The notes beneath the pieces were generated by a model. The model had not been told where the DNA came from and ran no database searches. It saw only the letters and a list, made by a program, of their open reading frames with translations. From Chloroflexota bacterium (GTDB taxonomy: Bacteria > Chloroflexota > Limnocylindria > P2-11E), in assembly GCA_005881885.1 (NCBI GenBank), contig VBDX01000133.1, positions 15,461-79,460 on the forward strand: 64,000 nt of DNA, given 5' to 3'. A program made the position numbers and the translations under genes. Shown piece after piece: positions 1 through 64,000 of this stretch. The number at the start of each line of letters is the position of its first letter. Position 1 is the first letter of the stretch.

Positions 1-4
1 GGGC

Positions 5-1873
5 ATGAAGATCAACCTCGTCGACACGCCCGGTTACGCCGACTTCGCCGGCGACCAGCACGCCGCGCTGCGGGTCGCGGATGCCGCGATCGTCTTTGTC
101 GATGCGTCCGCCGGGGTCCAGGTCGGCACGCAGACCGTCTGGTCCGAGCTCGAGAAGGGCCAGACGCCGCGCGTGGTGGTCGTCGGCCGCCTCGATCGGG
201 AGAACGCCGACTTTGACGAGGTTCTCGGGCAGCTCCGCGAGGCCTACGGCATCCGCGTAGTACCCCTGCACGTGCCTCTCGGCGAAAAACAGGAGCTCAA
301 GGCCACGATCGACCTGCTCCACGGGCAGATCCTGAAAGGTCCGAAGGATCCCGTCGCCGAGCTTGCGAAAGACGAAGAGGCCGAGCGCGTGGGCCAGTAC
401 CGCCAGCAGCTCGTCGAGTCGATTGTCGAGACCGACGAGGATCTGCTGACCCGCTATCTCGATGGCAAGGAGCTTGCGTACGACGAGCTCCGAGACGCGC
501 TCCATGCGGCGGTCCGCGAAGGGAAGGTCATCCCGGTCGTCGCCACGTCGGCGCACAAGCACGTCGGATATGCGGCGCTCCTCAACACGATCCGCGAGAT
601 GCTCCCCTCGCCCGCCGAAGCGGGATCGGTGATCGGGCGGTCGGCGTCGGGAGAGGAAGTCGCGCGCAAGCCCGATCCGGCGGACAAGCTCTCGGCATTC
701 GTCTTCAAGACCCTCGCCGATCCGTTCGTCGGCAAGCTCAGCTACGTCCGCGTGTACTCGGGAACGCTGCACCACAACGCGCAGGTCTACGACGCGACGA
801 AGAAGGAGACCGAGCGTGTCGGTCAGATCTTCTTCCTCCGGGGTAAGGAGCAGGAAGCGACCGAGGCGGTCGGCGCCGGCGACATCTGCGCCATCCCCAA
901 GCTCACCGCGACGACGACCAACGCCACGCTCTGCGATAAGGACGCCGTCATCCTCTACGACCCGATCGACTTCCCACCGCCTTCGTTCTCCGTGGCCATC
1001 GAGCCGTCGAGCAAGGCCGATCTGGACAAGCTCGCCACTGCGCTCCATAAGCTCACGGACGAGGATCCGACCTTGCACGTCCGCCGCGAGGATGCGACGC
1101 ACGAGACCATCTTGTCGGCGATCGGCGAGTCGGCGATCGAGGTCGCGGTGCATCATCTGAAGAACAAGTTCGGCGTCCAGGTCGACATGCGGACGCCCCG
1201 GGTCCCCTACCGCGAGTCGATCCGTTCGAAGGCGCAGGCGCAGGGTCGCTACAAGCGGCAGACCGGCGGCCACGGGCAGTTCGGCGATGTGTTCCTCGAG
1301 ATCGAGCCACAACCCGCGGGATCAGGGGTTGTGTATGCCACGCGGATCGTGGGCGGATCCGTCCCACGGAACTTCTGGCCCGCTGTCGAGAAGGGCGTCC
1401 GTGAGACCGCGGAGAGAGGGGTCATCGCGGGATACCCGCTGTCGGACTTCAAGGCGACGCTCTACGACGGGAGCTTCCACCAGGTCGACTCGAGCGAGAT
1501 GAGCTTCAAGATCGCCGGATCGCTCGCCCTGCAGAACTGTGTGAAGGAAGCGCAGCCTTTCCTGCTCGAACCGATCATGAACGTTGAGGTCTTGGTGCCC
1601 GAGGAGCAGATGGGCGACGTGCTCGCCGATCTCAACTCGCGACGGGGCCGAGTGCTCGGGATGGAGAGCACGGGCGCGGGACACCAGCTCATCAAGGCGC
1701 ACGTCCCCATGGCCGAGACCTTCCGCTACGCGACGGACCTTCGCTCGATGACCGGCGGGCGCGGGACCTTCAGCGCGGAGATCCTTGGGTACGAGGAGTG
1801 CCCATCGCACATCGCGCAGAAGGTGATCGCGGCACACGAAGGGCAGGCTGAGGAGACGGCAGCGGCGCGCTAG
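5..1873 (+). CDS. EF-G-like translational GTPase paralog, 5' end outside the window; switch-II reads DTPGY and the G4 motif reads GRLD instead of DTPGH and NKxD
   Basis: 622-aa ORF running off the window start. Domains III-V align to EF-G (GYPLSDF...HQVDSSEMSFKIA...LEPIM...RSMTGGRG...ECPSHIAQKVI). The N-terminal 'INLVDTPGYADF' and 'VVVVGRLDREN' replace the canonical DTPGH and NKxD motifs. Confidence 0.8.
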   Translation: MKINLVDTPGYADFAGDQHAALRVADAAIVFVDASAGVQVGTQTVWSELEKGQTPRVVVVGRLDRENADFDEVLGQLREAYGIRVVPLHVPLGEKQELKATIDLLHGQILKGPKDPVAELAKDEEAERVGQYRQQLVESIVETDEDLLTRYLDGKELAYDELRDALHAAVREGKVIPVVATSAHKHVGYAALLNTIREMLPSPAEAGSVIGRSASGEEVARKPDPADKLSAFVFKTLADPFVGKLSYVRVYSGTLHHNAQVYDATKKETERVGQIFFLRGKEQEATEAVGAGDICAIPKLTATTTNATLCDKDAVILYDPIDFPPPSFSVAIEPSSKADLDKLATALHKLTDEDPTLHVRREDATHETILSAIGESAIEVAVHHLKNKFGVQVDMRTPRVPYRESIRSKAQAQGRYKRQTGGHGQFGDVFLEIEPQPAGSGVVYATRIVGGSVPRNFWPAVEKGVRETAERGVIAGYPLSDFKATLYDGSFHQVDSSEMSFKIAGSLALQNCVKEAQPFLLEPIMNVEVLVPEEQMGDVLADLNSRRGRVLGMESTGAGHQLIKAHVPMAETFRYATDLRSMTGGRGTFSAEILGYEECPSHIAQKVIAAHEGQAEETAAAR

Positions 1874-2505
1874 GCTTTCCCCAGGGAATGCTCAGCTCGG
1901 CGCAGGTTTGGCTGAGGAGGCTGCCTCTCGTACTGGGCCTTTCCGGCCAGGAATATGAGCGGGCCACTCAAGACATCTCTGATGAACGGCTCGTTCTTTC
2001 TTCTGAGCCTTCCGAATTCGGTGCGGGTTAGTTCGACGAGATTCACCTCGCGGCGGAGTTGGCGCTCGACGCTGCCGAGAGCCCTTCGCAGGAGGTCGCT
2101 GTTCGGGGATCCCACGATCAGTACGTCGAGATCGCTTGTTGGCCGATCAGTGCGGGCGGCGTACGACCCAAAGATCCAGGCAGCGTCGATACCGGCGAGG
2201 CCGCCCAGCGCTCTGCGCAACGTCCCTTCAATCCCGATTGTCCGCTGCACGAGAGCCCGAATCTCGTTGGCGCTCGGCGAGTCAGTGTCGATCTCGTAGG
2301 TGCGATTTCGGCCCTGGATGGCTGAACGGAGAACCCCGGCACGCTCGAGCCGATCTAATTCACGTCCGACGGCCGAGGCGGCACGCCCAACCCCTCGCGC
2401 AATCTCGCGGACGTGCCCACGAGCACCAGGTCGGCTGAAGAAATACAGGAGGATCTCCTTACGCAGGGAAGATCGCCCGAAAACCAGCACGTCCAATACG
2501 TACAT
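1870..2505 (-). CDS. Winged-helix (ArsR-like) DNA-binding domain fused to a minimal nucleotidyltransferase (MNT / Pol-beta superfamily) domain
   Basis: N-terminal wHTH (HVREIARGVGRAASAVGRELDRLERAGVLRS). C-terminal 'WIFGSYAARTDRPTSDLDVLIVG' matches the GS...D.D nucleotidyltransferase motif. ATG at 2505; stop forms a palindromic CTAG overlap with the EF-G-like stop. Confidence 0.6.
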   Translation of the reverse strand: MYVLDVLVFGRSSLRKEILLYFFSRPGARGHVREIARGVGRAASAVGRELDRLERAGVLRSAIQGRNRTYEIDTDSPSANEIRALVQRTIGIEGTLRRALGGLAGIDAAWIFGSYAARTDRPTSDLDVLIVGSPNSDLLRRALGSVERQLRREVNLVELTRTEFGRLRRKNEPFIRDVLSGPLIFLAGKAQYERQPPQPNLRRAEHSLGKA

Positions 2506-2528
2506 TTGTACCCGAAATCGGTTACAAT
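2500..2528. promoter_or_regulatory. AT-rich divergent control region with a 12-bp palindrome GTACA-TT-TGTAC over the start codon of the wHTH-MNT gene, and a TTACAAT (-10-like) element facing the RusA-wHTH gene
   Basis: This is the only markedly AT-rich stretch nearby. There is a perfect inverted repeat, GTACA / TGTAC. Both flanking genes encode similar wHTH domains, so it is a candidate shared operator. Confidence 0.4.
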
Positions 2529-2552
2529 CGAAAGCACGCCTAGTCCGTCGGC

Positions 2553-3345
2553 CTTGGGCGGCTTGGATCCTTACTCTCTCGCGCCCAGCGACTGGCAGCT
2601 CTTCGCGGAGCTACGTGTTGCTGGCCGACCATCGAGCATCTCCGGGCCCCACGGTGCGGCCTGGCGAGCTGCCGTCACGAGTGCGGTCACGCTTGCTCGA
2701 ATCGAACCTCCTGCCGGAAAGAGATTCTTCGTCCGGATCACATTTGCGACGCCTCGACAGACGACGCGCAGCGCGTTCTGGGATATCGACAACCTGGTCA
2801 AGCCGACACTTGATGCGATGACGGGCATATTTGGGGCGCGCCGGTGGACCGGACTGCCTCAGGCCGCCGATGATCAGGTCGACGGTCTGTACGCCGAAAG
2901 GCGCGAGGTACAAGCCGGGGAAGCCTCCGGGGCCGAGATTGCCATCTTCGTTAGGAATGCCGCAACGGAACCAGCCATAGCGGTTCGAACCAAACGGCTC
3001 AAACAGTCAGCAAGGCCCTCTCTCTTCGGCGCATCGGTGGTACGGCAGGCGATTCTTCGACATCTCTTCGAACCTCCAGCGCGCGCTGTGCATGTTCGTG
3101 AGCTCGCACGTCGGATCGGACACGATCCTGGTGCGGTCAGTCGCGAGCTGGGCCGGCTGCAGCATTCGGGCTTGGTCGTGTCGGAATGGATCGGGCGATC
3201 GAGAACTTATCGTGCCTCCTCGACCGTTCTCGCGCGCGACGTTCAACGATTGCTTAAACGAGTGCCTTCGTCTGCAGCCGAAAGACAATCGTCGTTGGCG
3301 CGCGACGCGGAACCGGTCGCACGGCGGACCGCAGGCACTTTGTAG
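2553..3345 (+). CDS. RusA-like Holliday-junction resolvase domain fused to a C-terminal winged-helix DNA-binding domain (start uncertain, probably TTG near 2553-2562)
   Basis: 'RITFATPRQTTRSAFWDIDNLVKPTLDAMTG ... DDQVDGLYAERRE ... AEIAIFV' aligns with the E. coli RusA catalytic core (RRRDLDNLQKAAFDALT ... DDAQVVDYRVVK). The C-terminal 'HVRELARRIGHDPGAVSRELGRLQHSGLVVS' is a paralog of the wHTH in the divergent neighbour. The 2413 start in the ORF track would overlap that gene. Confidence 0.55.
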
Positions 3346-3352
3346 CCCGCTG

Positions 3353-3823
3353 CTACACGCTGCCGCGCGCCACCGCGCGGATGCTCGCGAGATGCCCTCG
3401 CGTGTGCGGAAGCACGATCCGGCGGACGATGCGCTCGACGTCGAATTCGTGACCCTGATAGGTCACCGCGACGCGGCGAAGCTGCGCCTCGCTCATGACA
3501 TCCAGCAGCCTAAGCAAGCGCGATCTCCCCTTCCGGAGCTCCCGCCGGACGGCCTCCTTCGTGGGGACTCCTCGAGCGGCGACCCGCGCGTTCAACGCGT
3601 CAGTCGCTTCCCAGTCGAATACGAAGGGTGCTTTGCCGTCTCGCGCCAGTGCGATGAAGCTCGCCTGCCGGCGGAGTCCGAGCGCGATGTGGAGCGCCGT
3701 TACGGCCACGGACCAGCATTCTGCTTCGCAGGTCCGCTCCCACGCCTTGGCGTCGAGCGCTTCGATCGTCGCGGTGGCTTCGTCGATCACGGCCTCCACC
3801 TCGGGGACAACCGCGATGTTCAT
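3353..3823 (-). CDS. Hypothetical helical-bundle protein (DinB_2/ClbS-like), 156 aa from an internal ATG
   Basis: The ORF track gives 3353..3961. ATG at 3823 (MNIAVVPEV...) avoids the GC-rich N-terminal extension. Only weak family resemblance. Confidence 0.4.
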   Translation of the reverse strand: MNIAVVPEVEAVIDEATATIEALDAKAWERTCEAECWSVAVTALHIALGLRRQASFIALARDGKAPFVFDWEATDALNARVAARGVPTKEAVRRELRKGRSRLLRLLDVMSEAQLRRVAVTYQGHEFDVERIVRRIVLPHTRGHLASIRAVARGSV

Positions 3824-4176
3824 GCGCGCAGGCGCGGCACGATCCCATTCGCCCAGCACGCAGCGACGATCGCGAGACCGCCCGCGACGCCCGCGGGCAC
3901 GTGGTACCAGGCAGCGTAGAAAGCGAACGCCGCGCCGAAGAGCCGGAGCGCCTGCACCCATGGCGGCATGTAGCGGCGAACGTACGCGCCCATCGCGCTG
4001 CGGCGATAGCGGTCGAGATCGACCTCACTCATGAGCGTCGCCGAGACCAGAACCGGCGGCAGGACCGCGACGACGAGGCCCGGGACGAGCAGGTGCCGCC
4101 AGAGGAGGTCGAGCGCCATGACCGCGGACGCGACGTCCGTGAACACCTTCGCCGGATGGATCTGGTGGTAAAGCAC
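3820..4176 (-). CDS. Small hydrophobic membrane protein immediately downstream of ndh (start uncertain)
   Basis: Hydrophobic ORF (LLVPGLVVAVLPPVLVSATLM ... FGAAFAFYAAWYHVPAGVAGGLAIVAACW). The 4302 start in the track overlaps ndh. A GTG at ~4176 lies just after the ndh stop. Confidence 0.3.
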   Translation of the reverse strand: MLYHQIHPAKVFTDVASAVMALDLLWRHLLVPGLVVAVLPPVLVSATLMSEVDLDRYRRSAMGAYVRRYMPPWVQALRLFGAAFAFYAAWYHVPAGVAGGLAIVAACWANGIVPRLRA

Positions 4177-4190
4177 TCGCCGCGCGTGGG

Positions 4191-5447
4191 TCAGGGCGTG
4201 TTCGCCACCAGCCGTCCGGCGAAGAACGAGAGCACCCATTCGACGAGCAAGGTACCGCGATTCCGCACCCCGAGGAGCTGCATGAGGTAGTTCACGCGCC
4301 ACACCGTCCAGGCAGGCAGACCGCCCATCACGAAGCCGCCGAGCTTGGCGAACTCGGCCGCCGCCTGCGTTCGTCCGAGCGCGACGAGATCGCCCTTCCG
4401 GTGGTAGACGAACGGCGTCGTCGGCGCTCCGCGCACCAGGGCCAGCAGATTCCGAGCCGCGGCCGGCGCCTCGAGGACGGCGACCTGCGCCAGCTGCGGG
4501 AGGCCCTTGCCCTGGTTTTCGAAGTACGCCGCGTCGCCGAGCGCGAGGACATCGTCGCGGCCCGAAGCGCGGAAGCGGTCGTCGACGATGATGCGGCCGT
4601 CTTTCGCTCTTCGGAGGTCGAGCGAGGCGACCAGAGGATTCACTTTGACGCCGCCCGACCAGACGATCGTCCGCGCGCGGAGCTGCGCGCCGTCCTTCGT
4701 ACGGACGACGCCCGGGCCGATCTCTGAGACGAGCGTCTTCAGAAGGACCCGCACGCGCTGCTGCTCGAGGCGTCGCGCCGCTATTTTTGACAGCCGCGGG
4801 TCCATCCCCGGGATCACGCGATCGGCACCATCGAGGAGGTGGATCGTCACGTCGGCGTAGAAGTCGATCGTCGGATAGATGCGACGCAGCGTGTGGTCCA
4901 TGAGATCGCGGAGCGAGCTCGCGAGCTCCACGCCGACGGGTCCGGCGCCCACGATGATGAAGGTGAGCTGCTCGCGCCGGCGCGCGATGTCGGTCTCGGT
5001 GGCGGCGGCCTCGAACACATCAAGCACGTGCCGCTTGAGTGCTTCCGCGTCGGCGAGCCACTTCACCGGCATCGCGTTCTCGCGGACGCCCGGAATACCG
5101 AAGTCGTTGGTGACCGAGCCGAGCGCGATCACGAGGTGGTCGTACGGCAGCTCGCCCTCCGCGGTGCCCACCCGGCGGTGCTTGAGGTCTATCGAGGAGA
5201 CCTCGGTCTGCAGGAAGCGAAAGCCCACCGGCGCCGTCGCGTCGCGGAGCGGGTAAGCCACGGCGTGCGGCGGCAGCTCCCCGGTGCAGACCTGGTAGAG
5301 GAGCGGGGTGAAGAGGTGGTAGTTCTGGCGATCGACGAGGGTGAGGTCCAGCTCGTCGCGCCGCATTCGCCGCTCGAGGTGACGGACCAGATGCAGTCCG
5401 CCAAATCCGCCGCCCAAAACGACGATCTGCTTTGGAGCGTTCTTCAA
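4191..5447 (-). CDS. ndh: Type II NADH:quinone oxidoreductase (NDH-2)
   Basis: 'QIVVLGGGFGGLHLVRHL', two Rossmann dinucleotide-binding motifs, ~418 aa. TTG start overlaps the stop of the upstream TPR gene (TTGA). Confidence 0.85.
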   Translation of the reverse strand: MKNAPKQIVVLGGGFGGLHLVRHLERRMRRDELDLTLVDRQNYHLFTPLLYQVCTGELPPHAVAYPLRDATAPVGFRFLQTEVSSIDLKHRRVGTAEGELPYDHLVIALGSVTNDFGIPGVRENAMPVKWLADAEALKRHVLDVFEAAATETDIARRREQLTFIIVGAGPVGVELASSLRDLMDHTLRRIYPTIDFYADVTIHLLDGADRVIPGMDPRLSKIAARRLEQQRVRVLLKTLVSEIGPGVVRTKDGAQLRARTIVWSGGVKVNPLVASLDLRRAKDGRIIVDDRFRASGRDDVLALGDAAYFENQGKGLPQLAQVAVLEAPAAARNLLALVRGAPTTPFVYHRKGDLVALGRTQAAAEFAKLGGFVMGGLPAWTVWRVNYLMQLLGVRNRGTLLVEWVLSFFAGRLVANTP

Positions 5448-7102
5448 TTCGCTTTTCCGGTCGCGGCCTCCGCGCGCTCGAGCTCGACGAGATATGCGTG
5501 CGTCAGCGGATCGTCCGCGTTGATCGCGCTGGCGAGGCGCAGCCGTTCGCGCGCGGCGCCGAGGTCACCGGCGCGAAGGTGCGCGAAGCCTGAGTCGGCA
5601 AGGTAGCCGGCGTCGCGCGGGCGCAGCGACGCCGCCTGATCGAGGAGCGCAAGGGCTTCGTTCTGCGATCCCGAAGCGAGCAGTGCGACGCCAAGCTCGT
5701 GCAGGACGTCGGGCTGGCCGGGAGCGAGCTCGAGCGCGCGCCGGAACGAGCTCGCAGCTGCGGGGAAGTCTTCCTGCTTACGAGCGACCAGCCCGAGACC
5801 GAAGTGCGCCTCCCACAGGTTCGGGTCGAATCCCAGCACTCTCATGAATGAGGCACGAACCTCGTCGTACGACAGCGGATTCGTGGAGAGCGCGGCCCGG
5901 CCGGCGCGCTCGAGATCGGTCTCGAGATCCGGCCGCTCGAGCCCGAGGCGCAGGCGTCTCGCCTGGCCGACCGTATCGGCGTCGGTCCCCGAGCTGATGA
6001 TCGCGCCGAGCGCGTGGCGCGCGTCGTCGATGCGTCCGGCAGCGATGTGCGCGCGCGCGAGGTGCGCTTCGGCGCTCGGACGGCCGTTCGCGGCGGCGCG
6101 CTCGAGGTACGAACGCGCACCTTCGTGGTCACCCTTTCCGAGCGCGAGCACGCCTAGAAGCTCCTGCGCACGGCCGAACGACTCGCTCCCTGCCGTGATC
6201 CGCCGAAGATGGGCGGCGGCCTGGCCCGGCGCGCCTTCGGCCACGTACAGCTCGGCCAGCATCATCACGTCGACATCGCGGAGCGGCCGCAGCGCGTGTG
6301 CGTGCTCCAGCGCCACGATCGCGTGGGTGGTCTCGCCGATCTGGCGGAGGAGCTCAGCGAGCATGTAGTGCGAGCGCCACGACATTGGCTTCGTCTCGAT
6401 GACTTCCTCGAGAGCGCGCGCCGCCCGCTCCTCGTCTCCGCGCTCGACGGACTCGGCGGCCAGCACGAGCAGCCGGTCCTCGGCCCGCAGTGACGCCGGG
6501 TCCGCACGGACCGCGGCGACGTAGAGCTGGAACGCGAGGACCCGCGCGGCGTCGGCCGCGGCGGGATCGCCCGCGCGCAGCAGCGTCGCGTTCACTTCTT
6601 CTTCGAGCCCGCCCAGTAGCGCGCGGTAGGCGGTCTCGTTCGCTGTCTCCGGCTCGTCGAGTCCCGCTTGGGCGGGCACCCCCAGCGCGCCGACGAGCCA
6701 CGCGGCGAGCGCCGGTTCTGCCCGATGGAGCTCCCCCTCGGCCACCGCGAATTCGCGCGACGCGACCGCACGGCGTGCCGCGACGTCCACCAGGGTCACC
6801 AGGAAGGCTTGACCGCGCTCGTCTTCCCGGTACAGGCCGGTGAGCGCGTGGGTCGTCCCGAGCGACTCGCCGTAGCGCACGGCCAGATCGGGGTCGGGTG
6901 TCGACCCGAAGATCAGGTATCCGGCGTCGCGCTTGGTCTCCGGCATGGCCACGAGGAAGACCGGCCGCAGCTCCAGCGCGGGATCGTCGGCGAAGCGCTC
7001 CACGAGCCGGCGGGCCACCTGCCGACCGATGATGCCCGCCTCAGCGTCACGGCCCTGCGCGCCAAACGGCACGACCGCGACGACGGGGCGCGGGGTCGTC
7101 AC
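5444..7102 (-). CDS. Tetratricopeptide-repeat protein
   Basis: Multiple TPR-like helical repeats (AxxYxxLG, EEAxxxxxRALELxP). GTG start overlaps the tyrS stop (GTGA). Confidence 0.7.
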   Translation of the reverse strand: MTTPRPVVAVVPFGAQGRDAEAGIIGRQVARRLVERFADDPALELRPVFLVAMPETKRDAGYLIFGSTPDPDLAVRYGESLGTTHALTGLYREDERGQAFLVTLVDVAARRAVASREFAVAEGELHRAEPALAAWLVGALGVPAQAGLDEPETANETAYRALLGGLEEEVNATLLRAGDPAAADAARVLAFQLYVAAVRADPASLRAEDRLLVLAAESVERGDEERAARALEEVIETKPMSWRSHYMLAELLRQIGETTHAIVALEHAHALRPLRDVDVMMLAELYVAEGAPGQAAAHLRRITAGSESFGRAQELLGVLALGKGDHEGARSYLERAAANGRPSAEAHLARAHIAAGRIDDARHALGAIISSGTDADTVGQARRLRLGLERPDLETDLERAGRAALSTNPLSYDEVRASFMRVLGFDPNLWEAHFGLGLVARKQEDFPAAASSFRRALELAPGQPDVLHELGVALLASGSQNEALALLDQAASLRPRDAGYLADSGFAHLRAGDLGAARERLRLASAINADDPLTHAYLVELERAEAATGKAN

Positions 7103-8262
7103 CGGAAGCGGATGCGTGCGAAGCTGCGCTTACCCACCTGGACCCACGGTTCGCCCTTGACCGCCACGGAGGTATCGAGCTTGGCGAGCTCGCCCTCCAC
7201 ACGCACCCCGTTCTGCTCTACGAGCCGCCGCGCGGCGGCCTTGCTCGGAGCGAGCTTGGCAAGGACGAGCAGGTCGACGATGGAGATCTCCTTCGCGCCA
7301 TTCGCCTTCACGTCGATCGTCGGCATGTCGACCGGCGCCCCGCCTTCTTTGTGCACGCGGTCGAACGCGCGCTCGGCCTCCTCGGCGGCAGCCGCGGAGT
7401 GGAGCTCGGTTGTGATGGTCCGAGCGAGCTTTCGTTTCGCCTCACGCGGGTGCAGCTCCTTGGCCGCGATCGCCCGGAGGGTCGCCTGCACCTCGCTCAT
7501 CGGGAGCTCCGTCGCCCATTCGAAGTAGTGCGACATGAGCTTGTCTTCGATCGACATGACCTTGCCGTAGACGTCGTTCGGCGGGTCGGTGAGCCAGATC
7601 GCCGTGGCCGGCTTCGACTTGCTCATCTTCTCGCCGTCGAGGCCCTCGAGAAGCTGATTGATGAAGACGCTCTGCGGGCGCTGACCGATCTGTTCCTGGA
7701 GCTCGCGACCGGCGAGTATGTTGAACAGCTGGTCCGTCCCGCCGACCTCGACGTCGGATTCGATCGCGACCGAGTCGTAGGCCTGCAGCAGCGGGTAGAG
7801 GATGTCCTTGATCGGGATCGGCGTCTTCTTCTCGAGGCGTTTGCGGAACTCCTCGCGCGCGAGCATCTGCTGCGTGGTGAAGCGGGACGCGAGACGGATG
7901 ACGTCGCCGAGCCCGAACTTTCCGAACCACTCGCTCTGCATGACGATGCGGACGCCCTCGCGCGGCACGATCTTGTGGAACTGATCGAGGTAGGTCTGCG
8001 CGTTCTCGAGCACCTTCTCGTGGGACATGGTCGGGCGAGCATCGTCGCGGTCGGTCGGGTCGCCGATCTGCGTCGTCCAGTCGCCGACGATGATCACGAT
8101 CTCGTGCCCCCACTCAGCGAAGCGCTTGAGCTTCCGCAGGGGCACGGCATGTCCGATGTGAAGGTTCGGGTGCGTCGGGTCGAAGCCCTGTTTGATACGA
8201 AGCTGACGCTCCCCGGCGCGGAGCTGTTTGGCGAGCTCCTCCTTCACGATGACCTGGCTCAT
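7099..8262 (-). CDS. tyrS: Tyrosyl-tRNA synthetase
   Basis: HIGH motif 'PNLHIGHA', KMSKS motif 'EKMSKS', C-terminal S4-like domain. ATG at 8262 (MSQVIVKEEL); the upstream 395 aa of the track ORF are GC-frame noise. Confidence 0.9.
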   Translation of the reverse strand: MSQVIVKEELAKQLRAGERQLRIKQGFDPTHPNLHIGHAVPLRKLKRFAEWGHEIVIIVGDWTTQIGDPTDRDDARPTMSHEKVLENAQTYLDQFHKIVPREGVRIVMQSEWFGKFGLGDVIRLASRFTTQQMLAREEFRKRLEKKTPIPIKDILYPLLQAYDSVAIESDVEVGGTDQLFNILAGRELQEQIGQRPQSVFINQLLEGLDGEKMSKSKPATAIWLTDPPNDVYGKVMSIEDKLMSHYFEWATELPMSEVQATLRAIAAKELHPREAKRKLARTITTELHSAAAAEEAERAFDRVHKEGGAPVDMPTIDVKANGAKEISIVDLLVLAKLAPSKAAARRLVEQNGVRVEGELAKLDTSVAVKGEPWVQVGKRSFARIRFR

Positions 8263-8487
8263 CGCGCGCGTGAGGAATTCGTCGACTTCGCGTTCTGAAG
8301 GACGGGCCGGCATCAGGGAGAAGGATAGGTGGCGGTTTCGAAGGGGCAGGGGCCCCTGGGCACGGAGTGACGCCCCTTCGGTCGCTACCATGGTCGAATC
8401 GCGCGCTCGAAAACGACGCTGGACCATGCCTTCCGGCGCGGGGCATATCGCTCGAAGCGGCGCCAGGGCGGCGGCTCGTTCAGCGGT

Positions 8488-10836
8488 TTGCGCCTCGCAC
8501 TGCCGTCGGGCCTGCTCGCCATGATCCTCGCGACGGCAGGGCTTCTCGTCGTGGGGGCAGGCGCGGCGCTCGCCTTCTTCACCGAGGACCTGCCCTCGCC
8601 ACAGGATCTCGCCAAGGCCCCGCTCGCGCAGGGGACCAAGGTCTACGACCGGACCGGCAACACGCTCCTTTACCAGTTCTCGGAGGAGAACCGCGAGGTC
8701 GTGGCCTTCGATCAAATCCCACAGGTGCTCGTCGACGCGACGGTCGCGGCCGAGGACAAGAGCTTCTGGAGCAACCCAGGCGTCGACGTGCTCGGGATCA
8801 TGCGGGCCGTCTACGCCGACCTCACCAGCCGCGGAACGGGCTCCGGCGGCGCGTCGACCATCACGCAGCAGCTTGTGAAGCAGCGGATCGTCGGCGGCGA
8901 GCTCTCCATCAAGCGAAAGATTCGCGAGGCCATCCTCGCGATCCAGGTCACAAACACCTATTCGAAGCAGCAGATCCTCGAGCTCTACTTCAATCAGATC
9001 TACTACGGCAATCAGGCGTACGGCGTGAAGGCCGCCGCGCAGACCTATTTCGGGAAGACCGATCTCACTCATCTCACCCTGGCTGAAGCCGCGCTCCTCG
9101 CGGGTCTGCCGCAGGCGCCTTCGGTCCTCGATCCGACCCAGGAGGCGAACGTGGACCGCGCCGAGGAACGGCGCGCCTACGTACTCGACCAGATGGTGGA
9201 GACGGGCGCGATCACCCAGCAGCAAGCCGACGCGGCGAACGCCGTGCCGATCAAGGTCGCCGGCCCGCCGGTCGCGACGATCAAGGCGCCGCACTTTGTC
9301 TTCCAGGTGCGGAACCAGCTGTCGCAGATCCTCGGTGGCGACGAGGCGGCCGTCACTCGCGGCGGCTACCGCGTCACGACCACGCTCGATCTGACCAAGC
9401 AGGAGATCGGCGAGCGGCAGGTGCGCGAATGGGTCGAGGAGCTCCACAACCGCAACGTCTGGAACGCGGCCCTCGTATCGATCGATCCGCGCAGCGGCGA
9501 GGTCCTCACCTACGTCGGTTCGGTCGACTACAACAACCGCGACGATCCGCGCGTGCAGGGCCAGTTCGACGTGGCGGGCATCGGGCTACGTCAGCCCGGC
9601 TCGTCCTTCAAGATGTTCAACTACGTGACTGCGCTCAAGAAGGGCGCGAGCGCGGCGACCGTGGTGGTTGACGCGCGCACCGACTTCACCGGGAAGGCCG
9701 ACCCCACGCGGATGAGCGCGACGGCCTGCGGCTACTGCCCGGAGAACGCCGACCTCCAGTACCACGGTCCGGTGACGATGCGCCAAGCGATCCGCGAATC
9801 TAGGAACGTACCGGCGGTCCGGTTCCTGGCTGAGTACTCGGGCATCGAGGACACCATCCAGACCGCGCATGAGCTGGGCATCACGACGGACATCGACTCG
9901 TCGAAGGTCGGGTTATCGCTGACGCTCGGAGCGCGCGAGGTGCACCTTGTCGACATGGCCAGCGCCTACGGCGTGCTCGCGAATATGGGTGTTCGGATCG
10001 CGCCGACGTACATCCTCAAGGTCGAGGATGCCCGCGGAAAGGTCGTCTGGGAGCACAAGGACTACGAGTCCAAGCGCGTGCTCGACCAGGGGATCGCCTG
10101 GATCATGACCGACATCCTCAAAGACACGACGCAGCCGTCGCGTAACTTCATCTTCGGCCAATGGACGAATATCGGTCGCGTGGCGGCGCTCAAGACCGGC
10201 ACGACCGACAACCTGAAGGACGTGTATTCGGTCGGCTACGTGCCCTCGCTGGTGACCGGGGTGTGGATGGGCAACTCGAACGGCGACCCTATGAGCTCGC
10301 GCGACTTCAACAGCGCGATGGGCCCCGGCCAGCTCTGGCGCGACTACATGAAGGAAGCGCTCACGGACACGCCGCCGTCGGACTGGCAGCGTCCGTCCAA
10401 CGTCGTGAGCGGCACGGTCGTCTCCGCGCCCGGCGCGTTCGGCGGATATGGCTCGGGCCTTCTTCCGTCGAGCCTCACGCCGTTCTCGACCACGGAGTGG
10501 TTCATCAAGGGCACGGAGCCCGCGAGGACCGACGACTGGTTCGTCGCGGGGTGCCAGCTACCCGACGGGTCACGGAAGGTCGCGATGAGGATCCAGGACA
10601 CCCACGCGCCGGCGGCCTTCCAGCGATACACGGACCAGTGGATCCGCGATGCGATCGCCGGCCGGCATACGTACGGCCGGTACACCTGGAACCTCGTGAG
10701 CCCAGATCCCTGCCCGACGCCGTCCCCGACGCCGTCGCCCTCGCCGACGCCGTTCTTCGGGTTCCCCACCCCGACGCCGACGCCTTTCTTCGGCTCGACC
10801 CCTACGCCGCGACCGACCAGCACCAAGAGGCCGTAG
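8488..10836 (+). CDS. Class A penicillin-binding protein (transglycosylase + transpeptidase, PBP1A family) with a C-terminal Pro/Thr/Ser-rich tail
   Basis: N-terminal TM helix, GT51 motifs ([19 protein letters not shown]), transpeptidase domain, and a (PT)n-type tail [29 protein letters not shown] start; ATG at 8521 is an alternative. Confidence 0.85.
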
Positions 10837-10841
10837 CCCGG

Positions 10842-11300
10842 GTGGCCGAGGATCCGGCCGTCAGCGCGATCGTCGCCTGCGTCGATCCGAGCGGCCGGAT
10901 CCTCGTCGTCAAACAGCATCGCGGACCATTCGCCGGTGCCTGGATCCTGCCCGGAGGGAACGTCGAGCGGGGCGAGCGGGTCGAGGATGCGGCCCGCCGC
11001 GAGCTCCTCGAAGAGACCGGCTATCGCACCACTGATCTGCGACTTGTGGCTCGCTATGAGGTGAGGAGCCTGCCACCGGATGGCTTCCACTTCCTCGTCC
11101 ACATGTTCCGCGCCGGTGACCTCGCCGGGGAGCCGCGTGCGGAAGCCGGTGGTGCGATGCGCTGGCAAGATCCCCGCGCGAGCGATGCGCACCCGAGCCT
11201 GGTCACGGCTCTCGCCGATCTCGGTCTCATCGATCCCGATCGCGCAGCCCTGTTTCACAGGCTCTCACAGATTGGCGTCGAGATGCGCCGCGTCTCTTAG
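10842..11300 (+). CDS. NUDIX hydrolase
   Basis: Nudix box '[24 protein letters not shown]'. GTG start 6 nt after the PBP stop; the longer ORF in the track overlaps the PBP gene. Confidence 0.7.
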
Positions 11301-11332
11301 GCGGGAAGGCCATTGCTCACTGGTAGCGCCCT

Positions 11333-13699
11333 CTACAGCCGGACGATCGTGGCCCCATCCCCGCCCTCGGACTGACCCGCGGGCTCATGCGCGCGAACCA
11401 GAGGATGCTGCGCCAGTGCGGCGCGGATGGCCGTGCGTAGCGCGCCCGTGCCCTTTCCGTGGACGATCCGCAGGCGCTCAACGCCCGCGACCGCGGCGTC
11501 ATTCAGGTAGCGATCGAGCACCGCGAGCGCCTCCTCGGCTCGCGCGCCGCGAAGATCGAGCTGCAGCGGCACGCTCGGCGCTGAACCGTGCACGACAGGT
11601 CTCTCCGAACGGATCGGGGAGCTCTGCTCCCTACCTCCCGGCGCGGGTCGAAGCTGCGAAGCGGGAACGCGCAGCCGCAGGGCGCCGGCGGCGACGTCCG
11701 CAAGCCCGCGGTCGTCGATAGCGAGCAGCGTTCCCGGCTCGGCGACCCCCTCCACGAGCACGGGCGAGCCGATGGCGATGGGAATGGACGTGCGGGGAGC
11801 GGGCGCCGATCCGGTCGATGCGGCCCGCGCGGACTCCGCCTCGGCGAGCGCCGCGCGCGCGTCGTCGACGAGGTTCCGTTTGGCCGCACGGTCGCGGGCG
11901 TCCTCGGCCTGGCGCAGCGCGCGGCGCGCCTGCAAAAGGAGCTCGTCGGCCTCGGCGTGGGCACGCCGCAGCGCGCGCCGCGCCTCATCGCGAACACGTT
12001 CGGCCTCGCGCTCCGCCTCGGTGGTCGCGTCCGAGGCGTCGGCCGCGGCGACTCGTGCTTCCTCGAGCGCGGCGGCCAGCTCAGTCCGCTGGCGCTCGGC
12101 CTCGCGGAGCGTCCGCTCGAGCGAGCGGTGCAGCTCCCCCAGGTGCGTGTCCGCGCGCCCGAGGACCGCGCGGTCGAGGCCGAGACGCTCCGCGATCGCG
12201 AAGGCATTCGACGCGCCCGGCAGGCCGACATGCAGGCGGAACGTCGGCCGGAGCGTCTCCGAGTCGAATTCCATGCTCGCGTTGCGCACGCCCGGCGTGC
12301 TGAGCGCGAACGCCTTGAGCTCAGGGTAGTGCGTCGTCGCCGCGACGAGCACCCCCCGCTCGAGCAGCGTCTCGAGCACCGCCATGGCCAGCGCCGCGCC
12401 CTCATCCGGGTCGGTGCCGGCGCCGATCTCATCGAGCAAGGCAAGATCGCCGCGCTCCGCCCCCGCGAGCGTCGCGACGACGTTGCGCAGGTGCGAGGAG
12501 AACGTCGAGAGCGACTGCGCGATGGACTGCTCGTCGCCGATGTCCGCGAAGATGCGTCGCAGCACCGGCACGCGGCTGTTCGGCGCCGCGGGAATGGCGA
12601 GGCCGCAGGCGGCCATCAGCGTGAGAAGCCCGATGGTCTTCAGCGTGACGGTCTTGCCGCCGGTGTTCGGCCCGGTGATGACGAGCACGCGGAACTCCCC
12701 GCCGAGCTCCGCGTCTATCCCCACGACGTTCCCCTGCTCGACCAGCAAGGGGTGGCGTGCGTCTACGAGATCGAGGATCCCTTCGGCGTTCAGCGCGGGC
12801 CGGCTTGCCTCGAGCGCATCGGCATAGAGCGCTTTCGCGATCGCCAGATCGAGCCCAGCGAGCGCCTGCAGCACGGCGTCGAGGTCATCTGCGGAGCGCT
12901 CGACACGACGGGAGAGCTCGTCGAGGATGCGCTGGACCTCGGCGCGTTCGGCGAGCTCGGCTTCGCGAAGGACGTTGTTCGCCTCCATGATCTCGAGCGG
13001 CTCGATGAAGACGGTCTGCCCGCTCGCGGACTGGTCGTGGACGATCCCCTTCACCGCGCCACGGTGCTCGGCCTTGACCGGGACGACGTAGCGGCCCCCG
13101 CGCTGCGTGACGATGGGGTCCTGAAGCAGACGCGCCAGGTCGGGAGAGCGGACGAGCCCGTCGAGCCGCTGCTGGAGGCGCGCCTGCGCGGCCCGCAGGT
13201 CGGCGCGGAGCGAGCCGAGGCGGATGCTCGCGCGGTCCAGCACTTCACCTGTGGATCCGATCGCGTTCTCGATCGCGCCGGCGACGTCCGATGGAGGCCG
13301 CGCGAAACGCGCTCGTCCGGCGAGCGGCGGATACGGCCGGACGTCAGCGAAGAGGTGCTCCGCCGCGCGCACCGTGTCGGACACCGCGACGAGCTGCTCG
13401 GGGTCGAGCGTTCCCCCAAGGCGTGCGCGCCGCAGCGCGTCGCGGATGTCCCGCGCGCCGCGTAGGCCGCTCGACGGGCTCGCCCGCATCAGGTCGCGCG
13501 CGGCCGCTGTCTCGTCCTGGAGGCGCTCGGCCTCGCGAACGTCGGAGGTCGGGAAAAGTGCGTGGGCCAGCTCGCGGCCCGGCGCGAAGGCGGTGCGCTC
13601 GGCGAGGAGCGCGCGGATCGCGGGCAGCTCGAGACGGGCGAAAGCGCCCTCGTTCAAGGCCGGGATATCCCGGACGAGCCGCGGATGTAGAAGCGCCAC
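11333..13699 (-). CDS. mutS2: Endonuclease MutS2 (MutS domain + C-terminal Smr)
   Basis: Walker A 'ITGPNTGGKTVTLKT', Walker B 'LLDEIGAGTDPDEG', C-terminal Smr 'LDLRGARAEEALAVLDRYLNDA ... IVHGKGTGALR'. Confidence 0.85.
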   Translation of the reverse strand: MALLHPRLVRDIPALNEGAFARLELPAIRALLAERTAFAPGRELAHALFPTSDVREAERLQDETAAARDLMRASPSSGLRGARDIRDALRRARLGGTLDPEQLVAVSDTVRAAEHLFADVRPYPPLAGRARFARPPSDVAGAIENAIGSTGEVLDRASIRLGSLRADLRAAQARLQQRLDGLVRSPDLARLLQDPIVTQRGGRYVVPVKAEHRGAVKGIVHDQSASGQTVFIEPLEIMEANNVLREAELAERAEVQRILDELSRRVERSADDLDAVLQALAGLDLAIAKALYADALEASRPALNAEGILDLVDARHPLLVEQGNVVGIDAELGGEFRVLVITGPNTGGKTVTLKTIGLLTLMAACGLAIPAAPNSRVPVLRRIFADIGDEQSIAQSLSTFSSHLRNVVATLAGAERGDLALLDEIGAGTDPDEGAALAMAVLETLLERGVLVAATTHYPELKAFALSTPGVRNASMEFDSETLRPTFRLHVGLPGASNAFAIAERLGLDRAVLGRADTHLGELHRSLERTLREAERQRTELAAALEEARVAAADASDATTEAEREAERVRDEARRALRRAHAEADELLLQARRALRQAEDARDRAAKRNLVDDARAALAEAESARAASTGSAPAPRTSIPIAIGSPVLVEGVAEPGTLLAIDDRGLADVAAGALRLRVPASQLRPAPGGREQSSPIRSERPVVHGSAPSVPLQLDLRGARAEEALAVLDRYLNDAAVAGVERLRIVHGKGTGALRTAIRAALAQHPLVRAHEPAGQSEGGDGATIVRL

Positions 13700-14166
13700 G
13701 GTTTGTGCGTGGTGGCGTGCTGGTTCAATCCGATCCGCGCCGCGCGGACCACACGCGAGGACTGCACCGGCGACGCGTCGCGGATGGAGAGCTCGGACCG
13801 GACCAGGTCCATGTCGGTCTGCGCGGTGGTCAGGCCGAGCGCACGCGCGAGCTTTCCGGGCCCGGCGAGCGCGCGTGGATCGTCGCCGACGCCGGCGATC
13901 GGCTCGGCGCCGCGCAGGAGCACGGCGCCCGCGACACCGCCGCGTGATGCGACCACGTTCAGGCAGTGATACATGCCATACACGAAGTACACGTAGCTCC
14001 TTCCGGGCGGGCCGAACATCGGCGCGGTGCGCGCGGTCGGACCCCGGTACGCATGCGATGCGGGGTCGCTCGCTCCGAGATAGGCCTCGACCTCGACGAG
14101 CCGCACGGCGCGCCGTCCCGCGGGGCCATCGTAGACGAGCACCTTCCCGAGCAGATCGCGCGCCAC
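13654..14166 (-). CDS. mpg: DNA-3-methyladenine glycosylase (Mpg/AAG family); start uncertain
   Basis: 'VEVEAYLGASDPASHAYRGPTARTAPMFGPPGRSYVYFVYGMYHCLNVV' is typical of the AAG family. The ORF in the track extends far upstream over dppC; a GTG near 14166 gives ~170 aa. Confidence 0.65.
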   Translation of the reverse strand: MARDLLGKVLVYDGPAGRRAVRLVEVEAYLGASDPASHAYRGPTARTAPMFGPPGRSYVYFVYGMYHCLNVVASRGGVAGAVLLRGAEPIAGVGDDPRALAGPGKLARALGLTTAQTDMDLVRSELSIRDASPVQSSRVVRAARIGLNQHATTHKPWRFYIRGSSGISRP

Positions 14167-14222
14167 GCGCGCCGTGGGCCGCGCGTAAAACGACCGGGGA
14201 AGCCTCGCGCCGAGCCTTGTGG

Positions 14223-15152
14223 CTATGTCTTGCGGGGGTCGAGGGCGTCGCGTAGACCGTCGCCGATGTAGTTGATCGACAGGACGGTGACGAAGATCAG
14301 GAACCCGGGGAAGACGACCCAATGCGTTGCGATGTCGATGAAGTTCTGAGCGTCGTACAGCAGACGTCCCCAGGTCGGCACGTCCGGCGGAAACCCGAGA
14401 CCGAGGAAGGAGAGCGTGGACTCGGTGAGGATCGCGCCGCCGACGCCGATCGTCGCGGCGACGAGGACGGGCGACAACGTGTTGGGGAGGATGTGCCGCC
14501 AGATGATCGCGAGGTCCGGGTCGCCGATCGCGCGTGCGGCCTCGACGAACTCCTTCTGCTTGAGCGAGAGGAACTGCGCGCGTACAAGGCGTGCGACGGG
14601 CATCCACTCCAGCAAGCCGATGACCGTCACGATCATGATGAAGATCCCGACCTCGGGGCCGAAGGCCGCGCGCAGCACGTCGCGGAAGAGATAGATGACG
14701 ATGAGCAAGAGCGGAAGGATCGGCAGCGACAGGAAGAGATCGGTGAGCCGCATGAGGGGGTTGTCGAGCTTGTTGAAGTAGCCCGCCAGGGCCCCGACGA
14801 GCGTCCCGAGCGTGATCGCGATGAACACCGCGGAGAGGCCGACCGCGATCGACACGCGACCGCCCCACAGGGCGCGCGCGAAGATGTCGCGCCCGAGATT
14901 GTCGGTTCCGAACGGGTGATCGGCAGATGGCCCCTGGAGCGCGATCGTGTAATCAAGTGTGTCGATGCGGATGGGCCAGAAGTACGGCCCGACCACGGTC
15001 GCGACGATCAGGAAGGAGAGCACCGCCAACCCGGCCATGGCCAGCCTGTGACGCCTGAATTGGTACCAGGCATCGGTCCACAGAGATCGCGGAGGCCGCA
15101 GCATGTCGGCCTTGACCGTGGCCGTCGTGAGCCGAGCCTGGGTTGTCGCCAT
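14223..15152 (-). CDS. ABC transporter permease (DppC/OppC type)
   Basis: BPD_transp_1 permease with N-terminal OppC extension, 309 aa from ATG at 15152. That ATG overlaps the dppB stop (TAATG). Confidence 0.85.
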   Translation of the reverse strand: MATTQARLTTATVKADMLRPPRSLWTDAWYQFRRHRLAMAGLAVLSFLIVATVVGPYFWPIRIDTLDYTIALQGPSADHPFGTDNLGRDIFARALWGGRVSIAVGLSAVFIAITLGTLVGALAGYFNKLDNPLMRLTDLFLSLPILPLLLIVIYLFRDVLRAAFGPEVGIFIMIVTVIGLLEWMPVARLVRAQFLSLKQKEFVEAARAIGDPDLAIIWRHILPNTLSPVLVAATIGVGGAILTESTLSFLGLGFPPDVPTWGRLLYDAQNFIDIATHWVVFPGFLIFVTVLSINYIGDGLRDALDPRKT

Positions 15153-16111
15153 TACGTGTACCGGATACGCGGGTCGAGCACCGCGTACAGGAGATCCGCC
15201 AGCAGATTGAAGGTCACGACGAGCACCGCGAAGATGAACACCACCGTCGCGACCACCGGGATGTCCCCATTCGAGATCGAGGTCACCAGGAGCTCGCCAA
15301 TGCCCGGTACGCGGAAGATCTGCTCGGTCACGATCGCGCCGCCAAACACCGTCGGGACCCCGAGCGCCACGAGGGTGACCACCGGGATGAGGCTGTTCCG
15401 GAGAACGTGGCGAAGTACGACGAGCCGCTCCATAAGTCCCTTGCCCCGCGCCGTCCGCACGTAGTCGAGCGGAAGGTGCTCGAGCATCTCCGAGCGCACG
15501 TACCGCGCGATGGTCGCGACGTTGAACAGGCCGAGGACCGTGATCGGCATGATCGATTGCCTGATTTGGAACACGAAGCTGTCGAGGTCGTGGACCTGAG
15601 TCGTTGAGCTGTAGATGAACGGGAACCACCGCAGCTTGATGCCGAAGATGATGATGAGAAGAAGGCCGGTGAAGAACGTCGGCACCGAGAAGCCCATGAA
15701 GGCGACCGTCGTCGCCGCGTGGTCGAAGATCGAGTAACGCTTGATCGCCGAGATCATTCCGACAGGGATACCCATGAGGACGCCGAAGACGTACGCCACG
15801 CCCACGACGGCGAGGGTATTCGGGAGGCGCTGCGCGATGAGGTCGCCGACCGAGGAGTGGCTCATGAACGAGACGCCGAAGTCTCCGCGGAACATCGAGG
15901 TCATCCACTTGACGTATCGGATCGGCCAGGGCTGATTCAGGCCCAGGCTCTCCCGGATCCGCTCGCGGACTTCTGCCGGGACCCTCGGATCGGCGCCGAA
16001 CTGGGAGAGGGGGTCGATCGGAGCGAGCGCCAGGATCGCGTAGATCACAAAGCTGATGACGATCAACGTCGGGACCGCGATGAGGAGACGGCGCGCGATG
16101 TAGCGACCCAT
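15152..16111 (-). CDS. ABC transporter permease (DppB/OppB type)
   Basis: 319 aa, six-TM permease with an EAA-like loop. Confidence 0.85.
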   Translation of the reverse strand: MGRYIARRLLIAVPTLIVISFVIYAILALAPIDPLSQFGADPRVPAEVRERIRESLGLNQPWPIRYVKWMTSMFRGDFGVSFMSHSSVGDLIAQRLPNTLAVVGVAYVFGVLMGIPVGMISAIKRYSIFDHAATTVAFMGFSVPTFFTGLLLIIIFGIKLRWFPFIYSSTTQVHDLDSFVFQIRQSIMPITVLGLFNVATIARYVRSEMLEHLPLDYVRTARGKGLMERLVVLRHVLRNSLIPVVTLVALGVPTVFGGAIVTEQIFRVPGIGELLVTSISNGDIPVVATVVFIFAVLVVTFNLLADLLYAVLDPRIRYT

Positions 16112-16194
16112 CGCTAGACCCTCACCTCGCCCTTACGGTGCGGGTGGTGCGGTGGAGGTTCTCCACCGCACCACCGTAGCACGCTTGCCTGCTC

Positions 16195-17940
16195 TTACTT
16201 GGACCAGTCGGCGATGTTGTACATCACCGAGTCCCACCCTGAAACGTCGATGCCCTTGAGCGCCTTGGAGACACCGTCGGGTGTCGGTGCCACGCGGTTG
16301 ATGAGCGGGATGATCACGACATCCTTGATGAGGATGTCGTTCGCCTGGATCGCGAGCTGGGCCAGCTTGGCCTGATCGGCCTCGACAGCCATCTGGTCGA
16401 CGACCTTGTCGAAGTCGGGGTTGCAGTAGCGGTTGTAGTTGCTGCCGTTCCAGTTGTTCGCCTTGCCCGTAGCCGTCTTGCAGGTCCAGCCCCTGAAGTA
16501 GCCGGTGGGATTGGGGTCACCGCTGTTGGTGAACATCTCGACATCGGCCCAGAAGTGGTTGGCACCGTCGGGCGAGGTGTTGGTGAAGAAGGTGCTCGCG
16601 GGCACCGACTTCAGCTCGACTTGGAAGCCGACCTTCTCCCAGTTGGACTTCATGATGGCCTGCGTGCTCTGGCGGACGCTGTTCACGGTCGTCTGGTAAA
16701 GGATCTTGAGCTTCTGGCCGCCCTTGGCGCGGACGTTGTCGGAGCCTTTCGCCCAGCCGGCGTCATCGAGCTCCTTGTTGGCGGCGTTCAGGTCGAACTT
16801 GCAGATATCGAAGCTGTCGCTGTTCTTGGACTCCATCGCCGTAGGGGCCGTGAGGATGTTGCAGGTCGCCTTGCCCGTAAGGCCATCGCCGTAGAGCTGG
16901 CTCGCGACCGATGCGCGGTCCGTGGCCATCGCGAGCGCCCGGCGGACGTGGATGTCCGTGAAGAACGGGTGCTTCGTGTCCGGCTCGCCGCGCTTGTCGC
17001 CGAGCGAGGCGTCAGGGTTCGAGAAGTTGACCAGAAGCCGCTCGACGCTTGAGGCGTATGAGGTGAGGAGCCGGCCGGTGGTGCTGCTCGCGGCCATCGG
17101 CTTGAGCACGCTCGCCTCGACCTGGAGGTTCCAGGCGTAGTCAACGTCGCCGGTCTGGAAGACCGCGCGCGCGGCCGAGGCCGCGTCGCCGCCTCCCTTG
17201 AGAGTCACGGTCTTGAAGAACGGCTTGTTCGGATCGCGGAAGTTCTCGTTCAGGTCGTACTGCACGACGTCGCCGGGCTTGAACGTATTCACCTTATATG
17301 GACCGGTACCGATGGGCTTGAGGTCCGCCGGGCAGTCCTTCGCCTTCACGCCCAGGCAGTTCGCGTACTGGGCCTTCTGGATAATCGGCGTGTTGAAGCC
17401 GACGCCCCACTGGAAGTAGAAGGGCTGCGCCGGCGAGTACGTGACGACCGCGGTATTCGGGTCCTTCGCGGTGACGCTCTTCACGCCTTCGCAGACATCA
17501 ACGGTAGAAGCCGCGGTCTTTTCGTCGCACATGTAGGTGTAGGTCCCGACGACGTCATCGGCGGTGAACGGCGTCCCGTCGGACCACTTCACGCCGGTAC
17601 GGAGCTTCCAGGTCACGCTCGTGAAGTCCTTGGCGACGCCGCCGTTCGCGACAGTCGGGATCTCGGCCGCGAGGCCGTTCGCCAGCGCCTGGCCGTTCTT
17701 GTCCCAGGATGCGAGCGGCTCGAGGACGAGCCGTGACGCGTCGTTGTCCTTCGTGCCGGTCGCCTGATGCGCGTTGAGGATCGTCGGTGCCTGCCAGTAC
17801 AGGATCTTGAGCTCGCCGCCGGCGCCGCGCTGCGCGACTGGCGTTGCGCTCGCCGATGGGGCCGGGCTCGCTGCTGGCTGCTGAGTACACGCTGCTAGTG
17901 CCATGGTCGCGGTGACAGCGAGGGCGAACCCTCTACGCAC
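16195..17940 (-). CDS. ABC transporter substrate-binding lipoprotein (family 5, peptide/nickel type)
   Basis: SBP_bac_5-like, ~580 aa, lipobox 'MALAAC'. Probable GTG start at 17940 (VRRGFALAVTATMALAAC) with GGAGAG 7 nt upstream; the track gives 17955. Confidence 0.85.
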   Translation of the reverse strand: MRRGFALAVTATMALAACTQQPAASPAPSASATPVAQRGAGGELKILYWQAPTILNAHQATGTKDNDASRLVLEPLASWDKNGQALANGLAAEIPTVANGGVAKDFTSVTWKLRTGVKWSDGTPFTADDVVGTYTYMCDEKTAASTVDVCEGVKSVTAKDPNTAVVTYSPAQPFYFQWGVGFNTPIIQKAQYANCLGVKAKDCPADLKPIGTGPYKVNTFKPGDVVQYDLNENFRDPNKPFFKTVTLKGGGDAASAARAVFQTGDVDYAWNLQVEASVLKPMAASSTTGRLLTSYASSVERLLVNFSNPDASLGDKRGEPDTKHPFFTDIHVRRALAMATDRASVASQLYGDGLTGKATCNILTAPTAMESKNSDSFDICKFDLNAANKELDDAGWAKGSDNVRAKGGQKLKILYQTTVNSVRQSTQAIMKSNWEKVGFQVELKSVPASTFFTNTSPDGANHFWADVEMFTNSGDPNPTGYFRGWTCKTATGKANNWNGSNYNRYCNPDFDKVVDQMAVEADQAKLAQLAIQANDILIKDVVIIPLINRVAPTPDGVSKALKGIDVSGWDSVMYNIADWSK

Positions 17941-18099
17941 GTAACTACTCTCCACTTAGTTCACATACCTCCCTAGCGCATGGTGGCCGAGTCTATCTGG
18001 GTACCCCCCGACCTGCCCTCGGGTTCAGTCGTGGTCTGACCATTCAATCGCAGGGGCTGGCCCCTCCGACCCCTCACTCTCTTCGGCGGAGCGCACGCG

Positions 18100-20520
18100 C
18101 TAACTCCGGATCGTGGCTCCCAGGGCCTGTTGCAGCCGTCCGGCGACGCGCTTGACCAAGCGGTCCACGTCCTCTTCGCCAAGCGTGGCCGTCGCTCGGC
18201 GAAGCACCAGCCTCACCGCGAACGACTTCTTCCCTGCCCCGATCTGCGGGCCGCGATAAAGGTCGACGAGCGCGATGGACCCAAGGTCTGTTCCGCCGGC
18301 TGCGCGAATTTCGCGTTCGACGTCGCGATAGGGCGTGGCCTCGTCGACCACGATCGCGAGGTCCCGAAGCGCGGCCGGGAAGCGCGGCGGTGCGATGACC
18401 CGGGGCGGCCGGGCCGCGTCCAGCCACGAGGAGAGGTCGATCTCCGCAATGAAGGTCTCCGCCGGGAGCTCCCACTTCGCCGCGACTCGGGGGTCGAGCT
18501 GGCCGGCGACAAGGTGCCGCCGGCCGTCGTGGGCGAACGCGAGCGATCGTCCCGGGTGCAGTCCGGGTGCGTCCACCTGATCACCGGCCGTCTGGACGTC
18601 AAGGAGATCCGCGAGCGCGAGGACGTACCCCTGTAGATCGCGCACGTCCCAGGGCCGCTCCGGAGTGAGCCAGGTCTCGCCGTCGCGCACCGGCTCGGCG
18701 TTCCCCGCGAGGAGGATCCCGATCGTCCACCGCTCGTCGGGAAGGTCGCCGCGCTGGGGAAGATAGAGAGGAGCGATCTCGAAGATGGCGACCCCGGCGC
18801 GATTTCTTAGATTTCGTCGCGCCGTGTCCAACAGGCTCGCCCGAAGGGTCGGGCGTGCGGCCGACTGCGCGACGGTCGTCGGGTTGATGACGCGCAGCGG
18901 CTCGGGTGCGATACAGGATCCATCCGCCGTCAGCATCCCGAGCCACGCCGGATCGATGAGTGAATAAGAGAGCACCTCCTGCAGCCCGAACCCGGCCAGT
19001 CCATCGCGCGCCCGCTCGCGGAACTCCTGAAGCGGGTGCCGCTCGTGCAGCGGGAGGGGACCATCGGGGACGCGCACCGGGAGGCGGTCGTATCCGGCAA
19101 TGCGCCCGACCTCTTCGACGATGTCTTCGGCGATGGCGATGTCCGTTCGCACCGCAGGGGGTGTCGCGACGAGCGTGTCGCCGTCTGCCGCGGCGACGAA
19201 TTGGAGCCGGCGGAGGATATCGAGCGTCTCCTCAGGTCCGATCTCGATCCCAAGCACGCGTGGGATGTCGGAGAAGCGCATGCGGACGTTGACCACCCCG
19301 CGGCGTTTGGGGTAGCGGTCCATCACTCCGCTCACCTCGGCCCCGGCATGCTCGCGGAGCAGACGGACGGCGCGCGCGAGCGCGACCGGAACGAGATCGG
19401 GCGAGAGCTCCCACGAAAAGCGGCGCGCCGCGGCGCTCCCAGCCGAGCCGTGGAGCCCGAGGTTCGCTGCCGTCCGTCCGATGCCGCGCGGTTCGAACGA
19501 GGCGCACTCGAGGGCGACCGTCGTGGTGTCCTCGCGGATCTCCGAATCCTCGCCCCCGAGGATGCCGGCAACGCCGAGCGCGCGGTCCGCATCCGCGATC
19601 ACGAGAGTGTCGTCGTGGAGCACCCGCTCGACGCCATCGAGTGTGCGGAGCGTCTCGCCGCGACGCGCCCTTCGCGCGACGAGCAAGCCGCCACGCAGCT
19701 TGCGATGGTCGTACGCATGGAGCGGCTGGCCGAGCTCGAGCATCACGTAGTTCGTGATGTCGACGACGTTGTCGATGGGGCGCATACCCGCCGCGATCAG
19801 GCGCTGCTGGATCCAGGTGGGCGACGCCCCGATGCGTATCCCGGTGAGGAGCGCCGCCGCGAAACGCGGACAGGCGACCGGGTCCTCGATACGCACATCG
19901 AGGTCCCTGCTCGTCCTCTCCGGCAAGCGGTCGACCGGCGGCTCGCGCAGCCCAGTGGCGAGGATCGCCGCGACCTCGCGCGCGATCCCGACCACGCCGA
20001 GACAATCCGGGCGGTTCGGCTGAAGCTCGAGCGCCAGGATCGTCTCGCCGAGAACGTCCCGCAGCCGTGCTCCCACCGGAAGCTTTCGATCGAGAACCTG
20101 AATGCCGTCGTGATCCTCGCCTTGGCCGAGCTCCTTCGCCGAGAGCACCATGCCCTCGCTCTGAATGCCCCGCATCGGCTTCCCCCGAAGCGTCGTCCGC
20201 TCGCCGGTGTGCCCATCGATGATCTGCGCGCCTTCGTCGGCGAACGGCACGATGTCGCCGACGGTGAGATTCGTCGCACCGGTGACGACGGTCTTGGGAC
20301 GGTCCTCTCCGTATTCGACGGTCGCGAGCTGCAGCTTGTCCGCATTCGGATGCTTTGCGAGCTTGGAGATCCGCCCGACCCGGACTTTGTCGTCCCACCA
20401 CGGCCGTTCGACGCCCTTCACTTCGGTGCTGGACATGTGCAGCCGCAGGGCGAGCTCGTCGATGGGCACGCTGATGTCGACGTACTCGCGCAGCCACGAG
20501 ACAGGCATCTTTATCAACAT
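18100..20520 (-). CDS. pheT: Phenylalanyl-tRNA synthetase beta subunit
   Basis: 'MLIKMPVSWLREYVD ...' B3/4, B5, tRNA-binding and ferredoxin-fold anticodon-binding domains. ATG at 20520 overlaps the pheS TGA (ATGA); the upstream 80 aa of the track ORF are rejected. Confidence 0.9.
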   Translation of the reverse strand: MLIKMPVSWLREYVDISVPIDELALRLHMSSTEVKGVERPWWDDKVRVGRISKLAKHPNADKLQLATVEYGEDRPKTVVTGATNLTVGDIVPFADEGAQIIDGHTGERTTLRGKPMRGIQSEGMVLSAKELGQGEDHDGIQVLDRKLPVGARLRDVLGETILALELQPNRPDCLGVVGIAREVAAILATGLREPPVDRLPERTSRDLDVRIEDPVACPRFAAALLTGIRIGASPTWIQQRLIAAGMRPIDNVVDITNYVMLELGQPLHAYDHRKLRGGLLVARRARRGETLRTLDGVERVLHDDTLVIADADRALGVAGILGGEDSEIREDTTTVALECASFEPRGIGRTAANLGLHGSAGSAAARRFSWELSPDLVPVALARAVRLLREHAGAEVSGVMDRYPKRRGVVNVRMRFSDIPRVLGIEIGPEETLDILRRLQFVAAADGDTLVATPPAVRTDIAIAEDIVEEVGRIAGYDRLPVRVPDGPLPLHERHPLQEFRERARDGLAGFGLQEVLSYSLIDPAWLGMLTADGSCIAPEPLRVINPTTVAQSAARPTLRASLLDTARRNLRNRAGVAIFEIAPLYLPQRGDLPDERWTIGILLAGNAEPVRDGETWLTPERPWDVRDLQGYVLALADLLDVQTAGDQVDAPGLHPGRSLAFAHDGRRHLVAGQLDPRVAAKWELPAETFIAEIDLSSWLDAARPPRVIAPPRFPAALRDLAIVVDEATPYRDVEREIRAAGGTDLGSIALVDLYRGPQIGAGKKSFAVRLVLRRATATLGEEDVDRLVKRVAGRLQQALGATIRS

Positions 20521-21575
20521 CAGAACTGCTCCAAGTACCGCAGGTCGTTCTGATAGAAGAGCCGGATGTCCGGCGCGCCGGTGCGCAGCATCGCGAGTCG
20601 TTCGATCCCGCCACCGAACGCGAAGCCCTGGTAGCGCTTCGGGTCGTAGCCGACCCGCCGCAGGACGTCGGGGTGGACCATGCCGCAGCCGGCGGCCTCG
20701 ATCCAGCCGTCGCCACCGCACACCCGGCACTCCGGATCGCGACCTTCGCAGCTGAAGCAATCGAACGCGATCTCCGCCGATGGCTCGGTGAACGGGAAGT
20801 AGTCAATGCGGAAACGGATCTTGCGGTCGCTCCCGAAGATCTGCCGTGCGAACGAAAAAAGCACACCCTTCAGGTCGGCCATCGTGAGCTTCTCATCGAT
20901 GGCCAGACCCTCGTACTGGAAGAAGATCGACTCGCGGATCGCGTCGGTCGCTTCGTAGCGATAGCAGCGTCCGGGTATGACGACCCGGACCGGGGGCCTG
21001 CGCTGCTCCATCACACGGATCTGCATCGGTGAGGTGTGCGTCCGACCGAGGAGCGGACGCGACGGGTCATCCCCGAGCGGATTCGAGATCCAGAGCGTCT
21101 GCCACTTCTCGCGCGCGGGGTGTCCCGGCGGGATGTTGAGCGCCTCGAAGTTGTAGTAGTCCCACTCGATCTCAGGCCCTTCGACGGTCTCGAAACCCAT
21201 CGTCGCGAATACGCGAGACACCTCGCGTACGGTCTGCGAGATGGGGTGCAGCCGGCCGACGCGGACCCGCCGCGGCGGGAGGCTCATGTCCTCGCGCTCG
21301 CCGCCGAGGTCTCGGGCGACCCTGGCCTCGCGCAGCGCGCGGGTCCGCTCCTCGAGGGCGCGCTCGATGCGGAGCTTGCCTTCGTTGACCGCCGCGCCGT
21401 AGGCCGGCTTCTCGCCCGGAGGAAGCTTGGCGATGCGCTTCGTCGCCTCGCTCAAGGCGCCTTCCTTGCGACCCAGGTACTTCACGCGCGCAGCTTCGAG
21501 CGCGGCGTCGTCCGCGGCGCCAGCGATCTCAGCGACCGCCCGGTTCGCGAGCTCTCTCAGTTCTTCGCCCGGCAT
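20520..21575 (-). CDS. pheS: Phenylalanyl-tRNA synthetase alpha subunit
   Basis: Class II core motifs (FPFTEPSAEI, GWIEAAGCGMVHPDVL). ATG at 21575 preceded by GGAGAGG. Confidence 0.9.
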   Translation of the reverse strand: MPGEELRELANRAVAEIAGAADDAALEAARVKYLGRKEGALSEATKRIAKLPPGEKPAYGAAVNEGKLRIERALEERTRALREARVARDLGGEREDMSLPPRRVRVGRLHPISQTVREVSRVFATMGFETVEGPEIEWDYYNFEALNIPPGHPAREKWQTLWISNPLGDDPSRPLLGRTHTSPMQIRVMEQRRPPVRVVIPGRCYRYEATDAIRESIFFQYEGLAIDEKLTMADLKGVLFSFARQIFGSDRKIRFRIDYFPFTEPSAEIAFDCFSCEGRDPECRVCGGDGWIEAAGCGMVHPDVLRRVGYDPKRYQGFAFGGGIERLAMLRTGAPDIRLFYQNDLRYLEQF

Positions 21576-21849
21576 CGTCACCTCTCCAGAGAACACAACG
21601 CCCGCCGTTCGTCTCGGGACGAAGGCGGGCCTCCGCGGTACCACCCGTGTTCCCTCCTGAGGTCGCGCTCCGCGCGAAACCTAGGGAGGACGCTCGGTCG
21701 AGGCTCTATCGGGCCTCAGGCGGGCCGGCTTTTCTGCCGGTCGGCTGAGGAGCGAATTCCCGCATCGTCGGCGCGACCGCTTTCACCCGCTCCGGTCTCT
21801 CTGGTGCGCCGCGTTACGCGGTACTGCTCTCCGTCTTCGCCTTATCGCG

Positions 21850-22218
21850 CTAGCTCGATGACTTTTTCGACTTCTCTTTGATGAGATCGACATAGTGCCG
21901 AAAAACCTTGGGATCCCGGATGGCCATGTCGGCGAGGACCTTGCGGTCCAGATCGATCCCCGAGAGCCGGAGGGCGTTCATGAGCCGGCTGTAGGAAACG
22001 CCCGCCTCGCGTGCGGCGGCGTTGATCCGCGCGATCCAGAGCGCGCGGAACTGGCCCTTTCGGGCACGGCGATCCCGGTACGCATAGCGCAACGCGTGCA
22101 TCGCGGCTTCGCGCGCCGGACGGACGAGCTTGTGCTTCGAGGCGCGGCGGCCTTCGGCCTGCGAGAGCAGCTTCTTGTGCTTCTTGTGTGCGGCAACGCC
22201 GCGCTTCACTCGTGACAT
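21850..22218 (-). CDS. rplT: 50S ribosomal protein L20
   Basis: MSRVKRGVAAHKKHKKLL ... canonical L20. Confidence 0.95.
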   Translation of the reverse strand: MSRVKRGVAAHKKHKKLLSQAEGRRASKHKLVRPAREAAMHALRYAYRDRRARKGQFRALWIARINAAAREAGVSYSRLMNALRLSGIDLDRKVLADMAIRDPKVFRHYVDLIKEKSKKSSS

Positions 22219-22222
22219 CGGG

Positions 22223-22432
22223 TCAGCTCCTTACCTTGAGGTTAGGCAGCAGCTTGCGGACGAGCTGGAGATCGCCCTTGGCGACGAGCGCCTTGCCCGC
22301 GTGACGGCGCTTCCGGGACGGGCTCTTGTGCTGGTTGAGGTGGCCCTTGTACGCCTTCGACCGCCGGAGCTTGCCGCGACCGGTGAATTCGAAGCGCTTC
22401 TTGGCACCGCTATGGCTCTTGATCTTGGGCAC
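22223..22432 (-). CDS. rpmI: 50S ribosomal protein L35
   Basis: MPKIKSHSGAKKRFEFTGRGK ... canonical L35. Confidence 0.9.
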   Translation of the reverse strand: MPKIKSHSGAKKRFEFTGRGKLRRSKAYKGHLNQHKSPSRKRRHAGKALVAKGDLQLVRKLLPNLKVRS

Positions 22433-22481
22433 GCTGAACGACCTCCGGTCCTTGCGTGGTGTGAAACGTCGATTCTATGTG

Positions 22482-23210
22482 CTAAGCGGGCCGCTGCGCG
22501 CGGGGCGGCGCCGGCGGCCGGGACGCGGGCGGTCGAGCGCTCGCGGGTGGGGGCGTCGGACCGGGCCGCGGCGCCGAGGCTGCCGCTGGAGCGGGCCGGG
22601 CTGGAGTCACCGCCGGAGGTTTGGTCGCGCCGGAAGGCGTGGCCGGAGGCGGCGGCCCGGCTGCGGGCCGCGGCGGCGTTGAGGGCGCGACGGCATCCCG
22701 ACGCAACGCGTTCATGACCATGCTCATCGAGCGACCCTCCAGTAGCGGTGGGCGCTCGACGGTCCCGTGCTCCTTCAGGCGGTCGCCGATAGATAGGAGC
22801 AAGGTCCGGCCGCGTTCGGGATGGGCCAGCTCGCGCCCGCGAAAGCGCACCGTGACCTTCAGCTTGTCACCTTCATCGAGGAACTTCGCGGCCGAGCGGA
22901 TCTTTGTCCCGATATCGTGCTCGTCGATCTTCGGCGAGACCCGGATCTCCTTCCAGATGACGGCCTTCTGCTTCTTCTTCGCGTCCTTCGCCTTCTGCTG
23001 CAGGTCGTAGCGGTACTTCCCGAAGTCGCCCATACGCGCGACCGGCGGCTGCACGTTCGGCGCGATCTCGATGAGGTCGTACCCGTCTTCCTGCGCCTTC
23101 GCGAGCGCGCGCGCGGTGGGGATGATGCCCAGCTGCTCGCCGTTGGGGCCGAGAAGGCGAACGGTCGGAACACGGATCGCCTCGTTGATCCGCAGTTCGG
23201 GCGCGGCTAT
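22482..23210 (-). CDS. infC: Translation initiation factor IF-3, apparently starting on a non-canonical ATA codon and carrying a ~65-aa Pro/Ala-rich C-terminal tail
   Basis: In-frame translation upstream of the track's 23054 GTG gives 'IAAPELRINEAIRVPTVRLLGPNGEQLGIIPTARALAKAQEDGYDLIEIAPNVQPPV' (IF3 N-domain). An in-frame TAG lies 36 nt upstream with no ATG/GTG/TTG in between. GAGG sits 9 nt before the ATA at 23210. Confidence 0.7.
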   Translation of the reverse strand: MAAPELRINEAIRVPTVRLLGPNGEQLGIIPTARALAKAQEDGYDLIEIAPNVQPPVARMGDFGKYRYDLQQKAKDAKKKQKAVIWKEIRVSPKIDEHDIGTKIRSAAKFLDEGDKLKVTVRFRGRELAHPERGRTLLLSIGDRLKEHGTVERPPLLEGRSMSMVMNALRRDAVAPSTPPRPAAGPPPPATPSGATKPPAVTPARPAPAAASAPRPGPTPPPASARPPASRPPAPPRAQRPA

Positions 23211-23293
23211 AGGGAGACCTCGGTTATTGGCGTGTGAATGCCGCTAGCAGCGCGGCCGCTCCCCGTGAGAGAACTTCAAGTGCGACGAGCATA

Positions 23294-24427
23294 TCACCGG
23301 GCAAGGTACTCAAGCAGGCGTTGGCGAACGCTTGGCCACTCATCTTTGGTGATGCCGAAGATCACGCTGGTGCGTAGCGTCCCATCCGGAAGGATGCGCT
23401 CGTTCCGGAGCTCGCCTTCTTTCGTGGCGCCGAGGCGCGCGATCGCCGTTTGTGACCGTTCGTTGCGTTTGTCGGTCTGGAGCCACACGCGATTGGCATC
23501 CAGCGTTTCAAAAGCGTGACGGAGCAACAGCAGCTTGCATTCGGTGTTCACCGGCGTTCGGCGCGCGCCTTTCCCGTAGAGCGTGTAACCGATCTCGAGC
23601 GTGTGGTTGGGCGGATCGATATGCGCGTAGCGCGTGGTCCCGACAAGCGTGTCATCCGAGTTGCGGATCACGGCGAATGGCAGCTGGGTGCCGAGGATCT
23701 GCTGGTCGAGCGCCCAGCGGATGTATCTCCTACAGCCCTCGACGCCCCGCGGCCGGGGCTGCATCCAGAGCCAGATTTCGTCTTCATCCCCCGCCTCGAA
23801 GAGCGCGGGGGCGTGCTCCATGCGGAGGGGGGCGAGCCGGACGTGCTCGCCCGCGAGAGTCACCGGCCGGGGGTCGAAGTCCGGACGCGGCCGGCCCTTC
23901 ACGATGGCCATCTTGACGTCATCGACGAAGCCGTCCTCGGTGCCGACGCCGTCGCGCTCGATCCCTTCGACCTCGAACCCGACGGCCTTGTACATCGCGA
24001 TCGCGCGGTCGTTGAAGCTCACCACGGAAAGCCCCACCCGATGCAGGTCGAGGTCGTCGAACAAATAGCGGATCAGAGTCGTCAGCGCGTCACGGCCCAA
24101 GTGCCTGCCCCACAGATCCGGCTCGCCGATCCCGATCCCGATCTCCGCGCTCCGGCCCTTCGGATGGTGATCGCGATAGTTCGCGAAGCCGATCGGGCGG
24201 CCCTCGTGTTCGAGGACCCAGCACGCGGAGTCGCCGGGCCGCGACATCCGCTCGATCCATTTGCGAGCGTCCGCTTCGTCGAACACGCCTCGCGTGCGGG
24301 CCCATTGGTAGTGACGGAAATCGGGGTTGCTCCCCCACTTCATCAGGAGCGGCGTGTCCGCAGAGGTCATCGGGCGAAGCACGACACGCTCGCCGCGTAG
24401 GAGCGGAACCGCCGCGACGGTGGTCAT
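23294..24427 (-). CDS. Tandem GNAT-family N-acetyltransferase (two acetyltransferase domains)
   Basis: Two RimL-like GNAT halves (each ~170 aa). Start abuts the thrS stop. Confidence 0.7.
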   Translation of the reverse strand: MTTVAAVPLLRGERVVLRPMTSADTPLLMKWGSNPDFRHYQWARTRGVFDEADARKWIERMSRPGDSACWVLEHEGRPIGFANYRDHHPKGRSAEIGIGIGEPDLWGRHLGRDALTTLIRYLFDDLDLHRVGLSVVSFNDRAIAMYKAVGFEVEGIERDGVGTEDGFVDDVKMAIVKGRPRPDFDPRPVTLAGEHVRLAPLRMEHAPALFEAGDEDEIWLWMQPRPRGVEGCRRYIRWALDQQILGTQLPFAVIRNSDDTLVGTTRYAHIDPPNHTLEIGYTLYGKGARRTPVNTECKLLLLRHAFETLDANRVWLQTDKRNERSQTAIARLGATKEGELRNERILPDGTLRTSVIFGITKDEWPSVRQRLLEYLAR

Positions 24428-26298
24428 CCGCCGAGCGAGTCGGCGACAGAGGGGCCGTGGGGACCGAAGTCTGGTGGGAGCGCTTTGGTGTCGCGTTCGT
24501 TCGCCAATCGAGCGATCACCTCGTCGAGCTTCACGCCGCGTTCTTCTTCACCCTGGGCCGCACCCCGGCGGCGGACGGACACCGTTCGTGCCGCCGCCTC
24601 CTTATCCCCGACGACCAGCATGTACGACGCCTTCCGCTGCTGCGCCTCTTTGATCCGCGTCCGCAGATCACCCGCCTGTTCGTCGAGATGGACGCGGAGG
24701 CCTGCGCCTCGAAGTGCGGTCGCCAGCTCCTCCGCGTACGGCCGCGCGGACTCGCGTACCGGGATGATCGCGGCCTGCTCCCAGTTGAGCCAGAGCGGGA
24801 AGTTGCCGGCGAAGTGCTCGATGAGTCCGCCGACGAAGCGCTCGAGGCTGCCGAAGAGCACGCGGTGGATCATCACCGCGCGTTCGCGCTCGCCCTTCTC
24901 GTTGACGAATGTGACGTCGAAACGCTCGGGCAGGTTGAGATCGATCTGGATGGTCGGCCCCTGCCACTCGCGGCCGATCGCATCCATGACCTTGATATCG
25001 ATCTTCGGCGCGTAGAAGACCCCGCCGCCCTCGTCGACGTCGTACGGGACTTCGCGAACGCCCAGCGCGTCCGCCAGCGCCTTCTCCGCCTTGTCCCATT
25101 GCTCGTCCGTGCCGAGCCGTCGTTCCGGGCGCGTCGACAGGTAGACCCGCGGATCGCGGTACCCGAACGTCTGGAGGAATTCCATCGCGAGGTCGAACAC
25201 CTTCCCGATCTCCGCCTGCGCCTGGTCCCACGAGCAGAAGATGTGCGAGTCGTCCTGCGTGAACCCGCGCACCCGCAGCATTCCGTGCAGCGTTCCGCCG
25301 CGTTCGTAGCGGTATACCGTGCCGAGCTCGCCGATGCGCAACGGCAGCTCGCGGTAGCTGTGGATCTTCGACTGGAAGACCTTGATGTGTCCGGGGCAGT
25401 TCATCGGCTTGATCCAGAAGCGGGCGGGGGGGCGCTGCCCCCCAGTCGCCCCGGCCGAGTCGTCCAGGAGCAGCGGGCCGTACATGTTCTCGCCGTACTT
25501 CTCGAGGTGGCCCGAGCGCTGGTAGATCTTCTCGTGCGCGATGTGCGGCGTATAGACCAGCGTGTAGCCGCGCTCGCGATGGACCTTGCGCCACCAGTTC
25601 TCGAGCTCCTCACGAACGATCGAGAGGTTCGGGAGCCAAAGTACGAGGCCCGAGCCGAGCTCCTCGTCAATGCGGAAGAGCTCGAGGTCGCGGCCGAGCG
25701 CGCGATGGTCGCGACGCTCGATCTCCTTGAGCTTTTCGAGATACTCGTTCAGCTCCTTCTCGGTCGGCCAGACCGTCCCGTAGATGCGCTGCAGCTGAGG
25801 GTTGCGCTCGTTCCCGCGCCAGTACGCGCCGGCCACCGAGAGGAGCCGGAAGGCGCCGATCTTGGAGGTGCGCTCGACGTGCGGCCCGCGGCAGAGGTCG
25901 ACAAAGTCAGCGTGCTCGTAGATCGAGACGGAGCCGTTCCGCAGCTCGACCTGCTCATCCGCCTTGTCCAGCTTCTCGATCTGCTCGACCTTGTAGTCCT
26001 GGTGACGCTCGCGAAAGAAGTCGAGCGCCTCGGGCACCGGCATCTCCCGATGTTCGAAGGGCACGTCGCGTTTGGCCATCGCCCGCATGCGCTCCTCGAT
26101 GCGCGGGAGATCCTCGTCGGTGAGCGCTCGAGGGAGATCGAAGTCGTAGTAGAAGCCGTCCGCGACGGGCGGACCGAACCCGAACTTCGCGTCGGGAAAG
26201 AGCTCCAGGACCGCACCGGCCATGACGTGCGCGGTCGAGTGCCGGAGCGCGTAGAGCGCTTCGTCGCCGTGGTCGGGTTTGCGTTCCGTCTTGGCCAT
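24424..26298 (-). CDS. thrS: Threonyl-tRNA synthetase (short form lacking the N-terminal TGS domain)
   Basis: Editing-domain HxxxH 'HSTAHVMAG', class II catalytic and anticodon-binding domains. ATG at 26298 (MAKTERKPDHGDE). Confidence 0.9.
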   Translation of the reverse strand: MAKTERKPDHGDEALYALRHSTAHVMAGAVLELFPDAKFGFGPPVADGFYYDFDLPRALTDEDLPRIEERMRAMAKRDVPFEHREMPVPEALDFFRERHQDYKVEQIEKLDKADEQVELRNGSVSIYEHADFVDLCRGPHVERTSKIGAFRLLSVAGAYWRGNERNPQLQRIYGTVWPTEKELNEYLEKLKEIERRDHRALGRDLELFRIDEELGSGLVLWLPNLSIVREELENWWRKVHRERGYTLVYTPHIAHEKIYQRSGHLEKYGENMYGPLLLDDSAGATGGQRPPARFWIKPMNCPGHIKVFQSKIHSYRELPLRIGELGTVYRYERGGTLHGMLRVRGFTQDDSHIFCSWDQAQAEIGKVFDLAMEFLQTFGYRDPRVYLSTRPERRLGTDEQWDKAEKALADALGVREVPYDVDEGGGVFYAPKIDIKVMDAIGREWQGPTIQIDLNLPERFDVTFVNEKGERERAVMIHRVLFGSLERFVGGLIEHFAGNFPLWLNWEQAAIIPVRESARPYAEELATALRGAGLRVHLDEQAGDLRTRIKEAQQRKASYMLVVGDKEAAARTVSVRRRGAAQGEEERGVKLDEVIARLANERDTKALPPDFGPHGPSVADSLGG

Positions 26299-26560
26299 CG
26301 CTGTTCTCCTCTCGTCCAAACAAAAAGGCCCTCGTCCTCTTATTTCTGGGACGAGAGCCCTGGCTCCCGCGGTTCCACCCGCATTCCGCCTCGTGGCGGC
26401 ACTCATATCCGCGGTACGGGGCGGACCCACGTCGCTCGGCGGCGGTCTCTCCTATCCATTGACCGGCCGGCTCGCACCTTATCCGGCTCTCTGAACGGCC
26501 CTGCGCTGGAGCGGTGTCCGCGTCGTCGCGAGGCACAGATGATAGCGCGGGATTGAGCCG
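26299..26560 (-). promoter_or_regulatory. T-box riboswitch leader of thrS (T-box motif + intrinsic terminator/antiterminator)
   Basis: On the minus strand: 'GCGGGUGGAACCGCGGGAG' matches the T-box consensus AGGGUGGNACCGCG. It is followed by hairpin GGGCUCUCGUCCC-AGAAAUAAGA-GGACGAGGGCC + UUUUUGUUUGG ending ~25 nt before the thrS ATG. Confidence 0.6.
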
Positions 26561-26580
26561 GCCTTGACGCCGCATTGACG
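26552..26580 (+). promoter_or_regulatory. Triple direct-repeat operator-like element (ATTGAGC-cggc-CTTGACG-ccgc-ATTGACG, 11-bp periodicity), ~50 nt upstream of the Gfo/Idh/MocA-epimerase-flippase genes
   Basis: Seen directly in sequence; one of six copies of the same architecture in this window. Confidence 0.55.
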
Positions 26581-26628
26581 GCGGCTCCCGCGACCGGCCA
26601 CGCTGGTGCGCGACGGTCGCGGCGCCTC

Positions 26629-27795
26629 ATGCCGGGGCACAGCCGGCCTCAATCCACCGGCGATTTCAATAGACGTTCCGTGATCCACTCGGCGGCGCCG
26701 CGGCTCGACATCGCGGTCATCGGTTGCGGCGCGGCGGCCGAGGGCCTCTATCGGTACGCCCTCGGAGCGCTAGAGTCCCGCGGCATCGCTCGCGTCGCAG
26801 CGCTCGTCGACCCCAATCCCGTGCGGACCGCTGCGCTCCAACGACACTTTCGCGCGGCTAGAACCTTTGCCGATCCCGCAGACGCGTTCGCATCGGTAGC
26901 CGTCGACCTGGTGATCGTGGCGTCGCCGCCGGGGATGCACGCGCAGCACACGGTCGACGCCTTGGCCGCCGGCAGCCATGTGCTCTGCGAAAAGCCCATG
27001 GCGATCGGTGCCCCCGATGCCGAGCGGATGGTCGCCGCGGCCCGCGTGGCGCGGCGCATCCTCGCGGTCGGGATGACGCGACGGATGTATCCGTGTCTGG
27101 TCGAAGCGCAGCGACTCATCGCGCAGGGCACGCTCGGTGATCGACTGCGCTTCACGTACCGCGAAGGGCGCGTGTACGACTGGCCCGTCAACAGCGACGC
27201 GGCATTTCGTCGAGCGACGGCCGGGGGCGGCGTCCTCACGGACATCGGTTCGCACGTTCTTGACTTCTTGAGCGCGCTCTTCGGTGCGACGACCGCCACG
27301 AGCTACGCGGATGACGCGCACGCCGATGGCGTCGAGACGAACTGCCGGATCGAGGTCGTCTGCCCTGAGGCGAGCGGCGTCGTGCAGCTGTCCTGGAACC
27401 AGCCGCTCGTGACGAGGCTCCGCATCACGGGCTCGGCCGGAGAGCTAATGCTCGACCCCGGTCGGATCGACGCGCTCCGCGTACGGCGTGGCGGCGGCAC
27501 CTGGGAAACGCGGATCAGCACGGCGACGTGGCCGTCCGACCTCGCGACGCGCGGCCGCGGCGATACCCCGCGGACCCACCGGGACTGCGTCTACCACCAG
27601 CTCGTGCAGGTGTTGAGAGCCGTGACACACGGAGAGGATGTGCCGGTCGATGGCGAGCGGGGCCTCGCCGTCATCCGCGCGATCGATTCCTGCTACGAGC
27701 GCGCGACATCGTTCGAGCTCCCGTGGCTGGACGCGGCCGAGCGGTCGCAGGCCGACGCGCGTCACTGGACCCGGCGGCGATGCGCGGCGGCATAG
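26629..27795 (+). CDS. Gfo/Idh/MocA-family NAD(P)-dependent oxidoreductase (sugar-nucleotide dehydrogenase-like)
   Basis: N-terminal Rossmann 'LDIAVIGCGAAAEG', 'EKP' motif 'LCEKPMA'. Start uncertain (ATG 26629 or GTG ~26671). Confidence 0.8.
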   Translation: MPGHSRPQSTGDFNRRSVIHSAAPRLDIAVIGCGAAAEGLYRYALGALESRGIARVAALVDPNPVRTAALQRHFRAARTFADPADAFASVAVDLVIVASPPGMHAQHTVDALAAGSHVLCEKPMAIGAPDAERMVAAARVARRILAVGMTRRMYPCLVEAQRLIAQGTLGDRLRFTYREGRVYDWPVNSDAAFRRATAGGGVLTDIGSHVLDFLSALFGATTATSYADDAHADGVETNCRIEVVCPEASGVVQLSWNQPLVTRLRITGSAGELMLDPGRIDALRVRRGGGTWETRISTATWPSDLATRGRGDTPRTHRDCVYHQLVQVLRAVTHGEDVPVDGERGLAVIRAIDSCYERATSFELPWLDAAERSQADARHWTRRRCAAA

Positions 27796-28868
27796 CGGTC
27801 CTGGGCGCCGGCGGGTTCGTCGGCTCCCGGTTGCTCGAGAGGGCGGCGCACGCCGGTCGGACGGACATCGTGCCGGTGGTCCGCGCCGCGCGCAGCGTCG
27901 GCCGTACGGCGAACCTCGGGATCTCGCATCGGTTCGGCGATGCCTCTCGCGCCGAGACCCTCGAGCGCGCGCTGGCCGGCTGCGAGGCGGTGGTGAACCT
28001 CACCACCGGTGATCCCGCTGACATCCCGCGAACGACGGAGAACATCTACACCGCGGCGCTCGCCGCGGGGGCGCGGCTTCTCGTGCACCTGAGCTCGGCG
28101 TCGGTCTACGGCGCCGTCGAACAGCCGGATCTTCCCGATGACGCGCCACCCTGGCCCGGCCACTGGATGGCATACGCGCGGCAGAAGGGAGTGGCCGAGA
28201 ACTTCTTACGCGAGCGAATGGCCGAGCGCCGCCTGGCGATCGTGGTGCTGCGACCGGGCCTGGTGTGGGGCCCTGGTTCGCCGTGGGTCCTCGGACCCGC
28301 GACCGACCTGCTCCGCGGAGCCGCATTCCTCGCCGGCAGCGGCGGTGGCATCTGCAATCTGATGTACGTCGACGACCTCTTGCGCGGCATCGACGCCGTC
28401 GTCGCACATCGTGAGGCGCCTTCCGGGTTCTATCACGTCGGCGACAACGAAACGATCACTTGGGCCAAGTACTACGGCGCGCTCGCGGCGGGCCTGGGCG
28501 TGGATCCCGAAACGATCCGCGCGGTTCCCAGCGATCGTTACCGCACCGGTCTCCGGGACCGGGTCGATGAGCTCAAGGCCCTACCCATTTACAAGCGCGC
28601 GAGAGCTTGGCTGCCGGTCGAAGCGCGTGCTCAGATCAAACGTCGGCTCGCGCGAGTTCGCGGGCGCGAGCGCCCGATGTCGAGCGCGGCTGACAACGCA
28701 GTCGGGACCCGTGAGATCTGGCACCTGCAGACCACCCGCTACAGGCTGCCGACCACTAAGTTCCGCGCGACGTTCGGTGACCACAACATGGTCCCGTTCC
28801 CGGTCGGCATGGCCGCATCGCTGGCCTGGCTTCGATTCATCGGGATCGGGTTGGACGAGGCGGCCTAG
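27780..28868 (+). CDS. NAD-dependent epimerase/dehydratase (SDR family, sugar-nucleotide modifying)
   Basis: 'IAVLGAGGFVGSRL' Rossmann, YxxxK 'YARQK'. ATG at 27780 overlaps the upstream stop by 16 nt. Confidence 0.8.
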   Translation: MRGGIAVLGAGGFVGSRLLERAAHAGRTDIVPVVRAARSVGRTANLGISHRFGDASRAETLERALAGCEAVVNLTTGDPADIPRTTENIYTAALAAGARLLVHLSSASVYGAVEQPDLPDDAPPWPGHWMAYARQKGVAENFLRERMAERRLAIVVLRPGLVWGPGSPWVLGPATDLLRGAAFLAGSGGGICNLMYVDDLLRGIDAVVAHREAPSGFYHVGDNETITWAKYYGALAAGLGVDPETIRAVPSDRYRTGLRDRVDELKALPIYKRARAWLPVEARAQIKRRLARVRGRERPMSSAADNAVGTREIWHLQTTRYRLPTTKFRATFGDHNMVPFPVGMAASLAWLRFIGIGLDEAA

Positions 28869-28872
28869 AGCT

Positions 28873-30372
28873 GTGGCACCGCTGATCACGATCGTCCGCA
28901 ATTGGTCCGTGCTCGCCGGCGCCCAGGTCGTGTCGAGCCTGATCGCCATGGTCTTCCTGATCGTCGTCTCGCGGACGCTCGGAGAGATCGAGTTCGGCCG
29001 CCTGTATCTCGCGCTAACGCTGACCGCGATCGTCGGGGTCGTCGTCGACTTCGGCCTGAGCCAGGTGGTCACGCGCTCCGTCGCTCGTGATCGAGCGCTC
29101 GCGCGACCGTACTTCCGGCGTGCTGCCTTCATCGTGGGGACGCTGGGTGCCGGTCTCTACGTGCTATTGCTGGGGGCAGCGCTCGCTCTCGGCTACACCG
29201 CCGAGGTGTTGTCGCTCGTGCTGATCCTCGGATTGCTCATGGTCGTCGAGGCGTTCTCCCAGCTTCTCGGCGCGCTCTTCCAGGCGCATGAGCAGATGCT
29301 GATCCCCGCGATCGCGCGCGTTGGTGGTAACGTCATCACGCTCGCGCTCGTCGTCCCGCTGCTGTTCCTTGGACATGGCGCCGCGATGGTGGCGACGGTG
29401 ATCGTCGTTGCCGCGGCGGCGCGCGTCGGATTCCAGGCGATCGCCGCGCGCCGTCTCAGTGGATTCCGGTTGCCCGCCCCGGCGGCACCGTCGTGGCGAG
29501 CGATGCTCCGTGCGGGATTTCCCTTCCTGACCGCGAACGGCTTCGCGCTCTTCGTCGCTCGGGTGGACGTGCTGATCCTGGGTCAGCTCGCCGGTGCGGC
29601 GGCCGTGGGCTGGTACGGCGCCGCCTCGCGGCTTGTCGAGGCCTTCTACTTCCTTCCGGTGCTCCTCACGACGGCGACGTTTCCCGTGCTCTCGCGGCTG
29701 TGGTCAGAAGACCGGAACGAGTTCCACGCGACGGTGCGCAAGACCCTCGACCTGCTGATCGTGCTCATCGTTCCGCTATCGGTCACGTTCTTCATCCTCG
29801 CCGAGAGCATCGTCGGGTCGCTCTTCACACTTCAGTCGTATGCGCCCGCGGTGCCCCTTCTCCGGATCCAGGCGCTGTCGCTGGCCTTGATCTTTGTGGA
29901 TTACCTGCTCACCTGCATCCTGCTCGCGACCGGACGGGAGCGGACGTGGATCACGATCCTCGGCGCGGCGTGTCTTGTGAACCCGGCGGTGAACTTTGTC
30001 CTGATCCCCGCGACGAGCGCCGCCTACGCGAATGGCGCGATCGGCGCCGCGCTCGCGACGTTGCTGACGGAGATCTTCATCCTGATCTGCGCGCTGCGCG
30101 TCGTTGCCGCGGGGACATTCGATGCCGGATCGGTCCGCGTCGCGGTACGCGCCGCGGTGCTGGGTGGGATCCTGGCGACGGCTCTGCTCGCCAGCCGCCC
30201 GCTGGGGATCCCCTGGATGTTGGCGGCCGCGGTCGGCGGCGCGGGCTACCTCGCCGCAGTGGTCCGGCTGGGCTTGCTGCCGCCGGACATCAAGGCCTGG
30301 GTCGGAGGTTTGCTGCGCCGGAGGCGACCGCTCGCGCTATCGACAGTGACCACGGAGCTCGACGCCGCCTGA
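28873..30372 (+). CDS. Polysaccharide/oligosaccharide flippase (Wzx-like, MOP superfamily)
   Basis: ~12 TM segments throughout. GTG start proposed just after the epimerase stop; the track ORF (28411) overlaps the epimerase. Confidence 0.75.
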   Translation: MAPLITIVRNWSVLAGAQVVSSLIAMVFLIVVSRTLGEIEFGRLYLALTLTAIVGVVVDFGLSQVVTRSVARDRALARPYFRRAAFIVGTLGAGLYVLLLGAALALGYTAEVLSLVLILGLLMVVEAFSQLLGALFQAHEQMLIPAIARVGGNVITLALVVPLLFLGHGAAMVATVIVVAAAARVGFQAIAARRLSGFRLPAPAAPSWRAMLRAGFPFLTANGFALFVARVDVLILGQLAGAAAVGWYGAASRLVEAFYFLPVLLTTATFPVLSRLWSEDRNEFHATVRKTLDLLIVLIVPLSVTFFILAESIVGSLFTLQSYAPAVPLLRIQALSLALIFVDYLLTCILLATGRERTWITILGAACLVNPAVNFVLIPATSAAYANGAIGAALATLLTEIFILICALRVVAAGTFDAGSVRVAVRAAVLGGILATALLASRPLGIPWMLAAAVGGAGYLAAVVRLGLLPPDIKAWVGGLLRRRRPLALSTVTTELDAA

Positions 30373-30389
30373 CCCGCGGCTCGCGCTCT

Positions 30390-31106
30390 CTACATCGCGG
30401 CTTCGAGTGTCTCCCAGACCTTGCGCTGGATCTCCTGGGTGGCCGGCCAGCGGTCGTCGGCCCGCGGGGTCGCGATGCCGTTCTGGTGGATGAAGACGAA
30501 CGCGACCTGCTGGAGCATGGCGAGGGCTTCGTTCCGGGCCTCGTGGTCCTTCCACTCGAGAACGCGTGCTCGCGCACGCGTGAGTCGCTGATGGATGCGG
30601 TCGATCACGACGTAGCTGCCGCCACCCGGCCAATGCTGGCCGCGCACGTCAATCCCGTTCACGAACAGGACACTGAGCAGGGACGCCTCGGTGAAGTCGT
30701 TGCCCGTGAAGGCGTTCGTGGTGCGGACCGGGTCAATACGCTCGGCGGCGTGGCCCCACGGCTTGCCGTGGAAGGTGATGTTCCGGAAGGTGCCGGTGAA
30801 GCGGCACTCCACGAACTCGGCACACGCCGACATCCAGCCGTCGATGTTTGCGCCGGCGAAGCTGCACCGTTCGAATCGCGCCTGGCCGGGGCGGACGCCG
30901 CGCAGGTCGGCGCCGTCGAATCGGCACTCACGGAACACGCTCTGCCGGCGGCTCGCGAAGAGCGTCTGCAAACGCTCGTCGAACGACTCGCCGCGGAAAT
31001 CGCAACGCTCGAAGACGCAACCGTTCGGCGCGAATCGCTCGAACGCGGCGCGACTGAAGTCCGCGTCGCGGATGGTGACTCGATCCAGCGCGAGAACGCC
31101 CTGCAC
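30390..31106 (-). CDS. Pentapeptide-repeat protein with a unique C-terminal half
   Basis: N-terminal ~130 aa of A(D/N)LxG-like quintets (ADLRG, ANIDG, CDFRG...). Lies immediately downstream of the bactofilin gene. Confidence 0.5.
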   Translation of the reverse strand: MQGVLALDRVTIRDADFSRAAFERFAPNGCVFERCDFRGESFDERLQTLFASRRQSVFRECRFDGADLRGVRPGQARFERCSFAGANIDGWMSACAEFVECRFTGTFRNITFHGKPWGHAAERIDPVRTTNAFTGNDFTEASLLSVLFVNGIDVRGQHWPGGGSYVVIDRIHQRLTRARARVLEWKDHEARNEALAMLQQVAFVFIHQNGIATPRADDRWPATQEIQRKVWETLEAAM

Positions 31107-31129
31107 GCCTTAGCTCCTTAAGTCGCGCG

Positions 31130-31504
31130 CTAGTCCTCTTCCGACGCAGCCCGCAGGTTCACGACGTTCGATGCTTCGAGGTTCTCCATCTTGGAACGGC
31201 CTTCGAAGATGACGCCCTTCTCGACCATGAAAGATGGAGTCGTGATGTCGCCGCGCACCTTCGCCGGCCGATGGAGCTCGACGGCGCCCGTCGCCTTGAT
31301 GTTGCCGACGACCTCTCCCTCGACGATGACGGTGCCGCAGCTGATCTCCGCCGAGACCTTGGCGCCTTCGCCGATGTGCAACGTGTCGTTCGTCGAAATT
31401 TCGCCGGTGAAGTTGCCGTCGATCCGGACCTTGCCCTCAAAGGCAAGCTTGCCCTCGAACTCCGACCCGCGCCCCAGCGACGCATTGAGCTCGCTACCAG
31501 TCAT
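31130..31504 (-). CDS. Bactofilin (polymer-forming cytoskeletal protein, DUF583)
   Basis: 'GKVRIDGNFTGEISTNDTLHIGEGAKVSAEISCGTVIVEGEVVGNIKATGAVELHRPAKVRGDITTPSFMVEKG' beta-helical bactofilin repeats. ATG at 31504 (GGGAGG 7 nt upstream); alternative ATG at 31528. Confidence 0.75.
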   Translation of the reverse strand: MTGSELNASLGRGSEFEGKLAFEGKVRIDGNFTGEISTNDTLHIGEGAKVSAEISCGTVIVEGEVVGNIKATGAVELHRPAKVRGDITTPSFMVEKGVIFEGRSKMENLEASNVVNLRAASEED

Positions 31505-31955
31505 GTAGGCCTCCCGCTGTTGCTGCATGTCTCTTCTTTCCTCCGCTTCTTCAGCCCGCGGCGGCGCGGGGGTGTCTGCCTGCTGGTGCTGGGGCACCTG
31601 CCACGCCGGCTGACGATCCTCGGCTTTGCCGCTTCCTCGCTTGAACGTGGATCGGAACACTACGCTCTCAACGCGACAAGTTCGAGAACGTTGTCGTCGC
31701 AATCCGGTCTGTAACTCTCGCCGATCCGGGCCCCACTCGCGACAAAACCGCGGGACTTCGAAGCTTGGTCGCGCCATCCGCTGGTCCGCATCGGCGGGCG
31801 TCGGCTGCCTTCTCGTACCTCGCCCCTCGAGTGCGTTCATCGTCGGTGGCGGGCGCACCTGCGCACGGGTCGCGTCTCTTGCGGGGCGCGCGGACCGCGG
31901 GCCCGGATGCGATCCGCCCGAAACGGCCGGTCGCTGAATTGGCGCCGTTACGGTC

Positions 31956-34900
31956 ATGGCCCGAAGGTCGTCAGCGGTCCTAGGACGGCCCCCTGTACCA
32001 GTTCGCCCCTCTACACAGAACAGCGCAGGACTAATCCTCCAGGTTGTGTACGAGGTTAGGGAGGGCGGATCCCACTGGGTCCGCGGATTCGCCGGAGCGC
32101 TTGTCGTCGTCATCGCGGCGCTTGGGTTCGTCGTGTGGTCCCCGATGCCCACGCCCCTCACCGAGTTCGGGTTCCACGCCTCGCTTGTCGATCAAGGCCC
32201 GTCACCGGCGCTCGCGCCCGGCGCGGCGACCACCTATTCGATGCAGTTCCGCAATACCGGCCTCGTCGCGTGGCAACGCGGGACCGAGAAACAGGTGACG
32301 CTAGGCGTCAGCGGTGACGCGCGTAGTTACGCCGACTCGGGCATGGCGGTCGACTGGCTCTCGCCCGCTCGGATCGCGACCACGTCGGAAGGGCTCGTGC
32401 TTCCCGGGATGATCGGAACGTTCACCTTCAACGTGCGCGCACCGATGACACCGGGTACCTATCGCGTGCCGGTCCGACTGGTCGTAGACGGATTAGCTTG
32501 GCTCGACCACGAGCCGGTGGCCCTCTCGATCACCAGCGACCTCGGATTCCATAGCCGGTTTCTCGATCAATCGGCGCACGTCATCCTCAAACCCGGGGAG
32601 ATGAGCGCTCCTTTGATGCTGCACATCCGAAACACCGGGGCGAAGACCTGGAGCCGCGGCGTCCCCGGGCAGCAGGCGAACCTCGGACTGACCGGCGATG
32701 ATCGAGCGCTCAGCGCGCTCGGGGTTGGTTGGCCCTCACCGGATCGCGTGGCCATCCAGAGCGAGCCGAGCGTGGGGCCGGGCGCCGTGGCGACCTTCAC
32801 CTTCCGTGTCCGGGGTCCATATGTCCCGGGCACCTATGCCCTGCGCCTGCGGCCCGTCGTCGACGGCCTCACGTGGCTCGAGGACGAGGGGATCGTGAGT
32901 CTCATCACGGTCCTCGATCCCTCCGGCGCGGCGGCCACGCCGGTGCCTGGCGAGGCCTTCAAGAACGTCCAGCCGACCGGCTTCGCGTTCGACGCATCCG
33001 TCGATCCGAGTAGCGTCGCGCCGGGCAAGTCGGTGAACATCAGCGCGACCGTCGCGACCGGATCGACCGGAAACGCCCTGATCGGCGTCGAGGTCTACTC
33101 TCCGAGCGGCACCACGCTGGCCTTCCAGAAGTGGTTCCACAACGAGAACTTCATCGCCGGGCAGGCCAAGTCCTACAGCGTGAGCTGGGATGTCCCGTTC
33201 GGCACCGCCTCTGGGACGTACACCGTAACCGTCAGCGCCTACGCCGATGCCTGGAAGACGCGGTACGCCGCGAAGGCGTCGGCCGCCAAGTTCGCCGTCG
33301 CCGCGCCGCTCGTCACTCCGCCTTCGCCCGCGCCCACCGGAACGGCGGCCCCGACGGCCACCGCGCCCCTTGGCTCGACCGCGCCGAGTGCGACGCCGAC
33401 GGCGGCGCCCACCGTCGCGCCAACCGCGACCCCAGCCCCGACCGCGAGCCCGTCCGCCAGCTTCGCGTCGACGGCATCGCTCAGCCTGACGAGCGTCCTC
33501 GCCGGCGGATCGGTCGGCCTGACCGACAACGTCACCAGCGCCACGGCCACGAGTGCGCTCGTCGACATCGAGCTCTGGGCAGCGGCCGCCGCGAGCCCCG
33601 TTTATCAGGTGTGGTTTGACAACCAGACCTTCGCTGCCGGCCAACAGCGCTCGTATCCTGCGACCTGGCAGGTCCCCGCCAACGCCGCCGTGGGGACTTA
33701 CACCGTGAAGCTCGGCGTCTACGCGCCGCAGTGGGCTTCGCTCTACGGGATGACCGACGGCGGCACGTTCACGGTCGCCGCGGCCGCCCCCGCGCCGTCA
33801 CCGGCGCCGACGGCGGCGCCCACGCCCGTGCCGACGGCTGCGCCTACGCCCGTGGCGACGCCGGCCCCCACGGCTGCGCCGACACCGGTCCCGACCGCCG
33901 TTCCGACCCCCGTGCCGACAGTCGTTCCGACACCAGTCCCGACCCCGGTCCCGACCGCGGCGCCGACCCCGACGCCGGTTCCCACGGCCGCGCCGTCGCC
34001 GAGCTTCACGTCGACCTCCGCGCTCGTCCCGACGAGCGTCGCGCTCGGCGGCTCGATCACGATCACGTCGAAGGTCACGAGCGCAACCGCGGTCACGGGG
34101 ATCGTCAACATCGAGGTGTACGCGCCCGGCGCTCCGACAGGCTCGTACCAGGTCTGGTACGACAACCAGTCCTTCGCGGCGGGCCAGCAGCGTACCTACA
34201 CCTCGACGTGGGCCGTGCCTCTCACCGGAGCGACCGGAACGTACAAGGTCGCCATCGGGGTGTACTCGCTGGGCTGGACGACGCTGTATACGCTGTCCGA
34301 TCCCGCCGGGACGTTCACCGTCACGTCGGCCGCGCCGACACCCGTTCCGACCGTCGCGCCGACGCCTGTGCCGACCCCCGCGCCGACGAGCGTGCCGACT
34401 CCGACCCCCGCGCCGACCGCGACGCCGGCTCCGGGCGCGCTCTCGCCGTTGCACGTGCAGGGCAACAAGCTGGTCAACGCGTCCGGTCAAACAGTCGTGC
34501 TTCACGGCGTGAACCACTCCGGCACCGAGTACGCCTGCGTCCAGGGCTGGGGCATGGGCGACGGGCCGACGTACGACCAGTCGGTGGTCACGGCGATCAA
34601 GAGCTGGCGGACGAACGCGGTGCGCGTGCCGCTCAATGAGGATTGCTGGCTCGCGATCAACGGCGTCCCGGCCGCGTATTCCGGCGCGACCTACCAGCAG
34701 TTCATCAAGAACTGGGTGACCCTGCTCAATAACAACGGCATCTACGCGATCCTCGAGCTCAAGTGGACCGCGCCCGGAGGCACCCCTGCGACGGGCCAGG
34801 TGCCGATGCCCGATATCGATCACTCGCCAACCTTCTGGTCACAGGTCGCAAACGCCTACAAGGGGAACAACGCCGTCATCTTCGAGCTCTTCAACGAGCC

Positions 34901-35423
34901 GTTCCCCGACAACCAGCAGAACAGCACCGCGGCGTGGACATGCTGGCGCGACGGCGGCACGTGCTCGGGCGTCTCATTCCAGGCGGCCGGCATGCAGAGC
35001 CTCGTGAATGCCGTGCGCGGCACCGGAGCGACGAACGTTGTCGCGCTCGGTGGCGTCTCCTACGCCAATGCGCTCTATCAATGGTTGGCCTACAAGCCGA
35101 ACGACCCGCTCAACAACATGGCCGCGGTGTGGCACGTCTACAACTTCAACATCTGCAACACCGTCAGCTGCTACAACGCGAACGCCGGACCGGTCCTCGC
35201 ACAGGTCCCGGTGATCGTGACGGAGACCGGCGCCGACACGTGCGACGCGACGTGGTGGAACACCTACCTGAGCTGGCTCGACACCAGCGGCGTGAGCTAC
35301 CTCGCCTGGGTCTGGAACACCTGGGGTGCTTCGTGCACGACGCTCTCATTGATCAACGACTACGCAGGCACGCCTACGCAGATGGGGCAGATCTACAAGA
35401 CCCACCTCGGCGGGCTTCCCTAA
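31956..35423 (+). CDS. Large membrane-anchored/secreted multidomain glycoside hydrolase: N-terminal TM, 2 + 3 tandem beta-sandwich repeats separated by Pro/Thr/Ala linkers, C-terminal GH5 (cellulase-family) catalytic domain
   Basis: GH5 signature '[11 protein letters not shown]' (acid/base) and 'VIVTETGAD' (nucleophile). Repeats ending 'GTYTVTVS', '[10 protein letters not shown]' and '[10 protein letters not shown]', separated by (TP/AP)n linkers. Confidence 0.8.
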
Positions 35424-36685
35424 ACAGCCGCCTCGACCGGCGCGTCGGCCCAACGATGGGCTGAGCCAAGAAGCGACCTGACCACGCGCTGGGCCACGCC
35501 CAGACCGTGGTTCTGCTCGAGGTAGGCGTACCCGGCGCCGCGGAGGTTCGCCTGCAGCTCGGTGGACATCGCGACCTTCGCGAATCGGACGGCGAAAGCC
35601 CGCGGGTCGGATTCGACGAACACCTCTCGTCCGGGTTCGACCGCGAGACCCCGCGCCCCATCGGGCGTCGTCACCACGGGCACCCCATTGCGAAAGGCCT
35701 CGAGCAGCTTCATGCGCACGCCGGAACCGCCCAGCACCGGCGCGACCATCAGAGCGGACCGCTCGTACAGGGGCCCGAGCTCGGGAACTAACCCGAGGAC
35801 CGTTATCCCGGGCGCGCGCCACGCCGAGGGGACCAGCGGCGCGGCGCGCGAGCCATCCTCCAACCCCGAGCCCGCGATCTCCAGCGTCGCGGTCGGAAGC
35901 AGATCACGCACATGCGGCCACACCTGCCCGCAGAACCAGTCCAGCCCGCGCACGTTCGGATGCCAGGTAAGCGTTCCGACATAGCAGGCCCGCGGCGCGG
36001 CGCGCGTCTCGTTACGGCGTTCGAACGAGACGACCTGCGGTACCACGCGGGCTTCGACGCCCGCCAGTTCGCGATAGGCGCGCGCGTCGTCCGCGGAGAT
36101 CGCGCCGACGGCATCCACCTCACGGAGCACGTCGATCTCGAAGCGACGCGCGCGACGCCACTCGGCCTCGGCGACCGCGCGGCGGACACCACGCTGCCGT
36201 CGCGCGAACTGCGCCCAGATGTCGCTCTCCACGTTGTGCTGGTCGAGGACGATTCGCGCGCGCGGCTGGAGACGCCGGACCAGCGGCAGGTAGCGCGCGG
36301 TGCCGAGGGCGCCGAGCCACACTACGTCGAAGGGCTGACCGCGTAGCTCTCGCTCGATTGCGCTCCGCACCAGCGGCGACTCCCACTTCCCGGAGAGGTA
36401 CGGAACCCCGTGCACGATCCGTAGCCACGCGACGCGGGGAACGTAGCGGGGATGTTGAAAGAGATGGATCGGATGGAAGATCGGGTCGAGCACATCGACC
36501 TTCGGCATCTCGCGCGCGAGCCCGGCGCGAGCCGTGAAGGACGCCCGATCTTCGCTGAGCCAGAAGACCCGGATGCGTTCGACCTCAGGAAGCGACGAGA
36601 GCACTGCCAGCTGCGAGAGGACGCGAACCTGCCCCCCGCGAAGCGCCGGCCAGCCGAAATCAGGCGCCAGATAGAGAAGGCGCAT
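35420..36685 (-). CDS. Glycosyltransferase family 4
   Basis: GT-B fold with C-terminal '[20 protein letters not shown]' (EX7E-like region). ATG at 36685 ([13 protein letters not shown]). Confidence 0.75.
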
Positions 36686-36695
36686 TTGGTCCGTA

Positions 36696-36744
36696 GTTGA
36701 TGAACGACCCGCGGCATTGAGGGCCGGTATCGGGCCTGATTGAG
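36696..36744 (+). promoter_or_regulatory. Variant direct-repeat element (GTTGATG-N13-ATTGAGGGCC-N12-ATTGAGGGCC; 20/22-bp spacing) in the GT4/GT-C divergent intergenic region
   Basis: Same ATTGAG heptamer as the other five sites, at double helical spacing. Confidence 0.4.
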
Positions 36745-36870
36745 GGCCCGCCCGCCGCATGCCAGGCCGCGGGAGCCGTCTCCAGCAGAGCGCCCGCTTG
36801 GCCCGAAACGGCCTCAATGGGCCGGTCTAAGCCGCTTCAACCGCCGGAGTCCAACTTCGACTCTGCTCAC

Positions 36871-38487
36871 ATGCCCGATCTCTCCGTGGGCCTCGCGCCC
36901 CGACGGGCGGCGGCGGCCGCCTGGCCCCGCCCGGCGTGGCCACGCGCCCTCCGGGCGGCCGGACAGGTGGACGGCGCGGTGGCTCTGGGCCTCGCCGCGG
37001 TGGCGCTCGGGCTCGACCTCTTCAGGCTTCCCGGCCTGAGCCTTTGGGGAGATGAGCTCTTCTCGGTCCAGCTGGCGAGCCGGCCGTGGCCGGTCTTCTG
37101 GGAATTCCTCTCGCGGTACGAGCCGAACATGGCGCTCTACTACGTAGTGCTGCGGGGCTGGCTGGGGCTCACGAGTCTCCTCGGCATCGTTCCCGACGAG
37201 CTCGTCGTACGCGTGCCCTCGATCTTTTTCGCTGTCCTCAGCGTGATCGTCGTTTTCTGGATCGGGCGGCGGTTCTTCGGACGGACCGTCGGGATCGTGG
37301 GAGCGCTCCTGTACGCGCTCAATCTCATTCAGTTGACAGCGGCGCGCGAGGCGCGTTCCTACGGTCTCGAGATGTTCCTCTTGTGCCTAGGCTGGTACGC
37401 GTTCTTGCTGATCGTGACGCGGGACCGCCCTGGGCCGCGCGTGTACCTCGGATATATCGTCGCGATGGCGCTCGCCATCTATGCACACCTCTTCAGCACG
37501 CTGGTGCTCGCGTCGCAGGTGATCACATTCGCGGCCCTGCTCAGCCTCGACGGCGACTCGCGAGTGCGTCTGCGTCGCTCGGCCGGCGCGTTCGCGCGGA
37601 GTGTGGCGGCGATCGGCGTCGCCGTGATCCCGATGGGTGCCTACTTCTTCCGTCACGGATCGACGAACGCGTGGCTGCCGCCGGCGGACGCCACGGGTCT
37701 TGTTCGGTTGCTCTGGAATGTCGCCGGCCACCAGGTCATCTATGGCGTTCTTCTCGGGGTCGCGGTGCTCGCCGTTGTCGTTCTGGCCATCCGCGCGAGA
37801 GGTCACCGGGCGAAGGCCGCGCACGCCTGGCCGCGACTTGGGCCTTTGATCGCGCTCGGAGCCTGGGTCTGTGTCCCTGTCGCGCTGAGCTACGCCGCGA
37901 GCCAACCGCGGCTGAACCTGCACCTCTTCTCTTGGGGCTATCTCATCGTTGTGGTCCCTGCGCTCTGCTTGCTCGCCGGCATCAGCATCGCGGCCATCCG
38001 GCGGCCTCTTGCGCGACGTGCCGTCGCGACCAGTCTGGTTGCTGCCGCGGCACTGGCGATGCCGATCCTCACCTCTGCGCCGCAACAGGATTTCCGTACG
38101 GCCGCGCGCTGGGTCGAGGAGCGCTACCTGCCCGGCGACGGGCTCGTCGCCACGTCCTGGTCGTCCTCGCTCGCGATGGACTACTACGTGCGGATCGACG
38201 GCGCTCCAAACGAGCTGCTCGCGGCGTCACCGGCGCCCTGGTCCTGGACCGCAGGCGGGGACCAGCGGCTCGAGCAGCGCGCTATCGCCGAGTACACGGT
38301 CGCTCGCCACCGCATCTTCCTCGTGGACTCGCCGCTCGAGGGCGACTCGCCCGACGTAAAAGCGCGGTCGTGGATGGCGCGGACTTGGTTCGACTCCCGG
38401 TACGCGCTGGTCAGCGAAATCGCGCTACCGTCGGCGCTCGGGCAGGTCCGCGTGCGCCTGTATGACGTCGAGGAATTGCTGGACTAG
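36871..38487 (+). CDS. Integral-membrane GT-C-fold glycosyltransferase (ArnT/PMT-like, GT39/GT83-type)
   Basis: ~13 predicted TM helices, N-terminal periplasmic-loop 'LWGDELFS' acidic motif. Start 36817 (track) or ATG 36871. Confidence 0.6.
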   Translation: MPDLSVGLAPRRAAAAAWPRPAWPRALRAAGQVDGAVALGLAAVALGLDLFRLPGLSLWGDELFSVQLASRPWPVFWEFLSRYEPNMALYYVVLRGWLGLTSLLGIVPDELVVRVPSIFFAVLSVIVVFWIGRRFFGRTVGIVGALLYALNLIQLTAAREARSYGLEMFLLCLGWYAFLLIVTRDRPGPRVYLGYIVAMALAIYAHLFSTLVLASQVITFAALLSLDGDSRVRLRRSAGAFARSVAAIGVAVIPMGAYFFRHGSTNAWLPPADATGLVRLLWNVAGHQVIYGVLLGVAVLAVVVLAIRARGHRAKAAHAWPRLGPLIALGAWVCVPVALSYAASQPRLNLHLFSWGYLIVVVPALCLLAGISIAAIRRPLARRAVATSLVAAAALAMPILTSAPQQDFRTAARWVEERYLPGDGLVATSWSSSLAMDYYVRIDGAPNELLAASPAPWSWTAGGDQRLEQRAIAEYTVARHRIFLVDSPLEGDSPDVKARSWMARTWFDSRYALVSEIALPSALGQVRVRLYDVEELLD

Positions 38488-38502
38488 CGGTCCGGCCCGG
38501 GC

Positions 38503-39519
38503 TCAACCGGCGTAGCGGTAGAAGAGCTCCCCCACCGTTCGGCACATCCATGGCGCGGAGTTCCGGATCACTTTTCCCATCATCTGCTGGAACTTGCGCG
38601 AGGATGGCTTGATCGGCCGATTCGCGATCCACGAATAGGCCAGCGGCTTCTCAAGCGCTCCCCATCCGTTCTTGAAGCCGCGGAGCGGCGCCTGCTCGAG
38701 ATCAGACCGACCCAGGTCGACCGTGTGGCAGCCGTTTTCGCTGGCGATCCGTATTGCGGTCCAGATGAGGAGATAGTTCGCGTCGAGCTTGGCGAAGCGT
38801 TCGTCGCGCGCGCTGTACTTGTAGATGAGCGTTCCGTTCCACGACCCGAAGATCGCCGCAGCGATAGGGGTGTCGCCGGAATATGCGGTGAGCACGAATC
38901 CCAGGCCCGGCGCGACGACGCGCTCGAGCAGCAGACGGAAGAAGCGGCGCGGCTGAATGGGTACGCCCAGGCGTCTGCGGGTGCGCAGATGCAACCGGTA
39001 GAACGTCTCCATGTCGGCCGCTGAGGAGCCGCGCGCGATGCGCACGCCGCCACGCTCGGCGAGCCGGACGTTGCGACGGTGATTCTTGAAGAGACCCGCC
39101 CACGTCACGGTGATGTCGTCCGTCAGCGCGAGCTCGTGGCGAACGTGAGCGGAGCGGAGCTGGATCCCCGCGTGATCGGCGACCGGCGCGCGGAGCTCGA
39201 GCGCACGGACCGCGCGCGCTCTCGTGAGCGCCGCGAGCTCCTCGACGAGCTCTGGCTCCCGCTGGGCGGCGAGCGGCGGGCAGTAGTCGGTGAATGGCAG
39301 GGAGACCCAGCGGCGCTGGCCGAGTGGCCGGCTCACTTCGACGACCGGCAGGCCCGCGGTGACCGCGCCGGCGCCATCGGTCAAGGCGAGGGCCATCGCC
39401 CGGTAGCCATAGCAGTCGACCAGCAGCCGCGCCCAGGCGGGATGGTGGAAGAGCGTCGCCTCAGGCCGGCCGCGCACGAACTCGACCCAGCCGGGATCCT
39501 CGAGCTCAAGGAGCCTCAT
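38503..39519 (-). CDS. FemAB-like / GNAT-fold aminoacyl-transferase family protein (Acetyltransf_6-like)
   Basis: ~338 aa from ATG 39519 (MRLLELEDPGWVEF...). Two GNAT-like halves typical of FemAB/peptidoglycan-bridge enzymes. ATG overlaps the ATP-grasp stop (ATGA). Confidence 0.6.
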   Translation of the reverse strand: MRLLELEDPGWVEFVRGRPEATLFHHPAWARLLVDCYGYRAMALALTDGAGAVTAGLPVVEVSRPLGQRRWVSLPFTDYCPPLAAQREPELVEELAALTRARAVRALELRAPVADHAGIQLRSAHVRHELALTDDITVTWAGLFKNHRRNVRLAERGGVRIARGSSAADMETFYRLHLRTRRRLGVPIQPRRFFRLLLERVVAPGLGFVLTAYSGDTPIAAAIFGSWNGTLIYKYSARDERFAKLDANYLLIWTAIRIASENGCHTVDLGRSDLEQAPLRGFKNGWGALEKPLAYSWIANRPIKPSSRKFQQMMGKVIRNSAPWMCRTVGELFYRYAG

Positions 39520-40772
39520 CGCGATGCGCCCTGGCCCGAGGGCACGGCCGTTGCGAGGGATTCGGGCAGGTCGCGCCTGGCGCTCGCGCGCCGCCAGGCG
39601 AGGTAGAGCACCGCGGGAAGCTCGATGAGGGCGGGTACCGGATCGTCGGTGGCCAGGATCGCGAACTCGATCGGACCGCGGAGTGAAGAAAGGTACGCAG
39701 CGACGGAGAGTCGACCTGCGCGTATCTCGCCGAACGCCGTGGGCAGGTCGGTGAGCGCGCGCACCCAGCGCACGCCGCTCCTCCCGCGGACCTCTGGCAC
39801 CGAGGCGCCGCTCGTCATCCGCCAGAGCAGGTAGGGGAAGTCGACGCCGGCGCGACCGGCGAGCGTGTGCCAGCCCCACACGCGTGGGTTGACGTCGAGC
39901 AGCTTCAAGCGACCGTCGCGCGGGTCGCGCTTGAATTCGACCTCGACGATCCCTTCGTAGCCCAACACGGCGAGGAGCCGCGCGGCGATCTCTTCGACGT
40001 CAGGCGCCTCGATCGTCTCCACGTACGTGCTGGCCCGACCGAAGTCCATAGGCCACTGCCGAGTCCGGCGCGCGACCACCGACGCCACCGGTTGGCCTTC
40101 GCGGCAGAGCGCGGCGTACGAGAGCTGGCACGCCCCGCCGCCCACGATCAGCTCCTGGACCATGATGAGCGACGGGTCGACCAGCGCCGAGGCCTCCGCG
40201 TAGCGCGCCGCGAGCTCGGCGGGATCCTCGACTCGCCAGGCCTTCGACATCGTGAAGCGATTGAGCTCCGTCCGGATCGCCGGCTTGAGGATCGCCGGAT
40301 ACCGAACGTCCAAGCCTTGAAGGTCTTCCGCGGTCTGCGGGTAATGCGTACGCGGGTGGTCGATGTCGAGCCCGGCGGCGAGCCGGTACGTTAGGCGCTT
40401 GTCGTAGGCCCACCGCAGCACGTCCCAGCGCGGCACGGTGAGCCGGTACCTCTCGCCGAGCGCGCGCCGGTTGCGGGCCAGAAGCGCCGCCGTTTCGTCG
40501 TCGGTCGGGAAGATCGTCCAGCCTTCGATCGCGCTGCGCTCGCAGAGCTCGAGGAGGTAGCGGACGCGCTCCGCCTCGCCGACCGCGGGCCACGAGAGGG
40601 TCCGCACGCAGTAACGGGAATAGCCCGCGAGCGCGTGCTCGTCCTGGAGGACCCACACCGGGATCCCATGCCGCCCGAGGCTCCGGACGATGCCGAGCGC
40701 TTTGTAGTCGCTGCCGAGGACGAGCGCGCCTGGTGCGGCTTGGTGCGTTCGACCGTCGATCGCCATCGTCAT
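39516..40772 (-). CDS. ATP-grasp domain protein (carboxylate-amine ligase-like)
   Basis: 'ILKPAIRT ... MVQELIVGGGACQLSYAALC ... VEVEFKRDPRDGRLKLLDVNPR' ATP-grasp fold. ATG 40772 overlaps the upstream stop (ATGA). Confidence 0.65.
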   Translation of the reverse strand: MTMAIDGRTHQAAPGALVLGSDYKALGIVRSLGRHGIPVWVLQDEHALAGYSRYCVRTLSWPAVGEAERVRYLLELCERSAIEGWTIFPTDDETAALLARNRRALGERYRLTVPRWDVLRWAYDKRLTYRLAAGLDIDHPRTHYPQTAEDLQGLDVRYPAILKPAIRTELNRFTMSKAWRVEDPAELAARYAEASALVDPSLIMVQELIVGGGACQLSYAALCREGQPVASVVARRTRQWPMDFGRASTYVETIEAPDVEEIAARLLAVLGYEGIVEVEFKRDPRDGRLKLLDVNPRVWGWHTLAGRAGVDFPYLLWRMTSGASVPEVRGRSGVRWVRALTDLPTAFGEIRAGRLSVAAYLSSLRGPIEFAILATDDPVPALIELPAVLYLAWRRASARRDLPESLATAVPSGQGASR

Positions 40773-41992
40773 TCCGCCGTTCGGTAGTCCACGATGCGAT
40801 CGGCGGAGGCGACCGGGGCCTGCTTCACCTCGTGCCGAGCGACCCACGTGGTGAGCGCCCGAGCTCCGAATTGGGTCCCGGCGACGAACCGGACGAGCGG
40901 CCCGAAGGAGAACCCCGCGGGCGCGCCGAGGAAGTGCAGGCCGGGAACCGATGACTCGAGGCCCGCATCGAGGACCGGATGGCCCTCGACGATGCGCAGC
41001 GCCGCGAGCAGCGAGGGCGACAGGAAGCCGTACTTGCGCACATCGACGCGGTAACCGGTCGCGAGCAGGAGATGGTCGACGCGGCGGGTGGTGGCGTCGT
41101 CCAGCGCGAGCTCGAGATGGCCGTTCACGCGTGTCGCCGCGGTCACGTGCCGCCCGGTGCTGATGGCCATCCCCTCTGATCGCGGCCGAAGCCAGAGGGA
41201 TGCGCCCGGCGCGAGCGAGCGCCGCATCGCCGCGCGTCGCATGGAGCCGGGCAGGTGCCGCAGCAGCATCGGTCGTGCGACGATGTGACTCACACCGGCG
41301 GGACCGACATCCGTCCGGTCGAAGAGGAGACGCCCCAGGAATCCCTTCCGCGTCGCGCGGCCGACCCAGCGGATGCGCGGAGCGCGCATGATCAGCTCGA
41401 CATCCACCCCCGCCTCGTGCAGCAGGACCGCTGACTCGAATGCGCTCTGCCCACCGCCGACGACCGCGACGCGTTGTCCGGCGAAGCGCGCGAGATCGTC
41501 GTGCTCGCTCGAGTGGCTCGCGAACTTCCGCGGTACGTGATCGAACTCGCGCGGACGCCACGCGAAGGCAGCGATGCCCGCGGCGACGACGACGCGTTCG
41601 GATTCGATCGACTCCCCATCATCCAGCAGAACACGGAAGCGACCGTCGGCGCGCTCCACTCGCTCGGCCTGACGCTCGTCGATCGCCGGTCCGGCTAGCT
41701 TTTGGAACCAGTGCCCGTACGCCACGAAATCGGAGAGCGGTACGGGCCGGTCGATGCGTTCCCCGCGGCCACGCTCGAAATCGTCGAGCGTCAGGGCCGC
41801 AGCGGGATCGGCGATATGCGAGGCGGCCCACGGGCTCCGGAGCCGCATGCCTTTCGGCATGTGCCGCATCCAGAACGACATCGGCTTGCCGAGAACGCGT
41901 ACGTTCGCTCCGGCGCCGCGAAGGTGCGCGCTCGCGGCGAGGCCGTAGGGGCCCGCACCGATGACGATGACGTCAGTCTTCTGCCCGCTCAT
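40769..41992 (-). CDS. FAD/NAD(P)-dependent class B flavoprotein monooxygenase (FATGY-motif; N-hydroxylating/FMO-like)
   Basis: 'VIVIGAGPYGLA' FAD motif, second 'VAVVGGGQSAFE' NAD(P) motif, 'LLLATGYRVD' FATGY-type motif. ATG 41992 overlaps the upstream stop (ATGA). Confidence 0.65.
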   Translation of the reverse strand: MSGQKTDVIVIGAGPYGLAASAHLRGAGANVRVLGKPMSFWMRHMPKGMRLRSPWAASHIADPAAALTLDDFERGRGERIDRPVPLSDFVAYGHWFQKLAGPAIDERQAERVERADGRFRVLLDDGESIESERVVVAAGIAAFAWRPREFDHVPRKFASHSSEHDDLARFAGQRVAVVGGGQSAFESAVLLHEAGVDVELIMRAPRIRWVGRATRKGFLGRLLFDRTDVGPAGVSHIVARPMLLRHLPGSMRRAAMRRSLAPGASLWLRPRSEGMAISTGRHVTAATRVNGHLELALDDATTRRVDHLLLATGYRVDVRKYGFLSPSLLAALRIVEGHPVLDAGLESSVPGLHFLGAPAGFSFGPLVRFVAGTQFGARALTTWVARHEVKQAPVASADRIVDYRTAE

Positions 41993-43287
41993 TTTCGCTT
42001 CCACCCCCTGAATGAAGTGCTCCGTGTCTCCCACGAGCGGGTGACGAAGTCGCGAAGCGTGAGCGCATCGACGTCGCCCGTGACGGCGAGCGCGCTACGC
42101 GCCCCGTCCGGCCATCTCCAGATCCGGACCAGCGGTCCGGGCGCCGTCTCGATCTCGCGCAAGATGTCGCCCTCCGACCAGCGCGCCGTCGCGACGTCCA
42201 CGTGCGCGCCGTATGCGCGCGCGTCGTCGGAGATCTCGAACGGCAGACCCTCCTCCGCAAGGAATCGGTGGACCGCGTCGGGCGACCGGTGCGACACGCC
42301 GACGACTGGCGCCCGTGCTGACTCCGTTTCGAAGTCGAACCGGTCCGTGCGCCGGTCACGCCCGTACCAGGGCTCCGCGCTTATCGCGAGCCCGCGAACG
42401 AGCACGGTCGCGTCCCCATCCGCGCCCACCTGGATGCGATACCGGCAGCCGCCGAGGCGCGTCACGCGGAGCGTGAAGCGACTGCGTCGCAGCCACCAGG
42501 ATGCGATCTCGTCGAGGCGCGCGATGAAGATGGCCGGCACGCGGCGGCGCGCCGCACCGAGGACGGCCTGAAGAGCGTTCCCCAGCTCCGGGATGCGCTC
42601 CGGATGAAGCTGGATCGTGAACAGGTCGCCGCGGCCAAAAGTCAGATCGAGCACGTGGCACCACTGGGAGGCCGCGGCGCACTCGGACCAGCGCAGACGC
42701 TCGACGAGCGTCTCGTCGTCCGGGATGGCGACGGGCACATCGACCAGTCCGTCACGAAGTCGTGGGATCACCGCGACGTCGCGCGCCGCGATGGCGGAGT
42801 ACAGCTCGAGTGCCAGCTCGTACCCCCGCGTCGCTTCGCTGCGCAGCGGAAAATGCACCGCCTGGCTGCTGTGGTACCGGAAACCGAGCTCGCGGAGGAC
42901 CTCGAGCGTCGCCTGGTTGTAGCGGAGGTACGGTCCGCGGAAGCCCGTCGGCTCGAGGCCGGCGCGCGTGAACAGCTCCATCGCCCGAGCGATGGTGTCG
43001 TGCTGCCGCTGGCGGTCCATCGCGGCGTGATCGCCGTGGACGAGGCCGTGCACCGGGATCTCCGCGCCCCGCGCGGCGAATCGCTGGAGCACCTCCGGGT
43101 GCCGGGCGAGGACGCACGCCGTCGTCGGCCAGGTCGGCCGGATGCCGAGCTCGGACGTGAGCGCGTCGTAGCGCTCGAGGCGCTGCACCATCGCTCCAGG
43201 GGTGGCCCCGAAGCGGGCGAGCACCTTCGCCGTGCGTGCCGCCGAACCGGCGGGGCCACGTCCGCGCAGGCTCATCGCGAGGCTCAT
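41989..43287 (-). CDS. Polysaccharide deacetylase (CE4 family) with a C-terminal extension
   Basis: 'IPVHGLVHGDH' and NodB-like motifs. ATG 43287 overlaps the GT4 stop (ATGA). Confidence 0.6.
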   Translation of the reverse strand: MSLAMSLRGRGPAGSAARTAKVLARFGATPGAMVQRLERYDALTSELGIRPTWPTTACVLARHPEVLQRFAARGAEIPVHGLVHGDHAAMDRQRQHDTIARAMELFTRAGLEPTGFRGPYLRYNQATLEVLRELGFRYHSSQAVHFPLRSEATRGYELALELYSAIAARDVAVIPRLRDGLVDVPVAIPDDETLVERLRWSECAAASQWCHVLDLTFGRGDLFTIQLHPERIPELGNALQAVLGAARRRVPAIFIARLDEIASWWLRRSRFTLRVTRLGGCRYRIQVGADGDATVLVRGLAISAEPWYGRDRRTDRFDFETESARAPVVGVSHRSPDAVHRFLAEEGLPFEISDDARAYGAHVDVATARWSEGDILREIETAPGPLVRIWRWPDGARSALAVTGDVDALTLRDFVTRSWETRSTSFRGWKRK

Positions 43288-44510
43288 GCGCGCTCCGCTC
43301 CGTCCACGGCGACGGGAACCGATCGCCGTAGCGTGTCCGCGGCGGCGAGGTGCTCCACCAGTTCGACGTAGCGCTTGGCCTGGCGCACCCAGCGGTATGG
43401 CTCGTTGACCTCGGTCGCCCGCCGGACGAGCCGCTGACGCAGCTCGGGATCCTCGTAGAGCTCGAGGATCGCGCGCGCGAGGTCCTGCTCGTTGCCCGAC
43501 TCGAACAGCTGGAAGCATTCGTCGCCGAAGTACGCCTCCACCGCGCGGGTCCGCGACGTGACGACAGGCTTCTGCATCGCGATGAGGTCGTACATCTTGT
43601 TGCTGTGCGTCAGGTCGAAGCACGCGTCCCTCCTGATCGCGACGACGCCGACGTCCGCCTCCGCGATCCTCGGGAGCAGCTCGTCCATGGGGACCCACCC
43701 ACGGCTGAACCAGACCAGATCCTCGACACCGAGCTCCTTCGCGAGGGCTTCGATGGATTCGCGACGCGGCCCGTCGCCGTAGATGCGAAGGAGGAGGCCG
43801 GGGATGCGGTGGCGGAGCCGCGCGATCGCGCGCACGACCAGGTCGAGGCCGTACATGTCGTCGATGGTTCCGTGGAAGACGAGCACGAAGTGCCCGCGAT
43901 CCCTCTTCACCGCGGAATACCGCCGCGGGTCGAACCGCTGATCATCGAAGGAGTTGAGGATGACCCCGATCTTCTCTTTGCGCGCTCCGCGCTCCGCGAA
44001 CCGCTCGCGCATCTGCTCAGTGCAGGTGATGGCCGCGTCGGCGAATCGAATGCTCACCTGCTCGCAGAGACCGAGCGCGCGGACCAGTGTGTGCTGCGCT
44101 GGCAGCTTGTACTTCAGCGAGAAGAATTCGGGCATGCATTCGTGGAGGTCCAAAAGGACGCGAGCGCCGAGCAGCCGTGGCACGAGCGCCGCGAAGACTA
44201 GGCAGTCAGGCAGCGAGTTCACCTGGACCACGTCGTAGCGCTCCCGCAAGTGCAGCCTCGTGGCGCGCAGCGCGGCGAGGACGAAGAAGGCGCCGTACTC
44301 GAGGACGTAGCTGATCTTCCCGCGACGCTGACGCTCGATCGGCAGGCGGTACACGGTGAGGCGGCCGCTCCGTTCATGCCGTGGCTGGTCGCCCCAGCGC
44401 TGGCAGATGAGGTCGACCTCATGACCCGCGGCGATGAGCGCCTTGACCTCGCGCGTTAAGCGCGCGTCGAACGGGAAGACGCCTTGGCGGATGACGCAGA
44501 TCCGGGCCAC
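43284..44510 (-). CDS. Glycosyltransferase family 4
   Basis: GT-B fold ('RICVIRQGVFPFDARL ... FHGTIDDMYGLDLVV ... NKMYDLIAMQKPVV'). GTG start overlaps the Wzy-like TAG (TAGTG). Confidence 0.75.
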   Translation of the reverse strand: MARICVIRQGVFPFDARLTREVKALIAAGHEVDLICQRWGDQPRHERSGRLTVYRLPIERQRRGKISYVLEYGAFFVLAALRATRLHLRERYDVVQVNSLPDCLVFAALVPRLLGARVLLDLHECMPEFFSLKYKLPAQHTLVRALGLCEQVSIRFADAAITCTEQMRERFAERGARKEKIGVILNSFDDQRFDPRRYSAVKRDRGHFVLVFHGTIDDMYGLDLVVRAIARLRHRIPGLLLRIYGDGPRRESIEALAKELGVEDLVWFSRGWVPMDELLPRIAEADVGVVAIRRDACFDLTHSNKMYDLIAMQKPVVTSRTRAVEAYFGDECFQLFESGNEQDLARAILELYEDPELRQRLVRRATEVNEPYRWVRQAKRYVELVEHLAAADTLRRSVPVAVDGAERA

Positions 44511-46039
44511 TAGCGCACCTGCTCGACCGCGGGGGATTCGAGCGATGCGGAGCGAACCAGGAACGCGCAGATCCCGAGGGCCGTCCCGAGGACGATCATC
44601 GACCGGCTGAACGTCATTCCCTGGTCGACGGAGGAGAAGATGACCTGACAGATAACGATCGCCAGGGGAAGCGCCGCGAGCCAGCGAAGCTCCCCGTCGC
44701 GCTGCTCTCGGACGAAGAGAGCCGAGCACACGAGAACCGCGCGCGCGACCAGGAACCAGAGCGCGAGCGCCGCGAAGGGACCCGCCTTCAGCCAGAGCCA
44801 GAGCAGCGCGTTGTGGGTGATGTTGCGCCAGTACGGCAACCCGTAGAGCGGCGGTGGCTGCTGCTGAAAGAGGTACTCCTGGCCAAGGCCGACGCCGGTC
44901 AGCGGCAGCTGACGCACGGTGTACGCGATATTCCGGTTCTCGATGACGCGCCACGCGTTCGAGCTCTGATCGCGCGTGCTGCTGGACGACGGCTCGACCA
45001 CCGCGCGCACCGCCCTCACCGGCTCGGCGATGGGCCCGCTCGAGTCCCAAAAGAGCGCTCCGTACGCGGCGAGGCCGACCGCCGCGACCCCGGCGAGCAC
45101 GAGCGCTCGGCGTCGGCGGACGAAGAACGTGAGCAAGGTGATGACGGCGAAGACCGCGGCCATCGCGATGAAGGCGGTCCGCCGCTGGTCGAGAAGCAGA
45201 GCGACGAGGATCACCGGCTGCAGCCCAAGCAGGAAATAACCGAACCTCGTGCGCACCCGCAGCGCCACCATCGCGATGGCGAGGGCGATGGCGGCGTCGA
45301 AGAAGACGATGTCCTCATGGCTCGTCACGGAGCCGGCGTCATATGGTGTCCAAGCGGGGCCCTCCTGGTAGTTACCGATCCCCTGGAGCGCCTTGACGGC
45401 GACAAGCGCAACGAACATCCACACGATGACCATGAGCTGGCGGCGGTCCTCGACGAGGTTCGCCGCGAGGAAGTAGAGGGCGCACAGCTCGATCGGCGCG
45501 CGCACCTCGTTCAACCCCGCCTCGAGGTCCACTCCGCCGCGGGCGACACCGATCAGGCCGCCGAGCGCGAAGGCGGCTCCGTACCCGACGATCGCCCAGC
45601 CGAACGGACCCATTCGCAACGCCTCGCGCCGTCCGGTCAGCCGATGGAAGACGAGACTCGCGCCGGTGAGCAGCATCAAGAGTTCCGCGAGGCTCAGACG
45701 GATCGGCAGGGGCGTGTAGGCGGACACATTCTGGAAGAGATGCGACTGCGCGGTGAGCGGGGCGAGGCCCGCGATCGCGAACTGCTCGAAGAGCAGCGCC
45801 GCGCCGAACAGCAGGTACACGCCGGTGACGGGGTGCGCGCCGACCATGAGTACGACGAGCGCGCCGACCACCGGAGCGAGCGCGAGCACGTCGCCGCCGG
45901 TGGCGATGATCACGGCGGCGTACGCGCCTGCGAATGCCACGGTCAGTACGAAACCGACGATCGCGCCGCGGCGCGCGCGCCACGCGTACGCATCGCTCGT
46001 CGGCCAGGCCCGCGCGCCAGTCTGGAGCACGGCGCTCAT
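44510..46039 (-). CDS. O-antigen ligase / Wzy-like polysaccharide polymerase (multi-TM)
   Basis: ~12 TM helices with a large periplasmic loop; Wzy_C-like. ATG 46039. Confidence 0.7.
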   Translation of the reverse strand: MSAVLQTGARAWPTSDAYAWRARRGAIVGFVLTVAFAGAYAAVIIATGGDVLALAPVVGALVVLMVGAHPVTGVYLLFGAALLFEQFAIAGLAPLTAQSHLFQNVSAYTPLPIRLSLAELLMLLTGASLVFHRLTGRREALRMGPFGWAIVGYGAAFALGGLIGVARGGVDLEAGLNEVRAPIELCALYFLAANLVEDRRQLMVIVWMFVALVAVKALQGIGNYQEGPAWTPYDAGSVTSHEDIVFFDAAIALAIAMVALRVRTRFGYFLLGLQPVILVALLLDQRRTAFIAMAAVFAVITLLTFFVRRRRALVLAGVAAVGLAAYGALFWDSSGPIAEPVRAVRAVVEPSSSSTRDQSSNAWRVIENRNIAYTVRQLPLTGVGLGQEYLFQQQPPPLYGLPYWRNITHNALLWLWLKAGPFAALALWFLVARAVLVCSALFVREQRDGELRWLAALPLAIVICQVIFSSVDQGMTFSRSMIVLGTALGICAFLVRSASLESPAVEQVR

Positions 46040-46188
46040 CGCGAGCCGACGAGTAGCGCGAACTGGGCGGCGACCATCGCCGCCGCGAAGGTCGCGGCGA
46101 CCCAGGGGCGCGCGACGCGAGATCCGCCCATGGCGCCGAGACCCGCGCAGAGCACGAAGAGGAGCACCGCCAAGGCCGTGTAGGTCAC
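46036..46188 (-). CDS. Putative 50-aa two-TM micro-protein wedged between the CpsD-like and Wzy-like genes
   Basis: GTG start overlaps the CpsD-like TGA (GTGA). Its TGA overlaps the Wzy ATG (ATGA). Product: VTYTALAVLLFVLCAGLGAMGGSRVARPWVAAATFAAAMVAAQFALLVGSR (two hydrophobic helices, basic loop). Confidence 0.3.
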   Translation of the reverse strand: MTYTALAVLLFVLCAGLGAMGGSRVARPWVAATFAAAMVAAQFALLVGSR

Positions 46189-46811
46189 GCGCGTGCCGCG
46201 AGGAGCGCCGCGGGGACGTCGACCGAGGATCCTCTGGCTCGGTTCAGAACGATGTAGGGCGGCGCCGCGAGGCTGAGCTTGCCGAGGGCCTGCTGGATCA
46301 GGGGTAGCGGTGTGGCTCCTTCGCGCAGTACGACGAAGAGCTGGTCGACCAGCGCGGCCCAGGGCAGCACGAACGTTTCGCCGGCAAGCACCGGCGGAAG
46401 GTCCACGATGACCGTCTCGAAGGAGACGGCCTCCTTGGCCACGAACGATGCGAGCCCCCGGAGGGTCGGCCTCGCGCCCATGCCGTCGCCGAGTGGCAGG
46501 AAGGCAACGCGCGAGGGGGCGTACCGGCGGATGCAGGCCGCGGCGTCGGCCCGGTCCGCAAGTAGCTCGGCCAGCCCAACGCTCGATTCGAGACGAGCGT
46601 CGCGTGTCAGCGAGGGATGGATCCAGTTCGCGTCGACGAGCAGCACGCTGCCCCTGCGCATCGCCGCGAGCGAAAGCGCCGTGCCGAGCGCGAGCGTGCT
46701 GACGCCCTCGCCGAGCAGGGCACTGGTGAAACCGATTGTGCGAAAGCCCATCGCATCGACGCGGCTGGCCAGCCCGTCGAACGTGGCCATGAGGCTCGCC
46801 GGTGCGCTCAT
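46185..46811 (-). CDS. CpsD/Wzc-type (BY-kinase/MinD-like) ATPase domain protein with a degenerate Walker A (GEGVST)
   Basis: 'FTSALLGEGVSTLALGTALSLA' in place of the canonical 'SxxPGEGKST'. Walker A' 'VLLVDANWIHPSL'. Walker B 'VIVDLPPVL'. ATG overlaps the Wzz-like stop (ATGA). Confidence 0.65.
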   Translation of the reverse strand: MSAPASLMATFDGLASRVDAMGFRTIGFTSALLGEGVSTLALGTALSLAAMRRGSVLLVDANWIHPSLTRDARLESSVGLAELLADRADAAACIRRYAPSRVAFLPLGDGMGARPTLRGLASFVAKEAVSFETVIVDLPPVLAGETFVLPWAALVDQLFVVLREGATPLPLIQQALGKLSLAAPPYIVLNRARGSSVDVPAALLAARA

Positions 46812-47848
46812 CCGCTCACCTCTCCGTTTCGCGCGCCGCCGTCCGCGAATGCGATCGCGGCGAGCGAGGTGCGCAGGTCACCAGGACTCGCGCCGCCACC
46901 CGCTCGCGTCACGCGGGGTACGGCCGCGAAGAGCCGGGCGGGTGCGAGCCGGCTGACATCGGCGGGTCCTGATACGTGCGCCGGAAGCAGCGTGCCGATG
47001 ACCACGAGGAGCGCGGCGAGGGCGCACCCCGCGGCGATCGCGACGGCGCCGATCATCGCGGCGGATCGAGTACCGCCTCGCGGCGAGGTCTCGACCTGTG
47101 GCTGGTCGACGACCTGGAACTCCATGCCGCTCACTGACAGGATGGCGGGCGCGAGGGCCGCTTGGTTGATGCGGCCGCGCAGGTCGCCGAGGCGGATCTG
47201 CGCGTAGTCGAGAGTCAGCCGGAGTTGATCCTTCAGATGCTGCTCGATATCGCTGAGCGCTCCGGGATGGCTCGCGTCGAACTCGTCGAGCGCGCGCTGG
47301 GCATCGAGCGCCTGGGCCTGGGCGACCTGGAGCTGCTTCTGGTAAAGCGTGTTCGTGATCGTCGTGAAGGTGGTACTCGCCTGCGCCACCCGATCCGCTC
47401 GAACAGCGAGGATGGCGTTGACCATCTCCGGTCCGAGCGGCGGATCGTGGGCCGCGAACGAGACGGTCAGCAGATTGTTCCCGTGTGTCTGGACGCGGAA
47501 GCTCTTCTGGACACCGGCCAGGAATTTCGTCTCGTCCGGCGCGGCTGCGAGCGCCGCGCGCAGGGAGGTCTGCCGGACCACGTCGCGAAGGAACTCCTTC
47601 GTCTGTAACAGCTGATTCAGCAGGTCAGCCTGCTGGGAAGCGGCCGTCTGAATGACCGTCGCATTCGGGTCGTCAGGGCTCGTCGTCGCCAATTCCGGCG
47701 AGGCCCGGAGCACCCAGATCGTGGCCTCGGACTCGAAGGTCGTCGCGTACTCCGTGTAGGCGGCGACGATCCCGGCTCCCCAGATGATCGCCAGGACCGC
47801 CCCGAGCAGCCAGCGATAGCGATGAGCAGTGGTGAGGTACGGCCGCAT
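46808..47848 (-). CDS. Polysaccharide co-polymerase (Wzz/CpsC-like chain-length determinant)
   Basis: N-terminal and C-terminal TM helices flanking a ~250-aa coiled-coil-rich periplasmic domain. Confidence 0.7.
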   Translation of the reverse strand: MRPYLTTAHRYRWLLGAVLAIIWGAGIVAAYTEYATTFESEATIWVLRASPELATTSPDDPNATVIQTAASQQADLLNQLLQTKEFLRDVVRQTSLRAALAAAPDETKFLAGVQKSFRVQTHGNNLLTVSFAAHDPPLGPEMVNAILAVRADRVAQASTTFTTITNTLYQKQLQVAQAQALDAQRALDEFDASHPGALSDIEQHLKDQLRLTLDYAQIRLGDLRGRINQAALAPAILSVSGMEFQVVDQPQVETSPRGGTRSAAMIGAVAIAAGCALAALLVVIGTLLPAHVSGPADVSRLAPARLFAAVPRVTRAGGGASPGDLRTSLAAIAFADGGARNGEVSG

Positions 47849-48002
47849 GACGGCGACGACCGTATCGGCGCCTCATTGAAGGAGTGTTAGTTGGGCCATT
47901 ATTTCCCGTCGGTCGCCTGGTCGGTCGGGGGGAGGCTCGGCCAGGACGGCCTCAGCAAGCGCTACACCCACCCTCAATGCCGCCGCCGCTCCATAGGCGA
48001 GC

Positions 48003-49028
48003 ATGCGAGCCGCCGACAACCCGACCGTTAGCGTCATCGTACCGACCTACAACCGTCGCACGCGGTTGGGCCGGCTCCTCGCGGCACTCGACAGGCAGCA
48101 TCGGTCCGGGGTCCGTTTCGAGGTCGTCATCACGGTAGACGGCGCAACGGACGGCACGGCCGAGATGCTCGCGCGCCTGCGGCCTTCCTTCCCGCTCGAG
48201 GTCATCAAGCGGGCGCAGGGCGGTCCGGCGGCGGCGCGGAACGCCGCGATCGCCGCGGCCACAGGCGAGGTGCTGCTGTTCCTCGACGATGACGTCGTCC
48301 CGCAGGACGGTCTCTTCGAGCGGCACCTGGCGGTCCATCGGCGCGACCCGCGCGCCGCCGCGGTCGGACGGATGAGCGCGCCGCCCGGAGCGGTGCTTCC
48401 GCCGTGGCTCGACTGGGAGGCCGCGCTGCTCGACCGGCATTACGACAGGATCCTGTCGGGTGTCATCCCCGTCGACTGGCGGATCTTCTTCACGGCGAAC
48501 GCATCGGTGCGCCGCGAGCACGCCGTCGCGGTCGGGTGCTTCGACGCGCGCTTCGTACGCGAGGAGGACCTCGAGTTCGCGCACCGGCTCGCGGATCGTG
48601 GCGTCGGGTTCCAGTTCATCTCCGACGCGGTCGTGCACCACGACCCGGACCGCACCCTCGCGGGCTGGCGGCATATGGCCTTCGAGCGCGGACGCCACGA
48701 CTACATGCTCGAGACCCAGCTCGGCCGGGCCGAGCGATCGATGCGCGACGAGTGGGAGCAGCGGCACGCCGTGAATCGTGCGCTGGCGCGCTACTGCGTG
48801 GGCCATCGGCGCCGCACGCAGGTCGTCGCCCGCGCGCTCGAGCACGCGATCACGTCGGCATTCCAGCGTTCGCGTCGCCTGCGCCTTCTGCTCTGCAGCG
48901 CGCTCTTCAACGTCATGTACTGGGAGGGGGTCGCGCAAGCCGCGGGACTCGGCGCCGAGATCTGGAACGCTTTTCTCGAACGGCCGAGCTACGGCGCCGT
49001 CACGAACTCGAGCAACGCGAAACCATAA
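48003..49028 (+). CDS. Glycosyltransferase family 2
   Basis: 'VSVIVPTYNR ... VVITVDGATDGT ... LFLDDDVVP' GT-A/DxD. Confidence 0.8.
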   Translation: MRAADNPTVSVIVPTYNRRTRLGRLLAALDRQHRSGVRFEVVITVDGATDGTAEMLARLRPSFPLEVIKRAQGGPAAARNAAIAAATGEVLLFLDDDVVPQDGLFERHLAVHRRDPRAAAVGRMSAPPGAVLPPWLDWEAALLDRHYDRILSGVIPVDWRIFFTANASVRREHAVAVGCFDARFVREEDLEFAHRLADRGVGFQFISDAVVHHDPDRTLAGWRHMAFERGRHDYMLETQLGRAERSMRDEWEQRHAVNRALARYCVGHRRRTQVVARALEHAITSAFQRSRRLRLLLCSALFNVMYWEGVAQAAGLGAEIWNAFLERPSYGAVTNSSNAKP

Positions 49029-50476
49029 CCGGCGAGGGTCAGGGTCGCGGCGTTCCCACCGGCGAGGCTCACAAGACTGGGCCCGTTCTCAAGAGGCGTG
49101 GTCGCATCGACCCGCCTCAGCGTCACCCCGATCACCGGCGGGAGACCCGAGATCGTCACTCGCACGGTGGCCGGAGATCCCCGTCCGCCCACCGCGCTGT
49201 CGCTATCTGCGCGATGGTTGACGACGAGCACGCGGACGTTCGCCGACCCCGGAGCTAGCGCGGCGAGGGTTTCAACCTCATCGAGGCTCGACGTGGCCGA
49301 GACGAGAACGCTTCCGGGCGGGAAATAGCGCGCGAGGTAGTAGTCACGCCAATACGGAAGGAGCGGCGCACCCGCGGCATCCAACAACGAGAACTGCCGA
49401 AGCGTCGGATGTACGAACTGGAACTGATAGACCGTATCGACGCCCGCTCGCGCGAAACGCGCGAATGCGCTGGCACCCCACGCGGCGCCGTACGCGGTCC
49501 ACGGGCGCGCCGCGGGGTCGTCGCCATCCCAGGCGGCGTTCACGTTGACCTCGGTGATCCAGATCGGCGTATCGCCGGCGAGCGCACGCACCCTCGCGAG
49601 GCCGCGGTCGATTCCGGCGAGCCCGCAGCAGGCCCCGTCGCCACTGAACAGGAACCGATCGGTCTGTGCGTTCTGCCAACCGCCGTAGGCGTGGAAGCTA
49701 ACGACGTCGGGCCGATGCCGAGCGCCCGATAGCACCGCGGGGAGATAGTCCGGGACCCGCGAGGTGACCGGGCCACCCGTGGTCGGGCCGACGAGCTTGA
49801 TGGACGGGTCCACCGCGAGCATTGCGTCGGCCGAGGCGTTCCACATGCCCACGTACTGCTCGGGGGAGAGGCCCGGGCCGGGCGGGCACGCGGAGTGGTG
49901 CTGGTCCGGTTCGTTCCAGAGCTCCCAGTACGTGGCGCGGTTCCCGGTCGCGGCGGGATTCAGGATCTGCCGCCCGTCCTCGGCCACGAACGAACCGGTG
50001 TTGTAGTACGCGACCAGCCGCGCGGCGTACGCTGCGAATTCGCCGAACGTGGGATCACGCAGCGTCCGGGTACCGCAGTCCCACATCCATTGCGGTGGGT
50101 ACGCGATCGTCATGAGGATCCGAGCTCCGGCGGCGCGTGCGTCGCCGACTATCAAGTCGAGGTTGGCGAAGTCCCAGTCGCCTTGCGTGAGTCCCGCCGG
50201 CATCACGAGGGGCAGCCCGGGATAACCATCCGTCGTCACATTGATGCGGATGATCGTGGGCGCGAGCGCGGCGAAGCGCGCGCGGGCCTCCCGGCTCCGA
50301 TCGAGACCGCCGGGCCACACGAACTGGGTGCCAAGATGCGTCCGCACCGGCCCCAGCTCGTTGTCCGCGCGCACCGCGACCGCGACGTCGGCCGACGAAG
50401 CCGGAAGGGACGTGGCGAAGGGTGCGGCCACGGCGATCGTGATCAAGCCGATCGCGACTACGAAAACGCGGCGCAT
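48989..50476 (-). CDS. Secreted clan GH-A glycoside hydrolase (GH39/GH5-like; PslG-type candidate)
   Basis: Signal peptide, 'YWELWNEPD' (acid/base NEP) and 'IWITEVN' (nucleophile TE) on a (beta/alpha)8 scaffold, C-terminal beta-sandwich. Confidence 0.65.
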   Translation of the reverse strand: MRRVFVVAIGLITIAVAAPFATSLPASSADVAVAVRADNELGPVRTHLGTQFVWPGGLDRSREARARFAALAPTIIRINVTTDGYPGLPLVMPAGLTQGDWDFANLDLIVGDARAAGARILMTIAYPPQWMWDCGTRTLRDPTFGEFAAYAARLVAYYNTGSFVAEDGRQILNPAATGNRATYWELWNEPDQHHSACPPGPGLSPEQYVGMWNASADAMLAVDPSIKLVGPTTGGPVTSRVPDYLPAVLSGARHRPDVVSFHAYGGWQNAQTDRFLFSGDGACCGLAGIDRGLARVRALAGDTPIWITEVNVNAAWDGDDPAARPWTAYGAAWGASAFARFARAGVDTVYQFQFVHPTLRQFSLLDAAGAPLLPYWRDYYLARYFPPGSVLVSATSSLDEVETLAALAPGSANVRVLVVNHRADSDSAVGGRGSPATVRVTISGLPPVIGVTLRRVDATTPLENGPSLVSLAGGNAATLTLAGYGFALLEFVTAP

Positions 50477-50503
50477 CAGCCGGACTTAGAGGACTGTGCG
50501 CGG

Positions 50504-50532
50504 ATTGAGCGCCGATTGACGGTGCATTGAAG
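50504..50532 (+). promoter_or_regulatory. Triple direct-repeat element ATTGAGC-gccg-ATTGACG-gtgc-ATTGAAG upstream of the sugar-transferase operon
   Basis: Exact 11-bp periodicity; the same heptamer family as at 26552, 53360, 54456 and 61354. Confidence 0.55.
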
Positions 50533-50621
50533 AGCGCCCGCCAGGGCCCGGCCCGACCGTGGGGAGCGTCGGGAAAACGTCATGGTCAGGCCGTACCGAT
50601 CCTCAATGGTGCGGGGCTTCC

Positions 50622-51395
50622 ATGCTCCTCGTGGCAGCGGACCCGATCGCTCTCCAGTCCACGATGCCAGCCCGTGCGGACGGCGCACGGCTTTCCGATT
50701 GGTCGGTTGCGGGAGCGCAGGCCGACGCACCTGCGCTCTCCGCCGTTGCTCAGGCACTCGGGGCGGCGGCCCGTCGCGAGACCTTCTACGCATTCTCCAA
50801 GCGAGCGCTCGACCTGATGATCGCCGCCGTGCTCCTTCTGGGACTCGTGCCGCTTTTCGCGCTGGTCGCTATCGCGATCCGCTTCGACGGACCCGGGCCC
50901 ATCTTCTACCGTGGCGAGCGGCTCGGTCGCTACGGCAGCCGCTTCAGTGTCGTCAAGTTCCGATCGATGCGCGCCGACGCGGATCCGAACTCGCATTGCG
51001 CATTCCTCCGGAGCCTGATGCAGCAGGGCACAACGTGCACCGTTTACAAGGTCCCCGACGATCCCCGGATCACGCGGGTCGGCGCCATCCTTCGCAAGAC
51101 GAGCCTCGACGAGCTGCCGCAGCTCTGGAATGTGCTCCGCGGCGAGATGAGCCTCGTCGGTCCCCGCCCGGACGTCCCTTACGCCGTCGCGGAGTACAGC
51201 GACTGGATCCACCGCCGGCTTCTCGTGAAGCCGGGGATCACGGGCTTGTGGCAGGTCAGCGGTCGCAGCCGCCTGAGTCCCCTCGAGATGTACCGCCTCG
51301 ATGTGGCGTACGTCGCCGCGGCGTCACTGGCGTTCGACCTGCGGATCCTCCTGCGCACCATCCCGGTCGTCCTCACCCGGGACGGAGCGGCCTAG
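50622..51395 (+). CDS. Polyprenyl-phosphate sugar phosphotransferase (bacterial sugar transferase, WbaP/CpsE C-domain type; initiating enzyme)
   Basis: '[18 protein letters not shown] ... [10 protein letters not shown] ... [21 protein letters not shown]'. Start uncertain (ATG 50622 or 50664). Confidence 0.8.
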
Positions 51396-51398
51396 GCG

Positions 51399-52199
51399 GT
51401 GAGCGTGGCGATCGCAGCGCCCGCCGCCGGACAGCGCGCCCGAAAGATCCGCAGGGTCCGCAACTCGGACATCCTGCTTGGCGTCGTCGCCAGGGCGGTC
51501 CGCAGATCGCTCAGCGATCCAGAGCTTCGCCGCCGACTGCTGAAGGAGATCTGGATCGCGCTCAAGCGCTCCGCCGCCCAGAACGTCAAAGCCGTCGAGC
51601 TCTCACGCCTCCGCGGCATCGAGGCCGTCAGGGTGGACGGACCGATCACTCGTCTTTGCCCACTGGTCCTGAGCGCGCTCGCAACGATCCTCGAGTGCGA
51701 GACGATCTTCGAGTTCGGGACATTCCGCGGCGAGACCGCGTGGCTCCTCGCGCACAATCTTCCGAAGGCGCGCATCTTCACCCTCGACCTGCCCGGACAG
51801 GATGCGCACGACCACGCCGCGCTCGAGCTCACCGACGGGCCCGAATACTTCACCACCTGGGACCGCGGCGGCCGCTTCCGGGGAACGCCGGAGGCCGAGC
51901 GGATCACGCAGGTCCTCGGCGATTCGGCGACATTCGACTTCGCCCCGTACAGCGGCAAGGTCGACCTCGTGTACATCGACGCGAGCCACAGCTACAGCTA
52001 CGTCAAGGCCGATACCGAATCGGCGTTCGGGATGCTCTCTGAGCTCGGAACGATCGTCTGGGACGATTACACGTACTACCCGGGCATCTACGCGTATGTG
52101 AACGAGCTCGCGCCCACCCTCGACCGCCCTGTCTACCACATCCTCGGTACGCGCCTCGCGCTCTACAGCCGTTGGGACATCGTGGTCCCCGACATGTGA
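51399..52199 (+). CDS. Class I SAM-dependent O-methyltransferase (TylF/Methyltransf_24-like)
   Basis: 'ETIFEFGTFRGETAWLLAHNL ... DLVYIDASHSYSYVKAD'. GTG start. Confidence 0.7.
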   Translation: MSVAIAAPAAGQRARKIRRVRNSDILLGVVARAVRRSLSDPELRRRLLKEIWIALKRSAAQNVKAVELSRLRGIEAVRVDGPITRLCPLVLSALATILECETIFEFGTFRGETAWLLAHNLPKARIFTLDLPGQDAHDHAALELTDGPEYFTTWDRGGRFRGTPEAERITQVLGDSATFDFAPYSGKVDLVYIDASHSYSYVKADTESAFGMLSELGTIVWDDYTYYPGIYAYVNELAPTLDRPVYHILGTRLALYSRWDIVVPDM

Positions 52200-53386
52200 C
52201 GGAAGCCGAGCCGCGCATTCTCGTTGTCCTCGGCACCCGGCCCGAAGCGATCAAGCTCGCTCCGGTCATCAACGCTCTGCGCGCGACGCCCGATGCGCTG
52301 AGCGTCGGGGTGTGTGTTACCGGTCAGCATCGCGAGATGTTGACGCCGATCCTCGAGCTCTTCGGGATCGTGCCGGACTACCAGCTCGGCCTCATGACGC
52401 CGAACCAAAAGCTAGCGCGGCTCACGTCGGCGATCCTCGACGAGATCACGCCGGTCCTCGATGCCTTCCGTCCCGATTGGGTCATCGTCCAGGGTGATAC
52501 GACGACAGCTCTTGCCGCATGCCTCGCCTCGTTCTACCAAGGCGTTCGCGTGGCTCACGTGGAGGCCGGCCTGCGCACGAACGACAAGCGCCGACCTTTC
52601 CCCGAGGAGGCGAATCGCCGCATCGTCGATACGCTCTCCGACCTGCACTTCGCTCCCACCGAACGCGCCCGGCGGAGCCTCCTCGCGGAAGGGACCAACC
52701 CAGCGACCGTGCACGTGACCGGCAACACGGTCATCGACGCGCTCTGCCAGACCAGCGCGCGCGAGTACGACGTCGGGTCCGGTCCTCTCGCCGGGGTCCC
52801 CTTCGATCGGCGCATCGTCCTGGTCACCGCTCATCGACGGGAGAGCTTCGGCCAGGGCATGATCGCGATCTGCCGCGCCCTCGCGCGGCTCGTCGACGAG
52901 GTGCCGGACGTTCAGGTCGTGTATCCCGTGCATCTCAATCCGAACGTGCGTGACCCGGTGCGAGAGCGACTGGGCGGCGATCCACGGATCAGTCTTCTCC
53001 CGCCACTCGACTATCAGGCGCTCGTTCATTTGATGCGCCGGGCCACGCTGATCCTGACCGACTCAGGGGGCATCCAGGAAGAGGCGCCGACCCTAGGAAA
53101 GCCGGTGCTCGTCCTCCGCGAGGTGACCGAAAGGCCGGAAGCGATCGAAGCCGGTTGCGCCCGACTCGTCGGCACCGACGCGAGCCGCATCGTGAGCGAG
53201 GCGCGACGGCTTCTCCAAGACCGTGGCGCCTACGACCGGATGGCGCGAGTCGTGAATCCATTCGGCGACGGCCGCGCGAGCGAACGCATCGTCGCTGTGC
53301 TGCGGTCGGCCGATGTCGCCGCTCGCTCGGCGGCACGGGAGACTACCTCGCGGCAAGGGATTGAGGCCGCCTTGACGCCGAATTGA
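52196..53386 (+). CDS. wecB: UDP-N-acetylglucosamine 2-epimerase (non-hydrolysing)
   Basis: 'RILVVLGTRPEAIKLAPV ... VHVEAGLRT ... PEEANRR ... VTGNTVIDAL'. GTG at 52196 overlaps the methyltransferase TGA (GTGA); ATG 52172 is an alternative. Confidence 0.85.
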   Translation: MTEAEPRILVVLGTRPEAIKLAPVINALRATPDALSVGVCVTGQHREMLTPILELFGIVPDYQLGLMTPNQKLARLTSAILDEITPVLDAFRPDWVIVQGDTTTALAACLASFYQGVRVAHVEAGLRTNDKRRPFPEEANRRIVDTLSDLHFAPTERARRSLLAEGTNPATVHVTGNTVIDALCQTSAREYDVGSGPLAGVPFDRRIVLVTAHRRESFGQGMIAICRALARLVDEVPDVQVVYPVHLNPNVRDPVRERLGGDPRISLLPPLDYQALVHLMRRATLILTDSGGIQEEAPTLGKPVLVLREVTERPEAIEAGCARLVGTDASRIVSEARRLLQDRGAYDRMARVVNPFGDGRASERIVAVLRSADVAARSAARETTSRQGIEAALTPN

Positions 53387-53388
53387 AG
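53360..53388 (+). promoter_or_regulatory. Triple direct-repeat element ATTGAGG-ccgc-CTTGACG-ccga-ATTGAAG upstream of secreted-protein paralog A (overlaps the last codons of wecB)
   Basis: Exact 11-bp periodicity. Confidence 0.55.
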
Positions 53389-53529
53389 ACTCGCAGCGCC
53401 GCCAGCGCGGTCGGAAGACCCCGGCCGCAAGAAGTAACGCCGTGCCTCAGCGCTCCTCAACGCCCCGGCTTTGTCATCAGACGCGACGGCCAGGGTGCCG
53501 GTATTTGCCGTTGGAACGAGGAGATCTGA

Positions 53530-54441
53530 ATGAAGACTTCGCTGCTGCGCCGCCTTAGTCCGTTCGCAATCGTCGCGGTCGTCCTGCTCCAGCTAACCGT
53601 TGGTGCGCGACCCGCCGCCGCGGCGCCAGGTGCCGTGATCGCCGACGTCGTCGTGCCCTTCGGAGACGATGGAACGCTCTGGCCCGTGGGCATCTCATCC
53701 AGCGTCGCCTTTGACGGAAAGTATCTCTACTACGCCGAGTACAGCGGTCCGATCCTGCATCGCATCGACGTGCCCCCGGCGGGCGGGCCGACCCCGGCGA
53801 CGAACAAGATAGACATGCCGATCGTCGGGATGCACGCCGGAGCGATGTCGCTCGCCTACGACCGCGGCCGCGACATGTTCTGGGCGATCGGTGGCGACGG
53901 ACTCTCGGTCTATCTCCTCAGCAAGACCGGCATCGCAACGCTCATGTTCACGATCAACGCGGCGACCGACCGCCCCGGCTATCAGCCCACGACCTACGCG
54001 ACAGAGACCAAGCTCGCATACGACCGGTCCGACGACACGATCTGGTACGCGCCGGACGCCAATTCGCGCATCTTCCACTACCGGGCGTTTGGGGACACTC
54101 TCGGCTTCGCCCAGCTCGTCGCCGGGTCGCCATTCTTGGACGTCAGCGTGCCGCCGAACGACATGACACCGCAGTGCGGATACAGCATCGTGAGCGGGGT
54201 CGCGGTCGGTGGTCGCGACCTCTTCCTGGACATCGCGGGCTGTCCCTACTACTTCGAATATTCCAAGACCGGGACGAAGATCGGTTGGTTCCCTCTCGCG
54301 GGCACCGCCGCTGGCGACGTGGAATGCGACAACGTGAGCTACGGCGTGTCCGTGCTGTGGGTGAAGGACGCGTGGGCCGGTCACTTCCGGGCGTACGAGC
54401 AGCCCTCGGCGGGCGCGTGTGCCTTCGGCGGCGGGCTCTGA
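53530..54441 (+). CDS. Secreted protein of unknown function, beta-propeller-like (paralog A)
   Basis: Signal peptide, strong GGAGA RBS. Recurrent blade-like units 'VAFDGKYLYY', 'LAYDRGRDMFWA', 'KLAYDRSDDTIWY', 'DANSRIFHY'. 60-70% identical in blocks to the gene at 61470. Confidence 0.6.
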   Translation: MKTSLLRRLSPFAIVAVVLLQLTVGARPAAAAPGAVIADVVVPFGDDGTLWPVGISSSVAFDGKYLYYAEYSGPILHRIDVPPAGGPTPATNKIDMPIVGMHAGAMSLAYDRGRDMFWAIGGDGLSVYLLSKTGIATLMFTINAATDRPGYQPTTYATETKLAYDRSDDTIWYAPDANSRIFHYRAFGDTLGFAQLVAGSPFLDVSVPPNDMTPQCGYSIVSGVAVGGRDLFLDIAGCPYYFEYSKTGTKIGWFPLAGTAAGDVECDNVSYGVSVLWVKDAWAGHFRAYEQPSAGACAFGGGL

Positions 54442-54455
54442 CCCGCCCTTCGCGC

Positions 54456-54484
54456 ATTGAGCGCTCGTTGACGCTGGGTTGACC
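54456..54484 (+). promoter_or_regulatory. Triple direct-repeat element ATTGAGC-gctc-GTTGACG-ctgg-GTTGACC upstream of the 979-aa secreted protein
   Basis: Exact 11-bp periodicity. It overlaps the TTG used as the ORF start in the track, which argues for a later true start. Confidence 0.55.
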
Positions 54485-54580
54485 GGAATGGGCAAAGAGC
54501 GGCGCTATCGCGAGGCGCGTTCCGAAAGGTCATGCCGTCGCCGCAGCGCTCCTCAATCCGCGACGTGTTTGATCCCACCC

Positions 54581-57418
54581 GTGCGCGGAGATCTCCGGCA
54601 TCGGCTCGCGCTGATCCTCGTCACGGCGATGGTCGGTGTATACCTCTACGCCGCGGAGCCGTCACCGGCGACGACGGCCCTTGGCGCCGACAATCCGATC
54701 GTCGTTGAGAACCAGTTCCCGGGATCGAACGCGTGGCTTCCGGGATCGTCCATCGCCGACGATGCGGCCGGACAGATCAAGGGCTACGCCTCGGCGACCA
54801 GCGTCGCTCAGGGACAGAGCATCAGCCTGTTCGTCACGGTCAGCCCGGCCCAGACCTACACGATCGACTTCTACCGGCTCGGCTACTACGCCGGCGCCGG
54901 TGGCCGGCTTCGTCTGCAGACCGGCCCGCTCAACGGCGTCACGCAGGCCCCGTGCGGTGCGGACTCGACCACGGGCCTCATCGAGTGCAACTGGCCGCCG
55001 AGCTACACGCTGACCATCCCGAGCGATTGGACGAGCGGCGTCTACATCGTCAAGCTGACGAACTCCCTCGGATATCAGAACTACGTCATGTTCGTCGTCA
55101 AAGACGGGCGCCCGGCGCCGTACCTCTACCAGCAGGCCGTCCTCACCGACCAGGCCTACAACAACTACCCGAACAATCACGTGACCGGGAAGAGCCTCTA
55201 CAGCTTCAATAGCTACGGGCCGAACACGGTCGCCGGCGAAACGCGGGCGGTCAAAGTCTCGTTCGATCGTCCCTACGCGGACTACGGCTTTCCAGAGGTG
55301 GATGCCATCGAGTTCATCCGCTGGATCGAGCGTTCTGGTTACGACGTCACGTACTCGACGAATGTCGACACGCATGCGAATGGTTCAGCCCTCCTGACTC
55401 ACAAGGCCTTCATGTCGATCGGCCACGACGAGTACTGGTCGAAGCCGATGTTCGACGCGGTCCAGGCCGCCCGCGACGCGGGGGTTGGTCTGGCGTTCTT
55501 CGGAGCGGACGCGGTCAGCGTGCAGGTGCGAATCGAGTCTGCGACCGACGGCGAACCTAACCGCGTGGTGGTCTGCTACAAGAGCGCGGCCCTCGACCCG
55601 GTGCAGGGTCCGACGACCACGGTCGCGTGGCGCAGCGCACCGGTGAATCGTCCCGAACAGGCACTCCGGGGGATCCAGGACACCTTCCACGCGATCGTGA
55701 ACTCGAACGTGGATTACGTGGTCAACAACAGCTCTCACTGGATCTATGCCGGGACCGGCTTCAAGGACAACGATGTGGTGCCGGGGATCGTCGGCTACGA
55801 GAGCGACCGCTTCATGACCGGGTTCCCCGCTCCGAACTCGACGAACCAAACGCTCTTGTCGCATTCGCCGTTCACCAACAACGAGGGCGGCGCCGAGTAC
55901 CAGAACTCCTCCATCTACCAGGCCCCGAGCGGCGCATGGGTCTTCTCGTCCGGCACGATGTCGTGGAGCTGGGGCCTGGACAGCTTCTGGCACGGACGCG
56001 CAGACGCCCGGATCCAGCTAACGACGACCAACCTCCTCAACGCGTTCACCGCCGCTCCCGCCCCCACACCCACTCCGACGCCAACACCTACTCCAACCCC
56101 GACACCTACTCCCACGCCGACGCCTACTCCGACACCGACGCCAACTCCGACGCCAACTCCGACGCCGACACCTACCCCGACGCCGACACCTACTCCCACA
56201 CCGACGCCACCACCGAGCGGCGTCCACGATCTTCGGGTGACGGCCGCGGCGACCACGACTGCGGGCCAGTCCTTCACCGTCGGTGTGACCGCCGAGGACG
56301 CGCTGGGCAGCCCGGTCACGTCTTACAGCGGCACCGTTCACTTCGCCAGCAGCGACACGTCGTCGGGGGTCGTGCTGCCAGCCGACTCGACCTTGACGAA
56401 CGGTCAGGGCACCTTCTCGCTGACCCTGACCAAGGCCGGATCGCAAACGGTCACCGTTTCCGACGCCGCGAACGCGCTCACCACGACCGCGACAATGGGC
56501 GTCACTGCCGCGGCGGCCAACAGTCTCGCGCTCGCCACCGCGGCCAGCCCGAAGGCCGGGACGCCCTTCCAGTTCACCGTGACCGCGAAGGACTCGTTCG
56601 GCAACACCGACACGTCCTACGCCGGGACGGTGCACTTCACGAGCAGCGATAGCGCGAGCGGCGTGTCGCTTCCGGCTGACGGCAGCCTGACGAACGGTCA
56701 GCAGACCTTCTCGGCGACGCTGGTCACGCTCGGCTCGCAGACCATCACGGCCACCGGCGCGACGATCACCGGAACGCTTTCGGTCACCGTCAGCCCGGGG
56801 AACGCGTCGAAGCTCGTGCTTGCCACCAGCGGCACTCCGACCGCCGGTACGGCTTTCCAGTTCACCGTGACCGCGCAGGACCCCTTTGGTAACACGGCCA
56901 CGTCCTACACCGGGACGGTGCACTTCACGAGCAGCGACACGTCCTCGGGCGTCGTGCTCCCGGCCGACTCGACCTTGACGAACGGCCAGCGGACGTTCTC
57001 GGCGACGCTCATCAGGGCCGGTGCCCAGACGATCACCGCGACGGACAAAGTCACCTCGAGCATCACCGGGAACCTCAATGTCTCGGTGCGGCCCGGCGCC
57101 GCCGCGGTCGTCATCGTCGCGGCGCCAGCGACCGTCGTGGCGGGCCAGTCCTTCAACTTCACGGTCACGCTGAAGGACGGCTTCGGGAACGCGGCGACCG
57201 GCTACACCGGGACGATGCACTTCACGACCAACGACATCTCGCCGCTCGTCGTGTTGCCAGCGGACTACGCCTTCAATGGCGGCGACGCCGGAGCGCACAC
57301 CTTCTCGGCGACCCTCTGGACGCCGCCGAGCCGGCCGATCACCGCGACGGACACCGTAAACGCGAGCCTCACCGGCACGGCGGCGGTAGGAGTGACGCTG
57401 GTGCCACCGCTCCCGTAG
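54581..57418 (+). CDS. Large secreted protein: N-terminal ~500-aa domain (possibly N,N-dimethylformamidase-large-subunit-like), (PT)n linker, and four tandem ~95-aa bacterial Ig-like (Big-type) repeats
   Basis: Likely GTG start at ~54581 giving the signal peptide 'RGDLRHRLALILVTAMVGVYLYAA'. Repeats of 'GTPFQFTVTAKDSFGNTDTSYAGTVHFTSSD ... LTNGQ.TFSATL'. The family assignment of the N-domain is from memory only. Confidence 0.6.
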   Translation: MRGDLRHRLALILVTAMVGVYLYAAEPSPATTALGADNPIVVENQFPGSNAWLPGSSIADDAAGQIKGYASATSVAQGQSISLFVTVSPAQTYTIDFYRLGYYAGAGGRLRLQTGPLNGVTQAPCGADSTTGLIECNWPPSYTLTIPSDWTSGVYIVKLTNSLGYQNYVMFVVKDGRPAPYLYQQAVLTDQAYNNYPNNHVTGKSLYSFNSYGPNTVAGETRAVKVSFDRPYADYGFPEVDAIEFIRWIERSGYDVTYSTNVDTHANGSALLTHKAFMSIGHDEYWSKPMFDAVQAARDAGVGLAFFGADAVSVQVRIESATDGEPNRVVVCYKSAALDPVQGPTTTVAWRSAPVNRPEQALRGIQDTFHAIVNSNVDYVVNNSSHWIYAGTGFKDNDVVPGIVGYESDRFMTGFPAPNSTNQTLLSHSPFTNNEGGAEYQNSSIYQAPSGAWVFSSGTMSWSWGLDSFWHGRADARIQLTTTNLLNAFTAAPAPTPTPTPTPTPTPTPTPTPTPTPTPTPTPTPTPTPTPTPTPTPTPTPTPPPSGVHDLRVTAAATTTAGQSFTVGVTAEDALGSPVTSYSGTVHFASSDTSSGVVLPADSTLTNGQGTFSLTLTKAGSQTVTVSDAANALTTTATMGVTAAAANSLALATAASPKAGTPFQFTVTAKDSFGNTDTSYAGTVHFTSSDSASGVSLPADGSLTNGQQTFSATLVTLGSQTITATGATITGTLSVTVSPGNASKLVLATSGTPTAGTAFQFTVTAQDPFGNTATSYTGTVHFTSSDTSSGVVLPADSTLTNGQRTFSATLIRAGAQTITATDKVTSSITGNLNVSVRPGAAAVVIVAAPATVVAGQSFNFTVTLKDGFGNAATGYTGTMHFTTNDISPLVVLPADYAFNGGDAGAHTFSATLWTPPSRPITATDTVNASLTGTAAVGVTLVPPLP
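56060..56215 (+). repeat. Hexanucleotide tandem repeat (ccgacg/ccaacg/cctact units) encoding a (Pro-Thr)n linker
   Basis: ~26 consecutive PT dipeptides. Similar DNA repeats recur at 62405-62700, 59690-59770, 33290-33460/33780-34000 and 10720-10830. Confidence 0.7.
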
Positions 57419-57596
57419 GGCGGCGAGCACAGCCAGGCACGCTCGGAATGAAGCCTGAGTGAGAGGACGCCGACGAGTTCAGCGGCCCAGAGCCAGCGCC
57501 TGGCTGGAAGCTCGCCTTGTTCTCCGGGTAGAGCGTATCGACGATCCCCTCACTTTGGCCCTCGGCCGAACGCCTGTATCCTTGGCTCTACGCGGG

Positions 57597-58334
57597 GTGG
57601 GTGCTGCCGAGAACGATGCCGGTCAGCGCGTCGGGATCCTCGTTGTCGATGACGACCGGGAGCTCGTCGACCTTCTTGCCTTCCTTATGGAGCAATCCGG
57701 GCTGACCCCGCTCTGCGCGACCGAACCCGTCGCCGCGCTCGAGCTCTTCGACAAGGAAGACCCGTACGTGGCGGTCGTCGATCTCAACCTCAAGCCGTGG
57801 GATGGCTTCGAGCTGCTTGCGGAGCTCCGCCGGCGCAGCGCGCGGATCCCGATCCTCGTCCTCACCGGGCGCGGCAGCGAGGACGACAAGGTGCGAGCGC
57901 TCGACATGGGCGCGGATGACTACGTCGTCAAGCCTTTCTTGCACCGCGAGCTTGTGGCCCGGATCCGAGCGCTTGCACGGCGCGCGCAGATGGACCGCAA
58001 TGTCATCGAGCCGACCATCCTGGAGGCGGGTCCGCTCCGCCTCGACCTCAAAGAGCGTGGGCTCCAGATCGACGGAGCCGACGTCCGCCTCACCGGGACC
58101 GAGTTCCGGCTCCTGGAATACCTGATGCGCCACCTCGACAGCGTCGTCTCCACGACCTCGCTGGCGCGGCACGTGTGGGGCTATGACGACCCCCCGGCGC
58201 GTGACGTGGTGCGAGTGACGGTGCACCGGCTGCGCCGCAAGCTTGGCGACGATGGCGAGAGCCCGCGTTTCGTCCACACCGTTCCGGGCGTCGGACTCAA
58301 GCTTCGGTCCACACCGTCTCAACGGGCGAGCTAG
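57597..58334 (+). CDS. OmpR/PhoB-family response regulator (receiver + winged-helix)
   Basis: 'GILVVDDDREL ... VVDLNLKPWDGFELL ... YVVKPF' receiver domain, then an OmpR-type wHTH. GTG start ~57597; the track ORF (57459) has a GC-rich extension. Confidence 0.8.
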   Translation: MGAAENDAGQRVGILVVDDDRELVDLLAFLMEQSGLTPLCATEPVAALELFDKEDPYVAVVDLNLKPWDGFELLAELRRRSARIPILVLTGRGSEDDKVRALDMGADDYVVKPFLHRELVARIRALARRAQMDRNVIEPTILEAGPLRLDLKERGLQIDGADVRLTGTEFRLLEYLMRHLDSVVSTTSLARHVWGYDDPPARDVVRVTVHRLRRKLGDDGESPRFVHTVPGVGLKLRSTPSQRAS

Positions 58335-58468
58335 CCCCCGCTGTAACGGCATTGTGTCGGCTGCCGGGCCGGTGTAACGCCTTTGTTCCCTAACGCTTAA
58401 CGCATCGAGGCATCCCATTTGCGGTTTCTACAGGCCGTGGCTCGGTGAGCCGCGACTCGCATGGGGGT

Positions 58469-59281
58469 ATGGATTTCATGATCAAGATCCTGCTGGTCGA
58501 AGACGATCTCGACATGCTCGACCTGACCGCGTATGTCCTTCGGAGAGAGCGATTCGTCGTGATGGAGGCCTCGGACGGCGCAGCGGCCCTGCGGCGATGG
58601 AGAGCCGACCGTCCGGACCTCGTCGTCCTCGACCTTGGTCTGCCGAGCCTCGATGGGTTCGAGGTCCTGCGTCGCATCCGTGCCGACGACGAGACGCCGA
58701 TACTCGTCCTCACCGGTCGGCGCGACGCCCAGGACATTTTGCGGGTCTTCAACCTGGGATCCGATGACTTCCTCGCCAAGCCGTTCGAGTTCAAGGAGCT
58801 CATCGCACGGATTCGCGCGATCCTGCGCCGCGTCCAAACATCCCCGAAGGAGAACACCGAGCCCCGCGTCGAAGTCGACGGGCTCAAGCTCGACCCCGAG
58901 GCATACGAGGTGGCGTGGAGAGATGCCTACGTCCGACTCACGCCCACCGAGTTCCGCATCCTCTACCTCCTCGTGACGAATGCCGGACACGTGGTCTCCG
59001 CCAATCGCCTCTACACGTACGTGTGGGGCAGCGAAGGCGGCGACGCGAACGCGTTGCGATCGCACATCAGCCACCTGCGGCGAAAGCTCGAGACGACGGG
59101 GGAAACGCCGGGCACGATCTCGTCGGTGCCGGCGATCGGCTACGTCTACCGCAAAGTCGCGCAGCCCGCGACCGTCCCGGTGGAGACGACCGCGATCGCA
59201 CCATCGGCACCGAGTTCGAAAGACGACCGGGTCCCGACCCCTACGGCGACGGCGCAGGTCGCTCCCGCGGCATCCGGCTAG
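58469..59281 (+). CDS. OmpR/PhoB-family response regulator (second, adjacent)
   Basis: 'KILLVEDDLDML ... LVVLDLGLPSLDGFEVL ... FLAKPF' receiver + wHTH, with a C-terminal Pro/Thr/Ala tail. No histidine kinase nearby. Confidence 0.8.
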   Translation: MDFMIKILLVEDDLDMLDLTAYVLRRERFVVMEASDGAAALRRWRADRPDLVVLDLGLPSLDGFEVLRRIRADDETPILVLTGRRDAQDILRVFNLGSDDFLAKPFEFKELIARIRAILRRVQTSPKENTEPRVEVDGLKLDPEAYEVAWRDAYVRLTPTEFRILYLLVTNAGHVVSANRLYTYVWGSEGGDANALRSHISHLRRKLETTGETPGTISSVPAIGYVYRKVAQPATVPVETTAIAPSAPSSKDDRVPTPTATAQVAPAASG

Positions 59282-59431
59282 CGGGCGCGGTCGAGCGCCG
59301 CGAGCGGCGGGAAGGCGAGGTCGGTTCACGACGACGCGCTTCCCGGCCCGGCAGCAGCCTCGAGTCAGGAGAACACGCGGTGGGCCGTGTGAAGGGAAAC
59401 GAAAGCGAGAGCCCGGCCCTCGCCCTTTCCG

Positions 59432-59505
59432 TGGGCTCTGCGTGGCTCGAACACGCGACCTCAGCGATGTCAACGCTGCGCTCTAACCAGCTGAGCTAAG
59501 AGCCC
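59432..59505 (-). tRNA. tRNA-Val (anticodon GAC), 74 nt, CCA not encoded
   Basis: Minus-strand sequence GGGCUCU-UA-GCUC-AGCUGGUUA-GAGC-G-CAGCG-UUGACAU-CGCUG-AGGUC-GCGUG-UUCGAGC-CACGC-AGAGCCC-A folds as a canonical cloverleaf with anticodon GAC. Confidence 0.85.
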
Positions 59506-59571
59506 GAGAACCAAAGTCTACTTCAAAGATCGTCTTCTGATCCCGGCCAGTAACGGGCGCGCGCCGGCCCG

Positions 59572-60198
59572 ATGTTTGAATCGCGCCACATGCGTCATCT
59601 CGCCGCAGGCATCGCGCTAACGATCGCTCTCACGGCTTGCGGATCGAGTACGGCGTCCGTGCCACAACCCGTGCCGACCCCCGCGGCGCCGACCGTCACC
59701 CCGTACCAGACGATGACGCCGACTCCGATCCCGCCGACACCGGCTCCGACGCCGACACCGACGCCAGGCCCCACGCTCTCCTCGGTGGCGGCCGAAAAGT
59801 ACTTCCATCCGCTCGCGGGGTACGAGCTCGTCGTCCCGCCCCCAGAAGTCGCGACGCAGCTGCAGGCCCTCGTCTCGGCCCCCGAGGTGACCGACATCGC
59901 CACCGGCGTTGCGCTGCGCTTGGTGACCCGGAACGGCGATGCAGCGAACATGGCCGTCCTCAGCCTCTCGCTGCTGCCGTCGTACGCTGCGCTCCCCGGA
60001 GTCCTCGACGAATTCGCCGCGAGCTACTCGCAGGCCGCGGTCGAGCGCTTCACACTCGCCGGCCATCCGGCGCTCTACTACCAGACCGCCCCGAAGAGCC
60101 TCGTGTGGGCCCACCGCACGTACATCCTCGTGGTCTACGGCACCGACCGAGCGGCGATGACCCGGTTGGGCGAAGCACTCATCGCATCGAACCCGTAG
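59572..60198 (+). CDS. Lipoprotein of unknown function with a Pro/Thr-rich linker
   Basis: Lipobox 'LTACGSS', then '[34 protein letters not shown]', then a ~130-aa domain. Confidence 0.5.
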   Translation: MFESRHMRHLAAGIALTIALTACGSSTASVPQPVPTPAAPTVTPYQTMTPTPIPPTPAPTPTPTPGPTLSSVAAEKYFHPLAGYELVVPPPEVATQLQALVSAPEVTDIATGVALRLVTRNGDAANMAVLSLSLLPSYAALPGVLDEFAASYSQAAVERFTLAGHPALYYQTAPKSLVWAHRTYILVVYGTDRAAMTRLGEALIASNP

Positions 60199-61288
60199 CG
60201 CTGGTCGCGCCGAACATCCGCAGGCTCTCCGTCGGAGCATCCTTCGCGAAACACACCACCCTGAACGCGCCCAACCCATTCGGATCGAGCAACGCGTCGA
60301 TCGCCGAGCGCCGGCTCGCCGCGCGCAGTTGCTCGATCGGGATCGACGGTCGCGCCGTGGCCTCGCGGATGCCGAGCGCGAGCAACACCTCGCGCTGCAT
60401 CGCGGATCCCGCGAAGCGAAGTCCCGCGCCTTCCGCGGCACGGCGGATCGCCGTGAAGTCAACGCTCGCGGTCAGGTCGTGGCGGCCAGGCTCGGCCAGC
60501 GGATCGGAGATGAGGCGATGACCAGCGAACCCGCGGATCGTGCCCGCGCCGTCGCGCGTCAGGAGATCGGTCTCCTCGCCACCGTAGTCGACGAAGACGA
60601 CGTAGCCCGACACCAGGGCGCCCGCGAGGCTTGCGACCCAGCCTTCAGCCGCGGGGCTGGTCTCCCACCGGCCGCCGAGGGGCACGGATTCGGGGACACG
60701 CCAGCGCAGATCCTGGCTGGGCACGCGTAAGACCTCCACGAGCGCCCCGCTCTGTTCGCCGACGAAGACCTCGCGCACACCCTCGGGCGTTCTGATCAAG
60801 ACGTGGACCGGAAACGCGTCGAGGACCTCATTCGCGAACAGGACGCCCTTGATGGGCGCGAGGCTGTGAGCGACGGACGCCCATCGCAGGTCACGCCCCT
60901 CGAGCGCGAGCGATTGCTGCCCGCGCATGCGCGGCGAGACCTCGACGATCGCGGGCCGCACCCCTCGAACGGCGTCGGATCGTTCGCGCTCCAGCGCGGA
61001 GAGCAGATCGCGCATGAGGATGCCGCGTCCCGCACCTGCTTCGACGAGATCCCAGACCGCCGGCCGTCCCATGTGCGACCAGAGATCAGAGACGCCGCGC
61101 GCCAGCGATTTCCCGAACGCTGGGCCCAGGTCCGCCGAGGTGACGTAATCGCCGTCGAATCCGATCGACGCCCGAGTCGTGTAGTAACCATCCTCCGGGT
61201 CGTAGAGGGCCGCCTCCATGTAGTCGGCGAATGTGATCGCTCCACCCGAGCGAATCCGCGCGACGATCCGATCGCCGAGCTTCCCCAC
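60179..61288 (-). CDS. MidA/NDUFAF7-like class I SAM-dependent methyltransferase (DUF185)
   Basis: 'EAGAGRGILMRDLL' SAM motif and 'FANEVLDAFPVH' typical of MidA. Confidence 0.65.
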   Translation of the reverse strand: MGKLGDRIVARIRSGGAITFADYMEAALYDPEDGYYTTRASIGFDGDYVTSADLGPAFGKSLARGVSDLWSHMGRPAVWDLVEAGAGRGILMRDLLSALERERSDAVRGVRPAIVEVSPRMRGQQSLALEGRDLRWASVAHSLAPIKGVLFANEVLDAFPVHVLIRTPEGVREVFVGEQSGALVEVLRVPSQDLRWRVPESVPLGGRWETSPAAEGWVASLAGALVSGYVVFVDYGGEETDLLTRDGAGTIRGFAGHRLISDPLAEPGRHDLTASVDFTAIRRAAEGAGLRFAGSAMQREVLLALGIREATARPSIPIEQLRAASRRSAIDALLDPNGLGAFRVVCFAKDAPTESLRMFGATSATGSMR

Positions 61289-61353
61289 GCGGTCGAGGGT
61301 ATATGGCAGCTAAAGGCGGCGCGGGATCCGTAAAGATCCGGTAACGCTCATGG

Positions 61354-61382
61354 ATTGAGCATCCGTTGACGTCGAGTTGACG
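61354..61382 (+). promoter_or_regulatory. Triple direct-repeat element ATTGAGC-atcc-GTTGACG-tcga-GTTGACG upstream of secreted-protein paralog B
   Basis: Exact 11-bp periodicity; GTAACGC lies 13 nt upstream. Confidence 0.55.
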
Positions 61383-61469
61383 CTCGTGACGTCGGGGTGC
61401 TCTCTAATGCGAAAAGCCGCTCAAAACGTATGCGGGCGGCGCAACGCCGCTCAACCCGGGTCCGCTCGA

Positions 61470-62711
61470 ATGACTGAGGTGCAGCCGACAAGGGACCGCC
61501 ACGCCCGCCGAATCGGATTCATTCCGATCATGGCGCTGGTCCTGATGCAGCTCGCGGTGTTCGGCGCGCGGCCCGCAGCCGCCACCGGTGGCGATCTCAT
61601 CGCCGACGTCATGGTGAACGAGCCGTACCCAGACTACGTCGCTCCGAGCGTCGCATTCGACGGGCGGTACCTGTACCACACCGGGTACGGCACATCAGTC
61701 CTCCATCGGATCAACGTGCCGCCGAGGGGGACTTCCGGCAACGGGACGGGCCAGGTCGACGTCCCGATCACCGGCGCGTCCTCGGGGATCATGACGCTCG
61801 CCTATGATGCCGGCCGCGACGCCTTCTGGGCCGTAAGCGGCGACGGGCTATCCATCTACATGCTGAGCAAGACCGGTGCGGCCACGCTTGCCTTCCGGAT
61901 CGATCCGAACACTGACAGGCCCGGCTATCAGCCTGTCGGCAACTACCCGAACGAAGTCAAGCTCGCGTACGACCGCGCCGACGACACCATCTGGTACAGC
62001 AACGACGCTAACTCGCGCATCTTCCATTACCAGACGTTCGCCGAGGCAGACGGGACCGCGGCCCTCGTCCCAGGGACGCCATACATCGACATCAACGTCC
62101 CGCCGAACTCGATGGATGCGGAGTGTGGCTATAGCCAGAGCAGCGGCGTGACCGTGGGAGGAGCCCACATCTTCATCACGGTCGCCGGCTGCAACTACCT
62201 GTTCGAGTTCACGAAGACCGGCGGCAAGGTGGCCTCGTACGCCTACCACCCGTATCCCGGAACGGGGCCCCAAGATCTCGAGTGCGACAACCTGAGCTAT
62301 GGCGTAGCCGTTTTCTGGATCCGCGACACGTATGACGGCCACATCCGCGCGTTCGAACAGCCCACATCGACATCCTGTCTCTACGGCGGTGGCACCGCCG
62401 CACGTCCGACCCCCACTCCCACGCCGACGCCTACTCCTACACCCACGCCGACCCCGACTCCGACACCCACACCAACGCCAACGCCTACCCCGACCCCCCC
62501 AACACCAACGCCAACGCCTACCCCGACCCCCACGCCGACCCCGACGCCCGCACCAACACCGACGCCAACACCGACGCCAACACCGACGCCGACGCCAACC
62601 CCAACCCCGACTCCTACGCCAACACCGACGCCGACGCTGCCACTTCCGACCCTTCCGCCGCTTCCGACGCCCCCGTTGCCTACGCTCCCGCCGCCACCTC
62701 CGTTGCCCTAA
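61470..62711 (+). CDS. Secreted beta-propeller-like protein (paralog B of 53530..54441) with a ~100-aa C-terminal (PT)n/proline-rich tail
   Basis: '[11 protein letters not shown]', '[12 protein letters not shown]', '[13 protein letters not shown]', 'DANSRIFHY', '[16 protein letters not shown]' colinear with paralog A. Tail '[11 protein letters not shown]...[19 protein letters not shown]'. Confidence 0.6.
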
Positions 62712-62729
62712 CGCGCGGCGCGGCAAGAC

Positions 62730-63419
62730 TTACACGACGAGCATCTCGCGTAAGCGTTCGATTTCGGCGCGCAGCACGCCGATCCGCTCCAGATATGCAG
62801 CCGCGTCAGCGTGCTCCGCGCGCACGGCCGTCAGCAGCTGGCCAATGACCCACGCACGCCGGGCCTGGCGCTCCGCCATGTCGGCGGCGACTTCCGGGTG
62901 TTCCGATCTGAAGCGCGCGTACTCGTCGGCGAGCTCGACGTCGCTCGCGCAGTAGTCGGCGACGATGTCGTCGTGGGCGACCTCGAGCGCGGCGAGCAGC
63001 AGCGCCACGACGATCCCGGTTCGGTCCCGCCCGGCCTGGCAATGGACGACGACCGCCGGATCCGCGCTCGCGATCGCGGCGAGTGCCGCTCGCAGCCCGC
63101 TCCCCGGCCGCGCGAGATCGACGAGCTGTTGCGCCATCGTTCCGGCGATCGCATGTTCGTGCAGCTTCAGGGTGTGCTCGCCGTCGACACGGACGTTCCG
63201 GTACGCGAGGCCCAGCCCGAACGGGTTTGGCAGCGCCGTCACCTCATCCGGCCCACGCAGGTCGATAACGGTCTTGACGCCGTGAGCGCGGATGGCGACC
63301 GACCCTGCCGGCGTGAGCGATCCCAAGGTCGATGCGCGCACGAGGGCCCCGCTCCTGATCACGCCGCCAGCGCAGCGAAGGCCACCGAGATCGCGCACGT
63401 TGAGGTACGCGTCCCACAT
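62730..63419 (-). CDS. Protein tyrosine/dual-specificity phosphatase (CX5R active site)
   Basis: 'VVHCQAGRDRTGIVVALLL' P-loop. Confidence 0.7.
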   Translation of the reverse strand: MWDAYLNVRDLGGLRCAGGVIRSGALVRASTLGSLTPAGSVAIRAHGVKTVIDLRGPDEVTALPNPFGLGLAYRNVRVDGEHTLKLHEHAIAGTMAQQLVDLARPGSGLRAALAAIASADPAVVVHCQAGRDRTGIVVALLLAALEVAHDDIVADYCASDVELADEYARFRSEHPEVAADMAERQARRAWVIGQLLTAVRAEHADAAAYLERIGVLRAEIERLREMLVV

Positions 63420-63439
63420 CAGGCGCCGATCGTGTGCGA

Positions 63440-64000
63440 TCAGGCGTCCCAGCGCGGCGGACCGGGCGGGCGGATCTCAGGCGGGCGCGGCGCGTTGTGG
63501 CCGTCGAGCGGGATCTCTTCCGACGGCTTCCACGTACGCGCGGCGGCGAGTTCTTCTTTCGCCAGCACCGTCCTCCCGAAGCGACCGTAGGTCGAGAGCT
63601 CGAAGTTCGGGGTCTCGCCGAGCGCGCCGTGCGGGCAGACCTCGACACAGTCGCCGCAGTAGATGCAGCGGACGATGTCCAGCTCGTACGTCTGCAGGTC
63701 GCGCTCGCGCATCATCAGCGCTCCAGTCGGGCAGGTCTCAGCGCACGCACCGCATGACACGCAGTCGGTGTACTTGAGCGAGACGTTCCATGGTGTGGTG
63801 ACGATCGAGTCGTAGCCCCCGCCCATCAGGCCATAGCAGTTCGCGCCGATGACGTCGCGGCAGATGCGCACGCACTGTGTGCAGTTGATGCACTTGTTGA
63901 GGTCGCGAAGGATGAAGTCATGGCTGAAGTCGTACTCGTAGTCGTGATAGTCCACCGGCTCGGCACGGTGGAAGCGGTTGTCGGTGAGCCCATGCTCGAG
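63440..64000 (-). CDS. 4Fe-4S ferredoxin-type iron-sulfur protein (NuoI/HycF-like), N-terminus beyond the window end
   Basis: Three CxxCxxCxxxC(P) clusters (CINCTQCVRIC, CVSCGACAETCP, CIYCGDCVEVCP). The reading frame stays open to position 64000. Confidence 0.55.
   Translation of the reverse strand, partial: LEHGLTDNRFHRAEPVDYHDYEYDFSHDFILRDLNKCINCTQCVRICRDVIGANCYGLMGGGYDSIVTTPWNVSLKYTDCVSCGACAETCPTGALMMRERDLQTYELDIVRCIYCGDCVEVCPHGALGETPNFELSTYGRFGRTVLAKEELAAARTWKPSEEIPLDGHNAPRPPEIRPPGPPRWDA

What the first reader, a model, noticed from the sequence alone, without database searches (positions are those of the whole stretch)
57597..59281. Tandem orphan OmpR-family response regulators with no histidine kinase in the neighbourhood
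Two complete receiver + winged-helix regulators sit back-to-back. Both have phospho-acceptor Asp (VVDLNL / LVVLDLGLP) and conserved Lys (KPF) intact. They lie between the co-regulated secreted-protein genes, with no sensor kinase within at least 20 kb on either side.

They are the obvious candidates to read the 11-bp-phased direct repeats. Two paralogous regulators on one motif could allow heterodimeric or antagonistic control.
Basis: partly seen in the sequence, partly recalled or inferred. Interest (0 to 1): 0.6.

Follow-up and report, generated by a model that had tools for sequence, protein, structure and literature searches.

The report
Conserved kinase-less pair of response regulators
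Two ordinary-looking OmpR/PhoB-type response regulators with no sensor kinase nearby form a conserved gene pair in soil Limnocylindria (Chloroflexota). They sit inside a cell-surface sugar and secreted-protein gene cluster whose promoters all carry the same repeat-rich 125-bp element, so they are probably the cluster's local switches.

Summary
RR1 (57597-58334) and RR2 (58478-59281) are complete receiver plus winged-helix regulators. Every phosphorylation-site residue is intact here and in all orthologues.

No histidine kinase lies in the 57 kb upstream or in about 14 kb downstream. The downstream stretch was reached only through overlapping metagenome contigs, because the window holds just 4.7 kb. 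Among 54 unrelated OmpR-type loci, 48 have a kinase within 500 bp.

The RR1-RR2 pair is conserved as a unit in at least five Limnocylindria species and is duplicated as a unit in one.

The "11-bp repeats" are real: 5 exact sites against 0 expected. They are only the distal part of a fixed ~125-bp promoter element:
- ATTGAG/TTGACG/TTGAA, three units in 11-bp phase
- about 45 bp of variable sequence
- GTCATG...CCGCAGCGCTCCTCAATCC
- TTnnAT, then 7 nt to a leaderless GTG/ATG

A motif-only metagenome scan found true elements only in homologous clusters.

A second repeat class, TGTAAC-N5-TGT twice, always follows RR1-type genes and precedes RR2. This hints at a cascade from RR1 to RR2 to the cluster promoters.

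Binding, phosphorylation and the kinase are all inferred. The regulators are new members of a known kind. Interest is moderate.

The parts
57597..58334 (+). RR1: OmpR/PhoB-family response regulator, 245 aa, GTG start
   Evidence: Pfam finds Response_reg and Trans_reg_C. The exact product is on 24+ contigs. The best solved relative is RegX3, 2oqr, 1.6e-43, aligned over the full length. The catalytic residues are invariant in the orthologues.
58478..59281 (+). RR2: OmpR/PhoB-family response regulator, 267 aa from ATG 58478 (also called from GTG 58445 as 278 aa), with a ~40-aa low-complexity C-terminal tail
   Evidence: Pfam hits. Products on record. The best solved relative is M. tuberculosis PhoP, 3r0j/5ed4, 2.7e-47.
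57574..57582 (+). CTGTATCCT, a conserved -10-like word (TATCCT/TATGCT) about 14 nt upstream of the RR1 start
   Evidence: Conserved upstream of RR1 in L008, L009, L010, L012 (both pairs), L150 and L155. Its function is inferred.
58342..58389 (+). Two TGTAAC-N5-TGTnnC boxes (58342-58358 and 58373-58389), 31 bp apart, in the RR1-RR2 spacer. This is a candidate OmpR-type operator in front of RR2.
   Evidence: 2 matches in the window against 0.03 expected. In the 14 loci scanned for this motif it occurs only immediately after RR1-type genes, including the distant L013.
26552..26682 (+). Composite promoter element 1, in front of the GFO/IDH/MocA-epimerase-flippase operon (GTG 26680)
50504..50633 (+). 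Composite promoter element 2, in front of the priming sugar transferase Bac_transf (GTG 50631)
   Evidence: The position is conserved in L008, L009, L010 and L012 and in nine metagenome loci.
53360..53477 (+). Composite promoter element 3, in front of the 303-aa secreted-protein paralogue. Here a ~50-nt leader with a Shine-Dalgarno sequence precedes ATG 53530.
54456..54583 (+). Composite promoter element 4, in front of the DMFA2_C / PT-linker / Ig-repeat secreted protein (GTG 54581)
61354..61481 (+). Composite promoter element 5, in front of the PT-rich secreted protein (GTG 61479)

Best explanation
RR1 and RR2 are canonical, phosphorylation-competent OmpR/PhoB-type transcription factors whose kinase or kinases are encoded elsewhere in the genome. 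They are the dedicated local regulators of the surrounding ~35-kb cluster for a Wzx/Wzy-type surface glycan and several secreted proteins.

SHOWN
- Domain architecture and intact catalytic residues.
- Absence of a kinase from -57 kb to +14 kb, and in every orthologous locus examined.
- Conservation, and in one species duplication, of the pair as a unit across Limnocylindria.
- Five copies in the window of a ~125-bp fixed-architecture element, found elsewhere only in homologous clusters.
- A second repeat class tied to RR1-type genes.

INFERRED
- The 11-bp-phased TTGA units are OmpR-type binding sites. This applies to the distal array ATTGAG/TTGACG/TTGAA and to its mirror on the bottom strand next to the -10-like hexamer.
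- Binding there recruits RNA polymerase to promoters that have no -35 consensus and start leaderless mRNAs 7 nt after a TTnnAT hexamer.
- The most likely wiring is a cascade. A remote kinase phosphorylates RR1. RR1 acts on the two TGTAAC-N5-TGT boxes to set RR2 expression. RR2 occupies the ATTGAG-type arrays at the structural promoters. RR2 may itself be phosphorylated by the same or another kinase.
For: - Family and residues.
- No kinase: Pfam on all long ORFs. A kinase HMM on all six-frame ORFs of the window and of L001-L012 and L088-L093 found none, while it did find the kinases of L013, L042 and L043, which Pfam confirmed. None was found in 85.5 kb of further element-bearing loci.
- Baseline: 48 of 54 unrelated OmpR-type loci have a kinase within 500 bp.
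- Pair conserved in L008-L012, L149-L151 and L155. Two pairs are present in L012/L151.
- Motif statistics: 5 exact sites against 0.00 expected. PWM scores of 32-45 bits occur only in pair-bearing Limnocylindria loci, with a maximum of 13 bits in about 1.2 Mb of control loci.
- A motif-only metagenome scan recovered 17 true elements. All lie in homologous clusters, with the pair present wherever the contig is long enough.
- Leaderless geometry: 23 of 27 distinct elements have ATG/GTG 6-9 nt after the hexamer, 17 of them at exactly 7 nt.
- No other DNA-binding domain was found in the cluster.
- Cascade hint: the TGTAAC boxes follow the RR1-like gene even in L013, which has an adjacent kinase, no RR2 and no ATTGAG element.
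- Arrays of two, three or more 11-nt units, including opposed arrays, are documented for Streptomyces PhoP and GlnR (PMC3561978).
Against: - No binding, phosphorylation or expression data exist. The link between the regulators and the element is guilt by association.
- The recognition helices of RR1 and RR2 cannot be matched to either repeat class from sequence alone.
- The cascade rests on a single out-group locus (L013).
- L011 keeps the pair but has only a diverged element.
- The -10-like hexamer TTnnAT lacks the usual A at position 2, whereas RR1's own promoter has TATCCT. An alternative sigma factor encoded elsewhere could therefore be the real reader of the proximal block.
- Whole genomes were not available, so sites outside the cluster cannot be excluded.
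Confidence: 0.5

Rival explanations
1. Hetero-oligomer model. RR1 and RR2 bind together, each reading its own unit type within one array, so that the cluster integrates two inputs at each promoter.
For: - Unit identity is position-specific and conserved: unit 1 is ATTGAG, unit 2 TTGACG, unit 3 TTGAA/C. The order is mirrored in the proximal block, ATTGAG...TGACG on the bottom strand.
- The two recognition helices differ and each is conserved within its group.
- The pair is inherited and duplicated as a unit.
- Response-regulator heteromers are documented: BldM-WhiI (PMC4125116), CmrR-CmrT (PMC12548384) and CenR-EssR (PMC10592609).
Against: - All units share one TTGA core, which a single protein could read.
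- A separate repeat class in front of RR2 already gives the second regulator something to bind.
Confidence: 0.15
2. The 125-bp element is read by something else, such as an alternative sigma factor or a regulator encoded outside the cluster. The two regulators would then control only their own expression or unrelated genes.
For: - The best-conserved block, CCGCAGCGCTCCTCAATCC, covers the -35 and spacer region.
- The hexamer TTnnAT is not sigma-70-like, and no sigma-70 consensus promoter was found.
- No ATTGAG array scoring at or above the PWM cut-off precedes RR1 or RR2.
Against: - No sigma factor or other regulator gene lies in the cluster.
- The element was found only in clusters that also carry the pair.
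- The strict 11-bp phasing of short direct repeats is the hallmark of OmpR-family sites (PMC3561978).
Confidence: 0.2
3. The regulators are phosphorylation-independent, atypical orphans like ChxR, HP1043 or GlnR, and need no kinase at all.
For: No kinase lies in any of the loci examined. Orphan OmpR-family regulators that act without phosphorylation exist (PMC3960148, PMC5253667).
Against: The acidic pair, the phospho-acceptor Asp, the Thr, the Tyr/Phe switch residue and the Lys are invariant in all RR1 and RR2 orthologues down to 60% identity. Documented atypical receivers such as CmrT are missing conserved active-site residues (PMC12548384).
Confidence: 0.1
4. The element is a structured leader RNA, such as a riboswitch or attenuator. 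ATTGAG would pair with CTCAAT and TGACG with CGTCA.
For: The two complementary word pairs are nested and lie at fixed distances.
Against: - RNAalifold finds no consensus structure and no covariation. The paired words are simply conserved.
- No Rfam family matches, even in E-value mode.
- Start codons sit 7 nt after a promoter-like hexamer at the 3' end of the element, so the element lies upstream of the transcript.
Confidence: 0.03

Closest known systems
M. tuberculosis RegX3 (PDB 2OQR) and PhoP (PDB 3R0J, 5ED4)
   Same: These are the best solved relatives of RR1 and RR2, aligned over the full length. They share the receiver plus winged-helix architecture and the same catalytic residues.
   Different: From my own knowledge, each has an adjacent cognate kinase, SenX3 or PhoR. 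Here there is none. NCBIfam scores are far below every named equivalog cut-off, so neither RR1 nor RR2 is an orthologue of a named regulator.
Streptomyces coelicolor PhoP and GlnR operators made of 11-nt direct repeat units (PMC3561978)
   Same: Operators are arrays of two, three or more 11-nt units, with one monomer bound per unit. Opposed arrays on the two strands have been seen. GlnR is an orphan.
   Different: The unit sequence differs: TTGA(C/G) here against GTTCACC-type units (the latter from my own knowledge). Here two convergent arrays sit at a fixed distance of about 96-98 bp within a leaderless promoter. Binding is not shown here.
Clostridioides difficile CmrR/CmrT (PMC12548384)
   Same: Two OmpR-family regulators are encoded together and control cell-surface and colony phenotypes. 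They may form heterodimers.
   Different: The cmrRST locus encodes the whole system, which from my own knowledge includes the kinase CmrS. CmrT is a pseudo-receiver. Here both receivers are typical and no kinase is linked.
Brucella CenR with EssR-EssS (PMC10592609)
   Same: A regulator encoded apart from the EssR-EssS pair cooperates with a second regulator at shared sites to control cell-envelope genes.
   Different: The genes are not adjacent and the EssS kinase is known. Whether RR1 and RR2 interact is untested.
Atypical orphans ChxR (PMC3960148) and HP1043 (PMC5253667)
   Same: They are OmpR-family regulators with no partner kinase that bind direct repeats.
   Different: ChxR acts without phosphorylation. 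RR1 and RR2 keep every catalytic residue.

Membership tests
OmpR/PhoB family response regulator | N-terminal receiver (REC) domain | tested here: met
   PF00072 scores 1.9e-24 in RR1 and 2.7e-29 in RR2, with the full profile covered.
OmpR/PhoB family response regulator | C-terminal winged-helix Trans_reg_C domain | tested here: met
   PF00486 scores 9.5e-24 in RR1 and 1.7e-20 in RR2. Both align over the full length to RegX3 and PhoP.
OmpR/PhoB family response regulator | Catalytic set: acidic pair, phospho-acceptor Asp, Thr/Ser, aromatic switch residue, Lys | tested here: met
   RR1 has DDD / vvDlnl / lvlTg / ddY / vKPF. RR2 has EDD / vlDlgl / lvlTg / ddF / aKPF. All are aligned to solved relatives and invariant in the orthologues.
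OmpR/PhoB family response regulator | Phosphorylation-dependent dimerisation and binding to direct repeats | not testable with these tools
   Only candidate sites were found.
Classical two-component system (linked kinase-regulator pair) | Histidine kinase gene adjacent to or in an operon with the regulator | tested here: not met
   No kinase from -57 kb to +14 kb or in any orthologous locus. In the control set, 48 of 54 unrelated loci have one within 500 bp.
Atypical or pseudo-receiver orphan regulators (ChxR, HP1043, GlnR, CmrT type) | Loss of one or more conserved phosphorylation-site residues | tested here: not met
   All residues are present and conserved.
Named regulator orthologue groups (MtrA, PhoB, RpaB, WalR/YycF, OmpR, and others) | NCBIfam equivalog score at or above the curated cut-off | tested here: not met
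   The best hit is MtrA, at 170.5 bits for RR1 and 174.4 bits for RR2 against a cut-off of 300. PhoB scores 163 against 296.
PHO-box-type operator (arrays of 11-nt direct repeat units) | Two or more conserved short units in strict 11-bp register upstream of regulated genes | tested here: met
   Three units in 11-bp register occur at 5 window sites against 0 expected. They are conserved across species.
PHO-box-type operator (arrays of 11-nt direct repeat units) | Occupancy by the cognate regulator | not testable with these tools

The most novel reading that the evidence does not exclude
The conserved kinase-less RR1-RR2 pair works as a hetero-oligomer, or as an obligate two-tier module, on a previously undescribed operator. 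Two convergent three-unit arrays with position-specific unit identities lie about 96-98 bp apart. Between them they would wrap or loop roughly 45 bp of DNA to fire leaderless promoters that lack a -35 element. This would be a promoter architecture specific to the surface-glycan cluster of the uncultured class Limnocylindria.
Probability: 0.15. Interest if true: 0.65.

Novelty: new member of a known kind. Interest (0 to 1): 0.4.

Why it matters
Limnocylindria are abundant in soil, have no cultured representative, and nothing is known about how they regulate genes. This locus offers a compact regulon that can be tested directly:
- two regulators
- two classes of candidate operator
- five target promoters with a precisely defined geometry
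- apparently leaderless transcripts

If the regulators are confirmed as the readers, the locus would give the first regulator-operator pairs for this class. It would also give a handle on how these bacteria control their cell-surface glycan and secreted proteins. It would add a natural case of paired OmpR-type regulators detached from their kinase. The regulators themselves are ordinary, and kinase-less regulators are common.

Tried and rejected
- RR2 look-up from ATG 58469 gave nothing. Starts 58478 and 58445 are the ones on record.
- An apparent RR2 disruption in L002/L091 is a scaffold gap of Ns, not biology.
- The structured-RNA reading was rejected. There is no consensus fold or covariation, no Rfam family at gathering or E-value thresholds, and the element lies upstream of the leaderless start codons.
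- A sigma-70 consensus scan of 53300-61600 found nothing.
- GTAACG as a general cluster motif was dropped. The scattered copies belong to different features: the RR2 boxes, one variant proximal block at 53433, and others.
- I searched for the missing kinase using the kinase next to the RR1-like gene of L013 as query. It returned only generic kinase-core hits, 43-51% identity over about 60-70% of the query, apart from one truncated near-identical (98%) copy of the query itself. No identifiable Limnocylindria orthologue emerged, so this was a dead end.
- About 63 of the 80 loci from the metagenome motif scan are low-GC chance matches that lack the downstream blocks.
- The terminator-like hairpin between RR1 and RR2 (58352-58377) is not above chance: 2 found against 3.7 expected.
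- Downstream walking beyond about +14 kb was not possible, because proteins from fetched loci cannot be looked up.

Full report
**What is at the coordinates**

The window is about 68% G+C. Two ORFs lie on the + strand at 57459-58334 and 58445-59281. Each carries a full Response_reg domain and a full Trans_reg_C domain.

The 245-aa RR1 product starting at GTG 57597 is recorded unchanged on at least 24 metagenome contigs. RR2 is recorded as 267 aa from ATG 58478 and as 278 aa from GTG 58445.

The genes are in tandem, head to tail, about 110-145 bp apart. They are about 38% identical to each other.

The best solved relatives are M. tuberculosis RegX3 and PrrA for RR1, and M. tuberculosis PhoP for RR2. 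All align over the full length. The acidic pair, the phospho-acceptor Asp, the Thr and the Lys are in register.

Neither protein reaches the curated cut-off of any named NCBIfam equivalog. The best is MtrA at about 170 bits against a cut-off of 300. They are generic OmpR/PhoB-family members, not orthologues of a named regulator.

**Is there really no kinase?**

- Pfam on every long ORF of the window found no HisKA or HATPase_c domain.
- I built a kinase-core HMM from 35 kinases that sit next to unrelated regulators in fetched loci. I ran it without filters on all six-frame ORFs of 60 aa or more.
- It found the kinases beside three more distant regulator homologues (L013, L042, L043), which Pfam later confirmed.
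- It found nothing in the window or in any locus carrying the pair.
- The window holds only 4.7 kb downstream of RR2. Overlapping contigs L088-L090 and L093 add about 10 kb, carrying NADH-dehydrogenase-like subunits, flotillin, NfeD, an inositol phosphatase and PhoD. They carry no kinase.
- The statement therefore holds for -57 kb to +14 kb, not for 20 kb on both sides.
- As a baseline, 48 of 54 unrelated OmpR-type loci with enough flank have a kinase within 500 bp.

**Source and conservation**

The closest genome records are Candidatus Limnocylindria (Chloroflexota) MAGs. The identical sequence comes from soil metagenomes.

The RR1-RR2 pair, in that order, is present in:
- L008, at 88% and 85% identity for RR1 and RR2
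- L009, at 73% and 76%
- L010, at 67% and 77%
- L011, at 60% and 72%
- L012, which carries two pairs
- metagenome loci L149, L150, L151 and L155

All catalytic residues are invariant in both orthologue groups. The recognition helices differ between the groups, VVRVTVHRLRRKL in RR1 against ALRSHISHLRRKL in RR2, and each is conserved within its group.

An apparent RR2 disruption in one contig is a run of Ns.

**Neighbourhood**

From about 26.5 kb to 63 kb the window encodes a Wzx/Wzy-type glycan pathway: oxidoreductase, epimerases, flippase, GT1/GT2/GT4/GT-C transferases, a Wzy_C protein, a deacetylase, FemAB-like and ATP-grasp enzymes, the priming transferase Bac_transf, and UDP-GlcNAc 2-epimerase.

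It also encodes secreted proteins: a GH5 protein, a DMFA2_C/PT-linker/Ig-repeat protein, and two paralogous proteins of 303 and about 410 aa.

RR1 and RR2 are the only recognisable DNA-binding proteins in this stretch.

**The 11-bp repeats**

The pattern ATTGAG-N6-TTGACG-N5-TTGA occurs five times in the window, always on the + strand, against 0.00 expected. The sites are at 26552, 50504, 53360, 54456 and 61354. Each lies in front of a + strand gene or operon of the cluster.

A PWM built from these sites scores 32-45 bits only in Limnocylindria loci that carry the pair. It scores at most 13 bits in about 1.2 Mb of control loci.

Aligning the sites showed that the repeats are only the distal part of a ~125-bp element of fixed length:
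- three units in 11-bp register
- about 45 bp of variable sequence
- aaCGTCATG
- N5, then gcCGCAgCGctcCTCAAtcC
- 8 nt, then TTnnAT

In 23 of 27 distinct elements an ATG or GTG that opens the long ORF lies 6-9 nt after this hexamer, and in 17 it lies exactly 7 nt after. The hexamer therefore behaves as the -10 box of a leaderless promoter, with no -35 consensus.

Read on the bottom strand, the proximal block is ATTGAG / cTGCGg / aTGACG in roughly 11-bp phase. This is a mirror of the distal array.

A structured-RNA reading was rejected.

**Independent test of the association**

A scan of the metagenome collection with the motif alone returned 80 loci. About 63 are low-GC chance hits without the proximal blocks.

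The remaining 17 are true elements in 14 high-GC loci. All lie in homologous clusters: nine in front of Bac_transf, the others in front of the epimerase, DMFA2 or the secreted paralogues.

The regulator pair is present whenever the contig is long enough, and no kinase is present in these loci.

**A second operator class**

The RR1-RR2 spacer holds two TGTAAC-N5-TGTnnC boxes 31 bp apart, at 58342-58358 and 58373-58389. That is 2 matches against 0.03 expected. They are conserved in every pair-bearing locus examined.

In the 14 loci scanned for this motif, it occurs only immediately after RR1-type genes.

That includes L013, a distant Chloroflexota genome. There the RR1-like gene (51% identity) has an adjacent kinase and no RR2 or ATTGAG element is found. 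The boxes precede a cNMP-binding protein, a Wzz/BY-kinase, Bac_transf and UDP-glucose dehydrogenase.

This ties the RR1 lineage to the TGTAAC boxes and to polysaccharide loci. By elimination, it ties RR2 to the ATTGAG element.

**Interpretation**

The best-supported reading is that the two proteins are phosphorylation-dependent local regulators of the cluster, with a remote kinase. They are probably wired as a cascade: RR1 acts on the TGTAAC boxes and so on RR2 expression, and RR2 acts on the ATTGAG arrays at the leaderless cluster promoters.

Arrays of two, three or more 11-nt units, and opposed arrays, are established for Streptomyces PhoP and GlnR (PMC3561978).

It gains a little from the position-specific unit identities. 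Precedents exist in CmrR/CmrT (PMC12548384), CenR/EssR (PMC10592609) and BldM/WhiI (PMC4125116).

An unlinked sigma factor or regulator could instead read the proximal block.

All binding and phosphorylation steps are inference. The attempt to find the missing kinase by homology failed.

**Verdict**

The orphan status is a conserved feature of the pair. The regulators themselves are ordinary members of a very large family.

What is worth following up is the compact regulon around them: two operator classes, five fixed-geometry leaderless promoters, and one conserved regulator pair in an uncultured soil lineage.

Noticed in passing
window 59431-59505 (- strand): A tRNA-Val(GAC) gene lies between RR2 and the next + strand gene. 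A terminator-like hairpin follows it at 59402-59426.
   Followed up: partly
window 26552-26682, 50504-50633, 54456-54583, 61354-61481: Four of the five cluster promoters appear to make leaderless mRNAs, with GTG 7-9 nt after a TTnnAT hexamer. RR1's own upstream region instead has a conventional TATCCT word. The two promoter types may use different recognition.
   Followed up: partly
window 59150-59281; RR2 orthologues in L008-L012, L150, L151: RR2 carries a variable-length, low-complexity C-terminal tail of 20-60 aa after the winged helix. The tail ends in small residues (..AASG, ..GSAA, ..PSS). RR1 has no such tail. Its function is unknown.
   Followed up: no
L012 3494-5077 and 7854-9485 (same arrangement in L151): One species carries two complete RR1-RR2 pairs about 3 kb apart, flanking Bac_transf and a methyltransferase. 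The pair was therefore duplicated as a unit.
   Followed up: partly
L010 8335-9054: An extra RR2-like gene (about 70% identity) sits directly after an unannotated ORF. It has no TGTAAC boxes in front of it and lies just upstream of a composite element at 9053.
   Followed up: no
L013 8436-15185: In a distant Chloroflexota genome the RR1-like gene has an adjacent histidine kinase. After two TGTAAC boxes come a cNMP-binding protein, a Wzz/BY-kinase, Bac_transf and UDP-glucose dehydrogenase. This may be the ancestral, kinase-linked arrangement.
   Followed up: partly
window 62730-63419 (- strand): A Y_phosphatase3 tyrosine phosphatase lies at the edge of the cluster, but Pfam found no Wzz/BY-kinase anywhere in the window.
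   Followed up: no
window 53530-54441 and 61479-62711: The 303-aa protein and the PT-rich secreted protein are paralogues, about 54% identical over about 300 aa. They have no Pfam family, and each has its own composite element. Long (PT)n linkers occur in this protein and in the DMFA2_C protein (54581-57418).
   Followed up: partly
window 30390-32191 (- strand): A pentapeptide-repeat protein and a bactofilin gene lie inside the glycan cluster, next to the GH5 secreted protein.
   Followed up: no
L002 about 11545-11640: A run of N, which is a scaffold gap flanked by a short duplicated stretch, made gene callers miss RR2 on this contig. This is an assembly artefact.
   Followed up: yes
L011 1046; L012 1233; L110 6382: Diverged or truncated versions of the element exist. 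In them the proximal block is kept and the distal array is degenerate or shortened. The proximal half is therefore the more constant part.
   Followed up: partly
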